The notes under the pieces: model-generated
The model's input: the letters and a program-made list of their open reading frames with translations, nothing else
Told to the model about the DNA's origin: nothing
Database searches by the model: none
Shown: piece after piece, positions 1 to 64,000 of the stretch
Numbering within the stretch: the first letter of the stretch is position 1
How the letters are laid out: every line of letters starts with the position of its first letter
Translations under genes and position numbers: made by a program
Assembly (NCBI GenBank): GCA_025999395.1
Contig: AP024682.1
Span: 173,638-237,637 of the forward strand
DNA: 64,000 nt
Direction of reading: 5' to 3'
Origin: Candidatus Parcubacteria bacterium
GTDB taxonomy: Bacteria; Patescibacteriota; Minisyncoccia; UBA6257; JAGOQP01

Positions 1-249
1 ATCTAAACCGTAAAGCAAAAGGGCGTTTACAATAACTACTCCCAGTCCTAAGGTGATAAAAATAATGGGAGAAAGGATAATTTTTAAAATGGGTTTGATA
101 AGGAGATTGGCTAAGGTAAAAATAACTGTGACTCTCAAGTAAGCTTGCCAAGTGGGTTGGATATTAAATCCGGCAATAAAGTAATCAGCGATAGCCAAAG
201 CAAGAAAGTTGGAAGCTAATAGAAAAATTGACTTAAAAAAAAGCTTCAT
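1..249 (-). CDS. partial membrane protein, DUF360 / phage-holin-4-like (C-terminus runs off window)
   Basis: minus-strand ORF with ATG at 249-247 (MKLFFKSIFLLASNFLALAIADYFIAGFNIQPTWQAYLRVTVIFTLANLLIKPILKIILSPIIFITLGLGVVIVNALLLYGLD...), all-hydrophobic multi-TM pattern; absent from ORF track because truncated by window edge. Confidence 0.4.
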   Translation of the reverse strand, partial: MKLFFKSIFLLASNFLALAIADYFIAGFNIQPTWQAYLRVTVIFTLANLLIKPILKIILSPIIFITLGLGVVIVNALLLYGLD

Positions 250-458
250 AATTTTTTGTTTTCTTCATTATAGCAGATTATTTAAAAAAACGCTCTTTTG
301 GTTATCCACAATTAATTGGACTATTTTTTGTTTTTTGGTTAAAATAAATCAAAGCATAATTTAATATGCTTCTCTCCCTTATTAATAAGGGGGGCAAAAG
401 GTCGATGAATTTTCTTCTTTTTTGTTAATTATTAATTAATTATTAAAGGTCAAAAATT

Positions 459-1142
459 ATGAGTGCTTACAATTGGGCAGATGCTTTAGCACTTCCTCTT
501 CAAAGCACTTGGCAAACAGTTATTGGCTTTTTGCCGTCTTTGATTGGAGCGTTGGTGGTTTTGATTGTTGGTCTTTTGGTGGCTTCTTTGCTAAGAGCGC
601 TCTTTGAAAAGATTATTAATCTTTTGAAAGTAGATGTGCTTTTGAAGAGATTAGGAGTGGATGCATTTTTAGAAAGAGCCGGCTATCAGCTTTCCAGCGG
701 CCGCTTTGTGGGAGGATTGGTTTATTGGTTCTTTGTGGTGGTGGTAGTTTTGGCAGTTTCTGATATTTTAGGATTGTGGGGACTTTCCACTTTCCTTAAT
801 GATGTTTTGAACTACTTCCCCAATGTGATTGCGGCGGTCTTGATTATGTTAGCTGCCTTAGTGATTGCTAATTTCTTGAGAGGATTAGTGCGAGGCTCAG
901 TAATGGGAGCTAAGCTTCATGCCTCCCGCTTTTTGGGAACCTTGACTTGGTGGGCAGTAGTGATTTTTGGATTCTTAGCGGCCTTGATTCAGTTAGGAGT
1001 AGCGGGCGCTTTGATTCAAACTATTATCACTGGCTTTATCGCAATGCTAGCTTTAGCTGGTGGTATTGCTTTTGGTTTGGGAGGTAAAGATTACGCTGCT
1101 CACTTAATTCAAAAGTTTCGAGAACATACGGAATCTCACTAA
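459..1142 (+). CDS. integral membrane protein with repeated conserved-TM-helix segments (MscS-associated TM_helix-like family)
   Basis: 227 aa, four hydrophobic helices with repeated LxxLxxAxxxFxxxL pattern; followed by strong terminator. Confidence 0.45.
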   Translation: MSAYNWADALALPLQSTWQTVIGFLPSLIGALVVLIVGLLVASLLRALFEKIINLLKVDVLLKRLGVDAFLERAGYQLSSGRFVGGLVYWFFVVVVVLAVSDILGLWGLSTFLNDVLNYFPNVIAAVLIMLAALVIANFLRGLVRGSVMGAKLHASRFLGTLTWWAVVIFGFLAALIQLGVAGALIQTIITGFIAMLALAGGIAFGLGGKDYAAHLIQKFREHTESH

Positions 1143-1161
1143 TTCTTGAAGCTTCGACAAA

Positions 1162-1195
1162 AAACAACCCCCACTTTCAGGGGGTTGTTTTTTAT
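1162..1195 (+). terminator. rho-independent terminator
   Basis: aacaaccccc-actttc-agggggttgtt hairpin followed by TTTTTTATT. Confidence 0.8.
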
Positions 1196-1210
1196 TGAGA
1201 TAATTTTTGT

Positions 1211-1239
1211 TTGACTTTTTTAATTACTTTTTCTATACT
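1211..1239 (+). promoter_or_regulatory. sigma70-like promoter for nusA (TTGACT-N17-TATACT)
   Basis: TTGACT at 1211-1216, TATACT at 1234-1239, 63 nt upstream of nusA start. Confidence 0.5.
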
Positions 1240-1302
1240 GAAAGCGGATCCGCTCTTTGAAGGCGGATCAATCTTTATTAGGGGAAATTTTAATAATTTT
1301 TT

Positions 1303-2574
1303 ATGTTTGATTTAAAAACTTTATCGAAAGCCATTGACCAATTGGCGGCTGAAAAAGGACTGGAAAGTTCTCAAATTTTGGAAGCGGTTGAGGCAGCTTT
1401 GGCTTCGGCTTATAAAAAAGAATATGGCAAAAAGGGCGAAATCATTCGCTGTCTTTTGGATCCTAAAAAAGGAACGGTTGAATTTTTTCAAGCTAAAACG
1501 GTAGTTGATAAAAACTCGGTGCGTTTTGAAACCGAATCTCAAAAAAATCCTCAGGAAACCGATTCTTTAAAGAAAGGTAATCCTCTTCCTTTATATAATC
1601 CGGATAGACATCTTCTTTTGGAGGAAGCCCTACAAATTAAACCTCAGGCGACAATCGGAGAAGAAATTCTTTTTCCTTTGCCGGCGCCGGATAGTGAATT
1701 TGGCAGAATTGCGGCTCAAACCGCTAAGCAGGTAATTTTGCAAAAAATTAGAGAGATTGAAAAGGAAACAGTAAAAAAAGAATTTGAAAATAAAATAGGG
1801 CAGTTAGTTACGGGAGTGGTTCAGCGCATTGAAAGAGGAAATGTTTTTGTTGATTTAGGAAAGGCTTCGGGAGTAATGTTTCGCTCCGAAGCTATTCCGG
1901 GAGAGCATTATCGAATTGGAGAGCGCTTGCGCTTTTATCTTTTGGATGTTCAGGAGGGAAATCGAGGTTATAATTTAATTCTTTCTCGTTCTCATCCTAA
2001 ATTTGTTTCTAAACTTTTCGAATTAGAAGTTCCCGAAATTGCTGAAGGAATTGTTCAAATTAAAGCAATTGTTCGAGAGCCGGGTAGCAGAACTAAAATT
2101 GCGGTTGCTTCTTCAGTGGAAGGAGTGGATCCGGTGGGTGCTTGCGTAGGACAAAGAGGCGCTCGAGTAATGGCGGTTAATAATGAATTAGGAACAGAAA
2201 GATTGGATATTATTGAATGGTCAGAAGATCCCGCAAAATTTATTGCCTCGGCTCTTTCTCCAGCAACGGTTTCTTCGGTTGAAATTGTTTCTCCGCGTTC
2301 TGCTTTAGTTTTGGTCCCAGAGGATCAGTTGAGTTTGGCTATTGGAAGAGGAGGGCAAAATGTTCGCTTAGCAGCGAAACTTACTGGCTGGAGAATAGAG
2401 GTTCGTTCTTTATCGCGCCCTGAAGAGGAGTTAGAAGGAGGAAAAGCAGAAGCAGAAGAACTCGATGAAGAAACAAACCAACACCAAAAAGATTTTTCGC
2501 CAATGGAAACAGAAGCAGAAGAAGATTTAGATCAAGAAATTGATTCTCTTTCAAAAGAGAGCCAATCGGAATAA
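1303..2574 (+). CDS. nusA: transcription termination/antitermination factor NusA
   Basis: N-terminal NusA domain, S1 domain (GQLVTGVVQRIERGNVFVDLG), tandem KH domains (VDPVGACVGQRGARV, LAIGRGGQNVRLAAKLTGW), acidic C-terminal tail. Confidence 0.9.
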   Translation: MFDLKTLSKAIDQLAAEKGLESSQILEAVEAALASAYKKEYGKKGEIIRCLLDPKKGTVEFFQAKTVVDKNSVRFETESQKNPQETDSLKKGNPLPLYNPDRHLLLEEALQIKPQATIGEEILFPLPAPDSEFGRIAAQTAKQVILQKIREIEKETVKKEFENKIGQLVTGVVQRIERGNVFVDLGKASGVMFRSEAIPGEHYRIGERLRFYLLDVQEGNRGYNLILSRSHPKFVSKLFELEVPEIAEGIVQIKAIVREPGSRTKIAVASSVEGVDPVGACVGQRGARVMAVNNELGTERLDIIEWSEDPAKFIASALSPATVSSVEIVSPRSALVLVPEDQLSLAIGRGGQNVRLAAKLTGWRIEVRSLSRPEEELEGGKAEAEELDEETNQHQKDFSPMETEAEEDLDQEIDSLSKESQSE

Positions 2575-2642
2575 AAAAATAAAAGAGTCAAAATTAAAAA
2601 ACAATTTTATTATCATTAATTAAAATTAAAAGTTAAGGAAAT

Positions 2643-4607
2643 ATGTTTTACTATTTTATTTTTACTCCTTTAGTCTTGGCCATTCTTTACGGTCTTTATC
2701 TAATTTTTTGGCTTAAGAAAAAACCAGTGGAAGATGAAAGAATGAAGGAAATTTCTAAAGCCATTCAGGAAGGAGCCAGCGCTTATTTAGCACGTCAATC
2801 AAGAACGGTGGCTGTAGTAGCAGCGGTTTTGGCGGTAATTATTTTCTTAGCTTTAGGTTGGAAAACTGCTCTAGGATTTCTTGTTGGAGGACTAACCTCC
2901 GCTTTGGTGGGTTATATTGGAATGAGGGTGGCGGTTAATTCTAACGCCAAAACCACTCAAGCGGCCAAAGAAGGAGTTAACTCGGCCCTTTCCTTAGCTT
3001 TTAAGGCGGGATCAGTCACCGGACTTTTGGTGGCAGCTTTGGGATTATTAATTGTTTCTCTTTTTTACTTTCTTTTCAAAGACTTGGCGGCGTTAGTGGG
3101 GCTTTCTTTTGGAGCTAGCTTGATTTCAGTATTTGCTCGTTTGGGAGGGGGAATTTATACCAAAGCGGCTGATGTGGGAACCGACTTGGTAGGTAAAGTG
3201 GAAGCTGGAATCCCCGAAGATGATCCGCGCAACCCCGGAGTGATTGCGGATAATGTAGGAGATAATGTCGGCGATTGCGCGGGAATGGCAGCTGATCTTT
3301 TCGAAACTTATGCTGTTACTTTAACAGCGGGAATGCTTTTGGGCTTAACGGCTATTGGAACCACTATCTCGGTTGTCTTTCCTTTGGTAATCGGAGGAGT
3401 TTCTTTGGTGGCTTCTATTTTAGGATTCTTTTTTGTTCGCTTGAAAAAGAATGATTTTAATATTATGAAGGCTCTTTATAAAGGGTTGGGAGCTTCTTTA
3501 ATTTTATCAGCGATTGGATTTTATTTAGTGAGTCGTCTTTTCTTTGGCGCGGGTTATCTAAAAATCTTTCTTTCTTCTTTAATTGGCTTGGCGGTAACCG
3601 CATTAATGGTAATGATTACTGATTATTTTACCGCCAAAAAATATCGTCCTGTTCAATCGATTGCTCAAGCTTCTTCTTCGGGGCATGGGACTAACATTAT
3701 TATGGGAATAGCGGTTGGATTTCAGTCAACAATTTTGCCGGTAATTGTAATTTGTTTGGCTATTTGGGCAGCTTATTCTCTGGAAGGTCTTTACGGAGTA
3801 GCTATTGCTTCAACAGCGATGCTTTCGGTGGCTGGAATTGTTGTTTCGATTGATTCCTTTGGTCCAATTACTGATAACGCTGGAGGAATTGCGGAAATGA
3901 CTCAGCAATCAGAGGAAATTAGAAAAGTTACCGATGCTTTGGATGCGGTAGGAAATACTACTAAAGCCGTTACTAAAGGGTATGCTATTGGTTCGGCGGG
4001 ATTGGCGGCTTTGGTTCTTTTCTCAAGCTATGTAGAAGAAATCAAGGGAATTAGTTTTGATTTGAGCAATCCTTTGGTTTTAGTCGGCTTACTTTTGGGA
4101 GCGGCAGTTCCTTATTTGTTTGGTGGAATTACTTTAAAATCAGTAGGAAGAGCAGCGGGAGCGGTAGTAGAAGAAATTCGTCGTCAGTTTAGGGAAATTC
4201 CCGGTCTTCTTGAAGGAAAAGCCAAACCTCAATATGGTCAAGCGGTAGACATTGTCACTAAAGCGGCTTTAAAGGAAATGATCCTTCCTTCTTTAATTCC
4301 GGTAATAACTACTTTGCTGGTGGGTTTTGTTTTGGGAGCAACAGCTTTGGGAGGATTTTTGATGGGAGTAATTATTTCTGGCTTGTTTATGGCATTATCA
4401 ATGACTACCGGAGGAGCAGCTTGGGATAATGCCAAGAAGTTTATTGAAGAGGGAAATTTTGGAGGAAAGGGTTCGGAAGCTCATAAAGCAGCGGTAACTG
4501 GTGATACCGTTGGCGATCCTTACAAAGACACCACTGGTCCCGCTATTAATCCTCTTATTAAGGTAATCAACATTATCGCTCTTTTGATTGTTAAGTTCTT
4601 AAGGTAA
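2643..4607 (+). CDS. hppA: membrane-bound proton/sodium-translocating pyrophosphatase (V-type H+-PPase)
   Basis: 654 aa polytopic; signature motifs [18 protein letters not shown] and [22 protein letters not shown]. Confidence 0.9.
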
Positions 4608-4633
4608 TTTTGGAAATATTGCTTAATTTGTTT

Positions 4634-4693
4634 TGTAAAAACTTGTTTTTACAAGAGTTTCTCTTTGTTTTGCTTTGAGGGAAGTGTTATAAT
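4634..4693 (+). promoter_or_regulatory. perfect palindrome TGTAAAAAC-TT-GTTTTTACA (4634-4653) followed by TTGTTT-N17-TATAAT promoter upstream of clpP
   Basis: 9-bp inverted repeat with 2-nt spacer immediately upstream of -35 (4665-4670) and -10 (4688-4693); candidate repressor operator of the clpP operon. Confidence 0.4.
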
Positions 4694-4707
4694 TAAAAAA
4701 CAAAAAT

Positions 4708-5355
4708 ATGTCTCGAACAAAAAAGAAAGCTACTAATTTTGATGTGGAAGAAGACTACACTAGCCAGCTTATTCCGATGGTAGTGGAAAAATCTCCCTAC
4801 GGAGAAAGGGCTTACGATATTTATTCCCGTCTTCTTAAGGAAAGAATAATTTTTCTTGGCGGTCCGATTACTGATGCCTTGGCTAACTCAGTGATTGCTC
4901 AACTTTTGCTTTTAAATCACGAAGATTCCAAAAAAGACATTTTGATCTACATTAATAGCCCCGGAGGATCAGTGACTGCTGGGTTAGCTATTTATGACAC
5001 CATGCAACATGTTAAGCCCGATGTTTCTACAATTTGTGTAGGAATGGCGGCTTCGATGGCGGCGGTACTTTTGGCAGCAGGGAAAAAAGGAAAAAGATTT
5101 GCCTTGCCAAATTCAGAGATTTTACTTCATCAAGTAATGGGAGGTGCCGAAGGACAAGCAACCGAAATAGAAATCACCGCCAAGCAAATTATAAAAATCA
5201 AGGAAAAAATTAATCAGATTTTAGCTAAACACACTGGCCAATCGGTAAGTAAAATAGAAAAGGATACTGATCGGGATTTTTACTTGAGTGCTTCGGAGGC
5301 GAAAGACTACGGAATTATCGACGAGATTATTAAACCCGCTAAAGGAGGAAAATAA
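4708..5355 (+). CDS. clpP: ATP-dependent Clp protease proteolytic subunit ClpP
   Basis: [31 protein letters not shown] (Ser), HQVMGG (His) catalytic-triad context typical of ClpP. Confidence 0.9.
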
Positions 5356-5367
5356 AATCTTTATTTT

Positions 5368-6393
5368 ATGGCGCGCGTAGGTTTGTTTCAAATAAAAGGC
5401 TGGGAAGCGGATTATCTAAAATCCAAGTTAGAAGCCGCTGGTTTTGAGGTAGATATTTTTGAAACAGAAGTTGAAAAATCAGAAATTTCTGATTTTTCAA
5501 AATATCAAGCCATTTCAGTTTTTGTTGGCTCTTCAATTAACAAAGAAGTCATTGATAAATTCTCTAATTTAAAACTTATCACTACTCGCTCTACTGGTTT
5601 TGATCATATTGATCTAAATTACGCTCGTTCAAAAAATATTGCTTTAGGTTATGTGCCAAACTACGGCGAAAACACGGTGGCAGAATTTGCGATGGGCTTA
5701 ATTTTAACTCTTTCTCGCAAGCTTTATTTAGGAATTGACAGAATTAAAGAAGGAGGCGAATTTTCTTTTGAGGGCTTGGAAGGTTTTGATTTGAAAGGGA
5801 AAACTTTGGGGGTGGTGGGAGCCGGAAGAATTGGCCGCCATGTAATTAAAATGGCTAAAGGGTTTGATATGAGAGTGATTGCTTATGATCGCAATCCCAA
5901 GCCGGAATTAGCTCAAGAGTTAGGTTTTGAGTATGTTTCCTATGATGATTTGTTGAAGGAGTCTGATATTATTACTTTCCATGTTTTTTATGCTCCCGAG
6001 ACTCATCATATGTTTAATAAAAATTGTTTAGAAAAAGTGAAAAAAGGAGTGATTATCATTAATACTGCTCGGGGACCAGTGATTGAAACAGAAGCTTTGG
6101 TTTTGGGGCTTCAAAAAGGAATTATTGGCGGAGCGGGGTTAGATGTTTTGGAAGAGGAAGGAGTTCTTAAAGATGAGCAAGGATTTTGGATGAGAAGTTT
6201 AGAAGAAGAGTCTTTAAAAACCAATTTAAGGGTGCTTTTGGAAAATCATTTACTTTTCCGAATGCCTAATGTAGTAGTAACTCCTCACAACGCCTTCAAT
6301 ACTCGCGAAGCCAAAATGAGAATTTTGGATACTGATTTTGCCAACATTTCTTCATTTTTTGAGAAAGGAATGGTTCAATTTCCTATTCCTTAA
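5368..6393 (+). CDS. D-isomer-specific 2-hydroxyacid dehydrogenase (D-lactate/glycerate dehydrogenase family)
   Basis: NAD-binding GVVGAGRIGRHVIKMAKGFDMRVIAYD, catalytic R/E/H region (TARGPVIETEAL ... VVTPHNAF). Confidence 0.8.
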   Translation: MARVGLFQIKGWEADYLKSKLEAAGFEVDIFETEVEKSEISDFSKYQAISVFVGSSINKEVIDKFSNLKLITTRSTGFDHIDLNYARSKNIALGYVPNYGENTVAEFAMGLILTLSRKLYLGIDRIKEGGEFSFEGLEGFDLKGKTLGVVGAGRIGRHVIKMAKGFDMRVIAYDRNPKPELAQELGFEYVSYDDLLKESDIITFHVFYAPETHHMFNKNCLEKVKKGVIIINTARGPVIETEALVLGLQKGIIGGAGLDVLEEEGVLKDEQGFWMRSLEEESLKTNLRVLLENHLLFRMPNVVVTPHNAFNTREAKMRILDTDFANISSFFEKGMVQFPIP

Positions 6394-6473
6394 TACGAAA
6401 TAGTTTTTTCTTTTTCTACTCTACGTTTTGTTTTTCTGAATTTTTCTGCTATAGCAAAAAAATTAAGGGATGG

Positions 6474-6989
6474 TTATTTTATTTTCTTTTTTGGTTTTTG
6501 GCGGTGTTGTTTTTTTATTATTTTTAATAATTCAAAAACAACAATTCCAAAAGCAACCGCTACATTAAGCGATTCTTTTTTGCCATACATAGGAATTTCA
6601 ATAATTTTATCAGCCATTTTTAAAATTGATGGCGATACCCCCTTTACTTCATTGCCAACAATTAGAGCGATTTTTTGCTGACGATTTTTGATTTTTAATT
6701 TATCGTAAGGGATAGATTTTTTTGATTGTTCGATGGCGTAGATTTTAAAGCCTTCTTTTTTTAGTTTTTTTATTAAATGAGTGGCCGATTTTTGATATTC
6801 CCAAGGAATATATTTTTCTGCTCCTAAAGCCACCTTGGTAATTTGGGATCGATAAAAGCCGTATTTATCTTGAGGGGTAGGGGTAATCCCGCAAAGATAA
6901 ATTTTTTCTACGCCAGCGGCATCAGCGGTTCTAAAAATTGAGCCGACATTATATAAGCTGCGAATGTTGTAAAGGATAGCGACGATCAT
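6474..6989 (-). CDS. SpoU/TrmH-family RNA 2'-O-methyltransferase
   Basis: SPOUT motifs: YNVGSIFRTADAAGV, ALIVGNEVKGVS, ESLNVAVAFGIVVFEL. Confidence 0.75.
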   Translation of the reverse strand: MIVAILYNIRSLYNVGSIFRTADAAGVEKIYLCGITPTPQDKYGFYRSQITKVALGAEKYIPWEYQKSATHLIKKLKKEGFKIYAIEQSKKSIPYDKLKIKNRQQKIALIVGNEVKGVSPSILKMADKIIEIPMYGKKESLNVAVAFGIVVFELLKIIKKQHRQKPKKKIK

Positions 6990-7057
6990 TGTTTTTAGTA
7001 TATAAAAAAGGAAGGGTTTTTAATAGATTGGTTTAATCGGTTAAAACTTTATTTTGT

Positions 7058-7086
7058 TTGACATTTTATCTTATTGTTGGTATTAG
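7058..7086 (+). promoter_or_regulatory. sigma70-like promoter TTGACA-N17-TATTAG
   Basis: TTGACA 7058-7063, -10 TATTAG 7081-7086, 22 nt upstream of RBS AAAGGAGG (7096-7103). Confidence 0.5.
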
Positions 7087-7107
7087 TTACTGAAGAAAGG
7101 AGGAGCG

Positions 7108-7272
7108 ATGAAAACCTTGTACTTTCTCGGTGTTTTTTTTCTTCTCCTTCTCTTCGTGCCGAAGAGAAGGAGAAATTTTCCCCTTTGCCCCCTCTGCGGG
7201 GGCGTGGGGAATCCGGAAAGTCCCTGCCCGCTTTGCGGGCAGGAGATCGAAGATCTTTGCTGGGGGGAGTGA
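7108..7272 (+). CDS. small (54 aa) signal-peptide/membrane-anchored Cys-rich peptide with duplicated CPLCG motif (not in ORF track)
   Basis: ATG 7108 preceded by AAAGGAGG; translates MKTLYFLGVFFLLLLFVPKRRRNFPLCPLCGGVGNPESPCPLCGQEIEDLCWGE, stop TGA 7270; own promoter and terminator; GC-rich relative to surroundings. Confidence 0.5.
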   Translation: MKTLYFLGVFFLLLLFVPKRRRNFPLCPLCGGVGNPESPCPLCGQEIEDLCWGE

Positions 7273-7290
7273 TCCCCCCATTTTTTTATT
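7261..7290 (+). terminator. rho-independent terminator (tggggggag-tga-tcccccca + T7)
   Basis: GC hairpin followed by TTTTTTT; overlaps stop of small ORF and 3' end of convergent nuclease gene. Confidence 0.7.
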
Positions 7291-10200
7291 ACTGAGCGAT
7301 AATTCCTTTAATCTCAAAGTAAATATCCTTTAGAAAAGGTTGATCATTAAACCAACTAAGGTATTGAATCCAAGAATTATTTAAGCGAGAAAACAAATAA
7401 ACGCCTTCTTCTGGATAAGCTTCTTGATTATTAATTAGAGTAATTAAGTATTGATTAGAAGCTTCTTCTGCTCCTTGAGTCTCCATAACCAAAAAGTATC
7501 TTCCCGGATTAATTTGCAGAGGATTAGGTAATATTATTTTTTGGAATTTGGGCTCTCCCTGCCAGCGACTAATATTTTCTAAAACTATCTCTGTTAGTTT
7601 ATTTCCTGAAGGCAGATGATTATCATCTTCTGTTTGAATAGAGATTTTGGCTTGGATAGGAGGATTTTCTTGAAAACTTCCCAAAGAAAGATTTATTTCT
7701 TTAATCAAGGAAGGATTTTTGACATAAAAGCTTTGAGCAACTTTGGCTTCCGAAACAGGGCTTTCACTGCCACCAGTTTTAAAACCAAGATTTCCCCTCA
7801 TTGATTGAAGAGGAGCTTGAGCAATGATTTCCAAAGGCTCAATGCTTAAAGAAAGCACTGCTGGCTCTGAAGCTAACTCTATCTCGTCTTGAGCTCTCAG
7901 GTAAAAAAGATATTCTCCTTTTTCCAGGGGTCCAATTTTTGGCTCAATTTGAGTTGTTATTAAATTTCCATTTTCAATAGTTTGGCCAAAGGCTTTTTGA
8001 GCAATTTGCCAACGACTGTTATCTAACGGTTCTCCTTTTTTGTGATAATTAAATTGATAGGTAATTTTTTCATCTAAACTATCAGGGTCAGTTGAATTAT
8101 CCCAGCTTAGAAGAACAAAGTTATCATTTTCGCCGTTGGTTTTTTGAGCTTGAAAATTAGCAGGGATAGACGGGGGTTGGTGTAAAGGAAATTCTTTATT
8201 AAAAAAGAAGTTTCTTTTATCGGCGGCAATTAATTTGTAAGTAGTTTCTCCTAAACCACTTAGATTTTCTACGGCGTAATATCCTATTGAGACAAAATCT
8301 TTTTCGGTTAATTCTTTTTCTTGGCTGGAAAAATCAGCTATGGGAAGGATTATATTTTTATCTTCAATTTGGTTGAGATTTAAGGAGAGAGAATACGGTC
8401 CTTCTTGAAGGCGACAGTGAGTGTTGTCATCTGCCAAAAAAAGCGCCTCGTGTTTTGTAGGTAAATTATTTCCAGCGCAAGGAAGATAGTTAAGCGAAAG
8501 AGCCTTTTCACTAATTCCCTGAGTTTTGTTGTCGAAAGAATTAGTAAATCTGATTTCTTTAAGAGGAGGGCTATTTAGATAAAAGACAACCGCCTTCCAG
8601 CCATCAATAGTGGGCTTAGGATAAACCGAGGGAATGAAAGGGTAATCTTCAAAATTAATCTCAATTAAATATTGATCTTCGAGAGGATGTTTAAAAAAGG
8701 AAAGATTTTTTATAAATCCGGGAACAAAAATTTTAGCTTCAGCAACTAAAGAAGGCATCTTATCCTTATCAAAAGCTCTTACAAAAAGTGAGTATTCTTT
8801 TTCTACTTCATCAATAAAGACTTGCTGTTTGGTTTCTGAGGTTTGAATTGGATCGGATTGAGAGATCTCTGGAGAGGTGATTTGATAGGAAATTTCTTGA
8901 GAGTTTCCTAAAAAATCTTTTGAAGCCTCCCAGCTTAAATTTAGGGAGAGGCTTTCTTTATCGAAATTTACAACCAAATTTTGAGGAACGGAAGGAGCTT
9001 GGCGAGGCTCGGGAAGGTTGGAGGTATTTTGCGGTAAGGCTTGGGTTCGAATATAAAAATCTTTAGAAGAATTATCGGTGTCGCAGTTATTTCCTCCGAA
9101 CTCTCCTTCTTCTTGAGCAAACAAACACCGGCCTTGAAGAACTACTTTTCTTTCAAAGCTTTGGTTACTTTCGGTTAATGAGGAAAAAGAATTTTCTCCG
9201 ATTATCGGGCTTCCATAAAAGAAGGCATCTTCAATATTTGGATCGTTAATACTGGTGATTTTTTCTTTAGATTTAACAAGAAAAATTCCTCCCCCCTTAG
9301 AAGTGCCGGAGAGTGAAAAGCTAAAGGTTAAATCAGCTTGAGATGCAAATTTAGATTGGGAGTTGGCTAAAAGAAAAAACCCCAAAGGGGAAATTTGATA
9401 ATTATCTTCAAAATTTTTCTTGGAAATATTTTCAAAAGTCATCGCTTGTCCACTTAAATATTGAATTGAGTATCCTGCCAAAGAAATAGTTTCAGAAGTT
9501 GGATTATAGATTTCTATAAATTCGTCTTCTGGATTTTCTCCCCTAACTTGAATCTCGCTAATAACCAAATGATTTGCTGGGACAACTGGATTAACTTGAT
9601 TGATTTCTTTTTGGTTTGGTTGGCCTGGGGTAGGGTTAGCTTCTTGCCAGACCCCTTCAATTTTTTGAAGAGATTTACCGTTACCGTTTGCACCTGTATT
9701 CGATGAGTATTGATATTGATCAATAATGTTTTCTTGGTAGGTTATTCTAATTATCTCCCCATCGTTACCCAGAGAAAAAGAGCTGTCAAAAAGATTTCCG
9801 TTGAAGTTAGGAAAATCTTCGAGAAATTTTTGAGGATTATCGGCAATTACAGCATATTGACCGGGAATTAAATTCTCTAACCCTTGGGAAAATTCTATTC
9901 GGTGATTGGTATCGTTTTCATTTAATTTAAGATCAGTAACTTTGACTGTTTCTGAACCGGCGTTGTAGATTTCTATCCATTCTCTATCAGTATCTGAACC
10001 ACTGGGGTTATACATTATTTCATTTATCAAGATATCTCGAATTGTTTGAGTTTGATTGCTTTCTGATTGTTGGCTTGATCCTCCACCTCGAATTACTTCT
10101 TGTTGGTAAGGGGATGAATTTTCTTGTCGAGGAGTACCTCCAACAACACTTGAGGTGTGCCAAGCTAAATTGCTTTGATTTCTTTCCATTGTTCTTTTAG

Positions 10201-12349
10201 ATGAATTATCTCCTGCCGGCCAAGAGGGGGAAGCTAAAACTTCATCGGCTAAATTGCAATTGGGGTCAAAAAGCCTTAAATCCTCCCCCGAGTTTGCTAA
10301 AGAGCCAGTGTAAATTAAATCGGCTGAAACAGCAGGGACACTGTTATCATCGGTTCTTTCCAGTAAGAGAAATTTTCCCGGAAGTAAAGTTTTGGTAGCC
10401 GCTTCTTTAAGATTGATTTTAATTTCTTCGTTTTTGTCAACAATTTGCCAGCCAGAAAGATTGATGGGTTGAGAAGAGATGTTTTTAATTTCTATCCATT
10501 CATCGGAAGCGCTTTGAGTTGTCCCCATCCAGGCAATTTCGTTGAAAATAAGTGATTGTCTTTGAGGGGATTGAGTGGTTGAAAAGGAGCAGCTTTTTTC
10601 CTGAGAGGTTAAGAGGGTTAAATTTTTCTCATCTTGCTCTTTTTGTACTTGATTTTCTTTTTCCAAACATTTGTTTGGCGACCAGATGCCTTTTTGATTT
10701 TGACGAGTGCCTTTTTCTACATCCTCAAAGACATCTTCTAAGTCGTGAGGGTGATTAAAATTATAGGAATAAGCCAATCCCGCTTCTATTATCATTTGAT
10801 TAATGCTTTTGGAGGGGGAGGATTCTAGATAAACATATCTTAAAAGGCGACCAAAATTATCTTTATCTTGAGGGGAGGTTGTGTTTTTCTTTAGGAAAAC
10901 TTTTTTTCCTAAAACGAGAGAAGCATTGAAATCGCGCGCTTCTTTTCCTAAACACTCGACCTTTCCTCCTTCTGAAAATTCAGGAGCGTCAATTCCTAAA
11001 TAGCGAACTACTTGATTGTTTTCCAGTACAATAGTGTCGCCATCGATAACGCGGCTGACTAAGAAGGTTTCTTCTTTAGATGGGATTGTTATGTTTGGAT
11101 TTTTTTCTTGATTTAAGGAAAGAGAATCAAGTTTGTCTTCTTTACTTTTATTTGTCGGGAGTGATGGTGTTTTTTGAGAAGGTTGACCTTCTGTTTTTTC
11201 GTCTTGGTTAATGGTGTTTTCTATAGGAATTACGGCAACTTCTTGAAAAGAATTTTCTCTACTTGTTATTTTCTTTACTTTATTGATAATCTGATTAGCA
11301 ATTTCATAAATATAAGCCAAAACTCCTTTTTCTTTTTGGGTAAACTCGGGGTTATTTTTGTTTTTCTCTACTTCTTTAAAGAACAAATCAATTACTCCTG
11401 CTCCATATTCCACCGCTTTTACAGAAAGAAGGGACCAGTAGTCGTTCATTATCTTTTTGTTTTTATCAACTAATGACAGATTATTTTTATTTGTTATGGC
11501 ATAACCAAATCTATTGGGGGGAGATTTATATAAAGCAATTCTGTACCACCCTCCATCTTTGTCATACATTAAAATAAAAATCTCTCCGCTTTCTTCTGAT
11601 GTTATCTCTGACTGAGGTTTTTGATAACTGGTTTGTATTCCTATAGCATCTTTACTGAAAAAATTTTCGTTAGAATATTTTGCTAACTTATCAAAATAAG
11701 TCTCTAATTTCTCAAAGGATGGAATTTTATTAAGTTGGGGCCTTTTAGTTATTTCTTTTCCTAATGCGTATTCTTCATAGGGGCTACCTCTTAAATGATG
11801 ATCATTTCTTGCGTGGTCAGGAACGGAAAGATCTTCTACTAAATGAAGAATGTGTCCCAAAGTAAACATTGCCTCTTCTTTGTTTCCTTGAATCCATTGT
11901 TTCAAGGCTTTTTTCCAAATAAAAGCGCTTTCGGTAGAAAGCGCTGATATTTTTTTCTGTTGAATGGCGGTTAAGATTGAGGCAATGGTTGCGGTTATTT
12001 TATAAGTCGGGCTATTCTGAAGTGATTCGCTTTGGGCCCATATTTTTGATGACGAATATTCTATTCCTTTTATAAACAATCCTCTATTATGGATAGGATC
12101 ATAGAAGTGATTCAGCCAACGCGGGGGCTCATCTTCTTTTCTTGATCCGTCGATTAAGAAGGGGATAAGCTCTTCATCTATTTTATTTTGAGGATTATTT
12201 TGATTGTAGAAATTTACAATTTCTTTTGTTAGATAAGTATGAGTTTCTATTTCGTAGGCAAATGTTTCTTTTGATTGGTTAAAATTAATTGTAAATATGA
12301 ATAAAAAAAAGATAAAAAGAAAAATGCCCGCCTTTTTTCTTTTTAACAT
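7289..12349 (-). CDS. giant secreted multidomain nuclease: N-terminal Zn-dependent PLC/S1-P1-nuclease-like domain + staphylococcal-nuclease (SNase) domain + three lamin-tail (LTD) domains + FN3-like repeats
   Basis: signal peptide; GHILHLVEDLSVPDHARNDHH (PLC/S1-P1 Zn-site-like); SNase motif VIDGDTIV...RYLGIDAPE...FGRLLRYVY; LTD repeats IFNEIAWMGT...EWIEIKN, ILINEIMYNPSG...EWIEIYN, LVISEIQV...EFIEIYN. Confidence 0.8.
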   Translation of the reverse strand: MLKRKKAGIFLFIFFLFIFTINFNQSKETFAYEIETHTYLTKEIVNFYNQNNPQNKIDEELIPFLIDGSRKEDEPPRWLNHFYDPIHNRGLFIKGIEYSSSKIWAQSESLQNSPTYKITATIASILTAIQQKKISALSTESAFIWKKALKQWIQGNKEEAMFTLGHILHLVEDLSVPDHARNDHHLRGSPYEEYALGKEITKRPQLNKIPSFEKLETYFDKLAKYSNENFFSKDAIGIQTSYQKPQSEITSEESGEIFILMYDKDGGWYRIALYKSPPNRFGYAITNKNNLSLVDKNKKIMNDYWSLLSVKAVEYGAGVIDLFFKEVEKNKNNPEFTQKEKGVLAYIYEIANQIINKVKKITSRENSFQEVAVIPIENTINQDEKTEGQPSQKTPSLPTNKSKEDKLDSLSLNQEKNPNITIPSKEETFLVSRVIDGDTIVLENNQVVRYLGIDAPEFSEGGKVECLGKEARDFNASLVLGKKVFLKKNTTSPQDKDNFGRLLRYVYLESSPSKSINQMIIEAGLAYSYNFNHPHDLEDVFEDVEKGTRQNQKGIWSPNKCLEKENQVQKEQDEKNLTLLTSQEKSCSFSTTQSPQRQSLIFNEIAWMGTTQSASDEWIEIKNISSQPINLSGWQIVDKNEEIKINLKEAATKTLLPGKFLLLERTDDNSVPAVSADLIYTGSLANSGEDLRLFDPNCNLADEVLASPSWPAGDNSSKRTMERNQSNLAWHTSSVVGGTPRQENSSPYQQEVIRGGGSSQQSESNQTQTIRDILINEIMYNPSGSDTDREWIEIYNAGSETVKVTDLKLNENDTNHRIEFSQGLENLIPGQYAVIADNPQKFLEDFPNFNGNLFDSSFSLGNDGEIIRITYQENIIDQYQYSSNTGANGNGKSLQKIEGVWQEANPTPGQPNQKEINQVNPVVPANHLVISEIQVRGENPEDEFIEIYNPTSETISLAGYSIQYLSGQAMTFENISKKNFEDNYQISPLGFFLLANSQSKFASQADLTFSFSLSGTSKGGGIFLVKSKEKITSINDPNIEDAFFYGSPIIGENSFSSLTESNQSFERKVVLQGRCLFAQEEGEFGGNNCDTDNSSKDFYIRTQALPQNTSNLPEPRQAPSVPQNLVVNFDKESLSLNLSWEASKDFLGNSQEISYQITSPEISQSDPIQTSETKQQVFIDEVEKEYSLFVRAFDKDKMPSLVAEAKIFVPGFIKNLSFFKHPLEDQYLIEINFEDYPFIPSVYPKPTIDGWKAVVFYLNSPPLKEIRFTNSFDNKTQGISEKALSLNYLPCAGNNLPTKHEALFLADDNTHCRLQEGPYSLSLNLNQIEDKNIILPIADFSSQEKELTEKDFVSIGYYAVENLSGLGETTYKLIAADKRNFFFNKEFPLHQPPSIPANFQAQKTNGENDNFVLLSWDNSTDPDSLDEKITYQFNYHKKGEPLDNSRWQIAQKAFGQTIENGNLITTQIEPKIGPLEKGEYLFYLRAQDEIELASEPAVLSLSIEPLEIIAQAPLQSMRGNLGFKTGGSESPVSEAKVAQSFYVKNPSLIKEINLSLGSFQENPPIQAKISIQTEDDNHLPSGNKLTEIVLENISRWQGEPKFQKIILPNPLQINPGRYFLVMETQGAEEASNQYLITLINNQEAYPEEGVYLFSRLNNSWIQYLSWFNDQPFLKDIYFEIKGIIAQ

Positions 12350-12404
12350 ATTTTTTATTTTTTAATGTTTTTTGAGATTTCGATAGATTAGAGTGTTATA
12401 AGTA

Positions 12405-12992
12405 TTAGAAACTCTCTATTTTCCAAACATTAGAATATTTATTAAGAATCATTACTAACTGAAGCTCTATTTCGCCGTTAGAGTTTTTGTAGACAAATAC
12501 ATGCTCAGAATCAGAAAATTTATAGTTGTCGTCATATCTTTTTATATCATCGGCAAATCTAATAAGATTTCCGTCTTCTTTTAGTTTTTTCAGCATCTCT
12601 ACCCATTGTTTATCAATCATTCCCTCTTCATTTAACGCAAAATACTTGCTTGCTAACTCAATATCTCCCTTTTTCAAAGCTTCTATAAACATTGCTAATG
12701 TTTCTTGAGGAGTTTTTCCTCCATAAGTGTCAGCCTTCATTGCTTCTTCATAATTCTTCTGAAATTCATAAAATTTTTGATATTTTTTCTCCAAATCTCT
12801 TCCTACTTTTGCAGATTCACTTAAGTAATTATTCCAAAGATAAAATCCTCCCAGAGTTAGGAGGATTATTCCTATAAAGACAGAACCGAACTTTAAAAAA
12901 GATTTTTTATTAATAGGGGAGGAAATATTACTTTCAAGATTATTTTCTTGAGGATTGCTTTGAGGAGAAAATTGCTCTTGTGATTCTTGCAT
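12405..12992 (-). CDS. hypothetical N-terminally membrane-anchored protein
   Basis: 195 aa, Q/N/S-rich N-terminus, single TM (VFIGIILLTLGGFYLW), no recognisable domain. Confidence 0.35.
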   Translation of the reverse strand: MQESQEQFSPQSNPQENNLESNISSPINKKSFLKFGSVFIGIILLTLGGFYLWNNYLSESAKVGRDLEKKYQKFYEFQKNYEEAMKADTYGGKTPQETLAMFIEALKKGDIELASKYFALNEEGMIDKQWVEMLKKLKEDGNLIRFADDIKRYDDNYKFSDSEHVFVYKNSNGEIELQLVMILNKYSNVWKIESF

Positions 12993-13206
12993 ATTTTTTA
13001 AATTCTTAATTTTAATAAAAAAATGCTCCTCTTTAAGAAAAGGAGCATTTATTTAACAAAAGGCATAAAAGACCCCTTACTGATATTTTCTTAATTTTAT
13101 CATTTTTTAAATAAATCTAAAATTTGGTTGTGTATAACTTTTGAGAGACTCTTAAAACCCATTAAAAAACCAGAGATTCGATTACCTTCCGTTATTTTTA
13201 GCCCGA

Positions 13207-13236
13207 TTGACATCTTTTATTATTTCTTTCTATACT
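13207..13236 (+). promoter_or_regulatory. sigma70-like promoter TTGACA-N18-TATACT
   Basis: TTGACA 13207-13212, TATACT 13231-13236, upstream of 13268 ORF. Confidence 0.45.
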
Positions 13237-13267
13237 AAACTCAAGTGAGGATGGTTAATTTACTACT

Positions 13268-14029
13268 ATGTTTACCAAGGAGTTTTTCAATCAGAGATCT
13301 TTTGAGGTGGTGTGGGCAGTTTTTCGAGTGGCAGAATATATAAAGAGGGAAAAGATGAGGGAGGTTTTGGAAAACAAAGCGCTTGAGTATATTTATAGAA
13401 AGGATTTAGAGAGTTTGGCGAGTTTGGAAGATGTGGTTCGGTTAGCGGTAAATATTAAAGAAATAAGTCAAATAAACGGAAAGGTGATTTTAAGAGAAAT
13501 AGATAACCTCCGACAGGCAATCTTTGATATTTCGGCTCACCAGAACAGAACCCTTATAGAAAAAGATCCAGAAAAAGCTCCTAATGTAGAAACTATTTTC
13601 TCCAAGCCTCCTGTTTTGGCCTCAGAATTCTCAAAAATTTTAAAGGAGGTATCATTCTTTGATAATAATCACAAAAATAATCCGGCAATGCCATTAGAAA
13701 AAAGCGGCAAAGCCGAAGTTGAAAAAGATAAGGAAAATAGCCAAAATTTTGAAGTTGTTGAAAATAATCCGGCAATCGCAAACAAAAAAAGCGGCAATGT
13801 AAACTCAGTTGAAGACAAACAGATGGCTATTTTGGAAACGATTAAGGAGAGGGTTTTTTGTAGGCTAAGAGATTTAATCGCTCTTTATCCAGAAATGAGC
13901 GAAAGAACCTTAAGATACAACATTCAAAAGCTTATAGATAAAGGTTTAATAGAAAGAGTGGGAAGTGGCCCCGGATCTTTTCTTAAGCTTAAAAAGGCAT
14001 CAAAATTAGCTAAAAAAACAGCTTCTTAG
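13268..14029 (+). CDS. hypothetical protein with C-terminal winged-helix DNA-binding domain (putative transcription regulator)
   Basis: C-terminus MAILETIKERVFCRLRDLIALYPEMSERTLRYNIQKLIDKGLIERVGSG resembles DeoR/MarR-type wHTH; internal tandem duplication NNPAMPLEKSGK / NNPAIANKKSGN. Confidence 0.4.
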   Translation: MFTKEFFNQRSFEVVWAVFRVAEYIKREKMREVLENKALEYIYRKDLESLASLEDVVRLAVNIKEISQINGKVILREIDNLRQAIFDISAHQNRTLIEKDPEKAPNVETIFSKPPVLASEFSKILKEVSFFDNNHKNNPAMPLEKSGKAEVEKDKENSQNFEVVENNPAIANKKSGNVNSVEDKQMAILETIKERVFCRLRDLIALYPEMSERTLRYNIQKLIDKGLIERVGSGPGSFLKLKKASKLAKKTAS

Positions 14030-14209
14030 CTTTAAAGAAAGGGGGCTGGCTTTATTCCGGTTTCTTTTAAATTTTGAAGTTCTCATCATTCTAGCTTACA
14101 TACCTTGTAACATCTAATTTTATTTCTCGTTTTACTTTTTTAGAACCGAAAATTATTGAGGTTTATTGAACGGAAGGCTTCGATTGACTTAGTTTTTCAC
14201 AGTAAGAAG

Positions 14210-14237
14210 TTGACAGAAATTTATATTGGTTTAGAAT
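14210..14237 (+). promoter_or_regulatory. strong sigma70-like promoter TTGACA-N16-TAGAAT
   Basis: TTGACA 14210-14215, TAGAAT 14232-14237, in 670-bp ORF-free region upstream of giant surface protein gene. Confidence 0.5.
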
Positions 14238-14242
14238 GGAAA

Positions 14243-14498
14243 ATACACGGGAAGGTAATTCTTGGACGAACTGGATGAGTGATTCAGAAATGAGAGTTGT
14301 AAATTTATTCAGCTTTAACTAACTTCAGAAACAAGATGACAAGATAATAGGTTCTGTTCTCTTCTTTTTGAAAGGGTTTTGAAGATCAAAAAGAAGGGAA
14401 GGTGAGGCGGAACCAAAATTTTTTCCAAGGTTTCTTGGAGAAAAATAAATTAAACTTGTGTTTTCGCCTCACTTTCAAAAAGTGAGTTTTTGTTTTTA
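14243..14498 (+). promoter_or_regulatory. about 255-nt structured leader / candidate ncRNA ending in intrinsic terminator with an alternative upstream pairing (GTGAGGCG 14402-14409 vs CGCCTCAC 14465-14472 vs terminator stem CTCACTT/AAGTGAG + T-run 14487-14498)
   Basis: promoter-to-terminator unit with no ORF; mutually exclusive stems suggest attenuator/riboswitch-like control of downstream 14704 gene. Confidence 0.35.
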
Positions 14499-14703
14499 GA
14501 GAGTCGGATTGTTCTTTAAAAATTACCATTAATTAATGAAATAAGAGTTCTCTTTACTTATTTGCTTGCTGATTCGTCTTAACCGATGAAGCAGCAGGTC
14601 GATAATAAGTAAGCGAGAACTGTCGGGAAGTTTTTCCTTAGCTTCAAGCTAAGGGAATCATTAAAAAATTTTAATTAAAAGTAAATAAATTAAATTCCGA
14701 AAA

Positions 14704-17700
14704 ATGAGTACTACTTTTAAAAAATTCGCGTCGATTACGGTTTCTGCGGTGACAATGGTTTGGGCTTTGGGAGGAGTTTTTCCTTTCTCAGCGCAAGCTG
14801 CAACAGTTGAGGAGCTTCAAGCTCAAATTGCTCAGCTGTTAGCCCAGATCAATCTCTTGCAGAGCCAATTGACGCAGCAAGGAGGAGGTGCAAGCACTGG
14901 CACTTCTTACAACTTTACCCGAGACCTCACCTTGGGTTCAGTTGGAGAAGATGTTAGAGCTTTGCAGCAATTCCTTAATGCTCAAGGATTTACGGTCGCA
15001 ACCAGTGGCGCTGGTTCTCCCGGAAATGAGTCCACTTATTTCGGTCCCAAGACCAAAGCAGCTTTGGCTAAGTTCCAAGCCGCGAAGGGAATTTCCCCCG
15101 CTCTTGGATACTTTGGTCCTAAGACCAGAGCTTTTATTGCTACGATGGGAACTGGCACCGGAACTGGAACCGGCACTGGCACTGGAACCGGCACTGGAAC
15201 TGGTACTGGAACAACTCCAACCGGAACCGGGATTGTTTTTGCTGGCGTCTCAGTTAGCGGTGGTGATGTTCCAAAGGGAGCAACTGGTGTAACTGTCACC
15301 AAATTTGATGTTACTGCCAACGAAGCCTCTACTCTTCAGACATTAGTAGTAACCCTCAAAGGAGTAAGCTCTCCTTCTGATGTTAGCCGAGTCTACCTCT
15401 ACGAGGGAGACACTCGACTTTCTACCGGAAAGACCTTCTCTTCTGAAACTTTGAAAGCGGAATTCTCTAACTTGAATTTAGCTTTCACTGCTGGACAGAA
15501 GAGAACTCTTTCATTAGTGGTAGATGTGGCTTCGAGCGCTAACTCGGGAAGTGCTATCCAGATTGAGGTTTCCTCAGCTACCTTTAGCTCGGGAACTGTT
15601 TCTGGACTTCCTTTAGTGGGAGCTACAGTAAGAGTTAGTGGTGTTTCGGGAGCTACTTTGAAGATTGCCAACAGTGGTTCTGTTGCCAATGTTAAAGTTG
15701 GTGACACTAACGCTGTTTTGGCTAACTTCAGCTTAACCCCAGCCAACGAGCATGTTACCTTAAAGAGAGTGACCTTGCGCAACTTAGGAACCGCTGATAT
15801 TTCTACCTTTACTGACTGGGTGTTGGTAGATACTGCGGGAACCAAGTTAGCGGATGGTGTTGTTAATGGAAGATATGTAACCTTCTCTGGTTTCAACTAC
15901 ACCATTAACAACGGTACTCAGAGAAACTTTGAGGTGAAGGCTACAGTTGGGGCAGTGAGCAATCCCGGAACCTCTACAGTTCAATTTGCGGTTGATCAAG
16001 CTTCCGATGTCTATGCTGTAGGTAACTACTACGGCTACGGAGCTCAGCTGCTTGATAGCTCTGGAAATGCTTACTCAACTAATGCTTATCAGGAGACAAC
16101 TGCTATTACTGTTGAGGGTGGTCAGTTGACTTTCTCCTTTAATGGTCCTTCAGCTTCTAATGTTGCCATTAACAGCCAAGATGTAGTTTTGGCTGAATTC
16201 ACTCTATCTTCAGCAGTGGCTGGCTACATTGATTCAATTAAAGTAGCTGTCTATGCTGATGATGATGGTGACAATGATCCGTTTGATGGCAACCCTTCTA
16301 CTGCTTTTGATGCTGGGGGTTTAATCAGAGGTGATGGATCTGCCGATGTTGAGGCTAACTTGAAGGATATTAAGATTAAGAGAAAGTCAGATGGAGTAAC
16401 TGTTTGGGGACCACAAGAGCTTTCCTTGAGTGGAAACGATGCTACCCAAACCTTAACCTTCAACGAAGATGTCACTTTGACTACTGGTTCCGTTGTCTAT
16501 CAAATTACTGCTGATATCGACAACGATATGCCAGCTAGTGTAGAGATCGGTGCTTCGTTGGTTAACAATGGATTTAGCGCTTGGGATAGTCAGAACAACA
16601 CTATCACCAACGTAATTCCTTCCGTTGCCAATTTGGGAAGCATCAAGGGTAATGTAATGACCACTACCTCTGCTTCTTTCTCAGTTGCTTTGGCTTCTAA
16701 CCCAACTTCTCAAACTGTTGTTGGAGGAGGATGGGTTGATGCAGTAGGTTTGGTCTTTACTGCCGGATCAGCTTCCGATGTCACCGTCTCTTCCTTAACC
16801 TTACAAGGTATTGGAGATGATGATGGTTCTGGAGCTTCCTACACTGCTGGAGAATTCGATGATGTTGTTCAGCAGTTAACTTTGTGGGTAGGAAATACTC
16901 AATTGGGAACCGCTGTTTCTCCCAGCTCTGCTGGAACCTTTACTTTCAGCGGCTTCTCAAGAAAGATCTCTGCTGGACAGTCTGAGACTTGGGTAGTTAA
17001 AGCTTTGCCTGACACCACTTTGGGTGCAGCTACCCCTGACAAGTTCTACATTGATTTAACAAGAACAGCAGCTGGAGAGAGTACTAATGTAGGAGCAGTT
17101 GATAAAGACGGCAATCCTCTTAAGGCTACTAATAGCTCTGATTGGGGAGGAGCCAGCACCGAACTTAACGATGCTGGAGAAGTTGCTGTCACTGTCCAAT
17201 CTTCTGGCTCTTTATCAGTAATTTTGGATGGTAACGCTCCTTACAGCCAACTTCAGGTTGCTAATACTACCGGCAATGAGCTTTCTAAGTACCGCTTTGA
17301 TGCTCTCTATGAAGCTTTCAAGGTGGAGACTTTGTCGGTGGCTAACCTGACTTCAGCTGGAGCTTTAGCCGCTTCTGATGAGTTGGCAACCGTTAGTCTT
17401 TATGGAGCTGAAGGATCTGCTACTCCTTCTCCTATTGCTTCGGGATCATTAGATTCCAATGGAGTAGTGAGATTCTCTAACAGCGGTGGCCTCTTTACTG
17501 TTAATCCCGGTACTCCTTACTATGTAACAGTAAAGGCTGATGTTGCTGCTGAAGGAACTGGCTCCAGCGGTGCTGACTCTGGAGACAGCGTTCGTTTGTC
17601 TTTGTACTTGGCAGATGATAATGCAGTCACTGACTTTAGAGCGGTTGGTGTCAATTCTTCTTCTGCTGTACAAGAAGCCGACGCCGCTTCTGATAACATT

Positions 17701-18837
17701 GCTCCAGTAATCTCCAATCTTACCTTCGCTGATAACACCAGCAATGGTGATAACGATGCAGACTCGGTAGTGATTGCTGGAAACAATATGATTGTTCGCA
17801 AGTCTAAGCCCACTGTTGCCTCAACCAGCTCTTCTGGAACCTTGTCAAACGGTGAAAACACCTTACTTGAGTTCACTGTTTCCGCCTCTGGTTCTGATGA
17901 TGTTACCTTAAAGAGAATCCTTTTGGATTACTCTGAAACCGGAACCTTAGAGGTTTCTGACTGGAAGGTTTATGAGGGAAGCAGTGATATCACTTCTCAA
18001 GCAACCTTAAGAGCGGTTGGTGATTTTGATGGTAACGGCGCTTTGGATCTTGAAACTGATACTGATCTTACCAGCGGAGACATTGGTCTTTCTTCGGGTG
18101 CTTCAGCGGTAGTCTTCCTCACCTTTAACAGTGAGAGAGTAATTGCCGCCGGCTCCTCTAAGACCTTTGCTATTAAAGCCACTGTTTCTTCAGCTGGAAC
18201 TGGAGAATCAGTTACTTTGGGCTTGCGCAACGATTCAGTTAACTCCGGCACTCGAACAGCTTATGGTCAGTATCGCCAGTATGACTTCATTCTTGATCCA
18301 ACAGGAAATACTGTGAAAGTTAAGAGCTTAACCGGTAGCGACCTTGCTACTTTGGCGGTTGGTACCGAAGCTGGTTACGCATCGGCGGGAGAAGATGCGG
18401 GTAGTGGTTTGCGCCGCATTACTGGCTCCTGTGTAGCAGCAGTAGATACTGGTGTGGTTGCTAACAACACCTTCTTCTTTGACTTGAACTGCAACGGCAC
18501 CGATGAAACCGGTGAACCAACAGTAGCAGCTGCTAATGTAGAAGATGAAAGCTATGCTACTTTGTCTGGAGTTGATTTGAGCCGTGCGCCGTTGGTTATT
18601 TCCAGTGCCACCCTGATGTTCTTTGATGTCAACGGTAATGGAACCAACGACACCGGCGAAGCTGGATTGACTATCACTGGAGGCGTTACTGGTTCGGGTG
18701 GTGTTGTCTCCAACTTTGTCTGGTCTGATTCTTCAGCTGATATTCACTCCGAAACTAGCTCCGATTGGACTAATGGCTTCTATGTCAATGCTCCAACCGG
18801 AAATCTTTCTGGAGTGAAGAAAACTTTGAGCTTGTAA
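14704..18837 (+). CDS. giant (1377 aa) secreted cell-surface protein with N-terminal coiled coil, peptidoglycan-binding (PG_binding_1-like) domain, Thr-Gly linker and long Ser/Thr/Gly-rich beta-repeat region
   Basis: signal peptide MSTTFKKFASITVSAVTMVWALGG; LTLGSVGEDVRALQQFLNAQGFT...YFGPKTKAALAKFQAAKGI; (TG)11 linker. Confidence 0.65.
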   Translation: MSTTFKKFASITVSAVTMVWALGGVFPFSAQAATVEELQAQIAQLLAQINLLQSQLTQQGGGASTGTSYNFTRDLTLGSVGEDVRALQQFLNAQGFTVATSGAGSPGNESTYFGPKTKAALAKFQAAKGISPALGYFGPKTRAFIATMGTGTGTGTGTGTGTGTGTGTGTTPTGTGIVFAGVSVSGGDVPKGATGVTVTKFDVTANEASTLQTLVVTLKGVSSPSDVSRVYLYEGDTRLSTGKTFSSETLKAEFSNLNLAFTAGQKRTLSLVVDVASSANSGSAIQIEVSSATFSSGTVSGLPLVGATVRVSGVSGATLKIANSGSVANVKVGDTNAVLANFSLTPANEHVTLKRVTLRNLGTADISTFTDWVLVDTAGTKLADGVVNGRYVTFSGFNYTINNGTQRNFEVKATVGAVSNPGTSTVQFAVDQASDVYAVGNYYGYGAQLLDSSGNAYSTNAYQETTAITVEGGQLTFSFNGPSASNVAINSQDVVLAEFTLSSAVAGYIDSIKVAVYADDDGDNDPFDGNPSTAFDAGGLIRGDGSADVEANLKDIKIKRKSDGVTVWGPQELSLSGNDATQTLTFNEDVTLTTGSVVYQITADIDNDMPASVEIGASLVNNGFSAWDSQNNTITNVIPSVANLGSIKGNVMTTTSASFSVALASNPTSQTVVGGGWVDAVGLVFTAGSASDVTVSSLTLQGIGDDDGSGASYTAGEFDDVVQQLTLWVGNTQLGTAVSPSSAGTFTFSGFSRKISAGQSETWVVKALPDTTLGAATPDKFYIDLTRTAAGESTNVGAVDKDGNPLKATNSSDWGGASTELNDAGEVAVTVQSSGSLSVILDGNAPYSQLQVANTTGNELSKYRFDALYEAFKVETLSVANLTSAGALAASDELATVSLYGAEGSATPSPIASGSLDSNGVVRFSNSGGLFTVNPGTPYYVTVKADVAAEGTGSSGADSGDSVRLSLYLADDNAVTDFRAVGVNSSSAVQEADAASDNIAPVISNLTFADNTSNGDNDADSVVIAGNNMIVRKSKPTVASTSSSGTLSNGENTLLEFTVSASGSDDVTLKRILLDYSETGTLEVSDWKVYEGSSDITSQATLRAVGDFDGNGALDLETDTDLTSGDIGLSSGASAVVFLTFNSERVIAAGSSKTFAIKATVSSAGTGESVTLGLRNDSVNSGTRTAYGQYRQYDFILDPTGNTVKVKSLTGSDLATLAVGTEAGYASAGEDAGSGLRRITGSCVAAVDTGVVANNTFFFDLNCNGTDETGEPTVAAANVEDESYATLSGVDLSRAPLVISSATLMFFDVNGNGTNDTGEAGLTITGGVTGSGGVVSNFVWSDSSADIHSETSSDWTNGFYVNAPTGNLSGVKKTLSL
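15148..15213 (+). repeat. (GGN-ACN)11 microsatellite encoding Thr-Gly dipeptide repeat
   Basis: ggaactggcaccggaactggaaccggcactggc... 66 bp; potential slipped-strand length variation of surface protein linker. Confidence 0.8.
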
Positions 18838-18863
18838 GGATTAGACTCAGCAAAGATAACCAA

Positions 18864-18897
18864 AAAGAGCCCCGTTAGAGGGCTCTTTTTGGTTTTT
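18864..18897 (+). terminator. rho-independent terminator
   Basis: aagagcccc-gttagag-gggctctt + TTTTTGGTTTTT. Confidence 0.8.
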
Positions 18898-19136
18898 ATC
18901 TTTAACTCTTTTATTAACCCCCTTATTTTCTTAGTCTTTATTTATATGAGTTAGAGCTGTATAATTTTGAAAACAAACTACATCTTTGATTTTAGTTTTG
19001 TTTATATTACAATTATGTTACAGTTTAGTTTACACATAATACAAAAAGGTCGGTATTTTTTGATCTTCCCTTCTAACTACCAAATTAATTCTTCTTAGTA
19101 TCGAGAGACTTAATAAAATTAAAAAAAGTAGAAAAT

Positions 19137-21263
19137 ATGAAAAAAATTTCAAAAATTTTGATGATAGGGTTTATAACCTTTTCAGTTACTTTCTGGTCGA
19201 CCGGGGGCGTTCAAGCAGCTTCCACTGCTTCTCAGTTTACTAACAATGGTGCTCCCACAAACACTGTTGGTCGAGGAGATACTAATGTTCTTTTGATGGA
19301 TATTACTCTTTATGATCCAACCGATACTCTGGTTCATGATGGTTCACAACCGTCAGCAACAGGAGAAGCACTACTTTCTTTCCCCGCAGCAACTAAATTT
19401 TACGATGATACTGCTACTAACAACAATACTTACGATGATGGAGAAGCAATTATTAATGATGCTGATAACGACGGCTTTCCTTCTGCTGGAGACTCGGTTA
19501 TTACCTCAGGTAAAGCCAAGGTAAAAGGATTAAATAATCATAATGTTTGTTTTGATGGTGCTGATGCAGAATACGATGGCACAGAAGTTATTTGGTATGA
19601 TGCTGATAATGGCGGTTGTACCTCTGCTGCCTTTACTACGGGAGTAGATGTTATCTTAGTTGGTTCGGCTACTCCCTCTGGAGCTGGAGGAGGAGAATTT
19701 GCTGCTGGCGGAGAACAAGAGATTGGATTCTTAGATGAGGATAATAATGGCTCATACACCTGTTCTCGAGCAGGAACTTGTGAACCACTGGTTTATTCTG
19801 GAGTCAACGCCTCTAATATCACTGATGGTATAAATCTTCCCACAACTACCGCTTTCTTTGATTCATCAGCAGAAGCAACTGATGGTATCAAAACTACTGG
19901 TGTTGGATGGGATGAGACTGGTGGTGCTGAAGATTTAAACGCCTTCCCTGCTGGAAATAAGTTTCGCGACAATGACAACAACAGCGCCTACAACGATGGA
20001 GAGGATATTTACTTTGAACAAGATCCAAATGCTAATTCTGTGATCAACCAAGGGAGTTTAGGTCTAATTACTCTTATTAGAAATCTAGGAACAGGAAAAA
20101 ATTACGATATTTCTAATTGGCATATTTATAAAGAAAGCGGTGCTACTCCCGGATTTCAAGCAAACCAAGATTTACCATTAGATCTATTTATTACTGACTT
20201 TGATTCCAATCTTAATTATTGGACTCTTATACCAAACCCGCTCACAAGTGATACCACCTTCACCGCCAGTCAAAGAAGAATCTATATTACTGCTGACATT
20301 TCCTCAGGAGCTGATAATGGTCATACTTTTCAACTTAAAATAGATGTCAATGGTTTTGATATGGATGAGATCGATACCACTGGTGATGGACCTTCTGATG
20401 CTCCAATTATTAATTCTGGTATTATCACTATCAGTGTTCCTTCTATTGGTCCAGCTGACTCTACTCCACCAGCTGCTCCTTCTCAGGTTAAAGCCCAAGG
20501 AACTGGTAAAAGTGGAGAAATTAAGCTTACTTGGAAAAATCCTACTGATTCTGATTTTTCTGGAGTAAGAATCTTTCGATCTCTTTCTGAAGGAAAAGCC
20601 GCTATCAACGGAGAGATTATTGTTCTTTCCACTAAAGAAGAATCCTTTACTGATACTGGCCTAACAGATGGAAAAACTTATTACTATGTTCTTAAGGCAA
20701 TGGATGGAGCTGGCAATATGTCAGTCTCTCAGGAAGTAAGTGCGATTGCTGGCTCTCTTCCTCAAGAAACTCAACCATCTACTCCTTCTCAACCCCAAGA
20801 AGAAACCCCAATACAAACTTCTCCTGAAACCCAACCAACTCAACCAACTCAAGAAGGGTCCACTTCTCTTCCTTCTCTTGAAGAGCTTTTAACTATTTCT
20901 TTGCCCTATCCCAATCCTTCAGCTGCTGAAGAGATAAAGGCTGATATTGAATATCTCCAGAAAAAGTTACTCGACTTACAAAAAGCCGTTGCTCAAGCAA
21001 AAGGAGAAACCCTTCCTCCTCTAGCTAAAGTTTATGTCTTTAATACCGACTTTGGTAAGGGATTGCGAAACGATATTGTTAGAAACCTTCAAACCATCTT
21101 GGTTTATGAAGGTTTGCTTGATCCTCAATATGTCACTGGTTACTTCGGAAACATTACCTTTGAAGCTGTCAAGAAATTCCAAGCCAAGTACGGTATTCCT
21201 CAAACTGGTTTTGTTGGTCCCTTAACTCGCGCTCAACTTAATAAGCTTTACGGAGGAGAATAA
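19137..21263 (+). CDS. secreted surface protein with FN3 domain, Pro/Thr/Gln-rich linker and C-terminal peptidoglycan-binding (PG_binding_1-like) domain
   Basis: signal peptide; FN3 (PPAAPSQVKAQGTG...KLTWKNPTDSDFSGVRIFRS...YYYVLKAMDGAGN); C-terminal LRNDIVRNLQTILVYEGLLDPQYVTGYFGNITFEAVKKFQAKYGIPQTGFVGPLT. Confidence 0.65.
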   Translation: MKKISKILMIGFITFSVTFWSTGGVQAASTASQFTNNGAPTNTVGRGDTNVLLMDITLYDPTDTLVHDGSQPSATGEALLSFPAATKFYDDTATNNNTYDDGEAIINDADNDGFPSAGDSVITSGKAKVKGLNNHNVCFDGADAEYDGTEVIWYDADNGGCTSAAFTTGVDVILVGSATPSGAGGGEFAAGGEQEIGFLDEDNNGSYTCSRAGTCEPLVYSGVNASNITDGINLPTTTAFFDSSAEATDGIKTTGVGWDETGGAEDLNAFPAGNKFRDNDNNSAYNDGEDIYFEQDPNANSVINQGSLGLITLIRNLGTGKNYDISNWHIYKESGATPGFQANQDLPLDLFITDFDSNLNYWTLIPNPLTSDTTFTASQRRIYITADISSGADNGHTFQLKIDVNGFDMDEIDTTGDGPSDAPIINSGIITISVPSIGPADSTPPAAPSQVKAQGTGKSGEIKLTWKNPTDSDFSGVRIFRSLSEGKAAINGEIIVLSTKEESFTDTGLTDGKTYYYVLKAMDGAGNMSVSQEVSAIAGSLPQETQPSTPSQPQEETPIQTSPETQPTQPTQEGSTSLPSLEELLTISLPYPNPSAAEEIKADIEYLQKKLLDLQKAVAQAKGETLPPLAKVYVFNTDFGKGLRNDIVRNLQTILVYEGLLDPQYVTGYFGNITFEAVKKFQAKYGIPQTGFVGPLTRAQLNKLYGGE

Positions 21264-21302
21264 AACTTTTTCCAAAATAAAGATTTAATCCTATTAAACC
21301 AA

Positions 21303-21334
21303 AAAGGGCTCCCAAGAGCCCTTTTTGGTTTTTA
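21303..21334 (+). terminator. rho-independent terminator, near-copy of the 18864 terminator
   Basis: aaagggctc-ccaaga-gccctttttggttttt. Confidence 0.8.
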
Positions 21335-21457
21335 CCTAAAGTTCTTTTTCTGGTTTACTTTTGAAGGGCCAGTAATTTTTCTTGTCTTGTTTCTTTTAAA
21401 GAAAAAAAGTAAGTAGAATGGTTTAACATATAAATTTGTTGTGGTATTATTCAATCA

Positions 21458-23734
21458 ATGGCAGTCACTAAGATTATTGGATATATTCTGCTTTCTTTAG
21501 TTTTTGCTCCTTTGCTGGTTGATATTTCGGTTTTCTTTCCTTATATTACCGCCAAGGTGATGTTTATTCGGTTAATGGTTTTGTTGGCGGGGATTCTTTT
21601 TTTTCTTAATTTTCTTTGGGAAAAGTCTTTCCGAGAAAAAGTCATTAAAAAACTATCTCTTCTTTTTTCTAATCCTCTTTTTATTTCGGTTCTTTTATTT
21701 CTCTTGGCAAATTTTTTAGGAACGGTCTTGGCGGTTGATTTTTTTCAGGCTTTTTGGGGAGATGTGGAAAGAGGAGAGGGGTTTGTGGGGCTTGTTTATT
21801 TCTTTGGTTTCTTTCTTTTTTCTCTTTTAACTTTTGAAGAAAAAGAATGGCGATGGTTTTTGCGTCTGTCGCTAATTTCGGGGTTAATCCTCTTTTTAGA
21901 TGAAATAAGGCAGTGGCTTTTCTTTCATCAAAGCCGGCCATCTTCTTTTTTGGGAAATCCTATATATTTAGGAGCTTATTTCCTTTTTATTATTTCGGCT
22001 GCCATTTTTGTTTTTTCAGAAAAAAACCCTTCTTTATCTAAGAGAAAATTTTCTTATTATTTCTGGAAAGTTTTGGCGGCGTTAATAATTCCTTTGTCGG
22101 TGGTAGGAATTTTGGTTACTCAAACACGAGGAGTAATTTTGGGCTTGGGAGTAGGCTTTCTTTTTCTTTCTTTTTATTTTTTAAAAGAAGGAAAGGATAT
22201 TTCTTTTTTTAAAAAGCTAAATTTTCAGCAATTGGGAGCAATTGTTTTGTTTTTTGTTTTTGCTTTAGGTGTTGGTTTTTTCCTCACCAAAGATCTTTCT
22301 TTTTGGCAGAAAATTCCCGGTTTTGATAGATTGGCAAAAATAAATTTTCAAGATGCCACCCTTCAGACGCGATTAATTGCCCTCAAAATCGGCCTTCAAG
22401 CCATCAATCCTTCCAATGAGGGAATTTCAAAATTTATTTTTGGCTGGGGGCCGGATAATTTCTTCATTGCCTATAATAAATATTACAACCCCACTGTTTA
22501 TCTTTATGAAAATAGTTGGTTTGATAGAGCTCATAACAAATTGATAGATGTCTTGGTGATGAATGGTGTTTTGGGTTTGTTGTTTTATCTTTTTATCTGG
22601 ATTTTCTTTTGGGCAGCGCTTCTTAAAAAAGAAGGTTCCTTGGCTAAGCATTTAAACTTTTCTCAAAGAGGCGGGCTTCTTTTCTGGGGGGTGGCTTATT
22701 TTTTCCAAAATCTTTTTGTATTTGATTCGATTGCGACTTATTTAAATTTTTTCTTTTTTTTGGCTTTGGTAGTTTACTTTTCTTCTTTAAAAGAAGTTAA
22801 GGGGGAAGTTAAGGAAGCTAATTTTCAAAAGGATTCTTTTACTCAAAATTTGGAAACAAGAATTTTTTTGGGCAAGAAAATTGCTTATTTTATGATGTTT
22901 GGAGTTTTAATTCTCTTTTTTTCTTCGAGTTTTTATTTTAGTTTGGTTGCTTACTCTCAAATGAAAGAATATTTATCGGCTTTACGCACAGGAAACGCTA
23001 ACTTAACTTTGGAAGCTTTTAGAAAATCTTTGACTCCCTACACCTATGCTCAAGAAAATATTCGCACTCATTTTGCTTCCTATATGCAGGATTATAACGG
23101 GCGAGGGGAAAAAGCTGATAGAATGATTTTAGAATCGTTAGTGGCTTTAGAGGGTTTGGTGGCTTTTGAAAAATATGACCCGCGTAATTTTTTGGTTTTA
23201 AGTCAATCTTATTTGGCTTTCGCTGAAGCTAAAGGAGATTTTAATCTTTTGAAATCAGCTGAATTTTATGCTCGCAAAGCTTTAGAGCTTTCTCCTCGAA
23301 GACAAAATGTTCGCTATCTTGTAGGAGAGATTTTGGTTTTAGAGGGAAGGCTAAAAGAAGCCGTCTCTCTTTTAAGAGAAACTTTAGCTCAGGAGCCGGC
23401 AGTAGGCGATTCTCATTTTCATTTAGCTTTAGCTCTTTTGGATGAAGGAAAAGATTCTTGGCCTGAAGCTTTCGATGAATTAGAAACTGCTTTTTCTTCG
23501 AGGGGACTTTATACTTTAAGAGCAAGAGATGAGGTTTTTTTGTCAAAAGTTTATCAAGATCTTTTTGAGTATTTTTTAAAAACCCGCGACACTCGCCGCT
23601 TTGTGGCTACTGCTCAAAGATTGATTTTGTTCTTTCCGGAAAGGGAAAGTTTGCTAAGGGAATTTATTGATGTGGCTCTTGAGGGAAAATGGGGGAAAAT
23701 TAATCCTCGCTTTTTTAAAAATGAGGGAATTTAA
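21458..23734 (+). CDS. O-antigen ligase/polymerase-like (Wzy_C) polytopic membrane protein with C-terminal TPR region
   Basis: 758 aa, >10 TM helices, Wzy_C-like loop (VTQTRGVILGLGVGFLFL), C-terminal soluble TPR-like repeats. Confidence 0.6.
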   Translation: MAVTKIIGYILLSLVFAPLLVDISVFFPYITAKVMFIRLMVLLAGILFFLNFLWEKSFREKVIKKLSLLFSNPLFISVLLFLLANFLGTVLAVDFFQAFWGDVERGEGFVGLVYFFGFFLFSLLTFEEKEWRWFLRLSLISGLILFLDEIRQWLFFHQSRPSSFLGNPIYLGAYFLFIISAAIFVFSEKNPSLSKRKFSYYFWKVLAALIIPLSVVGILVTQTRGVILGLGVGFLFLSFYFLKEGKDISFFKKLNFQQLGAIVLFFVFALGVGFFLTKDLSFWQKIPGFDRLAKINFQDATLQTRLIALKIGLQAINPSNEGISKFIFGWGPDNFFIAYNKYYNPTVYLYENSWFDRAHNKLIDVLVMNGVLGLLFYLFIWIFFWAALLKKEGSLAKHLNFSQRGGLLFWGVAYFFQNLFVFDSIATYLNFFFFLALVVYFSSLKEVKGEVKEANFQKDSFTQNLETRIFLGKKIAYFMMFGVLILFFSSSFYFSLVAYSQMKEYLSALRTGNANLTLEAFRKSLTPYTYAQENIRTHFASYMQDYNGRGEKADRMILESLVALEGLVAFEKYDPRNFLVLSQSYLAFAEAKGDFNLLKSAEFYARKALELSPRRQNVRYLVGEILVLEGRLKEAVSLLRETLAQEPAVGDSHFHLALALLDEGKDSWPEAFDELETAFSSRGLYTLRARDEVFLSKVYQDLFEYFLKTRDTRRFVATAQRLILFFPERESLLREFIDVALEGKWGKINPRFFKNEGI

Positions 23735-25221
23735 AGTTTTTCTCTTCTAAAAAGACTTCGTAAATCGTTGATAGCGCTTTCCCGGCTCAAAAAGAGGCCT
23801 ACAAAATAAGCTAAACCTCCCAAAATTACAATAAGAAGAGCATTAAGATCAAAAGCTTTCAAAAGAAAGATTGCCAAAACCATTGCTGTCAAAGAAAGAA
23901 GAATTTTTTGCCATTCAAGATGAGGAGAAATTTGAAAGGAAAATTCTTGGTGAATCTTTTTTCTTAGATAAAGAAAGGCAATTGTTTGATTAATCAAAGT
24001 AGAAAGAGCAGCTCCCGAAATACCAAGCCAAGGAATAAAAAGAAAATTAAAAAAGATATTTCCAATTGTTGCTAAAAAGAAATATTTGAGAAGAATTTTT
24101 TCTTTTTTTAAAACAAAGATTAAATTGCTTAAAGCAATAGAAATAAAGTTAGGCAAAAAGGTGAGCGCCATTAAAATAAAAGGAGTGACTGAAGGAAGAT
24201 ATTCTTTTCCAAAAAAAAGAAGGATAAGACTTTGAGAAAGAATGGCTCCTCCTACCGATAAGGGTAAAGCCAAAAGGATTAAGAAATGAAGTTCTTTTTT
24301 AAGAAGAAAAGCAACTCTTTCCCGATTTTGAAAGTTTTTGGCTAAAGTTGGGAAAAAGGCGCTAGCAATTAAAGCTGGAAGAAGATAAATTAACTGAGCT
24401 AATCGCTGACTAACGCCATAATAACCAACTTTTTCAATATCAGCCAACCAGCCAATCATTAACGAGTCGGTGTTCAGCATAATTGCTCCAATAAGCCCCA
24501 TCATTCCAAAGATCCAACTGGATTGATAGATCTCTTTAACTAAAGAAAGGGAGAATTTTTGTTTAATATTTTTTAGATAGTGACGAAAAGGAATTAAAGA
24601 AATAATCATTCCTACTCCTGTTCCGACAACATAACCTAAGGTTAATGATTTAGCGGAGGGAAGGTTTTTTAAAGCCATAATTCCAGCCACAAAAATCACT
24701 AAATTAGTAAGAATTTGAATAAAGGATTCCCATTCCATCTTTTCCCAAGCTCGAAATAAAGAAGCACCAAAATCACGCAAGGTATCAAAAAGAACTACTA
24801 GGATAATTAAAGGTAAAAGAGTGGAAACTAAGTGAGCGTCCGCTTGAGAAGAGGTAAAGTGAGAAATTAAAAAAGGATAAAAAATAATCAATACTCCTCC
24901 CAAGAAAATACTTACCGCTATCTTTAAAATTAAAGCACTAGAAAAGTATTTTTCTTGCTTTTCTTTATTGCTGGCGGCTTCGCGAGTGATAACGGCGTTA
25001 ATTCCAAAATCAGCAAAGATGGTGAAAAAGGCAGCGATGCTTAAAGCGTAGTTAAAGGCTCCGAACTCTCTGGCGCCAATCACTCGAGCAGCATAAATAA
25101 GTAAAGCCGCTCTTAAAAGGCGGGAGATGATATTTCCGGAAAAAAGCCAAAAAGTATTTTTAAAAATTGTTTGCTTTAGTGATTGATTTTGAAAAAGCAA
25201 GCCTTTTATTTTTTTAAGCAT
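23731..25221 (-). CDS. oligosaccharide flippase (Wzx / MOP-superfamily polysaccharide biosynthesis protein)
   Basis: 496 aa, about 14 TM helices, MOP/Wzx-like organisation; overlaps convergent upstream gene by 4 nt. Confidence 0.65.
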   Translation of the reverse strand: MLKKIKGLLFQNQSLKQTIFKNTFWLFSGNIISRLLRAALLIYAARVIGAREFGAFNYALSIAAFFTIFADFGINAVITREAASNKEKQEKYFSSALILKIAVSIFLGGVLIIFYPFLISHFTSSQADAHLVSTLLPLIILVVLFDTLRDFGASLFRAWEKMEWESFIQILTNLVIFVAGIMALKNLPSAKSLTLGYVVGTGVGMIISLIPFRHYLKNIKQKFSLSLVKEIYQSSWIFGMMGLIGAIMLNTDSLMIGWLADIEKVGYYGVSQRLAQLIYLLPALIASAFFPTLAKNFQNRERVAFLLKKELHFLILLALPLSVGGAILSQSLILLFFGKEYLPSVTPFILMALTFLPNFISIALSNLIFVLKKEKILLKYFFLATIGNIFFNFLFIPWLGISGAALSTLINQTIAFLYLRKKIHQEFSFQISPHLEWQKILLSLTAMVLAIFLLKAFDLNALLIVILGGLAYFVGLFLSRESAINDLRSLFRREKL

Positions 25222-25291
25222 ACGCTTGTAAATATTTATTGAATAATACTCTAGAAAAAAATATAATAAAAGAGCTTTTGTTTTCTTTACT

Positions 25292-26212
25292 ATGATTAAC
25301 TACTATTTTCGATCGTTAAAAGATGAGGGGATAAAAAGGATTGATCACCAACGGAAGGGGTGCTGGATTGAAGTGGTTGATCCTAGCGAAGAAGAAATAA
25401 ATTTTCTTTCTCAGGAATTGGGTTTGGATAAGGGTCATTTAACCGATGCTTTGGATGTTTACGAATCACCTCGTTTGGAGATTGAAGGGGGCGATGTTTA
25501 TGTTTTTTTAAGAGTTCCTTTTAGTAGTGAATCGATGGTTCATACTTTGCCGGTTCTTTTTGTTTTAACTGAAAACTGGGTGGTGACGGTTGTTAGTCGT
25601 CAGATTCCTCTTTTTGATGATTTTCTTTCCGGAAAAATCAATGTCTTTACTACTCAAAAGTCTAAATTTCTAGTTCAGTTGTTTCTTAAAGTTAATTCTC
25701 TTTTTCGCAACTTTATTGACATTATTGGCAAAAACATTTGGCTTCGCCAAGGGAAGATTATGAGAATTTCTGAGGAAGATATTGTTTCTTTTGTTCAGTG
25801 GGAGGAAATTTTAAATGATTTTATTAATTCGCTGGTACCCACAACTGCAATTTATAAGCTTTTGCTTTCTAAACAGTATTTAAAGTTTTTTAAGGAAGAC
25901 AAAGATTTAATCGAAGATTTACTCCTTTCCAGCGAGGAGATTTTGGATATTTGTAAAACCAAAATTAAAGCCATGGTTAACTTAAGAGAAGCCTATTCAA
26001 CCTTAATGACTAACAATCTTAACCGAGCAATTAAATTTTTGACTGCTATCACGATTGTTTTTACAGTGCCTACTATTATCGCCAGCCTTTGGGGGATGAA
26101 TGTAAAATTGCCCTTTCAAGATCATCCTTTGGCCTTTCTTTTTATTATTGGAATAACTTTTGTAATTGCTCTTTTGCTTTTCAAACTTTTTTCCAAAAAA
26201 GATTGGCTTTAA
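25292..26212 (+). CDS. corA: CorA-family Mg2+/Co2+ transporter
   Basis: cytoplasmic N-domain plus two C-terminal TM helices with signature GMN motif (LWGMNVKLPF). Confidence 0.8.
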   Translation: MINYYFRSLKDEGIKRIDHQRKGCWIEVVDPSEEEINFLSQELGLDKGHLTDALDVYESPRLEIEGGDVYVFLRVPFSSESMVHTLPVLFVLTENWVVTVVSRQIPLFDDFLSGKINVFTTQKSKFLVQLFLKVNSLFRNFIDIIGKNIWLRQGKIMRISEEDIVSFVQWEEILNDFINSLVPTTAIYKLLLSKQYLKFFKEDKDLIEDLLLSSEEILDICKTKIKAMVNLREAYSTLMTNNLNRAIKFLTAITIVFTVPTIIASLWGMNVKLPFQDHPLAFLFIIGITFVIALLLFKLFSKKDWL

Positions 26213-27525
26213 GAAGAAGGTTTGGAAAAAATTAGTTTTAGAGTTTTAAGAATAATTAAAAAATCCAAAACAAAGGAGCGGTTCTTGATGTAAAAAAAAT
26301 CGTAACGTAGCTTTTCTTGAGTATCTTTAAGAGAAGAAGCGTAGCGGTAATTGACTTGCGCCCAACCAGTAACTCCGGGTTTGACAAGGTGTCTTAATTG
26401 ATAGTAGGGGATTTTTTCTTTGAGTTTTTCTACAAACTCAGGTCTTTCCGGGCGGGGTCCAACAAAAGAAAGTTCTCCCTTTAAGATATTGATAAGTTGA
26501 GGAAGTTCATCTAAATGACTAACTCTTAGGATTTTTCCTACTCGAGTAATTCGAGGATCGTTTTCTTTTGCCCATTGAGGGCCGAATTTTTCCGCTTCTT
26601 TAATCATAGTGCGGAATTTGTAAAGAGTAAAAATTTGATTATTTTTCCCTACCCTTTTTTGCTGATAGATTACCGGTCCCTTAGAATCTAATTTAATTGC
26701 TAAAGCTATTAAAACAAAAAGAGGGAAAAGAAAAACCAGCAATACAAAAGCCGCTAAAAATTCTAAGGGTCTCTTGGTAGCCTCATAAGCTGATTTATCT
26801 TGAGAAAGAATGCTTGCTAACCAGAGCTCCTCTATTTTTTCTAAAGGAATTTTGAAAAGAAATTTTTCACAAGCGCTTAAACTATCTTCAATCTCAATTC
26901 CTTGACTGATTTGAGAAAGAAGGATTCTTAAAATTTTTCTTCCTCCTTTGGGGGGAGCAATAATTATGGCTTGAATCTGATATTGATTAATAATTTCTCT
27001 AATTTTCTCTGAAGAAGGAAGTTTTTTTTCTCTTAAATAAAAAGCTAAGCGATATCCTACTTGAGGGTATTTTTTAAAGTAGTCAGCCAACTCATTGTTT
27101 TCTTGGCTTTGGCCAACGAGAAGGAGATTTTTTTGGTGAGTGACTAAATTTTTTTCAAAGAACCAACGCCAAAGCAAGGAAAAAATAAAAAAGAAAAAGG
27201 AAAAAATAACCAAATTTCTCTTGGGAGAAATAACAAAAGAAGGAACAAGATAAAAAAGAGCCAAAGAAGCAACTAAACTTGTTAGAACTCCAGCCGCCAA
27301 ATTTTCTACTAATAGATAACCCCTTTTGAGAAATCTAATTTCATAAAGTCCAACGATATAAAAAACAGCTATCCAAAAAAGAAAAGCCACCGAAAAGGGC
27401 CAGAGGTGAGCTTCTTTTAATTGGGGAGTAATCTTTCCATAGCGTACCAGTAAAGTTAAAGCTAAAGAAAGATAAAGCCCGACAATGTCGCCTGCCAAAA
27501 GAAGGACTTGCTTTATTTTATTCAT
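26209..27525 (-). CDS. undecaprenyl-phosphate sugar phosphotransferase (WbaP/exopolysaccharide polyprenyl glycosylphosphotransferase)
   Basis: N-terminal TM region, C-terminal Bac_transf domain (FTLYKFRTM ... LDELPQLINILKGELSFVGPRPERPEF). Confidence 0.8.
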   Translation of the reverse strand: MNKIKQVLLLAGDIVGLYLSLALTLLVRYGKITPQLKEAHLWPFSVAFLFWIAVFYIVGLYEIRFLKRGYLLVENLAAGVLTSLVASLALFYLVPSFVISPKRNLVIFSFFFFIFSLLWRWFFEKNLVTHQKNLLLVGQSQENNELADYFKKYPQVGYRLAFYLREKKLPSSEKIREIINQYQIQAIIIAPPKGGRKILRILLSQISQGIEIEDSLSACEKFLFKIPLEKIEELWLASILSQDKSAYEATKRPLEFLAAFVLLVFLFPLFVLIALAIKLDSKGPVIYQQKRVGKNNQIFTLYKFRTMIKEAEKFGPQWAKENDPRITRVGKILRVSHLDELPQLINILKGELSFVGPRPERPEFVEKLKEKIPYYQLRHLVKPGVTGWAQVNYRYASSLKDTQEKLRYDFFYIKNRSFVLDFLIILKTLKLIFSKPSS

Positions 27526-27578
27526 ACTCTATAATACTGAAGTTTAAAATTTTACCAATAAAAAGTAAACCTAGATTT

Positions 27579-28304
27579 ATGAAAAAAGACAAACTTCTTA
27601 CTTTTTTGAGCATTGGGGTGGCAGTTGTTTTAATCGGGGGAGCTTTAATTTATTCTTTAGGAAAAAATCAGACCTCTAATCCAACAGTTAATACTTCTTC
27701 ATCAGAGGAAGAAGGGGCAGATTTAAGCTCAGCACCAGTTTTGGGAGAAGCAAATGCTCCAGTTACTTTAGTTGAGTTCGGGGATTTTCAATGTCCGGCT
27801 TGTAATCTCTTTTTTCAAAAAGTTGAGCCTTTGTTGAGAGAAAATTATATTAAGACTGGAAAAGTAAAGATGGTTTTTAAAACCCTAACTTTTATTGACA
27901 GTTTCGATGGTTATCGATCGCCCCAGGAATCTTTTTTGGCGGGGGCGGCAGCTGAATGCGCTAAAGAGCAAGGAAAATTTTGGCCGATGCATGATGCTAT
28001 CTTTGAAGAGGAAAAAAGAGAATTAGAAGCTGGTAAAAATCCTGAAAATAATGGTAATCTTAATGAATCATTTTTTATGAAAACAGCTTCTGATTTGGGC
28101 TTGGATACTCAAGTTTTCGCAAGTTGCTTTAAAGAGGAAGCGAAGCATAAAAAAGCGTTTGATAAAAACATGAGAGAGGCTGAAAAACTTATGGCGGGCC
28201 GAGTTTCTACTCCTACTGTCTTTATTAACGGGAAAATGATTAAAGGGGTGAATGATTTTTCGGTTTATCAGAAAGCAATTGAAGAAGCTTTGGCAAATCA
28301 GTAA
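27579..28304 (+). CDS. DsbA-like thiol:disulfide oxidoreductase (thioredoxin fold), membrane-anchored/secreted
   Basis: N-terminal TM/signal, CxxC active site (GDFQCPACNLFF), DsbA-family length. Confidence 0.7.
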   Translation: MKKDKLLTFLSIGVAVVLIGGALIYSLGKNQTSNPTVNTSSSEEEGADLSSAPVLGEANAPVTLVEFGDFQCPACNLFFQKVEPLLRENYIKTGKVKMVFKTLTFIDSFDGYRSPQESFLAGAAAECAKEQGKFWPMHDAIFEEEKRELEAGKNPENNGNLNESFFMKTASDLGLDTQVFASCFKEEAKHKKAFDKNMREAEKLMAGRVSTPTVFINGKMIKGVNDFSVYQKAIEEALANQ

Positions 28305-28396
28305 GTTTTTAAATTTGACTTTTTGAGAAAAGGAGATTATATAAGTTTAGCTCCTTTTGTTACCTTTTTATTATTAATTAAGTTAAAGTTAAAAAT

Positions 28397-28630
28397 ATGG
28401 TTAAAATTTATACCACTACTTATTGTCCTTACTGTAAAATGGCTAAGGAGTACTTTACCAAGAAGAATGTGGCTTTTGAGGAGTATAATGTAGAAAACGA
28501 CGAAAAAGCTTTGGAGGAAATGGTAAGAAAATCAGGGCAGATGGGGGTGCCGGTGATAGAGATTAACGGCACTATCATCATTGGTTTTGATAGAGAAGCG
28601 ATTGATGAGGCTTTAGAGGCTAATAAGTAG
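28397..28630 (+). CDS. glutaredoxin / NrdH-like redoxin
   Basis: 77 aa, CPYC active site (KIYTTTYCPYCKMAKEYF), GVPVIEING. Confidence 0.75.
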   Translation: MVKIYTTTYCPYCKMAKEYFTKKNVAFEEYNVENDEKALEEMVRKSGQMGVPVIEINGTIIIGFDREAIDEALEANK

Positions 28631-28673
28631 AAAGCTTTTAGAAAAACTTTAAGATTAGACAATTAATTTGTTT

Positions 28674-29606
28674 ATGCCTTACGAACTTATCATTATTGGG
28701 GGTGGACCAGCGGGAGTAGCGGCGGGAATTTACGCAGCCCGGAAAAAGATGAAAGCCCTTTTGATTACTAAAGATTTCGGCGGGCAATCAATTAATTCTT
28801 CCAATATTGAAAACTTTATTGGTTTTAAGTCTATTTCCGGCTTAGAGTTGGCTAAACTTTTGGAGGAACATCTACGCTCTTTTCCTGAAATAGAAATTAA
28901 AGAAGGGGTTTTAGTAAGTAAAATAGAAAAAAAAGATAAGCTTTTTCAAATTACCGATTCCGCAGGAGGAACCTATGAAACTAAAACCGTTTTAATTACT
29001 TTGGGCAGCAGCTATAAAAAATTAAATGTTGAAGGAGAAAAAGAATTTGAAGGAAAGGGGGTTTTTTATTGCTCTATTTGCGACGCTCCTCTAATGAAGA
29101 ATAAAGAGGTGGCGGTGATTGGAGGAGGAAATAGTGGACTGGAGGCAGCGCGCGATCTTCTTCCTTACGCAACTAAAATTTATATTTTGGAATATACCAA
29201 TAAGCCCAAAGGTGATCCCATTACTTTAGAAAGAATAATGGCCTCAGGAAAAGTAGAGCTTATCACCAACGCTAAAACCGAAAAAATTGGCGGGCAAAAT
29301 TTAGTAGAGTTTTTAGAATACACTAATCTTTTAACAGGTGAAAGAAAGCAGTTAAAAGTGGCGGGAGTTTTTGTGGCGATTGGTTTTAAACCCAATAGTG
29401 ATTTGGTAAAAGATTTGGTAAAACTTGATCAGTGGGGAAGGATTATCGTTGATCACAAAACTTTTCGCACCTCCTGTGAGGGAATTTGGGCAGCGGGAGA
29501 CATTACCGATACTCTTTATAATCAGATTAATCCCGCAATAGGAGACGCTATTAAAGCAGTCTTAAATATTTACGACTATCTTAATTCAGAAAGGGAGAAA
29601 AATTAG
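28674..29606 (+). CDS. trxB: thioredoxin-disulfide reductase
   Basis: FAD motif IIGGGPAGVAAGIYAARK, redox-active CSICDA, NADPH motif VIGGGNSGLEAA; probable start ATG 28674 (track start 28668 is TTG). Confidence 0.85.
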   Translation: MPYELIIIGGGPAGVAAGIYAARKKMKALLITKDFGGQSINSSNIENFIGFKSISGLELAKLLEEHLRSFPEIEIKEGVLVSKIEKKDKLFQITDSAGGTYETKTVLITLGSSYKKLNVEGEKEFEGKGVFYCSICDAPLMKNKEVAVIGGGNSGLEAARDLLPYATKIYILEYTNKPKGDPITLERIMASGKVELITNAKTEKIGGQNLVEFLEYTNLLTGERKQLKVAGVFVAIGFKPNSDLVKDLVKLDQWGRIIVDHKTFRTSCEGIWAAGDITDTLYNQINPAIGDAIKAVLNIYDYLNSEREKN

Positions 29607-29650
29607 CTGATTTCAAAAATCTCGAATAACCTTTAAAAGTTTTTCACTTT

Positions 29651-29682
29651 AACCTCTATCTTAGGGAGGTTTTTTTTGTTAA
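29651..29682 (+). terminator. rho-independent terminator
   Basis: aacctc-tatcttag-ggaggtt + TTTTTTTG. Confidence 0.7.
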
Positions 29683-29719
29683 AATAACTTAAAGTTTTAA
29701 GCGAGTAGATTTTATTGTT

Positions 29720-30064
29720 ATGGTTTTGGTTTTTCTTTTGAAGACTCTTTATTTTAGAATCTTAGCTTTTTTCCGTCATTGGTATTTGGATACTTTTCGG
29801 CTGCTTTGGGGTTGGCTTTTGGGAAGATTAAGAGCTTTGGAAAAAAATTTGGCTATCCGCCTAAATTTTAGATTTCTTTTTGTCCCTCTTTATCAGGAAT
29901 ACAATGTCTACGGCTATGTTTTGGGATTTATTTTTCGATTTTTTAGAGTACTGATGGGAGGACTTTTTTATTTGCTGATCTTTTTGGGGGTAATGATTGT
30001 TTATCTTTTTTGGATTTTGATTCCTCCCTTTTTGATTTATAAGTTTTTTACCTCTGAAAATTAA
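29720..30064 (+). CDS. hypothetical small membrane protein
   Basis: 114 aa, Arg/Phe/Leu-rich with two TM segments; no recognisable domain. Confidence 0.3.
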   Translation: MVLVFLLKTLYFRILAFFRHWYLDTFRLLWGWLLGRLRALEKNLAIRLNFRFLFVPLYQEYNVYGYVLGFIFRFFRVLMGGLFYLLIFLGVMIVYLFWILIPPFLIYKFFTSEN

Positions 30065-30081
30065 AAAATTTTAGTAAAACT

Positions 30082-32592
30082 TTGGAAGATATGGAGTTTA
30101 CCTTTAATCGAAGAATTGTTTGGATGAGCCCTTGGAGCCGCTCTTTGGCAAGGATTATTTCTTATTCTTTTTTAATTATTGTTTTGGGAGCAACGGCGGC
30201 TTTTTTGATTTCGGAAAGTTCTCGCTTTCATTGGTTGGGAATTTTGTTGGCTCTTTTTCTAATTGATTATGCTATTCATTTTTCCTCTTCTCATTACAAA
30301 GTAAGCCAGCTTTTTGCTGGCAAGGTTCCTCAAAATAATGTTGCTTTGTGTCTTAATCGTCAGGCTTTGGGAGCTCTTACTTTGGCTTTGGAGCGAGCGC
30401 TTTTGATGAGGGAAAAATTTTATTTGGTTTTAGCGCTTTTTTTGCTAGAGAAAGATTCGATTGCTAAAGCTTTGGAAAAATTAGAGATAAATATCTCGGA
30501 ATTTAAAAACAAATTAGAAGAAGAAATTGAAAAAACTAGTGGTCAGGAAAAAATTTCTCTTCCCGAACTAAAAGAGGCGGTGAAAGACTTGGTAACTCAG
30601 GCGGCTTTTATTTCTAAATTTCATTTGGAGGAAGAAATTAATTTGGAAAGTCTCTTTTGTGCCCTCTTTTTATCAGATGATCCGTCTTTAAAAAAGATTT
30701 TGGATCTTTTTTCTTTAACTGCTGATGATATTAACGCGGCTATTGTTTTTTCTCGTTTTGCTTTTGGAAAAAAAAGTCTTTTGCCCGCTACTCTAGGGGG
30801 CTTTGCTTTGAGGAAAGCTAAAATTAAGAGTCATCGAGTTAATCGTACCTTCACCTCCCGGCCAACTCCTTTTTTGGATAATTTTTCTGTTGATTTAACT
30901 GATTTAGCTCGGCGAGGAGATGTTGGATTTCTCATTGGTCATCAAAAGGAATATGAAAGAATGATTAATATTTTATCAGGAGAAGGCAGGCGCAATGTTC
31001 TTCTGGTGGGGGAGGCTGGTATTGGTAAAGAATCTTTGGTTCAGCATTTAGCTTTTCAAATAATTAATGATAATGTTCCCGCTCCTCTTTTTGATAAAAG
31101 GTTAGTAAAACTTTCTTTGGAAGAAATTATGACCGGAGCTGGAATTGAAGAATTAACTTTAAGATTAAGAAAAATTATTGAGGAAATTGTAAAAGCAGGA
31201 AATATTATTCTTTATCTACCCGACATTCATCTTTTAGCTAAAACTTCTCAAGAGGGTGCTTTTAATCTTTCTGATGCCTTTTTGCCTATTATTTCTTCCT
31301 CGCTTTTCCCGGTGATTGGCGCCACCTATCCCAAAGAGTTCAAAATGTATATTGAAAGTCATTCAAATTTTGCTTCTCAATTTGAGGTAATTCGAGTAGA
31401 AGAAATTAGTTTAAACGAAGCCATGACCTTACTTACTCATGAGGCACTTTTATTAGAAAGAAGATATCGAGTTTCGATAAACTTTTCTGCAATTAAGCAA
31501 GCGGTTTTTTTGGCTTCGAAATATTTTAAACAAACTCCGCTTCCTTCCAGCGCTGAGAATCTTTTAAAAGAAGCTTTATCTTGGGCTTCTCAGACACAGG
31601 AAAAAGTGGTTGATAAAGAAAGTATTATTTATATTGCCGAAAGAAAAATAAATATTCCTCTTCATAGAACCAAAAAAGAAGAAGCGGAAGCACTTTTAAA
31701 TTTGGAAGATTTAATTCATCAGTCGTTAATTGATCAAGAAGAAGCAGTCAAAGCAGTGGCTGATTCTTTGAGAGCTTTTAGAAGCGGATTAGCTCGAAAA
31801 GGAGGCCCAATTGCTACTTTTCTTTTTGTCGGACCAACAGGAGTAGGAAAAACTGAGCTTTCTAAAATTCTTGCCAAAATTAATTTTGGCTCAGAGGAAT
31901 CAATGTTGCGCTTTGATATGTCAGAGTATCAAGAAAAATCATCTATTGTTCGTTTTATTGGTTCCAGCGACGGGAAAATTGTTGGTTCTCTGACGGAAGG
32001 AGTTAGTCAAAAACCCTATTCTTTAGTCTTGCTTGATGAATTTGAAAAGGCTCATCCCGATGTTTTAAATCTTTTTTTACAAGTTTTTGATGATGGTCGT
32101 TTAACTGATGGTTTGGGAAATTTGGTTGATTTTCAAAATACAATTATTATTGCTACTTCTAATGCTTGCTCTCTTTTTATTCAGGAACAAATATTAAATG
32201 GCAAAAAGGTAGAAGATTTTGCTCAGGAACTAAAAAAGAAATTAGCCGAATTTTTCAAACCAGAGTTGTTAAATCGTTTCTCTGATATTATTATCTTTAA
32301 ACCTCTTTCTTTAGCAGATATTGAAAAAATTGCCTTTCTTAATTTAAAGAAACTTGCCTTAACTGCGTTAGAAGCTCAAAAAATAGAGCTTGTTTTTGAT
32401 GAAAAAGCAGTCAAAGAGATTGCTAAAAGGGGTTATGATCCGGTTTTTGGAGCTCGTCCTTTAAGAAAAGCTATTGATGATAACATCAAATCTACTCTTT
32501 CTAAAATGATTTTATCGGAAAAGGTAACTAGCGGCAGTAAAGTTTTGGTTTCTGTTGATGATAATCATCAATTTACTTTTTCCATTGGTTGA
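30082..32592 (+). CDS. ClpC/ClpB-family two-ring AAA+ ATPase with N-terminal hydrophobic segment and degenerate D1 Walker motifs
   Basis: Clp N-domain repeats; D1 Walker A GEAGIGKES (K followed by E, not T/S) and Walker B ILYLPDIH (no DE); D2 canonical GPTGVGKTELSK and LVLLDEFEKAH; C-terminal ClpB_D2-small. Confidence 0.75.
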   Translation: MEDMEFTFNRRIVWMSPWSRSLARIISYSFLIIVLGATAAFLISESSRFHWLGILLALFLIDYAIHFSSSHYKVSQLFAGKVPQNNVALCLNRQALGALTLALERALLMREKFYLVLALFLLEKDSIAKALEKLEINISEFKNKLEEEIEKTSGQEKISLPELKEAVKDLVTQAAFISKFHLEEEINLESLFCALFLSDDPSLKKILDLFSLTADDINAAIVFSRFAFGKKSLLPATLGGFALRKAKIKSHRVNRTFTSRPTPFLDNFSVDLTDLARRGDVGFLIGHQKEYERMINILSGEGRRNVLLVGEAGIGKESLVQHLAFQIINDNVPAPLFDKRLVKLSLEEIMTGAGIEELTLRLRKIIEEIVKAGNIILYLPDIHLLAKTSQEGAFNLSDAFLPIISSSLFPVIGATYPKEFKMYIESHSNFASQFEVIRVEEISLNEAMTLLTHEALLLERRYRVSINFSAIKQAVFLASKYFKQTPLPSSAENLLKEALSWASQTQEKVVDKESIIYIAERKINIPLHRTKKEEAEALLNLEDLIHQSLIDQEEAVKAVADSLRAFRSGLARKGGPIATFLFVGPTGVGKTELSKILAKINFGSEESMLRFDMSEYQEKSSIVRFIGSSDGKIVGSLTEGVSQKPYSLVLLDEFEKAHPDVLNLFLQVFDDGRLTDGLGNLVDFQNTIIIATSNACSLFIQEQILNGKKVEDFAQELKKKLAEFFKPELLNRFSDIIIFKPLSLADIEKIAFLNLKKLALTALEAQKIELVFDEKAVKEIAKRGYDPVFGARPLRKAIDDNIKSTLSKMILSEKVTSGSKVLVSVDDNHQFTFSIG

Positions 32593-32615
32593 TTTTTTAA
32601 AATTTTTTAAAGGTT

Positions 32616-33128
32616 ATGTTTCTTAGGTCAAAGAATTTTAAAAATGCTTATCAGAAAAGAGAAATCTCTTCGGGGATTGTTATTTTTAAAAGATTTGAGG
32701 ATGGGCCAAGATTTCTTCTGCTTTATCGAGGAAATAATATTTGGAGTTTTCCTCGAGGAAAAATGGAGGAAGGAGAAAAAAGCTTTCCCGCCGCTTTAAG
32801 AGAGGTTAAAGAAGAAACGGGATTAAATCGAAGCGATTTAAAACTTCTTGGTTATTTTAAAGCTTATGAGAATTTTTCTTTTATTAGAAATGGAGAAAGG
32901 GTTTTTAAGACGGTTATTCTTTATTTAGCAGAGTCAAATAAAGATTACATTAAAATTTCTCAAGAACACAAAGGCTATGGCTGGTTTTCTTACAGAGAAG
33001 CTTTAAAACTTTTTCCCCAAGAAAAATTTGCCGATAGCCGAAAAGTCTTAAGAAAAGCTTATTATTTTATTATAAATGAAGATAAAAATTTTCAGCCGGA
33101 ATTAAAAAAATCTAATAAGATTTTTTGA
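32616..33128 (+). CDS. NUDIX hydrolase
   Basis: Nudix box GKMEEGEKSFPAALREVKEETGL. Confidence 0.8.
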   Translation: MFLRSKNFKNAYQKREISSGIVIFKRFEDGPRFLLLYRGNNIWSFPRGKMEEGEKSFPAALREVKEETGLNRSDLKLLGYFKAYENFSFIRNGERVFKTVILYLAESNKDYIKISQEHKGYGWFSYREALKLFPQEKFADSRKVLRKAYYFIINEDKNFQPELKKSNKIF

Positions 33129-33182
33129 TTCTTTTTCTCGAAAATAATTTTATAAGCGGTTTTAATATCACTTTTTAAATAT

Positions 33183-33215
33183 TGACATCTGTAAAGAAAT
33201 TGTTATATAATTTAA
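33183..33215 (+). promoter_or_regulatory. sigma70-like promoter TTGACA-N16/17-TATATAAT
   Basis: TTGACA 33183-33188, extended -10 tgttATATAAT, followed by RBS AAGGGGG before ATG 33254. Confidence 0.45.
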
Positions 33216-33253
33216 ATAGTCCTTTGAAAAGGAGGACTAGAAAGGGGGTTAAA

Positions 33254-33730
33254 ATGAAAAAACTGGCGCTTGTTTCTGTTATTTTATCTTTTTGTATTTT
33301 CTCTTCCTGTGGAGGTAGCGACACGCCCACGTCACCTTCTCCAATTAAAAAGGCTTTAGTTGTTCAAATACATGGCATATCGAACGGGCATTCATGCGGA
33401 GACCAAGTCAGAGGAAGGGCAGTCATTGAGATAAAGTATAGCTATACTGCTGAAGTTAGTGTATTACCTAGACCTGTGCTAGAGGGGGCCGATTTCTTTC
33501 TCCAAGCTTCGATAGAAAAACCTTTACCTCCAGCAGAAAATAGAGTTCGCTACTTATCGGTATCATGTCCGGTGAGTCAAGGTAAGAGCACCTGTTCGGC
33601 CATGGGTTACCACGATCTTGCAAATATCGTCACTAAAACCATTGGAGTATCGTTGGTTGACCCTGATTCAGGAGAGGTTTTCGACAGAAAAGAGATCCCA
33701 TGCGAGCTCACGTGGTTGATCGATCCCTAA
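33254..33730 (+). CDS. hypothetical lipoprotein (GC-rich relative to neighbourhood)
   Basis: MKKLALVSVILSFCIFSSCGGSD signal/lipobox-like; several Cys; track start 33182 lies inside promoter, real start ATG 33254. Confidence 0.45.
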   Translation: MKKLALVSVILSFCIFSSCGGSDTPTSPSPIKKALVVQIHGISNGHSCGDQVRGRAVIEIKYSYTAEVSVLPRPVLEGADFFLQASIEKPLPPAENRVRYLSVSCPVSQGKSTCSAMGYHDLANIVTKTIGVSLVDPDSGEVFDRKEIPCELTWLIDP

Positions 33731-33780
33731 TTAACAATCTCTAACTCCTTTTCTCCAAACACCCTCTCCCAGCGCTCTCT

Positions 33781-33810
33781 AGCGGCTTCATAAAGCCGCT
33801 TTTTTTTATT
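33781..33810 (+). terminator. rho-independent terminator
   Basis: agcggctt-cataa-agccgct + TTTTTTTT. Confidence 0.75.
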
Positions 33811-33912
33811 TTTTATTAGTTTATAATTTTTGTAATGCATTGTAATTAAAAAAATAAGTTGTAATTAAAAAATAATTAAAGTAGCGTCGAAATTAGTTAA
33901 TCAATTTTAAAT

Positions 33913-36900
33913 ATGAAAAAAATATCTAATTTTAAAATAAAAATTTTTATATTTTTTATTTTTTCTCTTTTTTCTTTGCTTTTTCATTCAAAACTTGCTT
34001 TAGCTACCTGTAATCCTGTAACAGGTGAAGGGGAGGGATTAGCTTCTGCTGAAATAACAAGTCTAAATTTTAATATTAATTATCAAGATAAAATTGTATA
34101 TTTTTCAGGTTTTGCTCGTCCCGGTCTTAATTGCAGTAATGATACTTTTTATCTCGGAGTTGATTTTCAAGTTGATAATACAAACATAGGAGGGACTTTA
34201 ATAGAATATTACTCTTCTCATTCTGGAAATTTAATGCCTTTTACAGGGGATTTTTATATTAATAATCTATTTTCAGGAACATATACTTTAAGAGTTATCG
34301 CTTATGGTCCTCCTGGAGCTCCGAATGATGAAGAAACTCGTACTTTTTCTATTTCCCCTCCAACTTGTTCACCGAGTTATCAAACAGTAGAAGTTGGCCA
34401 AATGGTTAGTTTTTCTGCTTCTGATGGAATGTTAACTGGTGATTATAATTGGACTGCTTCAGGAGGAAACCCATCTTCTGGTTCGGGTACTTCTTTTTCT
34501 ACTTCTTATTCTTCTACGGGCACAAAAACAGTTACTGTTAAAAAGGGAAATGATCCTACTGCCGGCACTTGTACTGTTAATGTTATTAGTGATCAAGGAG
34601 GTGGTGGTAATACTCCCACCGCCTCTCTTACTTCCAATTATGACTCTATTCTAAAAGGAAATCCGGTAACTCTTAGCTGGACCTCTTCAAACGCTGATAG
34701 ATGTGATGCTTTGGCAGGAGCTGGTTTTTCTACTAACGGCTCAACTTCTGGATCAGATGAAGTAAATCCTTTAAGTGGAGATACGACATTTTCTATTAGA
34801 TGTTATAAAGACACTAATGGAAATAATCAATTTGATAACGGCGAACCTTCCGCTCAAGCTAATAAAACCGTTACTATTTTCTATCATACCTTAAACATAG
34901 ACGCCGCTCTTTATTCTAACTCTAATTGTACTGGGAGTACTATAGCAATGGGTCAAGATGCTAATTCGGTTACTGTAACTGTCAAAAAAAGTTCCACAGG
35001 TCAAATTTTCGATTTTGGAGTTGGTCCTCAAAATATTTGGGGTACAATGCCAGAAACTTATTCTGTTTCTAATGCTACTATTAATAATACTAGCTATAAG
35101 TATTGTGGTTCATCATCTTCAGTAACTTTTAACAGTGTTTCTCAGACTCAAACAGAAACTTTGACAGCTTTCTTTGCCCCCATCTCAGGTCAAGATAATC
35201 CTCCTTCTTCTCCTCCTTCAAATCTATCCGCTTTTGGAGAGTGTCATCAAAATTATCCTTCAGCTTCTACTCAAGTCTATCTTTCTTGGTCAGCTGTTTC
35301 AGGAGCAACTTCTTATAATGTTTATAGAAATGGATCTTATATCGGATCAACCACTAACACTGATTTTATTGATAGAAATCTATCTTTTAATCAAACCTAT
35401 TCTTATCAAGTTTCAGCTGTAAATAACAAAGGAGAAGGTCCTAAATCAAACTCTGTTTCTGCAACTACACCATCTTCTTGTAGTAATCCACCTGGCGGTG
35501 GCGGTGGTGGTGGCAACAATCCTACTTATGTTATTACTCCTTCAGAAGCTAGCATTGAAGTAGGCAATGAATATCAATTTACAGGTCTTTACGATCCAGA
35601 TGGAACAAATGATCGTTATGGAGATTTTGATGTTACTAGTTTAGCAAATTGGGGCATTAAAAGTGGCATAAATTACATCCAAAAAACAGGTCCAGGAAAA
35701 TATAAAGGTTTATCTCCAGGAAGTGATCCTCAAAACATAACTTCCTCTTATAATTCCATTTCTGCTTCTGCAACTTTAAACGTTGTTTCTAGTTCTTCTT
35801 ACTTTACCCTTTCTATTTCTCCTTCTTATCAAGAAGTTACAAAACCAGGATTAGTTACATATACTGTAACTGTTTCTTCTCAAAATGGATTTAACGGCAC
35901 TGTCTCTCTTTCTGTTTTAGGTCTTCCTTCAGGAATAACAGCTTCTTTAAATCCTTCATCAGTTACTCTTTCAAACAATTCACAAAATTCTACTCTTACT
36001 CTTAACATCTCATCAAACGCTTCTATCGGTAGATCAACTTTTTCTGTAAAAGGATCAAATCAAAATCTATCATATACTGATTCGGCTGATATAAATATCT
36101 TAGGAAACAGCACTGGACCACTTTCCTGCAGTTTAAATGCTTCTCCTAATCCAGCAAATGCAGGAAATTCTGTAACTTTATCTACAACTATTTCCGGAGG
36201 AAGTGGATCTTATAGATGTCGATTTTATTATGAACCTGGATCGGTTGATTTAGATTATTTTAATTGCTCTGACCGTACTCATACTTACTTTTCTTCAGGA
36301 ACATATACCCCTTCTGTGGATGTTATAGATCAAAACAACTCTCAACTTCAAACTTCTTGTAACACTTCTTTAATTGTTTTTCCTGGAAACGAAAATTCTT
36401 ATCATACTGAATGTATAAACAATGCTTGTGTTATAGTTGACGGACCAGGTAATAATCAATGCCTTTCAAATAACGATTGTAATCAAGGCAATAATAATCC
36501 TTTTGTTGACTTAAAGGTAAACAACAGTGATGGTCCATTAACTATTGGTTATCCTTCAGGAAGTCCTTTAGGAGGATTAATGAATATTTCTTGGAATTCA
36601 AACAATGTTAGTTTATGTCAGGCTTCAGCTCAACCAGCAGTAAATGGCTGGAGCGGCTCTCTTCCAAATTCAGGATCAACAGATGCTTTTGCTTTTGATA
36701 CTAATCCTAATTCTTCAGGCACTCAATACAGACTTTCACTTTCTTGTTCTCCTAATAAAAGTGATTTTGTTGATGTAAATATTATTGAATGTGGTTTAGA
36801 TTCATCAAATGATCCTGCTTGTCAACAATTTGATAGTTGTTATCTAAACGCCACTCCTGATACTGTCTTTTCTGGTCAGTTTTCAACTTTAACTTGGGGC

Positions 36901-37092
36901 TGTTCCTTCCCAGAAGGAAAAACCTGTTTTATCAATCAAGAAATTGGTCAAGTAAATGCTTCTGGAGGTAGTTTAAAGGTTAATCCTCGTAAAACCACTA
37001 CTTATACTCTCTCTTGCACCGGAGTTCCGGATGTTTCCACTACTGTTTCAGTTTCTTTCTTGAAAAAGTTAAAAGAAGTTATTCCTTGGTAG
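33913..37092 (+). CDS. large secreted Cys-rich surface protein with FN3 and bacterial Ig-like (Big) domains
   Basis: signal peptide; FN3 (SPPSNLSAFGECHQNYPSASTQVYLSWSAVSGATSYNVYRNGSYIGSTTNTDFIDRNLSFNQTYSYQVSAVNNKGEGP); Ig-like YVITPSEASIEVGNEYQF; Gly runs; many paired Cys. Confidence 0.6.
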   Translation: MKKISNFKIKIFIFFIFSLFSLLFHSKLALATCNPVTGEGEGLASAEITSLNFNINYQDKIVYFSGFARPGLNCSNDTFYLGVDFQVDNTNIGGTLIEYYSSHSGNLMPFTGDFYINNLFSGTYTLRVIAYGPPGAPNDEETRTFSISPPTCSPSYQTVEVGQMVSFSASDGMLTGDYNWTASGGNPSSGSGTSFSTSYSSTGTKTVTVKKGNDPTAGTCTVNVISDQGGGGNTPTASLTSNYDSILKGNPVTLSWTSSNADRCDALAGAGFSTNGSTSGSDEVNPLSGDTTFSIRCYKDTNGNNQFDNGEPSAQANKTVTIFYHTLNIDAALYSNSNCTGSTIAMGQDANSVTVTVKKSSTGQIFDFGVGPQNIWGTMPETYSVSNATINNTSYKYCGSSSSVTFNSVSQTQTETLTAFFAPISGQDNPPSSPPSNLSAFGECHQNYPSASTQVYLSWSAVSGATSYNVYRNGSYIGSTTNTDFIDRNLSFNQTYSYQVSAVNNKGEGPKSNSVSATTPSSCSNPPGGGGGGGNNPTYVITPSEASIEVGNEYQFTGLYDPDGTNDRYGDFDVTSLANWGIKSGINYIQKTGPGKYKGLSPGSDPQNITSSYNSISASATLNVVSSSSYFTLSISPSYQEVTKPGLVTYTVTVSSQNGFNGTVSLSVLGLPSGITASLNPSSVTLSNNSQNSTLTLNISSNASIGRSTFSVKGSNQNLSYTDSADINILGNSTGPLSCSLNASPNPANAGNSVTLSTTISGGSGSYRCRFYYEPGSVDLDYFNCSDRTHTYFSSGTYTPSVDVIDQNNSQLQTSCNTSLIVFPGNENSYHTECINNACVIVDGPGNNQCLSNNDCNQGNNNPFVDLKVNNSDGPLTIGYPSGSPLGGLMNISWNSNNVSLCQASAQPAVNGWSGSLPNSGSTDAFAFDTNPNSSGTQYRLSLSCSPNKSDFVDVNIIECGLDSSNDPACQQFDSCYLNATPDTVFSGQFSTLTWGCSFPEGKTCFINQEIGQVNASGGSLKVNPRKTTTYTLSCTGVPDVSTTVSVSFLKKLKEVIPW

Positions 37093-37154
37093 GGAAAATA
37101 AAAAAATTTTTATATAGAAAAAGAGAGAAAAAATTTAGGAGTCAAGAGTAAATT

Positions 37155-37499
37155 TTACTTAACTTCTTCTACAATTTTTTTAAAAACAGCTGGGTGTTTT
37201 TGAGCAATTTCAGCTAAAATTTTTCTATCGATTTCAACATTTTTCTTTTTTAAGGAATTAATTAATTTACTATAAGTTAATCCATTTTCTCTAGCGGCTG
37301 CGTTAATTTTTACTTGCCATAAAGAACGAAAGTTTCTCTTTTTTTCTTTTCTTCCTCTGAAAGCGTGGACTCCTGCGTGAAGCAAAGCTTCTTTGGCTGC
37401 TCTTTCTTTGCTTTTTCTTCCCCACTTAAAGCCTTTCACTTTTTTTAATATTTTTTCTCTTTTTTTGTGAGCAATAACTCCTCTTTTAACTCTAGTCAT
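37155..37499 (-). CDS. rplT: 50S ribosomal protein L20
   Basis: MTRVKRGVIAHKKREKILKKVKGF...RNFRSLWQVKINAAARENGLTYSKLINSLKK. Confidence 0.9.
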   Translation of the reverse strand: MTRVKRGVIAHKKREKILKKVKGFKWGRKSKERAAKEALLHAGVHAFRGRKEKKRNFRSLWQVKINAAARENGLTYSKLINSLKKKNVEIDRKILAEIAQKHPAVFKKIVEEVK

Positions 37500-37528
37500 A
37501 GATTGGATTTACTAATGATAATTTGAAG

Positions 37529-37714
37529 TTATAAAGTTCCAGGTTTTTTGAAAATATTTTTAATTAGATAATCACTTCTTTTTGGTTGCTTCTTTCTTTT
37601 GATCTGTTTAGAACTTTTTTTGGAAAGAAAGTGACTTTGGCCGGCTTTTCGGCGAACTACTTTCTTGTTTTTGGTGATTTTGAGCCTACTTTGAACTAAT
37701 TTTTTTATCCTCAT
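37529..37714 (-). CDS. rpmI: 50S ribosomal protein L35
   Basis: 61 aa highly basic, MRIKKLVQSRLKITKNKKVVRRKAGQSHFLSKKSSKQ. Confidence 0.85.
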   Translation of the reverse strand: MRIKKLVQSRLKITKNKKVVRRKAGQSHFLSKKSSKQIKRKKQPKRSDYLIKNIFKKPGTL

Positions 37715-37736
37715 ATTTTTATTCCAATTAAGTTAT

Positions 37737-38243
37737 TTATTTTTTTGAGATTTGAATAACAATTCCTCTCCCTCCTTCTTTAGCTGGCATAGTGATTTTA
37801 TATTCAGTTTCGATCATTTCCAAAAATTCAGTTAATTTTTCATTAGCCCACTGACGATTGTATTTTTCTCTTCCTTTAAGCATTAAAACAATTTCTACTT
37901 TATGTCCTTGAGCCAAAAATTCTTCTATCTTTTTTACCTTTATCTTTAAGTCATTTTCTGCTGAGCGGGGGGTAATTCTTACCTGCTTTAATTCTTCTCG
38001 ACCTTGTCTAACTCTTTGTTTTTTCTCTTCTTTTTCTTGTTGATAGCGAAACTTATCAAAACTGATAATTTTGGCAACCGGTGGATTAGCGCTTGGAACA
38101 ATTTCAATCAAATCAAGCCCCTGCTCTGAAGCCAGCTTGAGAGCTTCTTCTTTGCTCATTACTCCCAAGTTTTTTCCTTCTGCATTAACTACTCTCAGCT
38201 GAGGGGCAGTTATTTGATTGTTAACTTTGAAATTCTTGATGAT
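37737..38243 (-). CDS. infC: translation initiation factor IF-3, with N-terminal extension and probable non-AUG (ATC) start
   Basis: track ORF starts at TTG 38168, but the in-frame upstream sequence encodes the conserved IF3 N-terminus ...FIIKNFKVNNQITAPQLRVVNAEGKNLGVMS...; TAA stop lies 12 nt upstream of the first ATC (38243-38241); classical infC operon infC-rpmI-rplT. Confidence 0.8.
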   Translation of the reverse strand: MIKNFKVNNQITAPQLRVVNAEGKNLGVMSKEEALKLASEQGLDLIEIVPSANPPVAKIISFDKFRYQQEKEEKKQRVRQGREELKQVRITPRSAENDLKIKVKKIEEFLAQGHKVEIVLMLKGREKYNRQWANEKLTEFLEMIETEYKITMPAKEGGRGIVIQISKK

Positions 38244-38411
38244 GAACGAATTTTTTGATTAATACTAACTTTAAAAAGCTAACATAAACTAAGCTTTTTT
38301 GCAAATTTTTTCAGGATTTTTAATTAAGGCAAAGAAAATAAAAAAGGAAGTTCTAAAAATTTCCTTCAGCAATAAAATAAAACCTTTTCTTTTATAAAAG
38401 TGGTGGAGAAG

Positions 38412-38750
38412 TGGTGGAGATGATGGGAGTTGAACCCATGTCCAAAGTAATTTTTAGTAAACCTCTACGAGCGTATCTCTCTTTAGAGAGAAAATAAAGT
38501 TGCCTCTTTTTTGTCCTTCTGTTTTTGGAGGCACAAAAACAGAAGTAAGTCTTGTTTCTTACACCGAACTTCCCTACAAGACCTCAGGAGTCGATGCCTC
38601 TCGATTTAAGCGAGAGGAAATCCCTGCTTTACGCAAAAGCGTAAGCGGGAGCCAAATTTTTGTTGGCAGTTATTTTTTTTGATAGCTTAACGGGCTATCA
38701 GGCGGCTCGCAGTTTACTAAAAATTTACTTTGTCGAATCCCGGCATCCCC
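38412..38750 (-). ncRNA. ssrA: tmRNA (ssrA), tag peptide ANKNLAPAYAFA
   Basis: 5' GGGGATGCCGGGATTCGACAAAG... (conserved GGAUUCGAC), 3' tRNA-like end ATGGG-TTCAACT-CCCAT-CATCTCC-A-CCA with G3:U70; internal ORF GCC AAC AAA AAT TTG GCT CCC GCT TAC GCT TTT GCG TAA; begins 11 nt after the smpB stop. Confidence 0.85.
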
Positions 38751-38760
38751 ATTTTTATTT

Positions 38761-39216
38761 TTAAAGTGCTTTAGAAATTGTTTTTAGCTTTCTTTGAATC
38801 TCTCTTTCGGTTTCCCTTTTTTTAATTATTTCTCTTTTGTCGAATTGTTTTTTACTTTTAGCTACTCCAATCTCTATTTTTAAAAGGTTGCCTTTATTAT
38901 ACAACTTTAATGGCACTATTGTCAATCCTTTCTCCTGCGATTTTCCTAAAAGATAATTTATCTCTTTCTTTTTTAAAAGAAGTCGTCGGGGGCGCTCTTT
39001 ATCGTAGCCAGGGGGAGTATTTTTTTCTTGAAAAGGGGAAATGGAAGCTCCCACCAGCCAAGCTTCATTATTGTAGATTTTTACATAAGCACCAGTTAAG
39101 GATCCTTTTTGAGCGCGTAAGGCTTTTACTTCGAATCCTTCTAATTCAATTCCAGCTTCGAATTTTTCTAAGATTTGATAATCAAAGAAAGCTTTTTTGT
39201 TTTCAAGAAGAATCAT
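38761..39216 (-). CDS. smpB: SsrA-binding protein SmpB
   Basis: KKAFFDYQILEKFEAGIELEGFEVKALRAQKGSLTGAYVKI...; immediately upstream of ssrA. Confidence 0.9.
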   Translation of the reverse strand: MILLENKKAFFDYQILEKFEAGIELEGFEVKALRAQKGSLTGAYVKIYNNEAWLVGASISPFQEKNTPPGYDKERPRRLLLKKKEINYLLGKSQEKGLTIVPLKLYNKGNLLKIEIGVAKSKKQFDKREIIKKRETEREIQRKLKTISKAL

Positions 39217-39414
39217 ATTTTGATAATAATTTAGTCTTCCTTATTTTATCGAGTTTTTTTCCAAATTACTACCGATTTTATCTCTTTGCTATTCTTTTTT
39301 TGTTTTCGAATAATTGGTAATTTTTCTGCTATCGCAGGAAAATTAAGAAGATAAGAAATAGAAAGAAAATCATTTTTACCCAAAGGTTTCAAAAAGTGGA
39401 TTTTTTTCAAAAAA

Positions 39415-42400
39415 ATGTTTAAAATGGTTTTTATGCTAATCAACTTAAAATCTTTTAACCCTTCGGAGGTTGAAGAAAAAGTTCTTCAATTCTGGAAGGA
39501 AAAAAATATCTTTCAAAAAACTTTAAATCCCAAGGGGAAAAAGAAAAAATTCTTTCATTTTTGGGAGGGCCCTCCTTACGCTAATGGACGGCCGGGAATT
39601 CATCATGTTTTGGCTAGAGTGTTTAAAGATGTTTTTTTGCGTTACAAAACGATGCAGGGGTTTATAGTTCCCAGAAAAGCTGGTTGGGATACTCACGGTC
39701 TTCCTATTGAAATTGAAGCAGAAAAAGATTTTGGAGTTAGCTCTAAAGTGGAGATAGAAAAAATAGGAATTGATCGTTTTAATCAAAAAGCCAAAGAAAT
39801 TGTTTTCCGGTGTAAGGATGAGTTTGAAAAAATGACTGAACGAATTGGTTACTGGTTGGATTTAAAAAATGCCTATGTAACTTACTCTCCGGATTTTATT
39901 GAAAGTTTGTGGTGGGTGTTTAAAAGAATTTATGAGAGAGGTTATTTGAAAGAGCTTTACCGAGTAGTTCCTTATTGTCCGCGATGTCAAACTCCTTTAT
40001 CTAATCACGAACTGGGTCAGCCGGGAGTTTATAAAAGCGTTCCCGATCCTTCTTTGTTTGTAAAATTTCCTTTGGCAGGAAAAGAAAACGAATTTCTTTT
40101 GGTTTGGACCACTACTCCCTGGACTTTGCCGGCGAATGTTGCAGTGGCAGTGTTACCGGAAGGAGATTATGTAAAGTACAAAGTTGGCCAAGACTATCTC
40201 TGGATGCTTGAAGGGGCACCTTTTTTGAGAGAGAAATTTGAATTAGAGGAAGTGGAAAGAAAAAAAGGAAAAGAAATGGCTGGCTGGAAATATCAACCGC
40301 TTTATCCTTTAAAACAAAAAATTAATTTACCAATTGAGCCTTACAGCGTCCTTTTAGCAGATTTTGTTTCAATGGAAGAAGGGACAGGATTGGTTCATAT
40401 TGCTCCCACTTTCGGGGAAGATGACTTTAATTTAGTTTTTGCTCAGGGAATTAAAGAAAATCATCATCTGCCCCACACCGTTGAGGATGATGGAACGATG
40501 GCTAAAGAAGTAATTGGAGAAGGGCTGCCGATAAAAGAAGCTGATAAAGTAATTCTTCAGGATTTAGAAAAAAGGGGATTAGTTTTATTGGTGGATAAGA
40601 TAGAGCACGAATATCCTCACTGTTGGCGTTGTTCTTCTCCCTTGATTTATTTTGCTAAAAAGTCTTGGTTTTTTGAGGTTTCTCGCTTAAGAAAAGAATT
40701 AGTAGAAGCTAATCAAAAAATAAACTGGTACCCTGAATATCTAAAAGAAGGAAGATTTGGAAATTGGATCGCCGAAGCCAAAGATTGGTCTATTTCTCGC
40801 GATCGCTTTTGGGGGACGCCTCTCCCAATTTGGCGTTGTCAGAAATGCCAAAAGTTAACAGTAGTAGGAAGTTTTCAGGAATTATTTTCCTTACAACCCC
40901 ACGAAGAACCAAATAAATATTTTCTTCTTCGTCACGGAGAGGCGGAAAGTAATATTAAACAAATTGTTGATGCTGATCCTAAAAACAAAGACAGGGTTGG
41001 TTTAACTTCAAAAGGGAAAAAACAAGCTCAGCAGGTAGCCAAAAAGTTAAAAAAGGAAGGAGTTGATTTAATTTTTTCCTCTGATTTTCGAAGAACTCGA
41101 GAAACAGCTGAAATTATTGCCAAGGAATTAGGCATCAAAAAGGTTATTTTTGATGAGCGCTTAAGAGAAATTAATGTGGGAATCTTTCACGGGCATAATG
41201 TCCAAGATTATCACACTTACTTTCCTTCTTATCAGGATAAGTTTCAAAAACAGCCGGAGAAGGGAGAAAGTCTAAAAGATGTTTCTAAAAGAGTTTGGGA
41301 TTTTGTTAAAGAGGTGGAAAAGAAATATCACGGCAAAAAAATTTTGATAGTTAGTCACGAGTATCCTTTGTGGATGCTTTATTCGGTGATTAAGGGTTTG
41401 TGGCAGGAGCGCTCGATTCGGGAAAAAGAAGAAAGGGGTAATGATTTCTTAAAGCCAGCCCAATTTGAAGTAGTTGATTTTGCTTTAGTGCCGCGAGATG
41501 AGTGGGGAATGGCTGACTATCATCGCCCTTATGTAGATAAGATTTCGCTTAAGTGTCAGCATTGCGGATCTTTAGCTAATAGGATTTCTGATGTAGCGGA
41601 TGTTTGGTTTGATTCAGGAGCAATGCCTTATGCTCAAGAACATTGGCCTTTTTCTAAGATAAAAGAAGGATCATCGATTTCTGATTTTGATAAAAAATCT
41701 CTTAAAAAACCGGATCGTTTTCCAGCCGATTTTATTTGTGAAGGAATTGATCAAACAAGAGGCTGGTTTTACACTCTTTTAGCAACCGCGGTGCTTTTGG
41801 GAATGGGTACTCCTTACAAAAATGTGGTTTCTTTGGGATTGGTTTTAGATAAATATGGTCAAAAAATGTCAAAATCTCGCGGTAATGTAGTCGATCCTTG
41901 GTCGGTTATCAATAAGTTTGGAATCGATGCGGTGCGCTGGTATTTTTATTCAATTAATTCTCCAGCTGAGCCTAAAAACTTTGATGAAGAAGAAATAAAA
42001 AATTCCTTAAGAAGGTTACTGATGCTGGTTTACAATTCCTTTGCTTTTCTTCAGCTTTATGGGCAAAGGCGCCTACCTTTAGAAAAAACTCCTTCTTTAA
42101 AAAATCCCTTAGATCAATGGATTCTTTTGCGTCTTAGCCAAACCGCTTTAGCGGTTGAAGAAAGAATGGATAATTATGATGTTTTAAAATCAACTCAGTT
42201 AATTGAAGAGTTGGTGGATGATTTGTCTCGTTGGTATATTCGCCGCTCGCGAAGAAGATTTCAAAAACCAGATTTAGATTCTTTACAAGGAAAGAAGGAT
42301 TATCAAAATGCTTCTTGGGTGTTGGCTTTCGTTCTTTTAAATCTTTCTAAGTTGTTGGCTCCGTTTATTCCTTTCTTTGCCGAAGCTCTTTATCAATCTC

Positions 42401-42990
42401 TAAAGAAGCTTTATCGATTTAAGAGTCAGGATTCAGTTCATTTGGAAGAGTGGCCTTCTTTTTCCCGCCCCTCTCGTAAAGAAGCAAAGCTTTTAGAAGA
42501 AATGTCCAAGATAAGAAATTTGGCATCATTAGTTTTGGCTAAAAGAATAGAGGTAAAAATTAAAGTTAAACAACCCTTATCGGTTTTGAGAATAAAGAAT
42601 CCAGATTTATGGGTAGACAATCCCGGACTTTTGAAAATTTTAGCTGAAGAAGTAAATGTTAAAGAAGTAGTGTTTGATAAAGAAATTAATCAGGATTTTG
42701 AATTGGACACCACCATCACTCCCGAATTAAAAACCGAAGGAATTCTAAGAGAATTATCAAGAAATATTCAAGACTTAAGACAAGAAGCTGGCTGTCTTCC
42801 TAAGGATAAAATTAATCTCTGGTTTGAAGGTGATAAAAATCTTTTAAGTTTGGTAGAAAATAATCTTTCTTGGATAAAAGAAGAAGTGAGCGCTAAAAAT
42901 ATAAGATTTGAGCGCTCAGCAAAGGTAACTGCTCAAATGGAAACCAAGATTGATAATCAAAGAATTTGGATTGGCCTTGAGGTAGTTTAG
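39415..42990 (+). CDS. ileS: isoleucyl-tRNA synthetase with an inserted histidine-phosphatase (phosphoglycerate-mutase-like) domain
   Basis: HIGH region PPYANGRPGIHHVLARV, CP1 editing domain (TTPWTLPAN), Zn knuckles YCPRCQ / HCWRC, KMSKS (GQKMSKSRGN); about 190-aa insert (nt 40915-41490) with RHG (LLRHGEAESN), RRTRETAE, REINVGIFHG, IVSHEYP motifs between CQKCQK and CQHCGS. Confidence 0.85.
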   Translation: MFKMVFMLINLKSFNPSEVEEKVLQFWKEKNIFQKTLNPKGKKKKFFHFWEGPPYANGRPGIHHVLARVFKDVFLRYKTMQGFIVPRKAGWDTHGLPIEIEAEKDFGVSSKVEIEKIGIDRFNQKAKEIVFRCKDEFEKMTERIGYWLDLKNAYVTYSPDFIESLWWVFKRIYERGYLKELYRVVPYCPRCQTPLSNHELGQPGVYKSVPDPSLFVKFPLAGKENEFLLVWTTTPWTLPANVAVAVLPEGDYVKYKVGQDYLWMLEGAPFLREKFELEEVERKKGKEMAGWKYQPLYPLKQKINLPIEPYSVLLADFVSMEEGTGLVHIAPTFGEDDFNLVFAQGIKENHHLPHTVEDDGTMAKEVIGEGLPIKEADKVILQDLEKRGLVLLVDKIEHEYPHCWRCSSPLIYFAKKSWFFEVSRLRKELVEANQKINWYPEYLKEGRFGNWIAEAKDWSISRDRFWGTPLPIWRCQKCQKLTVVGSFQELFSLQPHEEPNKYFLLRHGEAESNIKQIVDADPKNKDRVGLTSKGKKQAQQVAKKLKKEGVDLIFSSDFRRTRETAEIIAKELGIKKVIFDERLREINVGIFHGHNVQDYHTYFPSYQDKFQKQPEKGESLKDVSKRVWDFVKEVEKKYHGKKILIVSHEYPLWMLYSVIKGLWQERSIREKEERGNDFLKPAQFEVVDFALVPRDEWGMADYHRPYVDKISLKCQHCGSLANRISDVADVWFDSGAMPYAQEHWPFSKIKEGSSISDFDKKSLKKPDRFPADFICEGIDQTRGWFYTLLATAVLLGMGTPYKNVVSLGLVLDKYGQKMSKSRGNVVDPWSVINKFGIDAVRWYFYSINSPAEPKNFDEEEIKNSLRRLLMLVYNSFAFLQLYGQRRLPLEKTPSLKNPLDQWILLRLSQTALAVEERMDNYDVLKSTQLIEELVDDLSRWYIRRSRRRFQKPDLDSLQGKKDYQNASWVLAFVLLNLSKLLAPFIPFFAEALYQSLKKLYRFKSQDSVHLEEWPSFSRPSRKEAKLLEEMSKIRNLASLVLAKRIEVKIKVKQPLSVLRIKNPDLWVDNPGLLKILAEEVNVKEVVFDKEINQDFELDTTITPELKTEGILRELSRNIQDLRQEAGCLPKDKINLWFEGDKNLLSLVENNLSWIKEEVSAKNIRFERSAKVTAQMETKIDNQRIWIGLEVV

Positions 42991-43011
42991 AAATTTAGGC
43001 TCAAGTTCCTT

Positions 43012-44361
43012 ATGAAGATGATTAAAAACTTTTCTTCTCTAGCTTCCTCTCCTCTTCGCAAGCAGGCTCTTTCTTTAATTGAAGCTGCCTTTCAAGCGCT
43101 TGAGGTAGAAAAAGTAATTAAAGAAAGGGTTTTTCTTAATCGGGAAAGGCAGGCTCTTGCCTTTAGTAGCGTCTCAGGAAAAGAAGTTGAATTGGATTTA
43201 ACTAAGATAGGAAAAATTTATTTAATAGGCTTTGGCAAAGGTTCTTTGTTGGCGATCGCTTCTTTAAAAAAGACTCTTTCTTCTTTAGGAGAAAAAATTG
43301 CTCAGGCTATTGCTTTAGATAAAGAAAGAACTCTTCCCTTATCTCAAATTAGAAAACTAAAAATTAAATTTTTCCAAGGTAGTCATCCTCATCCTTCTTT
43401 GAAAAACATTCGAGCTGCTGGTTTTATTTTAAAGACTCTTAATCAACTCAAAAAAGATGATTTGGTAATTTATTTTATCGGGGGAGGCGGTTCGGCGCTA
43501 CTTTGCGCTTCTCAAGAAGAACTTAGATTTAGTCGATTAGTTTTTGAGCGGCTAACAAAAAAAGGGGCTTCAATTAAAGAGATTAACACCGCTCGAAAGC
43601 ATCTTTCTTTGGTAAAGGGAGGTTTTTTGGCTCGTTATACTTATCCGGCTACTTCTGTTTCTTTAATTGTTTCTGATGTTTGCGGAAATGATTTTTCAAT
43701 TATTGCTTCAGGGCCAACGGTTTTGGACAAAACAACCAAGAAAGATGCTTTAAGAATTTTAAAAAAATATTTTTCTTCTGAGGAAATTAAAAAATTTTCT
43801 TTAGCTTCTGCTTTGAAAGAAACCCCTAAAAATAAAAAGTATTTTTCAAAGGTTAAAAATCTTCTTTTAGCCTGTAATCAGGATGGAATATTGGCTATGA
43901 AAGAAAAAGCTCAGTCTTTAGGATTAAAGGCAAAAATCATTTCCTTAACCTATCAAAATGAAGCTCGAAAAACTTTTCTATCTTTTTTAAAAAAAATTAA
44001 AAAGGGCGAAGTTTTTCTTTTAGCGGGAGAAACAACGGTTAAAATTGAAGGCAAAGGTAAGGGAGGAAGAAATCAAGAAGCGGTTTTGGGAGCAATTGCC
44101 TGGGCTTATCAGAAAAAATTTGATTTTCATAATCTTTTAGTAGCAAGTTTTTCTTCTGATGGCTGGGATAATACACCTGTAGCTGGGGCGTTAGCAGATG
44201 AAAAAACTCTTCAATTAGTTTTTCAACGAAAAATTAACCCCTTTCTTTTTCTAAAAAACAATGACTCTTTTCATTTTTTTAAAAAAGTGGGTGGCCATCT
44301 TAAAGTTCGAAGACAATCTTTTAATGTAGCGGATCTGATGATGATAATTAAAGGCAAATAA
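43012..44361 (+). CDS. glycerate 2-kinase (MOFRL family)
   Basis: IYLIGFGKGS, FIGGGGSALLC, LLAGETTVKIEGKGKGGRNQE motifs typical of GckA/TtuD glycerate kinases. Confidence 0.75.
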   Translation: MKMIKNFSSLASSPLRKQALSLIEAAFQALEVEKVIKERVFLNRERQALAFSSVSGKEVELDLTKIGKIYLIGFGKGSLLAIASLKKTLSSLGEKIAQAIALDKERTLPLSQIRKLKIKFFQGSHPHPSLKNIRAAGFILKTLNQLKKDDLVIYFIGGGGSALLCASQEELRFSRLVFERLTKKGASIKEINTARKHLSLVKGGFLARYTYPATSVSLIVSDVCGNDFSIIASGPTVLDKTTKKDALRILKKYFSSEEIKKFSLASALKETPKNKKYFSKVKNLLLACNQDGILAMKEKAQSLGLKAKIISLTYQNEARKTFLSFLKKIKKGEVFLLAGETTVKIEGKGKGGRNQEAVLGAIAWAYQKKFDFHNLLVASFSSDGWDNTPVAGALADEKTLQLVFQRKINPFLFLKNNDSFHFFKKVGGHLKVRRQSFNVADLMMIIKGK

Positions 44362-44438
44362 TTTCTTTATTTAGTAAAGAAAGTGTATAATTTTATCGTT
44401 GGAATTGTTAAAAATTAAAATTAGCTTTCTTTTTTATT

Positions 44439-46928
44439 ATGTCTCAATACATAAAAGCTTTTTCTTCTCTGACTATTAAAGATGTTCCTCAGGTAGGAGG
44501 GAAGAATGCTTCTTTGGGAGAAATGATTAGAACTTTAACTTCTCGAGGAATAAATGTTCCCGACGGCTTTGCAATCACCGCTCAAGCTTATCGTTTCTTT
44601 TTAAAAAAAGCTCAAGTAAAGGTTGAAAACGGTCAGTGGCTAAGCTTGGAAAATTTTCTCAAGAAAAGTTTAGCAAGTTTAAATATCAAGAATTTAAAAA
44701 GCCTCCAACAAACAGGGAAAAAGATAAGAGAAGCTATTAAAAATGCTTCGTTACCGCAGGATTTGGAAAAAGAGATTAGAAAAGAATATCAGCGGATGGA
44801 AAAAAAATATGGTCCCAAAGTGGATGTAGCGGTTCGTTCCTCGGCTACTGCAGAAGATTTGCCTTCTGCTTCTTTTGCTGGTCAGCAAGAAACTTATCTT
44901 AATATTCGAGGAGAGGAAAAACTAATAGAGGCAGTAAAGAAATGTTTCGCCTCTCTTTTTACTGACAGAGCCATTTCTTATCGTCAAGACAAAAAATTTG
45001 ATCATCTAAAAGTAGCACTTTCAGTGGGAGTTCAAAAAATGGTTCGCTCCGATAAAGCTTGTTCAGGAGTAATGTTTACTTTGGATACTGAATCTGGATT
45101 TAAGGATGTGGTCCTCATTAATGGGTCTTGGGGTTTAGGAGAAATGATTGTTCAGGGAGAGGTTATTCCGGATGAATTTTTGGTTTTTAAGCCCTTTTTG
45201 AAAAAAAATTTTAGTCAACTTCTTCCAATTATAGGGAAAAAATTAGGGCAGAAGGATAGAAAAATGATCTATTCTTCTCAAGAGACAAAGCCTACCAAGA
45301 TTGTAGAAACCTCACCAAAAGAACGCCAAACTTTTACTTTAAATGATCAGGAAATTTTAACCTTGGCTAAATGGGGAATTTTGATTGAGGAGCACTATTC
45401 TAAGAAAAATGGTCGTTGGACGCCAATGGATATTGAGTGGGCTAAAGATGGATTAACTGGACAGTTGTTTATTGTTCAAGCTCGACCAGAAACGGTTCAA
45501 TCCCAGAAAGATTTTTCTATTATTCGAGAATATCGGCTAAAAGAAACACCCTCAAAAAACAAAATTTTGGTAAGCGGAGCTTCGGTGGGGAACAAAATTG
45601 CTTCTGGTAAAGCGAGAGTTATTTTAGATGTTAAGGGGATTAATTCCTTTAAAGCAGGAGAGATTTTAGTAACAGATATGACCGATCCTGATTGGGAGCC
45701 GATAATGAAAATTGCCTCCGCGATTGTTACCGATAAAGGAGGGCGCACTTCTCATGCGGCTATTGTTTCTCGAGAACTGGGTATTCCCTGTATTGTGGGA
45801 ACCGTTAACGCCACTAAAAGGATAAAAACCGGGCAATCGATAACAGTAGATGCGACAGGCAGTGAGGGTTATGTTTATGATGGTTTAATCAAGTTTGAGA
45901 TTAAGGAGCAAAATATTAGAAATCTTCCTTCGGTAAAAACCAAAATAATGGTTAATGTTGGTACCCCCGAAATTGCTTTTAAGAGCTCATTTTTACCGGT
46001 TCAAGGAGTGGGGTTGGCGCGAGAAGAGTTTATTTTGGCTTCTGGGATTGGTATTCATCCAATGGCTTTAATTGATTATCCAAAACTTAAAAACCAACTT
46101 CGGCTTCTGGAAAAACAAAAAAAGCTAAAGCAAGCTTCTTTCTTAAGAAGAGTTCTAAATCTAATAGACAAAAAAACTGCTGCCTATCAAGACAAGAAAG
46201 ATTTTTACATAGATCAGCTAGCTTATGGAATTGCCAAAATTGCGGCTGCTTTTTGGCCGCGTGAAGTTATTGTCCGCTTTTCAGATTTTAAAACCAATGA
46301 GTATCGGCAATTAATAGGCGGAGAGATTTATGAACCAAATGAGGAAAATCCAATGATTGGTTGGCGAGGAGCAGCGCGGTATTATCATCCTTCTTTCGAA
46401 AAGGCTTTTGCGCTGGAAGTAGTGGCCATTAAAAAAGTTCGTCAAGAGATAGGATTAAACAATGTAAATGTAATGATCCCTGTTTGTCGCACTCCGGAAG
46501 AAGGGGAAAAGGTTTTATCTCTTATGGGAAAATATGGTCTAAAGCGTGGTCAGCAAGGGTTAAGGGTATATGTAATGTGTGAGGTACCGGCCAATGTTAT
46601 TTTAGCGGATAAATTTTTAGATATTTTTGATGGAATGAGCATTGGCTCTAATGACTTAACTCAAATGACTTTGGCTTTAGATAGGGATGGAAATGAAAGA
46701 ATTAGAAATATTGCTAATGAGAATAATGAAGCGGTAAAAACTCTGATTTCTTGGGTGATTAAAAAATGTCGGGCTCGCAAAAAATATATTGGCATCTGTG
46801 GAGACGCTCCTTCTACTTTTCCTGAATTTGCTAAGTTTCTCGCTCGAGAAGGAATAGAAAGTATCTCTTTAAGTCCAGATGCGGTAATAAGAACCATTCT
46901 TGAAATTGCCAAGTCGGAAAGAAAATAG
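44439..46928 (+). CDS. ppsA: phosphoenolpyruvate synthase (pyruvate, water dikinase)
   Basis: N-terminal VPQVGGKNASLGEM, phosphohistidine domain GGRTSHAAIVSRELGIPCIVG, C-terminal PEP-utilising TIM-barrel; 829 aa. Confidence 0.85.
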   Translation: MSQYIKAFSSLTIKDVPQVGGKNASLGEMIRTLTSRGINVPDGFAITAQAYRFFLKKAQVKVENGQWLSLENFLKKSLASLNIKNLKSLQQTGKKIREAIKNASLPQDLEKEIRKEYQRMEKKYGPKVDVAVRSSATAEDLPSASFAGQQETYLNIRGEEKLIEAVKKCFASLFTDRAISYRQDKKFDHLKVALSVGVQKMVRSDKACSGVMFTLDTESGFKDVVLINGSWGLGEMIVQGEVIPDEFLVFKPFLKKNFSQLLPIIGKKLGQKDRKMIYSSQETKPTKIVETSPKERQTFTLNDQEILTLAKWGILIEEHYSKKNGRWTPMDIEWAKDGLTGQLFIVQARPETVQSQKDFSIIREYRLKETPSKNKILVSGASVGNKIASGKARVILDVKGINSFKAGEILVTDMTDPDWEPIMKIASAIVTDKGGRTSHAAIVSRELGIPCIVGTVNATKRIKTGQSITVDATGSEGYVYDGLIKFEIKEQNIRNLPSVKTKIMVNVGTPEIAFKSSFLPVQGVGLAREEFILASGIGIHPMALIDYPKLKNQLRLLEKQKKLKQASFLRRVLNLIDKKTAAYQDKKDFYIDQLAYGIAKIAAAFWPREVIVRFSDFKTNEYRQLIGGEIYEPNEENPMIGWRGAARYYHPSFEKAFALEVVAIKKVRQEIGLNNVNVMIPVCRTPEEGEKVLSLMGKYGLKRGQQGLRVYVMCEVPANVILADKFLDIFDGMSIGSNDLTQMTLALDRDGNERIRNIANENNEAVKTLISWVIKKCRARKKYIGICGDAPSTFPEFAKFLAREGIESISLSPDAVIRTILEIAKSERK

Positions 46929-47036
46929 ACCAAGCTTTTATTTTTTTGTCGCTAAAGTATAATTAATATAGTTTAGTTAAACTCAAAAAGGCCCAAACAA
47001 AAATTAAAGGATTATTAAAAAATTTAATTAAAAAAT

Positions 47037-49724
47037 ATGAAAAAGTTTGGTCTCTTGTTTTTTTCCTTTATTCTTTTAACTTTCTCTTCCTCAAGTTTTG
47101 CTTTTTCGACAAATCAATCCTCTCAAATTAATTACTTAGGGAAATTTCTTGCTGATGTCTATAGTGCCCTTTTTGGCACTTCTCAGACTTCTCTTTTAAC
47201 AAAAGCAGAAGCTACAGGTAGTGTTACAATTCATGCTCTCATTGGAAAAAGAGAGACGACTGGAGGTGCTATTACTAATACTCGTCCAGCGACAGCAAGT
47301 GAATTAGCCGGCTTTTCTTATAAAATTGAAAGAATCGAAGGACGAGGAACAAATACTAAAATTACAACAGTCATTGATAATGCCAGGGCTGAACAAACTT
47401 ACTCCTTAGCAGCCAATGATCCGTCAACGAGAGATGAGTATTTTCTTATTGTTAAAGACACTCCCGAAAACATTACTTATGATCCCGGTATTTTTGGAGG
47501 TATTTATTTTAAAGTGGCAGCTGGTCAAAATACTGATGTTACAGTTACTTATTATGTTGCTCTTAGCACTGCTAAACCTGGTGCGGCTGGGGAACCAATT
47601 GAGGTAACAATTGATGCTGATGTGGTAGATTACAAAGGAAATTTTGTGAGAAATTTGACTGCTGAAGAAAAAAATCGAATTAAATTTGAAGTTAAGCAAT
47701 TTGATAGCTCTAGTAATTATGGAGGAGAAGTGGGAACCTTTGAAAATGCTGGTAAAGCGACCTCAGCCTTTCCTTCGCCGGCAGGATTGGGAACTTTTAA
47801 AAATGTTCCAGTTAGAAGAGCGGCTCAGGTGAATAACTTTTGGGGATATCGTTTATTAGATATTGAATTGCCTAGCGGTTATTCTTTAAGATCAATCACT
47901 TCAGAAATTATTGGTGATGAAAATGTTCGACACAACGGTTATAATCAGGGAACTCTTTTTGTACCACCCTTAGTTGTTCCTCGTAGTTTTTGGGAACAAT
48001 ATCAAGACATTCTTGGACCTTACGGTTCAGTACCTAAATTTACCCTTAAGCTTCATTTAGCAGAAGTTGAAGATTCAAGAGTTCAGAAGAAAGATAAGCT
48101 CTTATTCGTTGGGGAAAATAATTCAGGTTTAGATTTTGTTAAAAGAATTGTTCAAACCTATACCGACAATGAAGGTTTATATTTAGAAAGGCATAGCAAT
48201 GATAGAGTTCCTCACAACGCTCAAGGAAAGCGCCCCTTTCCTTCTTCTTTTCAAGTTGTTTCCAATAACGGTAAAAATTATTTAGTTTTGAATGCTCGTT
48301 CTCAGATTCATATTTATGATGTTACCAATCCTACCAATCCTAATTTAGTTGAGAAGTTTAATGTAGCTGAAAACCTTTCTTCTTTTCAGTTTTTAGCTCA
48401 TGGGGCGGGAGTTGGGACAGCTTCCGGTTGGCCTCAGGTGGGAGATGTATTTTTTGTTGATGGTTCTCCTTATGTTCTTGCAAACTACGGTTACGGAGGG
48501 GGAAATGGAATGAGTGGAATAGTAATTTTGCGTCTTGATAAGGATTCAATGAAACTTTCTTTTGATGAGAAGTTAGCTTGGATTAATTACAGAGGAGGCA
48601 ATAGAGCTTATGGCCAATATAAGGGTAGTGACGGGAAGATTTATTTTGTAGCAAGTATGTCACAAGAAGATGAAGGAACCAAAGGGATTAAACTACCCTC
48701 TAAATCATCCTCAAATGTTTTTGGAATTTTTACTCTTGATTCTAGCGGCCAACTAAAACTGGAAAAAACACTGCAAGAAAAATCTGGTTTTAATTATCGA
48801 TTTAATTCGCAAGACATTAGCTCTTCGAGCGTCGTTAAAGATTTTCCTTTAGATAATGCTAAATTGGAAAATGTTGGCGACAAAACTCTTCTTCTTGTAT
48901 CAGTTTCAAAATATATAACTACTACCGAAAGTCCCTCCTTAAAGATAATAGATATTACCGATCCCCAAAATGCTTCGGTGGTTGCTTCTTTAAAAATAAC
49001 AGATGGAGTAGCAAGAATGGCGGTTGATAGATATCAAAAGAGATTGATTATAGTTGAAGGATCAGGAAAGGTGGATGTTTTTGATATTGCCAATCCTTCT
49101 TCTCCTCAAAAATTAGCTGATTATTCCAATCTTTTTGAATTGTTGGGAATAAACGAGCAAAGTGGCGCAGTGTTAGAATTAAAGAAGAGACTGAAAATTC
49201 CTTCAAGCGAAAACATTTTACCAGCTTTATCTAATTATTTTAATACTTCTCCTTCTTTTAGTTCGCTAGCGGTTGCTAACGGAAAAATTTTCTTATCGGT
49301 TCCGACGGGGAGTAACTTTTTGAGAGGCGAGACTGAATATTCTGATTATAATGCTTGGTATTTCCAGTTTTTTGCTGATATCAAAGATCTAAGCAATCGC
49401 AAGGTTTTAGGGATGATTTTACCACGTCAGATTTTTTACGCAGCCACTGGCAGCAGCCCTCAACCTCTCGAATATTGCTATGCTGGGCAAAATGTTCTTT
49501 TCTACCGAGATCGCTATATTTATCGAGCCAATTGTCATTTAGCTGATGTTTGGGAGTTTAAAAACATAACTGCCTCCAGTGCCCCCCCAACTCCCGAAGC
49601 TCCGGGTGCTGGCGGGACAACTCTTACTCCTCAACCCTCTTCTCAACCTCAGGTTCCATCTCAGGGGAGTATCTTTTCTATTCGCTCTATTTATAACTGG
49701 GTAAAGAGGGTTATCAAGCTGTAG
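47037..49724 (+). CDS. secreted beta-propeller-like protein with LVIVD-type repeats (IYDVTNPTNPNLVEKF / IIDITDPQNASVVASL / VDVFDIANPSSPQKLADY)
   Basis: signal peptide, repeated [IV]xD[IV][ST][DN]P..P..[LV] units, Pro-rich C-terminal tail. Confidence 0.45.
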   Translation: MKKFGLLFFSFILLTFSSSSFAFSTNQSSQINYLGKFLADVYSALFGTSQTSLLTKAEATGSVTIHALIGKRETTGGAITNTRPATASELAGFSYKIERIEGRGTNTKITTVIDNARAEQTYSLAANDPSTRDEYFLIVKDTPENITYDPGIFGGIYFKVAAGQNTDVTVTYYVALSTAKPGAAGEPIEVTIDADVVDYKGNFVRNLTAEEKNRIKFEVKQFDSSSNYGGEVGTFENAGKATSAFPSPAGLGTFKNVPVRRAAQVNNFWGYRLLDIELPSGYSLRSITSEIIGDENVRHNGYNQGTLFVPPLVVPRSFWEQYQDILGPYGSVPKFTLKLHLAEVEDSRVQKKDKLLFVGENNSGLDFVKRIVQTYTDNEGLYLERHSNDRVPHNAQGKRPFPSSFQVVSNNGKNYLVLNARSQIHIYDVTNPTNPNLVEKFNVAENLSSFQFLAHGAGVGTASGWPQVGDVFFVDGSPYVLANYGYGGGNGMSGIVILRLDKDSMKLSFDEKLAWINYRGGNRAYGQYKGSDGKIYFVASMSQEDEGTKGIKLPSKSSSNVFGIFTLDSSGQLKLEKTLQEKSGFNYRFNSQDISSSSVVKDFPLDNAKLENVGDKTLLLVSVSKYITTTESPSLKIIDITDPQNASVVASLKITDGVARMAVDRYQKRLIIVEGSGKVDVFDIANPSSPQKLADYSNLFELLGINEQSGAVLELKKRLKIPSSENILPALSNYFNTSPSFSSLAVANGKIFLSVPTGSNFLRGETEYSDYNAWYFQFFADIKDLSNRKVLGMILPRQIFYAATGSSPQPLEYCYAGQNVLFYRDRYIYRANCHLADVWEFKNITASSAPPTPEAPGAGGTTLTPQPSSQPQVPSQGSIFSIRSIYNWVKRVIKL

Positions 49725-49818
49725 TTGATGGCTTACTTTATATTCTTTTATATCGGCTTGTCTTATCTTACTTGAGAGAGGCAATTTTCTGTTTTTATGT
49801 TAAAATGGATATTAAAAG

Positions 49819-51066
49819 ATGAGAATAAAAGATATTCATCTGAAGGTTATTTTAGATTCTCGAGGCCAGTCAACTTTAGAAGCTGAATTTTTTGCTGAGC
49901 TGAAAGGAGAAACAAAGTCGGTTATCTCTAGCGTTCCTTCGGGAAAGAGCAAGGGAAGTTATGAGGTGGTTTTTTTAGAGCCTCAGCTAGCTTTAGAAAA
50001 ATTTGATCAAGTTAAAGAAAAAATTTTGGCTCGAGATTTTGTAAGTCAAAAAGAATTTGATGATTTTTTAATTTCTTTAGATGGAACTTCTTCTAAAAAA
50101 ATTTTGGGAGGGAATTTGATTTTGGTACTTTCTATGGGCTTTGCTCGGCTCTCAGCTCTCTTCCAAGGAATTCCTCTTTATCAGTATTTAAGAAAGGAGC
50201 TTGAAGGTTTTGAGGTTTCCTTTATTCCTGTCTTTCCTTTTCCTTTTTTTAATGTTATTAACGGCGGCGCTCATTCGGGTTTAAGAAATGAAGGAAAAAA
50301 TTTTTTGGATTTTCAGGAATTTCAGATTATTCCTCAGGTTAAGGATTACTCTGTTGGATTAAGTGTGGCTCAAGAATTTTATAAAAAACTTCAAAGATTT
50401 TTAGAGGAAAAATTTAGCAAAGACCAAGTGTTTTTGGGGGATGAAGCTGGTTTTTCCTGCCCTTTTTCTTCAAATGAAGAAGCCTTAGAAATTATTTTTG
50501 AATTAATTAAGAAGGCTCATTATCCTTTAAAGATTGGTTTGGATATCGCCGCTTCTCAGATTTTTGAAAAGGGCGGCTATAGAATTGGCGGCAAACTTTT
50601 AAGCTCCTCTCAATTAGCTGACTACTATAAAGATTTAATTAATCGCTACGAAATAATTTCAATCGAAGATCCTTTTTTTGAAGATTCTTTTGATGATTTT
50701 TCTAATTTTCTTTCTCTTTTTAAAGACGCTTCTAACTTTTTAGTGATTGCTGATGATTTAACGGTGACAAATAAAGAGCGCTTAACAACAGCAATCACCA
50801 AGAAATCCGCCAATGCTATTTTAATAAAATTAACTCAAATTGGTACCGTATCCGAAGCTTTAGAAGTAGTTGCTTTTGCTTATAAAAATAATTGGAAGGC
50901 TGTTGTTAGTCACAGAAGTGGTGAAACTTTAGATGATTTTATTGCTGATTTCGCTGTAGGGATTGGTGCTTGGGGAATAAAAGCAGGTGCTCCAGCAAAA
51001 CCCGAAAGAATGGCAAAATATTATCGCTTATTAGAAATTTGGCAAGAAATTAATCAAAAAAGTTAG
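49819..51066 (+). CDS. eno: enolase (divergent)
   Basis: N-terminal VILDSRGQSTLEAEF, NVINGGAHSG, C-terminal SHRSGETLDDFIADFAVGIGAWGIKAGAPAKPERMAKYYRLLEI. Confidence 0.8.
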   Translation: MRIKDIHLKVILDSRGQSTLEAEFFAELKGETKSVISSVPSGKSKGSYEVVFLEPQLALEKFDQVKEKILARDFVSQKEFDDFLISLDGTSSKKILGGNLILVLSMGFARLSALFQGIPLYQYLRKELEGFEVSFIPVFPFPFFNVINGGAHSGLRNEGKNFLDFQEFQIIPQVKDYSVGLSVAQEFYKKLQRFLEEKFSKDQVFLGDEAGFSCPFSSNEEALEIIFELIKKAHYPLKIGLDIAASQIFEKGGYRIGGKLLSSSQLADYYKDLINRYEIISIEDPFFEDSFDDFSNFLSLFKDASNFLVIADDLTVTNKERLTTAITKKSANAILIKLTQIGTVSEALEVVAFAYKNNWKAVVSHRSGETLDDFIADFAVGIGAWGIKAGAPAKPERMAKYYRLLEIWQEINQKS

Positions 51067-51106
51067 TTTTATTGAATCCAAGAATTATTCCTGATATTAT
51101 CAGCTT

Positions 51107-51421
51107 ATGGCAAAAATTAATGAGGAACTTTTAGATCATCTTTTTCATTTGGCTAAGATTGAAAAAGAACACAACCCTCAACGTCGTCAGAAACTTCTCA
51201 ATGATTTAGAGAAGATTTTAAACTATTTTAACCAACTTCAAGAAGTCGAAACTCAAGAGGTAGAACCAATGACCGGGGGAACTTTTTTAGCAAATGTCTT
51301 CCGCAAAGACGAAGAAAAAATTTTTTCTCCTCAAGAAAAGGAAGAAGCTAAGGAAAGATCTTTAGCTCAATTTTCTTCAAGAGAAGAAAGATTTCTAAAA
51401 ACTCCCCCGGTTTTTGATTGA
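51107..51421 (+). CDS. gatC: Asp/Glu-tRNA amidotransferase subunit C
   Basis: 104 aa, HLAKIEKEHNP ... LNYFNQLQEVETQEVEPMTG typical GatC. Confidence 0.7.
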   Translation: MAKINEELLDHLFHLAKIEKEHNPQRRQKLLNDLEKILNYFNQLQEVETQEVEPMTGGTFLANVFRKDEEKIFSPQEKEEAKERSLAQFSSREERFLKTPPVFD

Positions 51422-52944
51422 TTTTTACTTTGAAATTATTTTTTGTTGTTTTTATGTTTTTTGAGAGAAATTTTACTATTGAAAAATATCGGCAGGGAAT
51501 TTTGAAGAGAGAATTTTCTCTAACTCAAGCAATTGAAGCTTTTTTTGATTATTTGAAGGAGAAAGATAAAGATTTAGGAGCTTTTTTGGAAATTTTCGAA
51601 AGTGCGGGGAAAAATCAAGCGCGAGTATTAGATAAAAAACTTTCTCAGCTTTCTGAAAAAGAGCGTGCTAATCTTTCTCCTCTTTTTGGAGTGCCTTTGG
51701 CGATTAAGGATAATATTTTAATTGCTGGTTTTAAAACTACCGCCGCTTCCAAAATTTTAGCCAATTACATCGCCTCTTATGATGCAACAGTAATTAAAAA
51801 ACTTAAAAAGGAAGAGGTTATTTTTTTGGGAAAAACTAATTTAGATGAATTTGCGATGGGCGCTTCCACTGAATATTCAGCCTTTAAAAAAACAAGAAAT
51901 CCTTATGACTTATCTAAAGTACCGGGAGGCTCTTCGGGAGGGTCTGCGGTGGCGGTAGCGGCTAATATGGCTTTAGGAGCTTTGGGATCAGATACGGGTG
52001 GCTCAATTAGACAGCCAGCTTCTTTTTGTGGAGTGGTGGGATTAAAGCCAAGCTATGGGGCGGTTTCTCGCTACGGTTTGATTGCCTTAGCTTCGAGTTT
52101 AGATCAGATTGGTCCTTTTGCCAAAACAGTGGCAGATGTCGCTTTAATTTTTAAAGCGATTGCTGGTTTTGATGATTTTGATTCCACTTCGGTTAAGGTT
52201 GATTGGTCGAGGGTTGATGAGTATGAACCCTCTGCGGCAAAAAAATTAAAAATTGGAGTTCCTAAGGAATATTTTGTCGAAGGAATGGAAGAGGAGGTGA
52301 AAGAAGCGGTAATGAAAGTGGTTGAAAAGTTTAAAGCTGATGGATTTGAAATAAAAGAAATTTCTTTGCCTCATACTCAGTACGCTGTTTCTTGCTACTA
52401 TATTATTTTGCCTGCGGAAGCCAGCGCTAATTTGGCGCGTTATGATGGATTGCGTTATTCTCCAGTGGCTGAACTGAAAACTGAAAACTTAAGTTTGTGG
52501 GATTATTATTTAAAGCAAAGAAGTGTTGGTATTGGCGATGAACCAAGGCGGCGAATTTTGTTAGGGAACTTTGTTCTTTCTTCAGGGTATTATGATGCTT
52601 ATTATGCTAAAGCCCAAAAGGTGCGTCGTTTAATTTTGAATGATTTTGAAAATGTTTTTCAAAAAGGAAAAGACGGAGTGGATGTTATTTTAGCTCCGGT
52701 GTCTCCCACCAAAGCTTTTGAAATTGGTGCTAAAGCCGATGATCCCTTGGCGATGTATTTGGCTGATATTTTTACCATTCCTGCTAACTTAGCTGGACTT
52801 TGCGCTCTTTCTTTGCCAGCTGAAAATCCTCAAAACTTTAGCAAAGAAAATATGCCGGTTAATTTTCAATTAATCGGCCGTCGATTTGAAGAAAAAAACA
52901 TCCTTAATTTAGGAAGATATTTCGAAGAAGAATTAAGAGACTAA
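51418..52944 (+). CDS. gatA: Glu-tRNA(Gln)/Asp-tRNA(Asn) amidotransferase subunit A (amidase signature)
   Basis: amidase signature GGSSGGSAVAVAANMALGALGSDTGGSIRQPASFCGVVGLKPSYG; start may be ATG 51454 rather than 51418. Confidence 0.85.
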   Translation: MIFTLKLFFVVFMFFERNFTIEKYRQGILKREFSLTQAIEAFFDYLKEKDKDLGAFLEIFESAGKNQARVLDKKLSQLSEKERANLSPLFGVPLAIKDNILIAGFKTTAASKILANYIASYDATVIKKLKKEEVIFLGKTNLDEFAMGASTEYSAFKKTRNPYDLSKVPGGSSGGSAVAVAANMALGALGSDTGGSIRQPASFCGVVGLKPSYGAVSRYGLIALASSLDQIGPFAKTVADVALIFKAIAGFDDFDSTSVKVDWSRVDEYEPSAAKKLKIGVPKEYFVEGMEEEVKEAVMKVVEKFKADGFEIKEISLPHTQYAVSCYYIILPAEASANLARYDGLRYSPVAELKTENLSLWDYYLKQRSVGIGDEPRRRILLGNFVLSSGYYDAYYAKAQKVRRLILNDFENVFQKGKDGVDVILAPVSPTKAFEIGAKADDPLAMYLADIFTIPANLAGLCALSLPAENPQNFSKENMPVNFQLIGRRFEEKNILNLGRYFEEELRD

Positions 52945-52952
52945 TTATTTTG

Positions 52953-53026
52953 CGCGGCCGACCGGACTTGAACCGGCAACCCCCGCCGTGACAGGGCGGT
53001 GCTCTGACCAATTGAGCTACGACCGC
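52953..53026 (-). tRNA. tRNA-Asp (GTC)
   Basis: GCGGTCG-TA-GCTC-AATTGGTCA-GAGC-A-CCGCC-CTGTCAC-GGCGG-GGGTT-GCCGG-TTCAAGT-CCGGT-CGGCCGC-G; 74 nt, no encoded CCA. Confidence 0.85.
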
Positions 53027-53248
53027 TTAGAACCTCCACTGAAAATGTGAAGTGTGAAAATGGAGGTGTGTTGCGTGCTGTATGTGCTGTAGTGTGTGCT
53101 GTAGTTAAGTAAGGATGTTTTTTGACGACCCGGCGGGGTTGGACCGCTTCCTCTTTTTAGTTTTTTATGAGGTTTTTCGGGTCGCTTTTGTATTCTATTA
53201 AAAGAGAATTAAAAGTCAAGAAAAATTTTGGAGAAAAGATTGATTTTG

Positions 53249-53320
53249 TTGCGGGGGAGGGATTTGCACCCTCGATCTCCTGGTTATGAGCCAGGCGAGA
53301 TACTACTTCTCCACCCCGCT
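53249..53320 (-). tRNA. tRNA-Met (CAT), initiator-like (unpaired A1:A72, A11)
   Basis: AGCGGGG-TG-GAGA-AGTAGTA-TCTC-G-CCTGG-CTCATAA-CCAGG-AGATC-GAGGG-TGCAAAT-CCCTC-CCCCGCA-A; aligns closely to bacterial tRNA-fMet. Confidence 0.8.
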
Positions 53321-53346
53321 ATCTTACTATTGAAAAGTCGGCTTTC

Positions 53347-53375
53347 ATTCTATATTTTTTTATTGTTTTTGTCAA
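53347..53375 (-). promoter_or_regulatory. minus-strand sigma70-like promoter TTGACA-N17-TAGAAT driving tRNA-Met
   Basis: rc of 53370-53375 = TTGACA, rc of 53347-53352 = TAGAAT; about 26 nt upstream of tRNA 5' end. Confidence 0.5.
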
Positions 53376-53380
53376 TTCTT

Positions 53381-53410
53381 TAAAAAGAAAAAAGCCGCTT
53401 TTGCGGCTTG
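53381..53410 (-). terminator. minus-strand rho-independent terminator immediately upstream of the tRNA promoter
   Basis: minus strand reads caagccgc-aaaa-gcggctt followed by TTTTTTCTTTTT. Confidence 0.5.
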
Positions 53411-53460
53411 GGTGTACTTTTTGTTGTGTGTGGTAAGTGTGCGATGAAACGCAATGAGAC

Positions 53461-53556
53461 GGTTGCGGCGCGGTCGGTTTGTTTCTTTGTTTCTTTTGTT
53501 TTTTTAACTAAACTAACTAATTATAGTAAGTATATAAAAGGGACCGCGCCGCAACC
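53461..53556. repeat. 15-bp perfect GC-rich inverted repeat (GGTTGCGGCGCGGTC / GACCGCGCCGCAACC) enclosing 66-nt AT-rich loop
   Basis: seen directly; GC-rich stems in AT-rich intergenic DNA; MITE-like or structured RNA. Confidence 0.7.
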
Positions 53557-53723
53557 AGTGTAATAATAGCATATTTAAAAATAAAGTCAAGTGCAGGCAG
53601 TTGTTATAAAAACCGATTTTCTTTAGTTTCACTCAATGGTGTTTTGGTTAATAGTATTTTGTGCGGTGCTTTTTTCAAAATAAAATCCGCCTCTAAGGCG
53701 GAAAGAGTGCTGATATAATAAAT

Positions 53724-53858
53724 GGATGCGGTGTACACTAAAGATGGGCTTTTTTGACGGGACCCCCCTTTGTCTGTTGCTGGGGGGCGAAAGTTGGCTG
53801 GAAAAAATGGACAAAAGTGGACAAGTGGACAAAAAAGATGGGAGTGTACACCGCATCC
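53724..53858. repeat. 16-bp perfect inverted repeat (GGATGCGGTGTACACT / AGTGTACACCGCATCC) enclosing 103 nt with internal C6/G6 hairpin, AAAGATGGG direct repeats and triple TGGACAA tandem array
   Basis: seen directly; 53808-53832 tggacaaaa-gtggacaa-gtggacaaa; left arm shares GG(A/T)TGCGG(C/T)G with the 53461 element. Confidence 0.7.
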
Positions 53859-53957
53859 GCGTCTCTTATCTTAAGAAAAACACTTTTTATTTTATAAGTC
53901 AAGTTTATTTTTGTCTTTATTTCTGTTAAAATCCTTTTAATTTTTTAACTGGTTTTT

Positions 53958-54395
53958 ATGACCAAAAAAAGAAAAGAAGAAATTTTAAAAGAAATCGTTG
54001 AATACTCTCAAAAATTCGTTGGTGTTCCTTATAAATACGGAGCAAAAATGGAAGAGGCGCCTCATTTTTTTGATTGCTCAAGTTTTGTTAAATATGTTTA
54101 TGAGCAATTTGGTTTTTTCCTTCCCCGAAGCACCATTCTTCAAGCTGAATTTTTAAGAAAAACAGTTAAAAGTTTAGATGATTTAAGAGAGGGAGATTTA
54201 CTTTATCTTCATGGTACTCGAGGCTATTACACCAAAAAGTTTCCTCAAGGAATTGGCCATGTAGCAATTTATCTTGGTGATGGAAAGGTTATTCACGCTG
54301 ATGGAAGCAGCAAAAAGCCGGGGGTAAAAATTGAAAAAATGGAAAAAGTTATAGAAAGAAAAAAGCCACTTGTTGTTATTAAAAGAGTGGTTTAG
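53958..54395 (+). CDS. NlpC/P60-family cell-wall peptidase
   Basis: catalytic Cys (FDCSSFVKYVYEQFG) and His (IGHVAIYLGDGKVIHA) in NlpC/P60 arrangement. Confidence 0.75.
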   Translation: MTKKRKEEILKEIVEYSQKFVGVPYKYGAKMEEAPHFFDCSSFVKYVYEQFGFFLPRSTILQAEFLRKTVKSLDDLREGDLLYLHGTRGYYTKKFPQGIGHVAIYLGDGKVIHADGSSKKPGVKIEKMEKVIERKKPLVVIKRVV

Positions 54396-54492
54396 ATTTT
54401 GGCCTTTTAAAGTTTTTTATTATTTTTAGGGTTTGATTTTTTTATTTTAACCTCTTGAAGAGCTTGTTTTTAAAAGCTATACTTCCAAAAAC

Positions 54493-54566
54493 GGCAGGGT
54501 AGCTCAGTTGGTTAGAGCGGGCGTTTCATAAGCGTCAGGTCGTGGGTTCGAATCCCACCCCTGCTA
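54493..54566 (+). tRNA. tRNA with CAT anticodon (elongator Met or Ile2-lysidine; not distinguishable by eye)
   Basis: GGCAGGG-TA-GCTC-AGTTGGTTA-GAGC-G-GGCGT-TTCATAA-GCGTC-AGGTC-GTGGG-TTCGAAT-CCCAC-CCCTGCT-A. Confidence 0.75.
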
Positions 54567-54665
54567 CTCTTCTCTATCTATCGAAGGCAAGTTCTTGGTA
54601 AGCTAGATTCTTTTACCAAAGGAAGATAATTAAAAAGCTTAAAAAAAGTAAAAATGTTATCAAGT

Positions 54666-55325
54666 TCAAACTTTGATAGTTTTTATTTCTTTTATTAGTT
54701 GTTTTATCCTTTTCCCCCACAAGCTATTTTTTATTTTGTTATCTACTTTTTCAAACAATGTTTCTAATTTTTTTAGGTAGTGTTTGCTTTTTTCAAACTG
54801 TTTTGTGAGGTTGTAAAACTTCACCAAGTTTGAGTAACACGCCCAGTTGTTTGGCTCAATTTTCATTCCTTTAAGTAGCCATTTTTCGGCGTTTTTGTAA
54901 TCTCCAATGGATTCATAAATGAATCCCACATTTTGGACATAAATTCCATAATCTAATTTATTCTGTTTAGCTAATTTAATAGCCTTTTTGGCGTAGGGGA
55001 GAGCTCTTTTGCTTTTTCTGTGCCATCAAACTCTTCCTATTCCCCAAACTGCTCCGGGAAGTTTTGGATTTATTTTTATGGCCTTTTGATAAAACTTAAT
55101 TGCTTTGTCTTCTAATTTTTTCCTTTCTTGTCCCTTCTTTCTTAAAGCAAGGTGGTCGTACAATAAACCTAAATGACAGAGAAAAAAATAATTTCTTGTC
55201 ATCTCTCTATTTTTACGCCCCAGCTTTTCCAGTTGTTGTATTCCCCATTTATATCTGTAGTTATTTGCGGCAGCTCTGAAAATCTCTTCTATCTTTTTAG
55301 ATTTATCTTCTTTTGGTTTTTCCAT
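54666..55325 (-). pseudogene. TPR-repeat protein gene interrupted by a single in-frame TGA (55028-55026 on minus strand)
   Basis: track ORFs 55026..55325 and 54666..54929 are in the same frame; read-through gives continuous TPR sequence ...GAVWGIGRV*WHRKSKRALPYAKKAIKLAKQNKLDYGIYVQNVGFIYESIGDYKNAEKWLL... Confidence 0.55.
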
Positions 55326-55545
55326 AATTACGAATATAAATGATCTCAGTATTTAATAGTACTCTAAATTTACTGGTTTTTGTATACTTGAGCTGACTTC
55401 TATTATAACTAATGCCCAATTTTATTTATTCGATGTTTTCACTACTTTCTAAAAATCAGCGGAGAGATTATGCAATTGTTGATTCTTATTTGTTTATGTT
55501 TGTTTTGGGTTATTGTATAATTCGAGTAAAATACACTGAAATACA

Positions 55546-55860
55546 GTGAAAGAAAATATGAAGGAAAAAGAAGTAAAAATAACAAGGAGTTACGAGCATG
55601 CAGATAAAGGAGAATTAGAATGGAAGGAATCTGAGGCAAGAAGAATAAGGGAAAGAATCATAAATTTAAGAAGGGATCAAATCGGAGCTTTGTCGTATTT
55701 GATTGGCGTAGAGTTTCCAAGAGACGAACTTGATCAGATTGTGTTGGAAATAAAAGAAAATGGCCAAAATTCTGTTAATATAGACGCCATTGTCTATGAA
55801 GCGGAATCAAAAGAAAAATTACTTTGGTGGCTTGATTATTTTGAGCGGCGCAACAAGTGA
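55546..55860 (+). CDS. hypothetical 104-aa protein, copy 1 of duplicated module (identical to copy 2)
   Basis: MKEKEVKITRSYEHADKGELEWKESEARRIRERIINLRRDQIGALSYLIGVEFPRDELDQIVLEIKENGQNSVNIDAIVYEAESKEKLLWWLDYFERRNK; no recognisable domain. Confidence 0.5.
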   Translation: MKENMKEKEVKITRSYEHADKGELEWKESEARRIRERIINLRRDQIGALSYLIGVEFPRDELDQIVLEIKENGQNSVNIDAIVYEAESKEKLLWWLDYFERRNK

Positions 55861-55990
55861 TTTTTTTATTGGTTTACGCCTTCTTTTTTATATTTATACT
55901 TAAACAAATACAGTATTGACTTAAAAATTATTTCTTATAATAATAATTATTGAAGCCGAGAGATTGGCTCTCGGCATAGCACATTAACAA
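55558..55990 (+). repeat. 433-bp direct repeat copy 1 (gene + promoter/5'UTR), 1 mismatch vs copy 2 at 58796..59228
   Basis: nucleotide identity from the ATG through ...ctctcggca[t/c]agcacattaacaa; both copies followed after about 22 divergent nt by shared CCCCAGAAAGGAGGTGAGA RBS block. Confidence 0.9.
55916..55944 (+). promoter_or_regulatory. promoter-like TTGACT ... TATAAT/AATAAT plus 8-bp perfect hairpin (gccgagag-attgg-ctctcggc) in the 5'UTR of peptide gene A; same in copy 2
   Basis: TTGACT 55916-55921, TATAAT 55936-55941 (14-nt spacer) or AATAAT with 17-nt spacer. Confidence 0.35.
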
Positions 55991-56034
55991 AGTTTAGACC
56001 TGGGTGAGATATCCCCAGAAAGGAGGTGAGAAGA

Positions 56035-56187
56035 ATGGCTCGCAGAAAAACATCTAGAATTCTCCGTGCTATTCGTCGAGAGGTGAAGAAGGAGAAAAAG
56101 CTTCATTTCAAGATTCGAATTACACCTGGTTGCAGCGAACTGAATTGCAGTACTTACTGCTCTGATCATGAGGATGCTGATCACTAA
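56035..56187 (+). CDS. 50-aa Cys-rich peptide A (putative RiPP precursor): basic leader + C-terminal core ITPGCSELNCSTYCSDHEDADH
   Basis: ATG 56035 nine nt after GGAGGTGA; MARRKTSRILRAIRREVKKEKKLHFKIRITPGCSELNCSTYCSDHEDADH; stop TAA 56185; below ORF-track size cutoff; directly upstream of rSAM/SPASM gene. Confidence 0.55.
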   Translation: MARRKTSRILRAIRREVKKEKKLHFKIRITPGCSELNCSTYCSDHEDADH

Positions 56188-56203
56188 CGAGAGTGGTTCT
56201 CGA

Positions 56204-56242
56204 GGGGGCGTAGTTGTCTTTTTTTAAAACAACTGCGCCCCC
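56204..56242 (+). promoter_or_regulatory. 14-bp stem-loop (GGGGGCGTAGTTGT / ACAACTGCGCCCCC) between peptide A and the radical SAM gene; no T-run
   Basis: one G.U pair, 10-11-nt loop; typical position of the processing/attenuator hairpin that sets precursor:enzyme stoichiometry in RiPP operons. Confidence 0.5.
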
Positions 56243-56276
56243 ACCGTATTTGTGCGAAGATGTAAGGAGGTGTAGG

Positions 56277-57359
56277 ATGAGAAAAAAGATGACAGTTATG
56301 ATATTACCGGTGGGATTAAGTTGTAACATGGCCTGTAAGTATTGTTATCACGATGGCAGGCCGCGTGTGAACGAGAAGCAAAGCAGAATGTCAGTTGATT
56401 TATTAAGAAAGTTGATTAAAGACAGCGCAGAATTAGCCAGTGATATTGATTTTGTTTGGCATGGAGGAGAACCGCTTCTTGCTGGAATGGAACACTTTAA
56501 GACCGCCATTGATATTCAAAGGAAGACTTGTTTTTCGGGGCGAGTCAGAAACATCATTCAAACCAATGGGGTTCTTTTGAATAAATCTTGGTGTCGATTT
56601 CTTTCGCTGAATCATTTCATAATAAGTACAAGTCTTGATGGTCCTGCAGAAATCAATGATGCAAATCGTCTTTTATTAGGAGGTGGAAAAACCTATCATC
56701 GTGTTGCAAGAGCGGTTCGATTATGGAAGCAAACCGGTAATCAAATGGGAGCTGTTGCTCTAGTAACCAGAACAAATGTAAGGTATCCTGCAGAAACGTA
56801 CAGAGGCTTGAAAAGAGTAGGTTTTAAGAGTTGTGCTTTTCACGTCTGTTCTCAAAATGATGATCAATCTGTTGATCTTGTACCCTCTGCTGAAGAAGCG
56901 GCTTATTTTCTTAAGTCGGTTTTTGATTTGTGGTTCGAGGAGGATGATCCCACGTTTTTAATTCGCAACTTTAGGAATGTTTTGAGAGTGTTGTGTGGGG
57001 GAGTAACAATTGATTGTGCCTCTCGTGTTGATGGTTGTTGGGGATTTATAGCCGTTACTGCTAACGGAGATGTTTATCCTTGTCATCGATTTGTCAACAG
57101 AACCAATTTTCGATTAGGAAATATATTAGAAGAAAGCCTCTCGGCTCTCTATAAGAAAGGATATTCACTTTACAGAGCGATGTGTTCTCTACCCGAAGAG
57201 TGTGAGCGGTGTGAATGGATAAATGTTTGCGGTGGGGGATGTGCATACGAACGTATCGTGGTTAATGGTTCTTTTCAAAGTATTCACCCAGCTTGTGAGG
57301 TAAAAAAAGAACTTTTTGCTCACATAAAAATCAAAACAAACGAGCTCATAAAGAAGTAA
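56277..57359 (+). CDS. radical SAM enzyme with C-terminal SPASM domain (anSME / peptide-maturase family)
   Basis: ATG 56277 with RBS AAGGAGG (track ORF extends upstream to 56214); CNMACKYCYHDG (CxxxCxxC), HGGEPLL, C-terminal CHRFVN...CERCEWINVCGGGCAYE auxiliary-cluster motif. Confidence 0.8.
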   Translation: MRKKMTVMILPVGLSCNMACKYCYHDGRPRVNEKQSRMSVDLLRKLIKDSAELASDIDFVWHGGEPLLAGMEHFKTAIDIQRKTCFSGRVRNIIQTNGVLLNKSWCRFLSLNHFIISTSLDGPAEINDANRLLLGGGKTYHRVARAVRLWKQTGNQMGAVALVTRTNVRYPAETYRGLKRVGFKSCAFHVCSQNDDQSVDLVPSAEEAAYFLKSVFDLWFEEDDPTFLIRNFRNVLRVLCGGVTIDCASRVDGCWGFIAVTANGDVYPCHRFVNRTNFRLGNILEESLSALYKKGYSLYRAMCSLPEECERCEWINVCGGGCAYERIVVNGSFQSIHPACEVKKELFAHIKIKTNELIKK

Positions 57360-58017
57360 CGAGCCGTTTCCGCACGGAGATGGCTCTTTTTTTTACCACA
57401 ATCCGAGCTATGGCGTGCTTATGTGGTTCTGGGTAACCCTGATGCCCTCTATCTTTTATTATTTCTTCTCTATAAAAAATTTTTTCGAAGTTTTCTTTAT
57501 CGAAGTGCTTAATTAACTCTTTAGGCTTGAGAAAATACCATTTATTTCCCTTTTTATCCCGAAAGGTCCTTTCGCTAGTTTTTATAAACTGTTTTGATCT
57601 ACTCATCTTTTTAAACATTTCGTCTTTAGTAGTGAAAGAAGAAATTATTATCAGTCCGTTTTCTTTTACCGCTGTTTTCATTTTTTTTATGATCGAGTCA
57701 AATTCTTTTTTTGAAAGAAAGAAGAGAGAGTTCGTTGCAATAATAGCAGAATAGTAGTTTTTGCGGAAAGAGAAGTCGCGGATATCTTTATGCTTAGCTT
57801 TGATGGATATATTTTGAGATTTGGCCAATCTCTTTATTTTTTCTATCTGGTTATTGTTTTTGTCAACCGCTGTTACTAAAAATCCTTTACTTGCCAGAAA
57901 CAAAGAGTTATTTCCTCTTCCACAACCCAAGTCTAACACTCTGCCTTTTGGTATGTACTTAACAAATTTACTTATTAGCGGAGAGGGTTGGTATTTGTGT
58001 TTATTATCCCGCTTCAT
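57346..58017 (-). CDS. class I SAM-dependent methyltransferase (TehB-like)
   Basis: VLDLGCGRGNNSLFLASKGFLVTAVD motif I; convergent with rSAM gene (14-nt overlap). Confidence 0.7.
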   Translation of the reverse strand: MKRDNKHKYQPSPLISKFVKYIPKGRVLDLGCGRGNNSLFLASKGFLVTAVDKNNNQIEKIKRLAKSQNISIKAKHKDIRDFSFRKNYYSAIIATNSLFFLSKKEFDSIIKKMKTAVKENGLIIISSFTTKDEMFKKMSRSKQFIKTSERTFRDKKGNKWYFLKPKELIKHFDKENFEKIFYREEIIKDRGHQGYPEPHKHAIARIVVKKRAISVRKRLVTSL

Positions 58018-58149
58018 AATCTAAGTTTTTTGTTTAATTTAGAAAAGATGGGTCTGGAGCAAACGATACTTCAAGTTTAAATTTGTATTTATTATAGTAT
58101 AGTATTAAAAAAGTTAAAAAATATCTCGTTTTTTAGCGTATTCATAAAA

Positions 58150-58668
58150 ATGACTCAAACAGAAGTAACTCAAGAAATAAAAGACATTGTCTCAGAATTT
58201 AAAACAAATGGCTTGCTGAGAATTTTTGAGATTCTAGAGTGGATTCATAAGAATTTAAAAGTAAGCCAGGACAGGGAGTATAAAAGAAAATACTTCAGAT
58301 CACGCACCTCTGATGAAATAATAAAGAGCAAAATGTTAACCGGTTGCACCGATTACGCATTGGTTTTTTTGTCTCTTATCAGAGCTAGCGGATTTGAGGC
58401 TAAATATGTGGAAGCGATTGAGACGGTGTGGTTGGAACGCGGTTGCGATGAGATTTTGGGGCATGTTTTTGTTGAGGTTTTACTCGACAATAAGTGGCTT
58501 ATCGTCGATCCTCAGGGGGCCGCAATAAAAGCGTGGTACGGAAGACGCTATGTAATATACGCTAAGGGAAATGATTCTTGGGATTTGGGAATAAAAAATT
58601 TTGATGACCTAAAAAATAAATTTATTGAATACAGAGAAAAATATTTCAATAACAGCAGAAACCCTTAA
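58150..58668 (+). CDS. transglutaminase-like cysteine-protease superfamily protein
   Basis: core LTGCTDYALVFLSLIRASGFEAKYV...GHVFVEVLLDNKWLIVDPQ (Cys-His-Asp arrangement). Confidence 0.5.
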   Translation: MTQTEVTQEIKDIVSEFKTNGLLRIFEILEWIHKNLKVSQDREYKRKYFRSRTSDEIIKSKMLTGCTDYALVFLSLIRASGFEAKYVEAIETVWLERGCDEILGHVFVEVLLDNKWLIVDPQGAAIKAWYGRRYVIYAKGNDSWDLGIKNFDDLKNKFIEYREKYFNNSRNP

Positions 58669-58795
58669 GCGATGAGCACAGGCTTCTGGTTTTCAGCATC
58701 TCCCCAGAGAGCAACAACAAAAATAGAGCCACACAGACTTGATCATGTCTCTAAAGTGTTCAACCTTAATAAAGCGAATAAAATTTTCAATTCTT

Positions 58796-59098
58796 ATGAA
58801 GGAAAAAGAAGTAAAAATAACAAGGAGTTACGAGCATGCAGATAAAGGAGAATTAGAATGGAAGGAATCTGAGGCAAGAAGAATAAGGGAAAGAATCATA
58901 AATTTAAGAAGGGATCAAATCGGAGCTTTGTCGTATTTGATTGGCGTAGAGTTTCCAAGAGACGAACTTGATCAGATTGTGTTGGAAATAAAAGAAAATG
59001 GCCAAAATTCTGTTAATATAGACGCCATTGTCTATGAAGCGGAATCAAAAGAAAAATTACTTTGGTGGCTTGATTATTTTGAGCGGCGCAACAAGTGA
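58796..59098 (+). CDS. hypothetical 104-aa protein, copy 2 (identical protein to 55546 gene)
   Basis: track ORF 58739.. has spurious upstream extension; identity begins at ATG 58796. Confidence 0.5.
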   Translation: MKEKEVKITRSYEHADKGELEWKESEARRIRERIINLRRDQIGALSYLIGVEFPRDELDQIVLEIKENGQNSVNIDAIVYEAESKEKLLWWLDYFERRNK

Positions 59099-59228
59099 TT
59101 TTTTTATTGGTTTACGCCTTCTTTTTTATATTTATACTTAAACAAATACAGTATTGACTTAAAAATTATTTCTTATAATAATAATTATTGAAGCCGAGAG
59201 ATTGGCTCTCGGCACAGCACATTAACAA
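58796..59228 (+). repeat. 433-bp direct repeat copy 2
   Basis: see copy 1; single t/c difference. Confidence 0.9.
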
Positions 59229-59275
59229 GTTGTGTGAAGCGGGTGAGGCTTCCCCAGAAAGGAGGTGAGATGATT

Positions 59276-59404
59276 ATGAAAATTCCCAAGAAATTTAGTT
59301 GGAGAATTGCTGTTGAACCGAGAAAATCAGTTCCGTGCTCCTCCGTCTTTCAAACTCAATGCAGTTGTGGCGGCAGCAGTTGCTGCGGCAAGTGTGGCAA
59401 GTGA
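59276..59404 (+). CDS. 42-aa Cys-rich peptide B (putative second RiPP precursor), 7 Cys in C-terminal 22 residues
   Basis: MKIPKKFSWRIAVEPRKSVPCSSVFQTQCSCGGSSCCGKCGK; ATG 59276 ten nt after GGAGG (alternative ATG 59270); stop TGA 59402; below track cutoff. Confidence 0.5.
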   Translation: MKIPKKFSWRIAVEPRKSVPCSSVFQTQCSCGGSSCCGKCGK

Positions 59405-59426
59405 TCGAGCGACGTTTTAAGTTCTC

Positions 59427-59465
59427 GGGGTATTATGGAAATAGTCATAATACCCCATTTTTTTA
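59427..59465 (+). terminator. rho-independent terminator after peptide B (ggggtattatg-gaaatagt-cataatacccc + ATTTTTTT)
   Basis: 11-bp perfect stem followed by T-run. Confidence 0.75.
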
Positions 59466-59474
59466 CAGTTTATT

Positions 59475-60281
59475 TTATGATTCTATTATTTTGTCAGAGC
59501 TGATTTGAATAATTTTTTTCCAAGAAAGCTTCGGGTGTTTATTTCTGAATTTCTTCATAAAATAGTATCCAATTGAGTATCCTGTCCACTGCTTATATTT
59601 TTTATTTCCGTAAAATATTTTCTTATATAATCCAATACCATTTTTGTTCAAGTATGACTTTAGTGTTTCAAATTGCCTAATAGTTTCCTCTTCTGTTAAA
59701 GCCAGGGTCCAAGGAGAGCGACTACCTTTAACTATCTCCTCTCTAAAAACTTCTGCCATTCCCTCCATTGCCATATATGTTCTGAGGTTATACGATTTTT
59801 CTTTATGGTATCTGTAGAATACTAAATGATTCCACTCATGTGCGATGGTTTCTGTTAAGGATTGTTTACTATAATTATTTGGGTTTATAAATATGTGCAT
59901 AGTGTAATAAGTTGCAAAAGCTGTTACTCCTTGAAAAAGAGAGAGTTTTTTTGTATTAGGAAACCACGGATATATAAAGATAAATATGGGTGGATCTGGG
60001 TGTGGTAAAAATTGATGGCATTTTTTTAGTGTCTTGTGGATGTTTTTTTTGATAAATGATTTTTGTTTTATTGAAAGTGGTTGATACTGAATAAAATTAC
60101 TTCTACTCACATATGATTCTAAATCTTTTTGAAATTTCTTTTTATTTGAGTAGCCAACATATTTAATATTCCCCGACTCTTCCATTTCGTTTATAATCAA
60201 CCCAACAAGCTTTTGTTCGCTTCTAAGCCGATGTATCTTTTTAGGAAAGCAGAAGTTGATTTTTGCTAAGCTTAGATCCAT
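59475..60281 (-). CDS. putative Zn-metallopeptidase-like protein (HExxH ... E motif)
   Basis: ETIAHEWNHLVFYRY (HExxH) and downstream MAMEGMAEVF; no signal peptide; convergent on peptide B. Confidence 0.45.
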   Translation of the reverse strand: MDLSLAKINFCFPKKIHRLRSEQKLVGLIINEMEESGNIKYVGYSNKKKFQKDLESYVSRSNFIQYQPLSIKQKSFIKKNIHKTLKKCHQFLPHPDPPIFIFIYPWFPNTKKLSLFQGVTAFATYYTMHIFINPNNYSKQSLTETIAHEWNHLVFYRYHKEKSYNLRTYMAMEGMAEVFREEIVKGSRSPWTLALTEEETIRQFETLKSYLNKNGIGLYKKIFYGNKKYKQWTGYSIGYYFMKKFRNKHPKLSWKKIIQISSDKIIES

Positions 60282-60357
60282 GCTTTTATTATGTTCTTCG
60301 CACTTTAATTTATATAATTATTTATACAAATACAACTATATTATATCAAGTATAATC

Positions 60358-60386
60358 GCGGGGCGGAAAACGCTGTTCCGCCCCGC
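60358..60386 (-). terminator. 11-bp perfect GC hairpin (gcggggcggaa / ttccgccccgc) just downstream of minus-strand ORF 60392..60658
   Basis: seen in sequence; trailing U-tract on minus strand is weak. Confidence 0.35.
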
Positions 60387-60391
60387 ACGAG

Positions 60392-60658
60392 TTACGCAAA
60401 AGGATGCGGGAATTTAGTGATGTTTGCGTATGAAAGGCTAACTCCTCCAAACTCGTAAGCTATTGTGTATAGCCTCTCTACTCCTCCTGGTTCTTGTCGG
60501 TAGCCAAATGTCATTGGTACTATTCCAGTGACAATGGATCGGATGATGTGTAGGTTGCCATTCTCGCTGTATTTGTCCGAGAGGAATCGAGGGAGTAGTC
60601 TTTCGATTATACTATTGACTTTTTTTAATGTGATTGGTATAATTTGGGCATCGCACAT
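60392..60658 (-). CDS. hypothetical 88-aa protein
   Basis: ORF only; no motif. Confidence 0.25.
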   Translation of the reverse strand: MCDAQIIPITLKKVNSIIERLLPRFLSDKYSENGNLHIIRSIVTGIVPMTFGYRQEPGGVERLYTIAYEFGGVSLSYANITKFPHPFA

Positions 60659-60791
60659 TGAAAATTTTTATTCGCTTCCGATACTACTGAATTGTTGGTC
60701 TTACGGGGTTTTTGAATCTAAGTTTTTCTTGGGTTTAAAAACCCCGTAAGACCTGAACCTTTTAAAGGCAGGCAGGGAAAAGGAGGCAGCC

Positions 60792-61952
60792 ATGAACCGC
60801 AAATGTTTTGGCGTGTTTATTGTTATGGCGGTTCTTGCCGCCATAACAAATCAAGCGGAGCCGGCGGCATCTTCACCTTCTGAAAGTGTTTCGAGCATAA
60901 TAACGCTTGAAGCGAACAGCATGTCTCGTGCTGGCTACGGTGCGGTGGAAGCTAACTACTGGATGGACCAACTCGGATTTACTCGAGATCCGGCCGTTAT
61001 CCAAGATGCCATGGATAGATACTACATGTTTGCTCCAGAAGGAATGCCGAGGCGTTGGGGTGATGGTTGGCTTAGCAAATTCGTTGCTAGTTTGCTAGCG
61101 ATTAGGGCGTGGGATATTCGCGACAAGCTGACAGAACCTCAAAAGTCCCAGCTCAATGAAATCCTTACAGATGCGATTCGGGAGGAAACATTTCGACTGG
61201 ATATGACTTGTGGTATCGACCCTTGGAATTCCTGCTCCGAAGACTTCGTTTCTTACTTAGCCCTACTTTCTCGGGTAAAGAACCTTTATCCTACTGTTGC
61301 AGAAAAAGCTGGAATCGGTTATGTGAGTAGTTTGGAGCGAAAATACTTAGAACTCACCTTTTCTACAGATAAAGGTTACTACTCGCTGGTTCGCGAACAA
61401 ACTCAAGATGGTATGCGGGTGTTGATGCACAACCATGGAGAGCAATCAGCGGTTTACACGGGCCTGCTTTTAATCTATTTAAACCACACTCTGCGAGCTT
61501 ACTCTTTAGCAAACAATCCTCTGCCCGACTATTTTTGCCAGGACTGGTTGATGGCCAACATCCGGGACATGTTTGAGTGGCTTCAATCGGTTTCGACTTC
61601 TGATGGGCTCTCCTTTTTAAACAGTTGTCTAAACGCTGAAGGCAATTTAGTCTCCTGCTCTGATATGAAGGTAGCTAATGCTGTTCCTAGAGTCGTACCT
61701 GCTGGTCGCCTGATGGTGAATTTAGTAACGAGCGGCGTTTTCAAGACGGAGGAGATCTTTTCTCTCCACGAATACCATTACCGCTTCTTTGATATAACTT
61801 ACAACGGCGGCAACATTTCAAACAATGGTCGACGCGCTGATTACAATTTGGATAATCAGGAGTTCGAGGTTCTGTGGGAAAACCCCTGCCACCTCTCTTC
61901 TCATCATTCGCTGAGACAACCACGCAGACACCTTCGCTCTGTTGATAAATGA
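60792..61952 (+). CDS. secreted protein of unknown function, paralog A (GC-rich copy)
   Basis: signal peptide MNRKCFGVFIVMAVLAAITNQA; shares blocks AVEANYW, GWLSKFVAS, FRLD.TCGIDPWNSCSEDFVS.LAL..RVKN.YP, NHGEQSAVY..LLLIYLNH with 62156 gene; GC3-rich codons unlike neighbours. Confidence 0.5.
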   Translation: MNRKCFGVFIVMAVLAAITNQAEPAASSPSESVSSIITLEANSMSRAGYGAVEANYWMDQLGFTRDPAVIQDAMDRYYMFAPEGMPRRWGDGWLSKFVASLLAIRAWDIRDKLTEPQKSQLNEILTDAIREETFRLDMTCGIDPWNSCSEDFVSYLALLSRVKNLYPTVAEKAGIGYVSSLERKYLELTFSTDKGYYSLVREQTQDGMRVLMHNHGEQSAVYTGLLLIYLNHTLRAYSLANNPLPDYFCQDWLMANIRDMFEWLQSVSTSDGLSFLNSCLNAEGNLVSCSDMKVANAVPRVVPAGRLMVNLVTSGVFKTEEIFSLHEYHYRFFDITYNGGNISNNGRRADYNLDNQEFEVLWENPCHLSSHHSLRQPRRHLRSVDK

Positions 61953-61994
61953 GTATTTCGAGCGATTAGTTGATTGTCTCTTTGCACCCCCAAT

Positions 61995-62032
61995 CCTGTT
62001 TCCTAATTCTAGGAAGCAGGATTTTTTGTTTT
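61995..62032 (+). terminator. rho-independent terminator
   Basis: cctgtttcct-aattct-aggaagcagg + ATTTTTTGTTTT. Confidence 0.75.
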
Positions 62033-62155
62033 AAGAGACAAATTTTTTAGACAAAAATAGACTTTTTAGTAATTGAATAGGAAAAACAATTTTACTGTTT
62101 GATTATTTTTTTGTGGCTTTCTATAATTTAACATGGAATTAAACTAAAAAATTTT

Positions 62156-63616
62156 ATGGGGGAAAAATTTGATAATCGTAATCATTCATCTGAAAATGTT
62201 TCTCAGGAAACAGATGAAAGGTCTCGGAAGAGAGAGGGAGGAGCAAAAAAATACCTAAAAAAGGTAGCTGCTCTGATTTTAGGAGCGGCAGCAAGTTTTT
62301 CTTCTGGTGGAGAGTTGGCGAGCCGGTCACTTTTTGAAACTTTTGAGGAAGAAGAAAAAACCGCGGTAGCGCAGGCATCAGAAATTCAAGATTCGTTAGA
62401 AAATAATTCCCTTTCTTTTCTTACGCCAGAGGAAATAAAGGAAATTAATTTCTTAATAAAGGAAGCTATTAAAAAAGAAGTAGAAGCCTCTACTAAAAAA
62501 GAAATAAAAGCTTCCACCTTGGAGACCGATCCTTTAGGAAATAATTGGGAAAGATCTTTGGAGGGGGCGGTTGAGGCTAATTATTGGAGTAATGAATTAG
62601 GATTGACAGAAGAAGATTTAAAAAAATTTGAAAACAATCCTGAAGAATTTGGAAGGAATTACGCAAAAACAATTCAGCGCGCTCTTGATAGTTACTATCT
62701 TATTGCTTCACCAGGTGCTCCTTACAAATGGGGAAATGGCTGGCTTTCTAAATTTGTGGCCAGCAATTTAGCAATCAATGGTTATAGATTTAGAGATTAT
62801 CTTTCTAGCGAACAAAAAGAACAATTAAATACAGTTTTGGCAGATGCGGTTAAACTTTCTACTTTTCGATTGGATACCACTTGTGGGATTGATCCTTGGA
62901 ATTCTTGTTCAGAAGATTTTGTTTCCTTTCTAGCTTTAATTGCTCGAGTAAAAAACTTTTATCCGGAGGTTGTTTCACGAGTCGAGAAAGAATTGGGGGA
63001 AGATTATTTTATTAATGTAGAAAAAAAATTTCTTGAGCTTACTTTTACGGACGAAAATGGATTCTATTCGTTAGTGAGAGAAGAAACAGGGTTACAAGAC
63101 GGAGTTTCTTATGTATTGGCTCGAAATCATGGTGAGCAATCAGCAGTTTATAGTGCACTTCTACTTATCTACTTAAATCATGCCTTGGCATCATATCCGC
63201 TTAGTGGCAATAAAATCCCTGGTTTTTATCGAGATAGTAAGATTATTGAAAACATTAAGTCTTTATTTTCCTGGCTTCAGGAAGTGAGTTCTCCTGATGG
63301 AAATTCATTTTTGGGGGCTTGTCAAACTTCTGGAAAAGAAATTGTCGCTTGTAATGATTCTAAAGTAGCTAATGCTATTCCTAAAGTGTTACCAGCTGGA
63401 AGATTGATAAAAAATCTGATAGTTGCTGGAGTTTTGCCGAAAGAAGTTTTTAAAGAAAACAAGTATCATTATCTTGATTTTGATTCTTCTTATGAGGGGG
63501 GGAATATAAAAAACAAGGGTCGGCAAGAGGATTATAATTTAGATAATTTAATGTTCGAGCGAGGGAGGTTGGTATTTATGCTCCCTCCAATAAGAAGAGT
63601 TTTAAGGGGTCGTTGA
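62156..63616 (+). CDS. secreted protein of unknown function, paralog B (AT-rich copy with extra N-terminal acidic/Lys-rich region)
   Basis: homologous to 60792 gene over about 330 aa. Confidence 0.5.
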   Translation: MGEKFDNRNHSSENVSQETDERSRKREGGAKKYLKKVAALILGAAASFSSGGELASRSLFETFEEEEKTAVAQASEIQDSLENNSLSFLTPEEIKEINFLIKEAIKKEVEASTKKEIKASTLETDPLGNNWERSLEGAVEANYWSNELGLTEEDLKKFENNPEEFGRNYAKTIQRALDSYYLIASPGAPYKWGNGWLSKFVASNLAINGYRFRDYLSSEQKEQLNTVLADAVKLSTFRLDTTCGIDPWNSCSEDFVSFLALIARVKNFYPEVVSRVEKELGEDYFINVEKKFLELTFTDENGFYSLVREETGLQDGVSYVLARNHGEQSAVYSALLLIYLNHALASYPLSGNKIPGFYRDSKIIENIKSLFSWLQEVSSPDGNSFLGACQTSGKEIVACNDSKVANAIPKVLPAGRLIKNLIVAGVLPKEVFKENKYHYLDFDSSYEGGNIKNKGRQEDYNLDNLMFERGRLVFMLPPIRRVLRGR

Positions 63617-63876
63617 TAAAATAAAAATAAAAGATCAAAGATTTCTGTGTCCCAAGTTTTTAGATTCCGAAATGTTGAGGTTGGTTAAATTAGTTGAAAT
63701 TGAGGGAAATTTTATTTTTAAGTGCTATAGCATTTGTTAATTATTTTCTGGGAATTTTTCTGTTTTTATTGTAAAATGAAGTTATGTTATAATTTAAAAA
63801 GCATAGTAAACATATAAAGGCCGTCACTTATTTTTTAAACTCTAAATAAGTTAAAACCGAATTAAAACATCAATAT

Positions 63877-64000
63877 GAACAAAAATAAAATTTTTATTAT
63901 TACAGCAACTCTGCTATTACTTGTTGGTGGTATCTTTTATTTTAGTAAAGAAGCATTAGCAGCTTGTGTTGATCCTGTATCTGGGGAAGTAATAACTTTA
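63877..64000 (+). CDS. partial secreted protein (N-terminus only), N-terminal pattern like the 33913 protein
   Basis: MNKNKIFIITATLLLLVGGIFYFSKEALAACVDPVSGEVITL... runs off window; compare ...KLALATCNPVTGEGEGL in the 33913 protein. Confidence 0.35.

Follow-up and report, generated by a model that had tools for sequence, protein, structure and literature searches.

What a 1686-residue protein of a Paceibacteria cell does outside that cell, and which enzymes it carries there, is the question raised by this locus. The window, meaning the whole 64,000-nt stretch of DNA analysed, lies on a Patescibacteria/Paceibacteria chromosome. The original prediction described the protein as a secreted, cell-surface nuclease combining a PLC/S1-P1-like zinc hydrolase, a staphylococcal nuclease (SNase) domain and three lamin-tail domains (LTDs). 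Its ORF proved exact at both ends on the minus strand, and all of the motifs quoted in its support were found: HILHLVEDLSVPDHARN at residues 166–182, DGDTIV at 436–441, RYLGIDAPE at 449–457, and the LTD motif E(W/F)IEI(K/Y)N at 617, 790, and 943. The protein was 99% identical to MCX7616137.1 / BCX15940.1, a MAG protein that GenBank names only "lamin tail domain-containing protein". The gene and its flanks are as follows:

7289..12349, minus strand: whole ORF, 1686 amino acids plus stop codon
7110..7288, minus strand: G+C-rich hairpin cluster directly 3' of the stop codon (MFE −95 kcal/mol, z = −9.35)
12405..12992, minus strand: partner gene upstream of the giant gene, 195 amino acids, with an N-in transmembrane (TM) helix (~31–53) and an extracytoplasmic DUF4878/NTF2-like domain

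The hairpin cluster at 7110..7288 is a probable terminator region; an Rfam search of it returned no family, and strong GATC-centred hairpins also lie 3' of the homologous gene in loci L001–L003. A foreign or mobile origin of the gene was ruled out, with a G+C content like that of its surroundings and synteny with SpoU, an HTH gene and peptidoglycan (PG)-binding genes kept in relatives. Genes for large PG-binding proteins and for a Wzy_C protein lie in its neighbourhood. The missing nucleotide-biosynthesis genes, cited earlier as a sign of scavenging, were indeed missing from the 64-kb window, but this is a weak argument because the window represents about one-tenth of a ~0.56-Mb genome.

Export from the cell was indicated at the N-terminus:

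12257..12349, minus strand: signal peptide, residues 1–31, predicted cleavage between TFA and Y

Residues 5–26 form the sole hydrophobic segment of the protein, and small residues at −3 and −1 across 45 homologues fit signal peptidase I, in agreement with the predicted secretion. We infer that cleavage at TFA-Y exposes Tyr32, which is invariant in 104 sequences, as the mature N-terminus. Four cysteine pairs were present, each internal to a domain, and the cysteines were conserved across the family; together with the single N-terminal hydrophobic segment, they support secretion and extracytoplasmic folding. The cell-surface location was not borne out for this protein, in which a C-terminal anchor, a sortase motif and a further TM segment were all absent.

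Directly behind the signal peptide lies the domain on which the interpretation of the protein depends:

11315..12256, minus strand: trinuclear-zinc, phospholipase-C-like domain (the head), residues 32–345, delimited by AF2, Foldseek and profiles

The putative zinc ligands of the head are Y32, H37, D73, H81, H169, D173, H179, H185, and E192, of which D173 and H185 were conserved in at least 90% of 104 homologues and the other seven were invariant. The zinc ligands of PC-PLC are W1, H14, D55, H69, H118, D122, H128, H142, and E146. Seven of the putative ligands (H37, D73, H81, H169, D173, H179, and E192) aligned directly with PLC, and the equivalences of W1 to Y32 and H142 to H185 were assigned by position only. 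Mean column identity (49% in the head vs. 21%) marked the head as the most conserved part of the protein. Arg77 and Arg181, both close to ligand positions and the latter beside a zinc ligand, were also invariant, and the head carries family-specific inserts.

In Pfam, Zn_dep_PLPC (PF00882) matched the whole protein with E = 0.0055 (17.1 bits) and the head alone with 21.1 bits, both under the gathering score of 26.8; weak matches occurred in 22 of 26 family members, with a best E-value of 4.8e-5. The S1-P1 nuclease family (PF02265) matched neither the 1686-aa protein nor any of these 26 members. A family profile searched against the PDB matched Listeria PlcB at 1.3e-4, and hhalign of the head gave 4.8e-5 for PC-PLC vs. 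0.045 (prob 1.2%) for P1 nuclease. The AF2 model of the head (pLDDT 86.6, pTM 0.88) retrieved 17 bacterial Zn-PLC chains first in Foldseek (E-values of 4e-4 to 1e-2, prob 1.0). The best matches were alpha-toxin, PlcB, and PC-PLC at 4e-4 to 1e-3, with target-normalised TM-scores of 0.56–0.61 to PC-PLC and PlcB, whereas S1/P1 nucleases appeared at E ~1–6 with prob ≤0.16. On the basis of the PlcB profile match and the AF2/Foldseek results, the zinc domain is real despite its sub-cut-off Pfam score. Structure prediction, proposed earlier as the way to separate S1/P1 nuclease from PLC, thus favoured PLC, and in profile and fold searches alike the head was clearly closer to the phospholipases C than to the S1/P1 nucleases. 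The earlier assignment stands as to a trinuclear-zinc-type domain and is not supported as to a nuclease. The substrate of the head could nevertheless be something other than phospholipid, and a nucleic-acid substrate can be argued because LTDs and SNase typically accompany nucleases.

The second enzyme follows the head after a linker:

11078..11314, minus strand: low-complexity linker, residues 346–424, recognised by sequence composition
10670..11077, minus strand: SNase domain, residues 425–560, recognised by Pfam, NCBIfam, PDB and BLASTP

Pfam SNase (PF00565) matched residues 448–557 with E = 4.1e-17 (63 bits vs. a cut-off of 21), PDB SNase matches were at ~1e-7, and the NCBIfam NucI match of 9.8e-18 was under the equivalog cut-off (64 vs. 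250 bits). In BLASTP, the domain was 32% identical to nuclease A with the catalytic residues aligned. Nuclease A binds Ca2+ through D21 and D40, and its catalytic residues are R35, E43, and R87; D438, R449, D454, E457, and R501 align with D21, R35, D40, E43, and R87, respectively. T41 of nuclease A corresponds to A455 here, and the T41 ligand is a backbone carbonyl. With all catalytic and Ca-binding residues intact, the predicted SNase domain was upheld, and its nuclease activity is well supported at the level of sequence.

The domain was found in only ~20 of 120 homologues, so that it does not define the family. In the homologues without it, the matching slot held 55–210 aa of low-complexity sequence. 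The insertion was delimited via the inter-domain distance in homologues, since linkers align across it and global-alignment gaps could not bound it. By these comparisons, SNase is an accessory placed within a disordered linker. In a crude NJ phylogeny built on the head, SNase-bearing members fell into 3–5 separate groups; monophyly, and with it a single acquisition, was thus not shown, although the tree was too weak to establish multiple gains.

The remainder of the protein consists of β-sandwich modules:

10115..10561, minus strand: LTD 1, residues 597–745, the most conserved of the three, with a C587–C698 pair
9620..10042, minus strand: LTD 2, residues 770–910, with the best Pfam stretch (767–882), placed by internal repeat alignment
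9035..9577, minus strand: LTD 3, residues 925–1105, with a conserved C1075–C1089 pair at the domain end
8723..8998, minus strand: FN3 domain a, residues ~1118–1209, from profiles against the PDB and an AF2 β-sandwich
8198..8713, minus strand: β-sandwich without family match, residues ~1213–1384, from AF2 (pLDDT ~80–90), with an invariant C1291–C1312 pair
7838..8191, minus strand: FN3 domain b, residues ~1387–1504, with profile matches to chitinase and prolactin-receptor FN3
7292..7831, minus strand: C-terminal β-sandwich, jelly-roll-like, residues ~1507–1686, all-β in AF2

The three LTDs were recovered as predicted: Pfam LTD (PF00932) matched in three stretches with E = 1.9e-41 (141 bits vs. 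a cut-off of 34), and the three copies aligned with one another. SNase and LTD models were thus both recovered above their Pfam cut-offs. Family profiles searched against the PDB matched FN3 domain a to titin and chitinase A1 FN3, with E-values down to 1e-7. Apart from FN3, Pfam and PDB profile searches of the C-terminal half found nothing; the ~1213–1384 β-sandwich had no Pfam or PDB sequence match, and the C-terminal domain gave weak matches to DUF4082 and Wzt_C from single members only. Foldseek of the C-terminal half against the PDB returned generic FN3/Ig arrays only, with low TM-scores, and the all-β AF2 model of the stalk is similar to glycan-binding surface proteins and to FN3 arrays. 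Two points of the original domain order needed correction: the FN3 domains follow the LTDs rather than separating them from SNase, where a ~35-aa linker lies instead, and ~580 C-terminal residues, comprising the two FN3 domains and two further β-sandwiches, had been left out.

From the sequence comparisons, the conserved core is the PLC-like head with three LTDs and the β-sandwich stalk, shared by a Paceibacteria-wide family. This family comprises ~1,000 clusters at 50% identity (E ≤1e-30) and appears confined to Paceibacteria. Its members carry no annotation beyond "lamin tail domain-containing"; the older names of a Wolfebacteria homologue ("endonuclease I", "phospholipase D/ComEA") found no support in Pfam, which recovered LTDs only, and the literature on CPR/Patescibacteria searched for the family (LTD, phospholipase C) contained one incidental mention and nothing more.

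The partner gene accompanies the giant gene. It was 47–48% identical to the orthologue that immediately precedes the giant gene's homologue in L001–L003. The two genes are adjacent and often overlap, and of the GTDB loci located through the partner, all 16 that were testable had the PLC-like gene directly downstream. DUF4878 (PF12870) matched the partner at E = 0.003 (18.2 bits, below the cut-off of 24.1), with weak matches in three of four orthologues, and PDB matches were weak (designed NTF2 folds, E = 0.3–0.5). By the positive-inside rule, the partner domain faces outward.

We tentatively favour, at close to even odds, a secreted two-phosphodiesterase scavenger with a PLC-like head, SNase, a stalk and a membrane-anchored partner. 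The domain identities, intact catalytic residues, secretion signal and gene pair were read or computed from sequence, and from them we infer what the enzymes act on, that they are tethered at the surface, and what the partner does. Both phosphodiesterase domains, which are independent, appear catalytically competent by their residues. The product would be a Sec-secreted, disulfide-bonded modular hydrolase of ~190 kDa, in which signal peptide removal would leave Tyr32 as the N-terminus of the trinuclear-zinc head. The most likely task of the head would be to hydrolyse the phosphodiester head groups of phospholipids in foreign membranes, whether of a host or of prey. The Ca2+-dependent SNase, on its flexible linker behind the head, would cut DNA and RNA that is extracellular or has been released, leaving oligonucleotides and mononucleotides with a 3'-phosphate. 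The three LTDs and four β-sandwiches (two of them FN3) would form a long stalk that probably binds a polymer or surface and holds the enzymes at their substrate, and the co-transcribed, membrane-anchored DUF4878-like partner probably serves to tether the enzyme to the producer surface or to control it there. In net terms, nucleotides, phosphate and possibly lipid would be scavenged outside the cell by an organism of very limited biosynthesis. Secreted SNc-type nucleases are common in Patescibacteria, for which nucleobase salvage has been proposed (PMC11495043), and LTDs are known companions of extracellular nucleases (PMC6085458, PMC8289736).

The head could instead make the protein an all-nuclease machine, which we regard as somewhat unlikely. 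An S1/P1-type nuclease or 3'-nucleotidase, rather than a phospholipase, would then trim the 3'-phosphorylated fragments left by SNase and strip their 3'-phosphate, giving nucleosides and phosphate for uptake, by analogy with the surface 3'-nucleotidase/nuclease of purine-auxotrophic trypanosomatids. The head and P1 nuclease share a superfamily and a ligand set, and the mature N-terminus Y32...H37 places an aromatic residue at position 1 and His at position 6, which is the spacing of P1 nuclease and not of PLC. The invariant Arg77 and Arg181 near the ligands also suit this reading, as does the fusion of the head to SNase and LTDs, which occur with nucleases elsewhere (PMC6085458, PMC8289736). 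Against it, PLCs outranked S1/P1 nucleases in every sequence and fold comparison, PF02265 was unmatched, and a two-step nuclease logic cannot explain the conserved core because ~85% of the homologues examined are without SNase. The gene pair, for its part, admits a toxin-immunity system, in which the PLC-like head would damage host or competitor membranes, the partner would be an immunity protein or inhibitor shielding the producer membrane, and SNase would be a second toxic or digestive activity. The strict conservation of the adjacent genes, the outward-facing partner domain and the PLC-like nature of the head point this way; however, the DUF4878 match is weak, an anchor or chaperone role of the partner fits equally, and the head is the most conserved part whereas toxin genes are usually variable, so that we consider such a system doubtful.

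The extent of the stalk raises the further thought that the protein serves chiefly in structure or adhesion at the surface, either associated with the S-layer or as a host-attachment fibre, with secondary enzyme domains. β-Sandwich modules do occupy ~1100 of 1686 residues, fold matches include surface glycan-binding, phage tail/baseplate and "grappling hook" proteins, and the neighbouring genes encode the large PG-binding proteins and the Wzy_C protein noted above. Yet the invariant catalytic residues and strongest conservation lie in the enzyme head, an anchor motif is absent, and the TM-scores to adhesins (0.1–0.3) reflect generic Ig-like folds, which makes this account quite improbable. A bolder version of the phospholipase reading, itself rather unlikely, would treat the two-gene module as a Paceibacteria-wide host-interaction device in which the head cleaves host membrane phospholipids, the partner shields the producer or tethers it, and linker modules such as SNase extend the harvest. 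If so, the host would be opened, or lipid supplied to bacteria unable to make their own, and clade-specific modules in the flexible linker would add nucleic acids to the harvest.

Returning to the two-phosphodiesterase scavenger, the 1686-aa protein probably harvests nucleic acids outside the cell, and perhaps lipids. A large part of bacterial diversity falls within the Patescibacteria, and their routes to nucleotides and lipids from surroundings or hosts are largely unknown. The family is large and unstudied; its PLC-type zinc enzyme is highly conserved and apparently active, and the partner gene is invariably linked to it. Should the head attack host membranes or finish nucleic-acid digestion, the family would be a concrete, testable candidate for the machinery of scavenging or host interaction in Patescibacteria. 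The SNase-bearing variant illustrates the addition of catalytic modules onto a PLC/LTD scaffold.

Compared with known systems, the head shares with the Zn-PLCs (B. cereus PC-PLC, 1AH7; L. monocytogenes PlcB, 8CQM; and the N-domain of C. perfringens alpha-toxin) an all-α fold, the motifs HFYDP and LH..xD...P.H..N, and an aromatic residue that becomes N-terminal once the signal peptide or propeptide is cleaved off. Identity to the solved PLCs was only 12–14%. The head has an N-terminal Tyr with a 5-residue spacing to the first His, whereas the Zn-PLCs have Trp and 10–13 residues; its eighth ligand (H185) is displaced, Arg181 is invariant in its family, and it has in addition a β-hairpin subdomain (~249–274) and a long C-terminal helix. 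It has no PLAT domain and is fused to LTDs, FN3 and, here, SNase.

The multidomain arrangement recalls the secreted LTD proteins ExeM/NucH of Shewanella and a 1,049-aa nuclease+LTD protein of Ca. Izemoplasma, which are implicated in extracellular DNA use (PMC6085458, PMC8289736). ExeM has a single LTD, and its OB folds, EEP nuclease domain and GlyGly-CTERM anchor are all absent from the 1686-aa protein. Membership in ExeM/NucH (NF033680/NF033681) was rejected, as the sole match (E = 0.04, 11.9 bits vs. a cut-off of 1300) fell on an LTD and neither EEP nor a C-terminal hydrophobic anchor was present. The SNase domain shares secretion and the equivalents of D21, R35, D40, E43, and R87 with the thermonucleases Nuc, NucI, and YncB, which stand alone, whereas here it is embedded in the linker of a far larger protein. 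The head differs from S1/P1 nucleases in its Pfam, Foldseek and hhalign results, but shares with them and with the trypanosomatid 3'-nucleotidase/nucleases a superfamily, a trinuclear zinc site, an aromatic N-terminus and the His6 spacing. The trypanosomatid enzymes follow the same lifestyle logic, namely surface nucleic-acid salvage by an auxotroph.

The giant gene was confirmed at exactly 7289..12349 on the minus strand, encoding 1686 aa, and all of the motifs quoted in the original prediction were found in its product, which carries a secretion signal and two catalytic domains whose active-site residues appear to be all in place. Pfam analysis recovered the predicted three lamin-tail domains (LTDs; E=1.9e-41, score 141 bits, cut-off 34, in three stretches) and SNase domain (E=4.1e-17, score 63 bits, cut-off 21), with Zn_dep_PLPC below threshold (E=0.0055, 17 bits against 26.8) and no S1-P1 nuclease match in the protein. 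NCBIfam thermonuclease models matched at sub-threshold level only, the ExeM model (E=0.04) matched on an LTD, and a PDB sequence search returned staphylococcal nuclease (~1e-7) as its sole match. These matches are far stronger than chance would give and establish the predicted architecture, except that the FN3 domains follow the LTDs rather than preceding them. The features are as follows.

Residues 32-345: head (N-terminal PLC-like zinc domain), the best conserved part of the giant protein
Residues 425-560: SNase domain
About residues 597-745, 770-910, and 925-1105: LTD1, LTD2, and LTD3
About residues 1118-1209 and 1387-1504: two FN3 domains, from profiles
About residues 1213-1384 and 1507-1686: two β-sandwich domains, family unassigned
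Window 12405-12992, minus strand: partner gene, 195 aa, immediately upstream of the giant gene

Mean column identity was 49% in a 26-sequence head sub-alignment versus 21% in the full-length alignment. Across 104 aligned homologues, Y32, H37, E72, D73, H81, D84, H169, H179, D183, and E192 of the head were invariant, and D173 and H185 were at least 90% conserved. Of the nine zinc ligands known in PC-PLC, seven aligned directly to the head; for the remaining two, Y32 appears to stand in for W1, and H185 probably replaces H142, from which it is offset by three residues in the alignment. Y32 immediately follows a canonical signal-peptidase site, with small residues at -1 and -3 in all 45 homologues inspected.

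Whether the head is a phospholipase C or an S1/P1 nuclease was to be decided by structure prediction, and profile and fold matches placed it on the PLC side of the PLC/P1 superfamily. The head profile matched Listeria PlcB (E=1.3e-4) and B. cereus PC-PLC (E=0.012) over the same LGH..HL.ED.S.P.H..N....YE block, and hhalign gave E=4.8e-5 for PC-PLC and E=0.045 (probability 1%) for P1 nuclease. The 17 best PDB matches of the AF2 model (pLDDT 86.6, pTM 0.88) were Clostridium alpha-toxins, PlcB, and PC-PLC (E 4e-4 to 1e-2, probability 1.0, TM up to 0.61), while the S1/P1-type nucleases SmNuc1, TBN1, AtBFN2, S1, and P1 gave E values of ~1-6 and probabilities of at most 0.16. PF00882 matched weakly in 22 of 26 family members and S1-P1 in none of the 26; the head has diverged too far for assignment to PF00882. 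A serious rival is a P1-like nuclease or 3'-nucleotidase that would finish the 3'-phosphorylated products of the SNase domain, as the companion domains and the N-terminal spacing of the head would favor, although all comparisons put the head with the PLCs. The Y1...H6 spacing at the predicted mature N-terminus is of the P1 nuclease rather than the PLC type, and Arg77 and Arg181, both invariant, are peculiar to the family; homology alone therefore cannot give the substrate. The head would cleave a phosphodiester, with phospholipid head groups favored because all comparisons group it with PLCs.

The SNase domain showed 32% identity to S. aureus nuclease A by BLASTP, which paired D438 with D21, R449 with R35, D454 with D40, E457 with E43, and R501 with R87, and aligned Y527/Y529 to Y113/Y115. 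These residues have established roles in SNase, and the domain is expected to be active as a Ca2+-dependent nuclease, which would digest extracellular or released DNA and RNA. It was present in only ~20 of the 120 closest homologues; the slot between head and LTD1 spans 208-276 aa in SNase-bearing members, and in the others is taken up by 55-210 aa of low-complexity linker or by an extra LTD. This marks the SNase domain as an accessory that has been placed within a flexible tether. SNase-bearing members were not monophyletic in a crude NJ tree, and other members have added PKD or cupredoxin-like domains.

Beyond the LTDs lies a long β-sandwich array of alternating FN3 and family-less domains. 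The C-terminal 637 residues were modelled as all-β (pLDDT 82), with generic fold matches to a surface glycan-binding protein, fibronectin/receptor FN3 arrays, and phage tail and baseplate proteins; the LTD/FN3 array may bind a polymer or surface. The signal peptide is the sole hydrophobic segment of the protein, and no LPXTG or other C-terminal anchor was found in it. Its eight cysteines form four domain-internal pairs kept across the family, which, with the signal peptide, fits an extracytoplasmic protein. Of the original interpretation, predicted secretion and nuclease activity stand, whereas the cell-surface location and the nuclease role of the zinc domain are unproven; the scavenging argument from missing nucleotide-biosynthesis genes is uninformative at 64 kb.

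The partner has a polar N-terminus, one TM helix preceded by positive charges (N-in), and a ~130-aa domain with weak DUF4878/NTF2-like similarity. It is linked to the giant gene and membrane-anchored, with its domain facing outward. In three loci fetched through the giant protein, one of them carrying a non-SNase member, the gene directly before the homologous giant gene is an orthologue of the partner (47-48% identity); an independent partner search of GTDB species genomes returned 17 loci, and all 16 with downstream sequence had a PLC-like gene immediately downstream, only one of which encoded an SNase domain. Within the window, no terminator-like site separates the pair. The two-gene unit is the conserved entity, in which the partner may anchor or restrain the enzyme. 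Wider synteny was also kept (SpoU methylase, HTH protein, large PG_binding_1 proteins, and Wzy_C/TPR protein). In the window, two further large secreted-looking proteins, with PG_binding_1 (14704-18837, plus strand, 1377 aa) and PG_binding_1 plus FN3 (19137-21263, plus strand, 708 aa), neighbor the giant gene and are followed by the Wzy_C/TPR protein (21458-23734); relative locus L002 is alike, with Wzy_C, a 1132-aa PG_binding protein, partner, and giant gene.

Four strong G+C-rich hairpins lie directly 3' of the giant gene's stop codon (7110-7288, minus strand; MFE -95 kcal/mol, z=-9.35, genome ~35% G+C), with no Rfam match. A long near-perfect hairpin with a loop centred on GATC also follows the giant gene in three homologous loci (L001, 9052-9200; L002, 10966-11099; L003, 11299-11391). 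These are probably terminators lacking a U-tract, or may alternatively be structured RNA. Elsewhere, an identical 21-nt G+C-rich hairpin, GCCGAGAGATTGGCTCTCGGC, occurs at 55955-55975 and 59193-59213, 3.2 kb apart, and may be a repeated terminator or small repeat element.

The window is Patescibacteria chromosome, with NusA, H+-PPase, ClpP, ClpB, IF3, L20, tmRNA, IleRS, PPDK, enolase, and GatC/A. The tmRNA gene (38412-38750, minus strand; Rfam 149 bits) encodes the tag peptide ANKNLAPAYAFA, and tRNA-Asp and two tRNA-Met genes lie in 52952-54567. An IleRS-like class-I aminoacyl-tRNA synthetase (39415-42990, plus strand, 1191 aa; tRNA-synt_1 3.5e-108, Anticodon_1, DUF5915) has its catalytic domain split into two halves by a complete His_Phos_1 histidine-phosphatase domain (E=2.5e-39, residues 503-663), an unusual insertion. 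Three plus-strand ORFs, 47037-49724 (895 aa), 60792-61952 (386 aa), and 62156-63616 (486 aa), had no Pfam match at E<=1e-4.

Searched against 1.84 billion cluster representatives, the head profile matched 984, 3014, and 6317 clusters at E-value thresholds of 1e-30, 1e-10, and 1e-3, respectively; among the 150 best hits, 144 matched from within the first 20 residues. The head, LTDs, and C-terminal array recur together in hundreds of Paceibacterota proteins 1200-1900 aa long (Wolfe-, Jorgensen-, Brenner-, Harrison-, Lipton-, Colwell-, and Yanofskybacteria). In the literature library searched, no paper describing this PLC-like/LTD family was found. The giant protein already has a generically named GenBank entry: MCX7616137.1 ("lamin tail domain-containing protein", Patescibacteria group bacterium) is 99% identical and shares a 90% cluster with BCX15940.1 ("hypothetical protein", Ca. 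Parcubacteria, 561,860-bp contig).

In Patescibacteria, secreted nucleases of the SNc type are common, occurring in 15 of 28 MAGs, and a role in nucleobase salvage was proposed for these enzymes (PMC11495043). LTDs accompany extracellular nucleases, and that of ExeM contributes to activity without being essential (PMC6085458); DNA-degradation loci of Ca. Izemoplasma are marked by a 1,049-aa nuclease and LTD protein (PMC8289736). The component domains of the giant protein are of known kinds; what has not been described is their combination, namely a divergent PLC-type zinc head, a tether SNase, three LTDs, an FN3/β-sandwich stalk, and an obligate DUF4878-like partner.

Follow-up and report, generated by a model that had tools for sequence, protein, structure and literature searches.

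A close parallel to the leader described here is found in the PyrR-controlled pyr attenuators of Bacillus (RF00515), in which three elements likewise compete directly upstream of the gene: an anti-antiterminator whose loop is conserved, an antiterminator and an intrinsic terminator. In these attenuators, protein bound to the anti-antiterminator causes termination, and the same logic is proposed here for a leader preceding a surface-protein gene in Parcubacteria. The two differ in the loop, which is GUGAGG in the leader as opposed to the PyrR motif (21.2 bits against a gathering score of 54), in the gene, which encodes a surface protein and is not a pyr gene, and in the linker, which is hypervariable in the leader. 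S-layer and other highly expressed surface-protein genes carry long structured 5' UTRs with 5'-proximal stabiliser hairpins; the leader resembles these in its length of several hundred nucleotides, in a hairpin near the 5' end and in its place before what may be a major surface protein. S-layer-type leaders are not known to hold a conserved terminator with a dedicated complementary loop, whereas the Parcubacteria leader has three mutually exclusive covarying helices.

Additional parallels exist amongst RNAs that act through loop pairing. The preQ1-I, fluoride and ZTP RNAs are pseudoknot-type transcriptional riboswitches, and guanidine-II is a kissing-hairpin riboswitch. As in the former, a hairpin loop of the leader pairs with a downstream segment overlapping the 5' arm of the terminator and, as in the latter, two distant hairpins with conserved loops (P1 and H2, Table 1) could kiss, but the leader is without a conserved binding core, an Rfam match or a metabolic gene. 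A loop of 6-7 nt on a stable stem suits fast nucleation of pairing, as in the antisense-RNA kissing loops of CopA/CopT and RNAI/RNAII, except that the elements of the leader are all encoded in cis on one transcript. The lambda nut and rrn BoxB/BoxA sites consist of a hairpin plus a single-stranded box, a layout that recruits antitermination factors for long operons and that H2, followed by a conserved single-stranded box, resembles; however, no Nus-type box sequence was recognised in the leader, and its GUCGA box is repeated up to four times. ANTAR antiterminator substrates consist of a tandem pair of hairpins with 6-nt loops, of which the second overlaps the terminator. The leader instead has only one such hairpin, with a loop of 7 nt (N plus GUGAGG), and no second small conserved hairpin was found over the terminator.

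The window (the whole 64-kb stretch of DNA that was analysed) contains a gap before a giant surface-protein gene, and analysis of its sequence and folding identified this gap as a structured RNA leader with a terminator and a competing antiterminator fold. The longest ORF in the gap, on either strand, is 47 aa or less, as expected from the original prediction that it holds no sizeable ORF. The sigma-70-type promoter named in that prediction was found, with 11 of 12 positions matching, and is the joint best between positions 12 and 16 kb; a putative transcription start would lie near 14244. The -10 box ends 112 nt before P1, compared with a median of 17 nt from the end of the TATAAT-like -10 box in relatives, and thus the window has an extra 5' segment, which is not present in the closest relative, L002, nor in L006 or L014. 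Fold z-scores were -3.2 for 14244-14500, -4.0 for 14340-14500 and -7.0 for the whole leader (14244-14703), and shuffled sequences never equalled the native fold in any of the three intervals. The leader region is more structured than chance. The order of parts common to relatives is promoter, P1, hypervariable linker hairpin, CCUC(A/G)C box with terminator, H2, one to four GUCGA boxes and the ATG.

Table 1. Features of the surface-protein leader and its neighbouring genes in the window.
Feature	Coordinates	Strand	Details
Upstream neighbour, 253 aa	13268..14029	+	four-helix bundle, disordered linker, C-terminal winged helix-turn-helix (wHTH)
Sigma-70-type promoter, TTGACA-N16-TAGAAT	14210..14237	+	TTGACA 14210-15; 16-nt spacer; TAGAAT 14232-37
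5' extension of leader, window-specific	14245..14349	+	two predicted hairpins, 14248-64 and 14271-14312
P1, putative anti-antiterminator hairpin	14350..14414	+	outer stem GGTTCTG 14350-56 / CGGAACC 14408-14; inserted hairpin P1a 14357-14400; loop G + GUGAGG 14401-07; -24.2 kcal/mol
Antiterminator helix	14398..14476	+	GTGAGGCG (GUGAGGCG) 14402-09 pairs with CGCCTCAC (CGCCUCAC) 14465-72; arms extend to 14398-14422 / 14452-14476; encloses linker hairpin (ccaagg/cttgg) 14419-44
Intrinsic terminator	14468..14497	+	5' arm 14468-75, loop 14476-78, 3' arm 14479-86, U-run 14487-97; CTCACTTT-CAA-AAAGTGAG 14468-86, then TTTTTGTTTTT 14487-97
H2, long hairpin	14541..14621	+	apical stem 14573-78 / 14585-90; loop UUAACC 14579-84; -34.9 kcal/mol
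GGUCGAUAAU box, first GUCGA box	14597..14606	+	partly paired within H2 base in window
Third hairpin, TTTCCTTAGCTT / AAGCTAAGGGAA (ccttagc/gctaagg)	14633..14657	+	-13.3 kcal/mol
Regulated gene, 1377-aa secreted protein	14704..18837	+	signal peptide, coiled coil, PG_binding_1 domain, long beta-rich region

The predicted intrinsic terminator was located within a few bases of its expected place, as a G-C-containing stem-loop followed directly by a U-run, and like units occur in about 50 loci. The window hairpin is weak (-7.8 kcal/mol, 3 G-C pairs). The alternative pairing of its 5' arm with an upstream segment, also anticipated, was identified as well and extends to arms of 25 nt that are 80% complementary; the linker hairpin that it encloses and the third hairpin were likewise both found as described. 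The CCUC(A/G)C box has two roles: it forms the terminator 5' arm, and it is complementary to the P1 loop and the 1-3 bases that follow this loop. In 50 of 79 loci, the complementarity between terminator 5' arm and P1 loop covers 7 nt or more. The linker is between 17 and 174 nt long, and none of its columns is conserved across loci.

Missing from the original prediction were P1, which is the true partner of the GTGAGG region, the module of H2 and the GGUCGAUAAU box, and the recognition of the hairpins after the terminator as a conserved design. Candidates for the P1 hairpin were found at 64 of 79 genome loci, insertions like P1a also occur in L003, L004, L006, L014, L052 and L069, and the GUGAGG loop is invariant across the 42-sequence alignment (A2). 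This invariance could stem from several RNA partners (terminator box and H2 loop) rather than from a protein.

As judged from these alignments, the P1, antiterminator and terminator helices each covary, with the reservation that the shuffle controls used for the three ignore phylogeny. Family-wide, 7 of 7 pairs of the P1 stem changed on both sides and 87% of cells were paired. For the antiterminator, 90% of cells were paired, compared with at most 47% in slid controls, and four pairs changed on both sides; pairs outside the invariant core covary (e.g., U-A 11, C-G 10 and G-C 3). The terminator stem was 84.7% paired, with one G-C pair (32 sequences) swapped for A-U in nine. In a permutation test, the cognate antiterminator extension was 2.24 as against 1.48 bp, a value reached in 0 of 10,000 permutations. 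G-U pairs are frequent (at one antiterminator pair, U-G was found in 32 of the 42 sequences), which speaks for + strand RNA, and against DNA, as the acting form. Additionally, in 33 of 42 loci the nested antiterminator has a lower energy than P1 and terminator together; the median difference is -4.1 kcal/mol, compared with -2.2 kcal/mol in the window, where the antiterminator is the minimum-free-energy form (-33.1 kcal/mol) and where the fold switches from P1 to the antiterminator as soon as CCUCAC is included.

Conservation in relatives, on which the original prediction had been staked beforehand, was observed: of 79 genome loci at species level, 50-52 show the architecture, as do 50 loci from metagenomes. 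The design precedes the surface-protein gene in well over a hundred sequences of uncultured Parcubacteria (CPR), including genomes labelled Jorgensen-, Lipton-, Wolfe-, Harrison-, Wildermuth-, Niyogibacteria and others, and its parts and their order are kept though the surface proteins are only about 30% identical. Direct nhmmer comparison of the window leader with relatives matched L006, L014 and L061 (E 7e-10 to 1e-5). A covariance model built from 30 other species only, with the window left out, gave a single significant match on the 64-kb window (14398-14495, + strand, 32 bits, E 1.9e-5; next best E 0.47). The P1 outer stem stayed unaligned in this match because of the 44-nt P1a insertion. 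Across 80 loci the same model gave 52 matches, all on the + strand and 100-600 nt upstream of the family gene, and none away from that gene in 628 kb. A DNA-pattern scan of metagenomes recovered the 50 loci mentioned above, of which 38 carry the family gene 137-570 nt downstream, 10 are too short and 2 are borderline; all 38 with a detectable downstream gene carry the surface-protein family. Within the window, no paralogue of the leader was found by blastn, motif scan or covariance model, and a 147-nt internal duplication (repeat D1) was rejected as not significant.

About a third of the family loci are without the P1/terminator module yet have GUCGA boxes, so the attenuator is not essential for the gene, and the downstream module of H2 and GUCGA boxes is more widespread than the attenuator module. 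The Rfam scan that had been proposed as a check returned no family for the leader region at gathering threshold (Rfam 15; 4227 models, including T-box, riboswitches, r-protein leaders and lysM motifs). In a permissive scan (E up to 10) the best matches, at E above 2, were the PyrG leader (22.3 against 65) and PyrR (21.2 against 54). In addition, a search of the literature on structured RNAs, riboswitches and S-layers of CPR/Parcubacteria found no CPR cis-regulatory RNA. The leader is a new RNA family, probably an attenuator of a known type.

We consider it fairly probable, from sequence comparison, that this conserved cis-acting leader RNA controls the main peptidoglycan-binding surface-protein gene of Parcubacteria by transcription attenuation. 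It has the parts of an attenuator, with a promoter upstream, a terminator before the ORF, no comparable promoter between them and a conserved, covarying alternative pairing; conservation and covariation of P1, antiterminator and terminator also support the earlier proposal of mutually exclusive terminator and antiterminator folds before this gene. P1 would fold first and serve as a kinetic anti-antiterminator. Once the CCUCRC box had been transcribed, the exposed P1 loop would nucleate pairing with it, and the helix would then lengthen the base of the linker hairpin and block the terminator, letting RNA polymerase read into the gene. Read-through would be the default ON state, and the folding energies predict that it is thermodynamically favoured. 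Termination would occur when P1 is locked, most plausibly by a putative trans-acting factor recognising the invariant loop, as in the logic of the PyrR attenuator, and it probably depends on such a factor. Given the weak terminator and favoured antiterminator of the window, constitutive read-through is possible there.

A candidate for the P1-locking factor would be the conserved neighbouring protein of 253 aa, which is syntenic in 33 loci and is possibly a regulator of the leader; domain and fold searches of this protein returned nothing beyond the wHTH and a four-helix bundle of generic type, whose fold weakly resembles that of Avd. The gene itself encodes a member of a protein family of approximately 1140 aa found across Parcubacteria, and this large peptidoglycan-binding surface protein may be the major envelope protein.

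Downstream of the terminator, H2 and the strand-specific GUCGA boxes would form a second module, probably a post-transcriptional one, acting as a protein-binding site or as an element of mRNA stability or translation. In many relatives the H2 loop is CUCACC, so that CCUCAC, fully complementary to the P1 loop, is exposed; the window copy has two substitutions. This loop-loop complement is missing in about 40% of loci, the window included. The H2 block is near-identical in L002, L006 and L014 (nhmmer E 7e-10 and 4e-9). CCUCAC followed by GGUCG was found in 44 of 79 loci; in 37 of these 44, the minimum-free-energy fold places CCUCAC in the apical loop. When RNAalifold was run on H2 aligned with MAFFT, it gave no pairs, as the stems vary in length and fall out of register; per-sequence folds were used instead, and H2 was left out of the formal covariation count. 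Leaders carry between one and four GUCGA boxes in an A-rich context. In terminator-to-ATG regions, 82 copies of GGTCGA were counted and none of its reverse complement. RGTCGAWA shows an enrichment of about 49-fold in leaders, and RGTCGAWAA has one match in the whole window, the leader box; on these last two results we rejected general translation enhancers as a description of the boxes. The third hairpin precedes an A/U-rich start region without a Shine-Dalgarno (SD) site. Relatives often have some hairpin at this place, with neither sequence nor position conserved.

Other readings of these motifs were considered. An SD/anti-SD or 'STAB-SD' role of GAGG/CCUC was rejected, as SD-like motifs are rare, with 6 among 41 ORFs of the window and a single one among 81 family genes. 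CCTCAC-N-GGTCGA(TAAT) was rejected as a -35/-10 promoter, ECF-type included, since the two motifs lie either 8-22 nt or over 50 nt apart and are flanked by stems of different sequence in different species. The tmRNA and tRNAs of the window contain no complement to GUGAGG, CCUCAC or GUCGA. The mutations in the window H2 loop create a weak promoter-like site, TTAACC-16-GATAAT (14579-14606, 9 of 12 positions), which could bypass the attenuator.

That the leader is instead a constitutive structural 5' UTR, stabilising a very abundant mRNA through P1, the long hairpins and a possible P1-H2 contact without any switch, is in our view unlikely. The terminator would then always be overridden by the antiterminator or be a mere leaky insulator, which is consistent with the weak window terminator, the antiterminator's advantage over P1 plus terminator in most loci, the high structure of the leader as a whole, a P1 that begins about 10 nt past the inferred transcription start in relatives, and the fact that no effector was found. 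However, the U-run, a covarying stem and a dedicated loop complementary to it persist in more than 100 sequences, as those of an unused terminator would not, and a stabiliser hairpin has no need of an invariant loop sequence. The strikingly invariant loops would also suit a riboswitch in which the binding of an ion or small molecule strengthens the pseudoknot of P1 loop and CCUCRC box, or P1-H2 kissing, and so controls termination; a pseudoknot overlapping a terminator arm is a common riboswitch layout, and guanidine-II is an example of a very small kissing-hairpin riboswitch. We regard this as very unlikely, as the conserved positions beside the stems are only a loop of 6-8 nt and its complement, no junction or pocket-like core, and thus no ligand-binding core beyond the switching helices, is visible around a linker without conserved positions, no Rfam family emerged even at E up to 10, and the product of the regulated gene, a structural surface protein, is not obviously linked to any metabolite. 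Of the description 'attenuator/riboswitch-like leader' the attenuator-type cis leader was therefore retained, whereas the small-molecule riboswitch was not (small conserved loop, hypervariable linker, no Rfam match). The original prediction had also allowed for a stand-alone sRNA. Such a gene would run from promoter to terminator, with the surface gene transcribed from its own downstream promoter or, in a variant, with the terminated leader acting in trans via its free GUGAGG loop. The unit does have its own promoter and terminator, the weak promoter-like site follows the window terminator, and a free GUGAGG loop complements the H2 loop CCUCAC of full-length mRNAs, but the unit was never seen away from the surface-protein gene (38 metagenome loci and 52 model matches) and has one copy per locus only. 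Furthermore, 14 of 51 loci have a promoter matching at least 10 of 12 positions in the 90 nt that precede P1, compared with 2 of 51 in the 2.5-fold longer terminator-to-ATG stretch, and the CCTCAC-to-GGTCGA spacing is incompatible with a -35/-10 pair; an independent sRNA is accordingly quite unlikely.

Two further explanations place the signal elsewhere. With a wHTH protein encoded next door in 33 loci and boxes that are repeated, the GTGAGG/CCTCAC inverted repeats and GGTCGA boxes might be operators for a DNA-binding regulator such as this neighbour, but repeats lying 36-174 nt apart, covarying stems with G-U pairs, which on the opposite strand would become A-C mismatches, and the strict strand specificity of GGTCGA make such a DNA-level element highly improbable. 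Leader-peptide (ribosome-mediated) attenuation, to which we give almost no credence, would rely on the 27-codon ORF at 14402-14485, which runs from the GUG of the P1 loop to a UGA in the terminator 3' arm and spans exactly the distance from loop to terminator. Across 51 loci, however, the corresponding ORF has 2-117 codons (median 10) and in 42 of them ends ahead of the terminator, which shows no preference for any one of the three frames; this mechanism was rejected as no conserved short ORF covers the competing stems.

Beyond transcription attenuation, which is the reading we prefer, the leader may be the visible part of an undescribed CPR-specific RNA circuit, in a protein-bound or an RNA-against-RNA form; we advance this as a doubtful but serious possibility. 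The GUGAGG loop and GUCGA boxes could be sites for a new RNA-binding regulator, perhaps the 253-aa neighbour. Alternatively, the GUGAGG loop of terminated leaders could kiss in trans the H2 CCUCAC loop of full-length mRNAs, which would be free because their own GUGAGG is locked in the antiterminator; if true, this kissing would couple transcription attenuation to the mRNA abundance of the main surface protein. Should the effector prove ordinary or absent, the leader would still be a new RNA family.

Parcubacteria and other CPR are uncultured, have tiny genomes and have gene regulation that is almost undescribed, and within the window Shine-Dalgarno sites are rarely used. The leader offers a testable model of transcription attenuation in CPR and a marker for annotating the surface-protein locus in metagenomes, and its P1 loop and GUCGA boxes would provide baits for a first CPR RNA-binding regulator.

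The window has a low GC content, carries large surface-protein genes and matches records of Parcubacteria (Paceibacterota, CPR), and the gap under study is the 674 nt between a 253-aa ORF and the gene of a 1377-aa protein. All elements that the original prediction had named in this gap were found in the sequence: a promoter matching at 11 of 12 positions, a terminator-like hairpin followed by TTTTTGTTTTT, an alternative pairing of GTGAGGCG with CGCCTCAC, two further hairpins, and a lack of sizeable ORFs, the longest having at most 47 aa. The plus-strand RNA folds far better than shuffled sequence (z = -3.2 between promoter and terminator, -4.0 across 14340-14500 and -7.0 over the leader as a whole), and its minimum-free-energy fold holds the antiterminator and not the terminator. 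The Rfam scan that had been proposed as a check yielded zero families at gathering thresholds in the leader; at permissive thresholds the PyrG leader and PyrR came closest, with ~21-22 bits where 54-65 are required. The sole Rfam matches in the window are a tmRNA and three tRNA genes.

Coordinates of the features discussed (window positions)
Feature	Position	Strand	Remark
1686-aa protein	7289-12349	-	staphylococcal-nuclease domain, three lamin-tail domains
195-aa gene	12405-12992	-	adjoins 1686-aa gene
TTGACA-18-TATACT	13207-13236	+	strong promoter-like site of 253-aa gene
253-aa ORF	13268-14029	+	upstream of gap; weak DeoR-like HTH
TTGACA-16-TAGAAT	14210-37		leader promoter
P1 outer stem	14350-56 with 14408-14	+	GGTTCTG with CGGAACC
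P1a	14357-14400	+	extra inserted hairpin
Covariance-model hit	14398-14495	+	32 bits, E 1.9e-5
Alternative pairing	14402-09 with 14465-72		arms extend to 25 nt
27-codon ORF	14402-14485	+	loop GUG to UGA in terminator 3' arm
Terminator-like hairpin	14468-86		
H2 loop	14579-84		CUCACC -> UUAACC
TTAACC-16-GATAAT	14579-14606	+	weak promoter-like site, 9/12
1377-aa protein	14704-18837	+	downstream of gap; signal peptide, coiled coil, PG_binding_1 domain
758-aa gene and inserted 708-aa gene	19137-21263 and 21458-23734	+	
tmRNA	38412-38750	-	Rfam match, 149 bits
tRNA gene	52953-53026	-	Rfam match
tRNA gene	53249-53320	-	Rfam match
tRNA gene	54493-54566	+	Rfam match

The 1377-aa protein, of which an identical copy is recorded on only one other contig, belongs to a ~1140-aa PG_binding_1 family across Parcubacteria whose members are mostly ~30% identical to it. 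A scan of species-representative genomes provided 80 loci (L002-L081), and the expected conservation was borne out, as the same parts recur upstream of distant homologues and their pairings covary. The closest relative, L002 (64% identical protein), keeps the synteny of HTH gene, 340-nt gap and surface gene. Its gap reads TTGACA-17-TATACT, then GTGAGGta ... taCCTCAC-TGAAA-AGTGAG-TTTTTT, where ta/ta next to the loop and box, against cg/cg in the window, is a double compensatory change. With nhmmer, the window leader also matched upstream of the distant homologues L006 (7e-10), L014 (4e-9) and L061 (1e-5). Several public bins with this Parcubacteria-type gene (e.g. L003, L006, L027, L029 and L047) go under the names Saccharibacteria, Gammaproteobacteria, Prolixibacteraceae or Nanoarchaeota, and L003, L006 and L027 also have the leader elements; these bins are probably mislabelled or contaminated.

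In the upstream regions read, one order of parts recurs. A sigma-70-like promoter comes first, and the hairpin P1 follows, whose stem of 5-8 bp carries a 7-nt loop (N plus GUGAGG). Next come a linker of 17-174 nt, in most cases folded as a low-complexity hairpin, and a (G)CCUC(A/G)C box, which provides the 5' arm for an intrinsic terminator. A second hairpin, H2, in many cases showing CCUCAC in its loop, is immediately followed by GGUCGA, often with more GUCGA boxes in A-rich surroundings after it. The ATG comes last, without a Shine-Dalgarno sequence. The insert P1a, on the 5' side of the P1 loop, is present in some species only, the window included. Amongst 79 non-redundant genome loci, 64 have P1 candidates, and in 50 P1 is joined by a terminator with a 5' arm complementary to the loop for 7 nt or more; H2 with CCUCAC and then GGUCG is present in 44, and GGUCG lies within 300 nt of the ATG in 73. 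The linkers of L013, L017, L025, L044 and L062, and of L008 and L028, are low-complexity hairpins of short repeats, one type with UUAGG on the 5' side and CCUAA on the 3' side and another with AUUGAAA-like repeats; linker sequence is free, and its hairpin character seems kept.

Covariation was assessed in an alignment of 42 in-register mini-leaders consisting of P1 and terminator with the linker excised. All seven P1 pairs had changed on both sides, with 87% of cells paired. The antiterminator (loop and following bases against box and preceding bases) was paired in 90% of cells, compared with at most 47% in the slid control, and four of its pairs had changed on both sides, all outside the invariant core; one of these pairs occurs as U-A 11, C-G 10 and G-C 3 times. 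In an anchored permutation test, pairing extended past the core by 2.24 bp in cognate and 1.48 bp in non-cognate combinations, a value reached in 0 of 10000 permutations. The terminator stem (84.7% paired) alternates between CUCAC/GUGAG and CUCGC/GCGAG (G-C 32, A-U 9); GUGAGG is retained in the P1 loop, with a U-G wobble accommodating the G variant of the box. Read from the opposite strand, G-U pairs become A-C mismatches, so the constraint acts on the plus-strand RNA. The shuffle controls take no account of phylogeny, a caveat that holds even though the loci are species representatives. Altogether, the covariation of P1, antiterminator and terminator supports the main interpretation, that of a leader with mutually exclusive terminator and antiterminator folds.

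When alternative pairings were forced, 33 of the 42 loci favoured the nested antiterminator over P1 plus terminator (median difference -4.1 kcal/mol; -2.2 in the window). In the window, P1 with P1a was calculated at -24.2, the antiterminator region at -33.1 and the terminator at -7.8 kcal/mol, and the minimum-free-energy fold flips from P1 to the antiterminator once the CCUCAC box is included. The layout is therefore P1 as anti-antiterminator, followed by antiterminator and terminator, with read-through as the thermodynamic default. P1 would fold first, and base pairing with the box would start from its exposed loop; for termination, P1 would have to be kept from opening, and a factor recognising the invariant loop would be the simplest means to this end. 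The PyrR attenuator follows the same logic, terminating when its anti-antiterminator is held closed, which accounts for the weak Rfam resemblance, and despite this shared logic the window leader is not a member of the PyrR family.

A stand-alone sRNA, the other option in the original prediction, was weighed against the genomic distribution of the element. Trained on 30 species without the window, a covariance model gave one significant hit in the window (the next had E 0.47) and 52 hits at E <= 0.01 in the 80 genome loci, all on the plus strand and 100-600 nt 5' of the family gene, with none elsewhere in 628 kb. Metagenome contigs scanned with the pure DNA pattern GTGAGGC-N80-110-GCCTCGCT-N2-9-AGCGAGTTTT gave 50 loci, 38 of which encode a family protein whose start lies 137-570 nt downstream, in the same orientation; the downstream sequence was too short in ten others and left only ~480 nt of room in two. 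The element is therefore strictly cis-linked to the surface-protein gene, which argues against an independent sRNA.

A leader peptide, for which the window offers the 27-codon ORF, was rejected: equivalent ORFs elsewhere have 2-117 codons and meet the terminator in all three frames about equally. The window ORF lacks conservation in relatives and is probably a side effect of the two boxes. A small-molecule riboswitch is unlikely, as only the loop, its complement and the stems are conserved and the linker is hypervariable. CCTCAC...GGTCGATAAT was rejected as a promoter, its spacing being 8-22 nt or > 50 nt, and Shine-Dalgarno/anti-Shine-Dalgarno ideas were dropped because such motifs are rare (6/41 window ORFs of >= 100 aa; 1/81 family genes). 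In the window, start regions are A/U-rich.

In the minimum-free-energy folds of 37/44 sequences, the module downstream of the attenuator presents CCUCAC in the apical loop of H2, where it is exactly complementary to the P1 loop; the stems vary in sequence between species. This complementarity allows a putative kissing interaction in cis or trans. The window, L002, L006 and L014 share the block GCTGATTCGTCCTCACCGATGAAGCAGCGGGTCGATAAT almost unchanged. Two substitutions in the window H2 loop weaken its complementarity to P1 and create, 3' of the terminator, a weak promoter-like site that could bypass the attenuator in this organism. In one group of relatives (L007, L015, L018 and L027; 70 nt before the first GGTCGA), the hairpin replacing H2 has GUCGAAA and not CCUCAC in its apical loop; presentation of a GUCGA box is thus possible within a loop as well as single-stranded. 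In the terminator-to-ATG regions, 82 copies of GGTCGA stand against 0 of its reverse complement. Leaders contain 0-4 GUCGA boxes, mostly 1-3 (consensus: A-rich, R, GUCGA, W, A-rich), RGTCGAWA is ~49-fold enriched in leaders over the rest of the loci, and the single RGTCGAWAA match in the 64-kb window lies in the surface-protein leader. Being strand-specific, repeated and set in A-rich sequence, the boxes may serve as a site for a single-strand RNA-binding protein, or as an element of stability or translation. GUCGA boxes are often retained where the P1/terminator module is missing, so the downstream module is older or more general than the attenuator.

The 253-aa neighbour, which is syntenic with the leader in 33/80 loci, is a candidate regulator of the locus. 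Its structural model (mean pLDDT 79.8) has three parts: an N-terminal four-helix bundle whose fold weakly resembles those of Xcc0516 (2gsc) and phage DGR Avd (4dwl), a disordered linker, and a C-terminal winged HTH of MarR/BlaI/MotA type. On the 3' side, a homologue of the 758-aa protein follows ~3.5 kb downstream of the surface-protein gene in ~40 loci, forming a conserved cluster; in the window, an extra 708-aa fn3/PG_binding_1 gene lies between the two. The 1686-aa protein is probably a secreted or surface nuclease, and the adjoining 195-aa gene had no Pfam match.

Promoter-like sites matching at least 10/12 positions were found within 90 nt upstream of P1 in 14/51 loci and between terminator and ATG, a 2.5-fold longer stretch, in 2/51. 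For promoters scoring at least 9/12, the median distance from the end of the -10 box to P1 is 17 nt, which would place P1 near the transcript 5' end. The window is an outlier, with its promoter 112 nt upstream of P1; L002, L006 and L014 lack this extra 5' segment, in which two hairpins are predicted. Terminator/antiterminator attenuation with an anti-antiterminator is a well-known class of mechanism; the present leader family is absent from Rfam 15, and literature searches returned no report on it. The family is confined to a CPR lineage, is linked to a surface-protein gene and is joined to a second module, and, judging from the promoter positions, expression of this gene appears to depend on read-through.

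Follow-up and report, generated by a model that had tools for sequence, protein, structure and literature searches.

Few enzymes are as conserved or as thoroughly studied as the aminoacyl-tRNA synthetases, and domains added to them usually reveal new biology in the form of editing, tRNA binding, or signaling. Why, then, would the isoleucyl-tRNA synthetase (IleRS) of an uncultured CPR bacterium of the Paceibacteria type contain a phosphatase, a link that no known aminoacylation chemistry predicts? The gene in question, ileS, lies at 39415..42990 (+) of a 64-kb window, by which we mean the whole stretch of DNA analyzed. The identity of the substrate would reveal either a new tRNA- or nucleotide-handling step in the CPR or a neutral domain capture in an essential enzyme.

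Architecture of the synthetase and its insert

The ileS reading frame is single and runs without interruption for 1191 aa, and the homologue consensus MLxxLKxF indicates that translation probably starts at M7 (39433). In profile searches, the product scored 828.5 bits against the TIGR00392 ileS model (cutoff, 621.4), with the match broken into two stretches, and also matched PF00133, PF08264, and PF19302, the last of these (DUF5915) at aa 1076 to 1190. Based on the equivalog score, the class I motifs, and the CP1 editing motif, we classify the product as a predicted isoleucyl-tRNA synthetase. The nearest solved structure is T. thermophilus (Tth) IleRS (1ILE; E = 3.7e-221); 1ILE and 8C8W, both IleRS2, rank best among PDB entries, and the IleRS1 structures 8C9F and 1FFY rank far lower. 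This ranking and the C-terminal organization identify the product as a type 2 IleRS, a type that lacks a C-terminal zinc-binding domain.

The synthetase motifs are intact, as originally predicted. The element first described as HIGH-like is the swapped class I signature G61-I-H-H64 (GXHH, not HXGH; 39595..39606, +), in which, among insert-bearing IleRS, H64 never varies and H63 shows at least 90% conservation. The same swap in IleRS2 has been experimentally tied to mupirocin hyper-resistance (PMC10485003). The CP1 editing-domain motif TTTPWT (aa 232 to 237; 40108..40125, +) is invariant in 103 insert-bearing homologues, and K817, M818, S819, and K820 of the KMSKS loop (aa 817 to 821; 41863..41877, +) are likewise invariant. 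Two special IleRS types were considered and rejected: the acquired mupirocin resistance enzymes MupA and MupB (714.5 and 656.4 versus a cutoff of 1900) and the GNAT-containing NF040702 family (255.2 versus 1999).

An inserted histidine phosphatase domain, aa 494 to 700 (40894..41514, +), separates the halves of the CP3 zinc knuckle. The first half, C475-Q-K-C478 (40837..40848, +; C475 at least 90% conserved), aligns to the Tth IleRS CxxC shortly before Tth residue 479, and the second is C714-Q-H-C717 (41554..41565, +; both cysteines at least 90% conserved). Because the alignment to 1ILE pairs residues 17 to 493 with Tth 11 to 479 and residues 701 to 1044 with Tth 489 to 816, aa 494 to 700 stand in for about 9 Tth loop residues. 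The insert thus measures 207 aa by alignment, with a subfamily HMM envelope of 497 to 686 and a Pfam core of 503 to 663, where PF00300 (His_Phos_1) matches over profile positions 2 to 162 of 194 (E = 2.5e-39; 135.4 bits versus a gathering threshold of 21.7). The segment originally proposed as the insert, translated alone, matches PF00300 at E = 6.8e-41, and its placement between CQKC and CQHC is borne out by both the profile match and the alignment to 1ILE.

All catalytic residues of branch 1 of the superfamily, which had been read from the sequence by eye, are present on proper alignment. They comprise R506-H507-G508, with the phosphate-binding Arg and the nucleophilic His (40930..40938, +); R560, the second phosphate-pocket Arg, in SSDFRRT (second R of the pair; 41092..41094, +); E585, the general acid, in LREIN (41167..41169, +); and H648, the second pocket His, in IVSHE (41356..41358, +), the last two invariant in alignment A2. 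R506, H507, R560, E585, and H648 are invariant in the 103 homologues, in which mean column identity is 49%. Among 280 inserts, a count that takes in tandem copies, the equivalents of R506 and H507 are each kept in 277, R560 in 279, and H648 in all, and the position of E585 is always E or D; in free-standing relatives, R506, H507, E585 (as E or D), and H648 are each kept in 106 of 106. As a measure of selection, dN/dS for the L001/L019 pair is 0.054 over the insert and 0.065 over the IleRS body. The GC content of the insert is 0.375 versus 0.365 for the gene body, and with no compositional anomaly we rejected a recent horizontal acquisition.

AlphaFold2 (AF2) models the insert alone with a pLDDT of 93.7 and pTM of 0.90 and the full-length protein with 92.0 and 0.86. 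Since the junction blocks of the full-length model score pLDDT 86 to 97, the phosphatase domain is predicted to be rigidly docked. The best Foldseek matches of the insert model were 4IJ6/4IJ5, 6S2Q, 1H2E, 4QIH, and 6E4B, with the top ones all histidine phosphatases; for this predicted model, TM scores to 4IJ6, 1H2E, and 4QIH were 0.73 to 0.78 (probability, 1.00; E about 1e-14). The profile match, the RHG motif, the pocket residues, and the predicted fold together place the insert in branch 1 of the histidine phosphatase superfamily. The earlier label "PGM-like" was an overstatement, as equivalog models for mutase, CobC, PspA, and SixA all score far under their cutoffs; a true PspA (94.3 versus 350) and a true CobC (TIGR03162; 95.6 versus 162.9) were rejected on these grounds. 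By sequence comparison, the closest characterized relatives are small-molecule phosphatases, and no curated equivalog cutoff is reached. These nearest relatives (iPSP1, PhoE, GpgP, CobC, and riboflavin HFP) all act on small molecules and have no connection with translation, a point that weighs against coupling of the domain to the synthetase.

Distribution, recurrence, and gene neighborhood

The insert is present in all 120 of the best full-length homologues and in more than 140 clusters at 50% identity. Its reading frame is uninterrupted in 21 species-representative genomes, and an independent public assembly encodes a 98%-identical protein of the same architecture (P0268), in agreement with the prediction of an in-frame domain insertion rather than an end-to-end fusion or artifact. 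As judged from these homologues, the insert is the norm across a large part of the Paceibacteria/Parcubacteria, and the rarity that the original prediction implied does not hold. It had also been foreseen that the insert might prove common and already annotated; the first part is true and the second is not. Insert-type proteins entered public databases with the GW2011 genomes in 2015 and carry precomputed PF00300 matches, yet their database names are only "isoleucine--tRNA ligase" or, by automatic annotation, "class I tRNA ligase family protein," which omit the phosphatase, and metabolic reconstructions could miscount the insert as a phosphoglycerate mutase. As predicted, literature searches found no description of a phosphatase-in-IleRS architecture. 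In the main text of a 2026 survey of 96,219 IleRS architectures, the INS subdomain is the sole optional insertion named, and neither a phosphatase nor the CPR is mentioned.

Phosphatase domains occupy at least five insertion points in IleRS, equivalent to window protein positions ∼413, 494/700, 715 to 722, 747 to 753, and 887 to 893, and one IleRS may carry as many as three or four of them. The zinc cysteines are no longer present in some insert-bearing IleRS (P0007, P0012, P0014, and P0021). A neighbor-joining (NJ) tree built from 386 phosphatase moieties contains a split that sorts free-standing from inserted domains at 99.2%, with the free-standing sample biased because it was chosen by similarity to the window insert; two inserts (P0135 and P0165) nest among the free-standing phosphatases. 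IleRS bodies that lack the insert lie among those that have it at two or more places.

The closest free-standing relatives, 45 to 53% identical to the insert, are encoded directly upstream of an insert-less ileS in 8 of 8 loci and overlap it by 4 to 19 nt in 4 of them. The pair is kept even where the next upstream gene differs (L032). No free-standing copy accompanies ileS in 20 of 21 insert-bearing loci; when these loci were searched for relics, L013 alone retained an intact, divergent 144-aa His_Phos open reading frame (ORF) in the gap between the ArgRS gene and ileS. Upstream of ileS in the window, on the minus strand (37737..39216), are IF3 (37737-38168), tmRNA (38412-38750), and SmpB (38761-39216), and relatives with and without the insert have the same L20-L35-IF3-SmpB block ahead of ileS. 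Because the entire L20-IF3-SmpB-ArgRS-ileS-RecO block is syntenic, adjacency of phosphatase and ileS is by itself a weak sign of coupling. RecO is downstream in most loci; a DUF4147+MOFRL glycerate-kinase-family gene and a PEP synthase/PPDK-type gene follow ileS in the window, L001, and L019, a neighborhood limited to the window's subclade. The 64-kb window holds no second His_Phos gene and no second ileS, and Rfam gave only the tmRNA and tRNAs, with no riboswitch, T-box, or other RNA leader upstream of ileS.

In Gracilibacteria/Peregrinibacteria, ValRS carries the same phosphatase domain in the loop homologous to that of IleRS (71 of 120 matches). No phosphatase gene adjoins the insert-less valS loci of these lineages, and the ValRS insert therefore cannot be explained by capture of a neighboring gene. 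The adjacent-gene form, the five or more IleRS insertion points, the multiple copies, and the ValRS occurrence are new here, and they are also the strongest evidence that we have. Across much of one bacterial class, an apparently active phosphatase is kept within IleRS or translationally coupled to it, and the combination of gene neighborhood and repeated fusion argues strongly, on comparative grounds, for a functional link.

Possible roles of the phosphatase

We favor the view that the insert is an active phosphomonoesterase that serves CPR class Ia synthetases as a dedicated partner, a composite proposition to which we would give an even chance. Activity itself is very probable; functional coupling to the synthetase, once activity is granted, is somewhat more likely than not. 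A complete branch 1 phosphatase of minimal PhoE/iPSP/CobC-like form, predicted to be catalytically competent, is spliced into the tip of the CP3 zinc-knuckle hairpin, the last connective-peptide module of the synthetase, ahead of the second Rossmann-fold half. By homology, H507 would attack a phosphomonoester to form a phospho-histidine while R506, R560, and H648 hold the phosphate; E585 would protonate the leaving group, and water would then free the phosphate. The phosphatase is encoded either by a gene of its own that abuts or overlaps the ileS start or as one to four domains of the synthetase. For the substrate, our best guess is a phosphomonoester carried by a ligand shared with the synthetase, either a nucleotide or the ribose at the tRNA terminus. 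Action on a phosphorylated nucleotide by-product, or a regulatory role, as first suggested, would be hypothetical functions. The use of several peripheral loops, and of more than one copy, counts against a precise active-site-to-active-site geometry.

It is conceivable, though improbable, that the phosphatase is a third catalytic site acting on the tRNA acceptor end, where it would strip a 3'-phosphate or 3'-pyrophosphate from A76. To our knowledge, the histidine phosphatase superfamily includes no RNA-end phosphatase. Such phosphates might be installed by toxSAS-type toxins, which are tRNA specific (PMC11559606), or left by nucleases, and the synthetase would repair and then recharge its own tRNA. 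The domain would then be a built-in counterdefense, an analogue of CP1 editing that arose convergently in the IleRS of Paceibacteria and the ValRS of Gracilibacteria/Peregrinibacteria.

The most serious rival to a dedicated partner, which we consider rather unlikely, is a hitchhiking housekeeping phosphatase. An unrelated small-molecule enzyme whose gene ancestrally lay beside ileS would have been copied into permissive surface loops by local rearrangement and kept since both activities are needed and re-separation is hard, with the tether functionally meaningless. The free-standing gene is indeed the immediate neighbor of ileS within a block that is syntenic as a whole, the His_Phos ORF of L013 resembles a decaying donor copy at the ancestral position, metabolic phosphatases are the nearest characterized relatives, and every insertion point is a loop. 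However, the homologous ValRS loop is occupied in another lineage whose valS has no phosphatase neighbor, and the phosphatase-ileS pair outlasts a change of the gene farther upstream. At least five independent insertion points and amplified copies, with catalytic residues kept, point instead to repeated selection for tethering.

Kinase toxins are known to target aminoacyl-tRNA synthetases, and the superfamily includes the protein phosphatases SixA, PGAM5, and Sts-1. The insert might accordingly dephosphorylate the synthetase or a translation partner, for example, by reversing a HipA-like kinase toxin as built-in immunity. The small domain of about 190 aa, with its minimal cap, and a weak SixA match by its N-terminal part (43.7 bits) would suit this role, but that match is below the cutoff of 74.5, the best structural matches are small-molecule enzymes, and no kinase was seen in the conserved neighborhoods examined. 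We therefore regard a protein phosphatase as quite improbable.

Only slightly less credit is due to the idea that the domain moonlights within IleRS as the bacterium's own glycolytic phosphoglycerate mutase or as a phosphatase directed at phosphoglycerate. The insert weakly resembles dPGM_arch, GpmB, and S. pombe PGM, several of its top structural matches bind phosphoglycerate-like ligands, and the glycerate-kinase-family and PEP synthase/PPDK-type genes lie downstream in the window, L001, and L019; that neighborhood, however, is confined to one subclade. Model scores fall far short for dPGM_arch (100.1 versus 225), GpmB (93.5 versus 261), pgm_1 (40.4 versus 81.7), and PRK14115 (35 versus 305). 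Mutases carry E-R-H-Y-G after the catalytic Glu, whereas the corresponding segment here, E-I-N-V-G, lacks the mutase Arg and Tyr and is PhoE-like (E-I-H-L-G).

A noncatalytic module that stabilizes CP3 in place of zinc or dimerizes the synthetase is very unlikely. Histidine phosphatases often dimerize, tandem copies could pair together, and the zinc cysteines are gone in some insert-bearing IleRS, but a scaffold would have no need of R, H, R, E, and H, which are invariant or nearly so over the 280 copies, nor does the low dN/dS of the insert fit such a role. An assembly chimera, frameshift artifact, or intein-like mobile element has nothing in its favor beyond the unusual architecture and can practically be dismissed: neither the window nor 21 independent genomes show a break in the frame, hundreds of independent assemblies concur, composition is uniform, Pfam detects no Hint or intein domain, and the junctions (QPHEEPNK/YFLL and EWGMA/DYHRPY) lack the splice residues of inteins, namely, Cys, Ser, or Thr at both junctions and His-Asn at the C-terminal end.

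Comparison with known systems

The insert shares its fold with iPSP1/PspA (4IJ5/4IJ6), PhoE/YhfR (1H2E/1EBB), CobC (6E4B/6NRU), and GpgP Rv2419c (4QIH), and with iPSP1, PhoE, CobC, and GpgP it also shares the R-H…R…E…H set and a length of ∼190 to 210 aa at 23 to 31% identity. Those enzymes are free-standing and metabolic, whereas the phosphatase described here is built into a class Ia synthetase or coupled to one through its operon. IleRS2 enzymes, such as those of T. thermophilus (1ILE) and Priestia megaterium (8C8U-8C9D), are homologous to the window protein throughout, the insert excepted, and share its PF19302 C-terminal domains, and its GXHH signature recurs in their mupirocin-hyper-resistant variants (PMC10485003); the ∼207 additional residues of the window protein amount to a second enzyme in the CP3 loop.

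CP1 is universal in IleRS, ValRS, and LeuRS and hydrolyzes aminoacyl esters. Like the CP1 editing domain, the insert is a hydrolytic domain in the connective-polypeptide region of the Rossmann fold (nomenclature of class Ia synthetases as in PMC11685878), giving more than one active site per polypeptide; unlike CP1, it is of unrelated fold, lineage specific, and probably a phosphomonoesterase. A curated precedent for an IleRS with an extra catalytic domain is NF040702 (ileS_w_GNAT, [quoted passage not shown]), in which that domain is a GNAT, unlike the phosphatase here. The bifunctional RNase H/acid phosphatase (PRK07238, Rv2228c type), to whose phosphatase half the insert scores 96 bits (below the cutoff of 326), likewise joins a branch 1 histidine phosphatase to a nucleic acid enzyme, but it does so as an end-to-end fusion with another partner enzyme, whereas the domain described here is inserted in a loop.

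Position and integrity of the inserted domain

The isoleucyl-tRNA synthetase (IleRS) gene of the window, ileS, is a single unbroken open reading frame (ORF) of 1191 aa (39415-42990, +) that scored 828.5 bits in an equivalog profile search with TIGR00392 (cutoff, 621.4) and also matched PF00133, PF08264, and PF19302. Its true start is probably M7 at 39433 and not the first ATG at 39415; homologue N termini fall at the equivalent of M7 (MLINLKSF…), and the annotated form of the database protein with 98% identity is shorter by 12 residues. We assign the enzyme to type 2 by similarity to its closest solved structures, 1ILE of T. thermophilus (E=3.7e-221) and the IleRS2 of Priestia megaterium. The class I HXGH signature takes the swapped form GIHH (39595-39606, aa 61-64), the consensus among IleRSs of this clade (GRPGIHHV); in experiments, IleRS2 with the GXHH swap was hyper-resistant to mupirocin as a result (PMC10485003).

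The IleRS match is split at aa 503-663 by PF00300 (His_Phos_1; E=2.5e-39). In the 1ILE alignment, residues 17-493 correspond to Tth 11-479 and residues 701-1044 to Tth 489-816, so that the phosphatase domain in the gap (aa 494-700; nt 40894-41514, +) stands in for about nine loop residues. It is flanked by CQKC (475-478) and CQHC (714-717), as the original prediction had placed it, and the segment predicted there (40915-41490) matched PF00300 at E=6.8e-41 when translated alone. Under the CP core/CP1/CP2/CP3 nomenclature for connective-peptide modules (PMC11685878), its sequence position would put the site in CP3, the last module.

We ruled out an artefact and agree that this is a genuine domain insertion: P0268, a database protein 98% identical to the window IleRS, stems from an independent assembly, the frame is unbroken across the insert in 21 species-representative genomes, and composition is uniform (GC, 0.375 in the insert versus 0.365 in the gene body). 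The hallmark residues of both enzymes were likewise confirmed. Across 103 full-length homologues (mean column identity, 49%), KMSKS (K817-K820), the editing motif TTTPWT (232-237), and phosphatase residues R506, H507, R560, E585, and H648 are invariant. AlphaFold2 gave a pLDDT of 93.7 and pTM of 0.90 for the insert alone. For the whole IleRS, the pLDDT was 92.0, the pTM 0.86, and the junction blocks 86-97, and on this basis the insert is predicted to be rigidly docked rather than a floppy tether. Synthetase and embedded phosphatase both look functional.

Lineage-wide conservation and repeated insertion

The insert is conserved lineage-wide under purifying selection (dN/dS, 0.054 versus 0.065 in the body, for a pair of loci, L001/L019, with 88% amino acid identity). 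PF00300 was present in 120 of the 120 best full-length matches to the window IleRS (48-98% identity, 1119-1219 aa), whose source names include Paceibacterota, Colwell-, Harrison-, and Liptonbacteria, Minisyncoccota, and Parcubacteria GW2011_GWA1_60_11; a genome scan added Jorgensen-, Sung-, Azam-, and Nealsonbacteria as carriers. A 295-aa junction segment, searched exhaustively against 1.84 billion cluster representatives, returned 244 matches at E≤1e-30, and in almost all of the best 150 of these, flank, insert, and flank matched as one contiguous stretch. The architecture is therefore common in the lineage. It is already annotated as raw Pfam matches only, since the database names (“isoleucine--tRNA ligase” or “class I tRNA ligase family protein”) omit the phosphatase. 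A full-text literature search found no account of a phosphatase in IleRS, and a 2026 preprint annotating the architectures of 96,219 IleRSs mentions neither phosphatase nor CPR in its main text. The architecture is thus real, conserved, and, as far as the literature search showed, undescribed, as originally supposed, but its sequences already carry the Pfam matches.

What had been presented as a single-gene oddity proved more general, occurring at several sites and in valyl-tRNA synthetase (ValRS). The CP3 loop is used by 261 of 262 single-copy insert-bearing proteins (window numbering). Other insertion points lie at ~715-722, just past the second Cys pair (P0244, P0263, P0248, and P0264); at ~747-753, following MPYAQ.HYPF (P0198, P0210, and P0259); and at ~887-893, in the loop preceding the first anticodon-binding helix, where P0266 has its sole copy and P0200, P0256, P0210, and P0259 a second one. 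Some IleRSs hold the phosphatase at two points simultaneously (e.g., P0210 and P0259, at ~747-753 and ~887-893), and the CP3 loop is normal in P0266, P0210, and P0259. Several insert-bearing IleRSs (P0007, P0012, P0014, and P0021) have lost all four zinc-knuckle cysteines and kept the phosphatase at the same place.

P0214 is a ValRS (valS, 381-411 bits, versus ileS, 199) with four phosphatase copies. Among the 120 best matches in a follow-up from it, 71 were Gracilibacteria/Peregrinibacteria ValRSs with 1-4 copies of the same family (P0214 and P0388-P0505; locus L037, 4001-7270). At least 70 of 87 ValRS domain instances are bounded by WWGHRIP and DTWFSS, in the loop that is homologous to the CP3 site of IleRS, and a further nine by QWF and WWGHRIP. 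The phosphatase has been repeatedly inserted and copy-amplified, with an operon form and a ValRS counterpart.

Gene neighborhood and origin

Outside IleRS, the nearest relatives of the insert occur as free-standing proteins, 183-221 aa long (mostly ~190) and 45-53% identical to it. The genes of all eight looked up sit directly upstream of an insert-less ileS of normal length (929-975 aa), overlapping it by 4-19 nt at four loci and separated by 2-265 nt at the other four. The surrounding order, L20-L35-IF3-SmpB and then ArgRS-[phosphatase]-IleRS-RecO, matches the block in the window, which is without ArgRS at the corresponding position; at locus L032 a different gene lies further upstream, and the phosphatase-ileS pair is still together. 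At another locus (L028, on a contig of 214 kb), many short ORFs stand in place of argS and ileS (2784-8466), more likely through assembly frameshifts than as pseudogenes, and the intervening phosphatase gene is intact. No free-standing copy occurs at 20 of 21 insert-bearing loci. The exception, L013, has an intact, divergent 144-aa His_Phos_1 ORF (3903-4337, +; 30.5 bits) between ArgRS and the insert-bearing ileS, possibly a remnant of the donor gene. The main counterargument to capture of a neighboring gene alone is that ValRS inserts occur without gene adjacency: two insert-less valS loci (L035 and L036) have no phosphatase neighbor, and one insert-bearing valS occupies an unrelated gene context.

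When 386 phosphatase moieties, with a biased free-standing sample, were placed in an NJ tree, one split parted free-standing from inserted copies at 99.2%, and two inserts nested among free-standing copies. Insert-less IleRS bodies occupy at least two positions among insert-bearing bodies, which indicates more than one transition or ileS replacement.

Just upstream of the window ileS, on the opposite strand, the tmRNA gene (38412-38750, −; 149 bits; tag ANKNLAPAYAFA) adjoins smpB (38761-39216, −), which encodes its partner. Directly downstream are a DUF4147+MOFRL gene of the glycerate-kinase family (43012-44361, +) and then a PEP synthase/PPDK-type gene (44439-46928, +). A glycerate-kinase-family gene also lies 3' of ileS in L001 and L019, and RecO does in most relatives; such phosphoglycerate-related neighbors beside a PGM-superfamily domain may be a coincidence. 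Three tRNA genes lie at 54493-54567 (+; CAT), 53248-53320 (−), and 52952-53026 (−); two of them carry a CAT anticodon, and the third specifies tRNA-Asp. Neither CAT gene encodes 3'-CCA, flanks included, and the one at 54493, with an Ile/Val-like D-arm, could be tRNA-Ile2 (lysidine). At E≤1e-5, Pfam gave no match for the large ORFs at 33913-37092 (+; 1059 aa) and 47037-49724 (+; 895 aa); the ORF at 14704-18837 matched a peptidoglycan-binding domain only, and a 1686-aa ORF lies at 7289-12349 (−).

Kind of phosphatase and possible role

The nearest solved proteins by sequence are the phosphoserine phosphatase iPSP1 (4IJ5; E=2.7e-17), PhoE (1EBB and 1H2E), S. pombe PGM, and CobC; by predicted fold, they are 4IJ6/4IJ5, 6S2Q, 1H2E, 4QIH (GpgP), 6E4B (CobC), and 9MMH (TM, 0.73-0.78). 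Scores fell below the cutoffs for archaeal dPGM (dPGM_arch, 100 versus 225), CobC (95.6 versus 162.9), PspA (94 versus 350), GpmB (93.5 versus 261), and SixA (43.7 versus 74.5), and these identities were rejected. After the catalytic Glu, the insert reads E-I-N-V-G, resembling E-I-H-L-G of PhoE, whereas phosphoglycerate mutases have E-R-H-Y-G. Because every equivalog cutoff was missed and the motif is PhoE-like, not mutase-like, we classify the insert as a PF00300 member outside every characterized subfamily.

We infer that class Ia synthetases have a dedicated partner in this phosphatase. Because both peripheral sites and copies are multiple, we argue that insertion tethers or colocalizes it, rather than building a precise active-site-to-active-site channel. 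The leading but tentative reading, at somewhat below even odds for both options together, is that its substrate would be a phosphomonoester on either a nucleotide or the terminal ribose of tRNA. It is somewhat unlikely that the domain is a hitchhiker acting on an unrelated metabolite, although the characterized relatives all act on small molecules, which weighs most heavily against a substrate linked to translation. A protein phosphatase is improbable, and a genuine PGM about equally so. Least credible is a noncatalytic module; catalytic residues are retained in 277-280 of 280 inserted copies and in 106 of 106 free-standing relatives (the acid being E or D).

Within the translation-linked reading, repair of tRNA ends by the embedded phosphatase would be an attractive, if unlikely, role, because toxSAS toxins carry out a documented, tRNA-specific 3'-pyrophosphorylation (PMC11559606) and because CP1 already shows that a hydrolase inserted into a synthetase can act on the CCA end. 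The architecture extends the known theme of a synthetase with an accessory catalytic domain, and its likeness to CP1 lies in the insertion.
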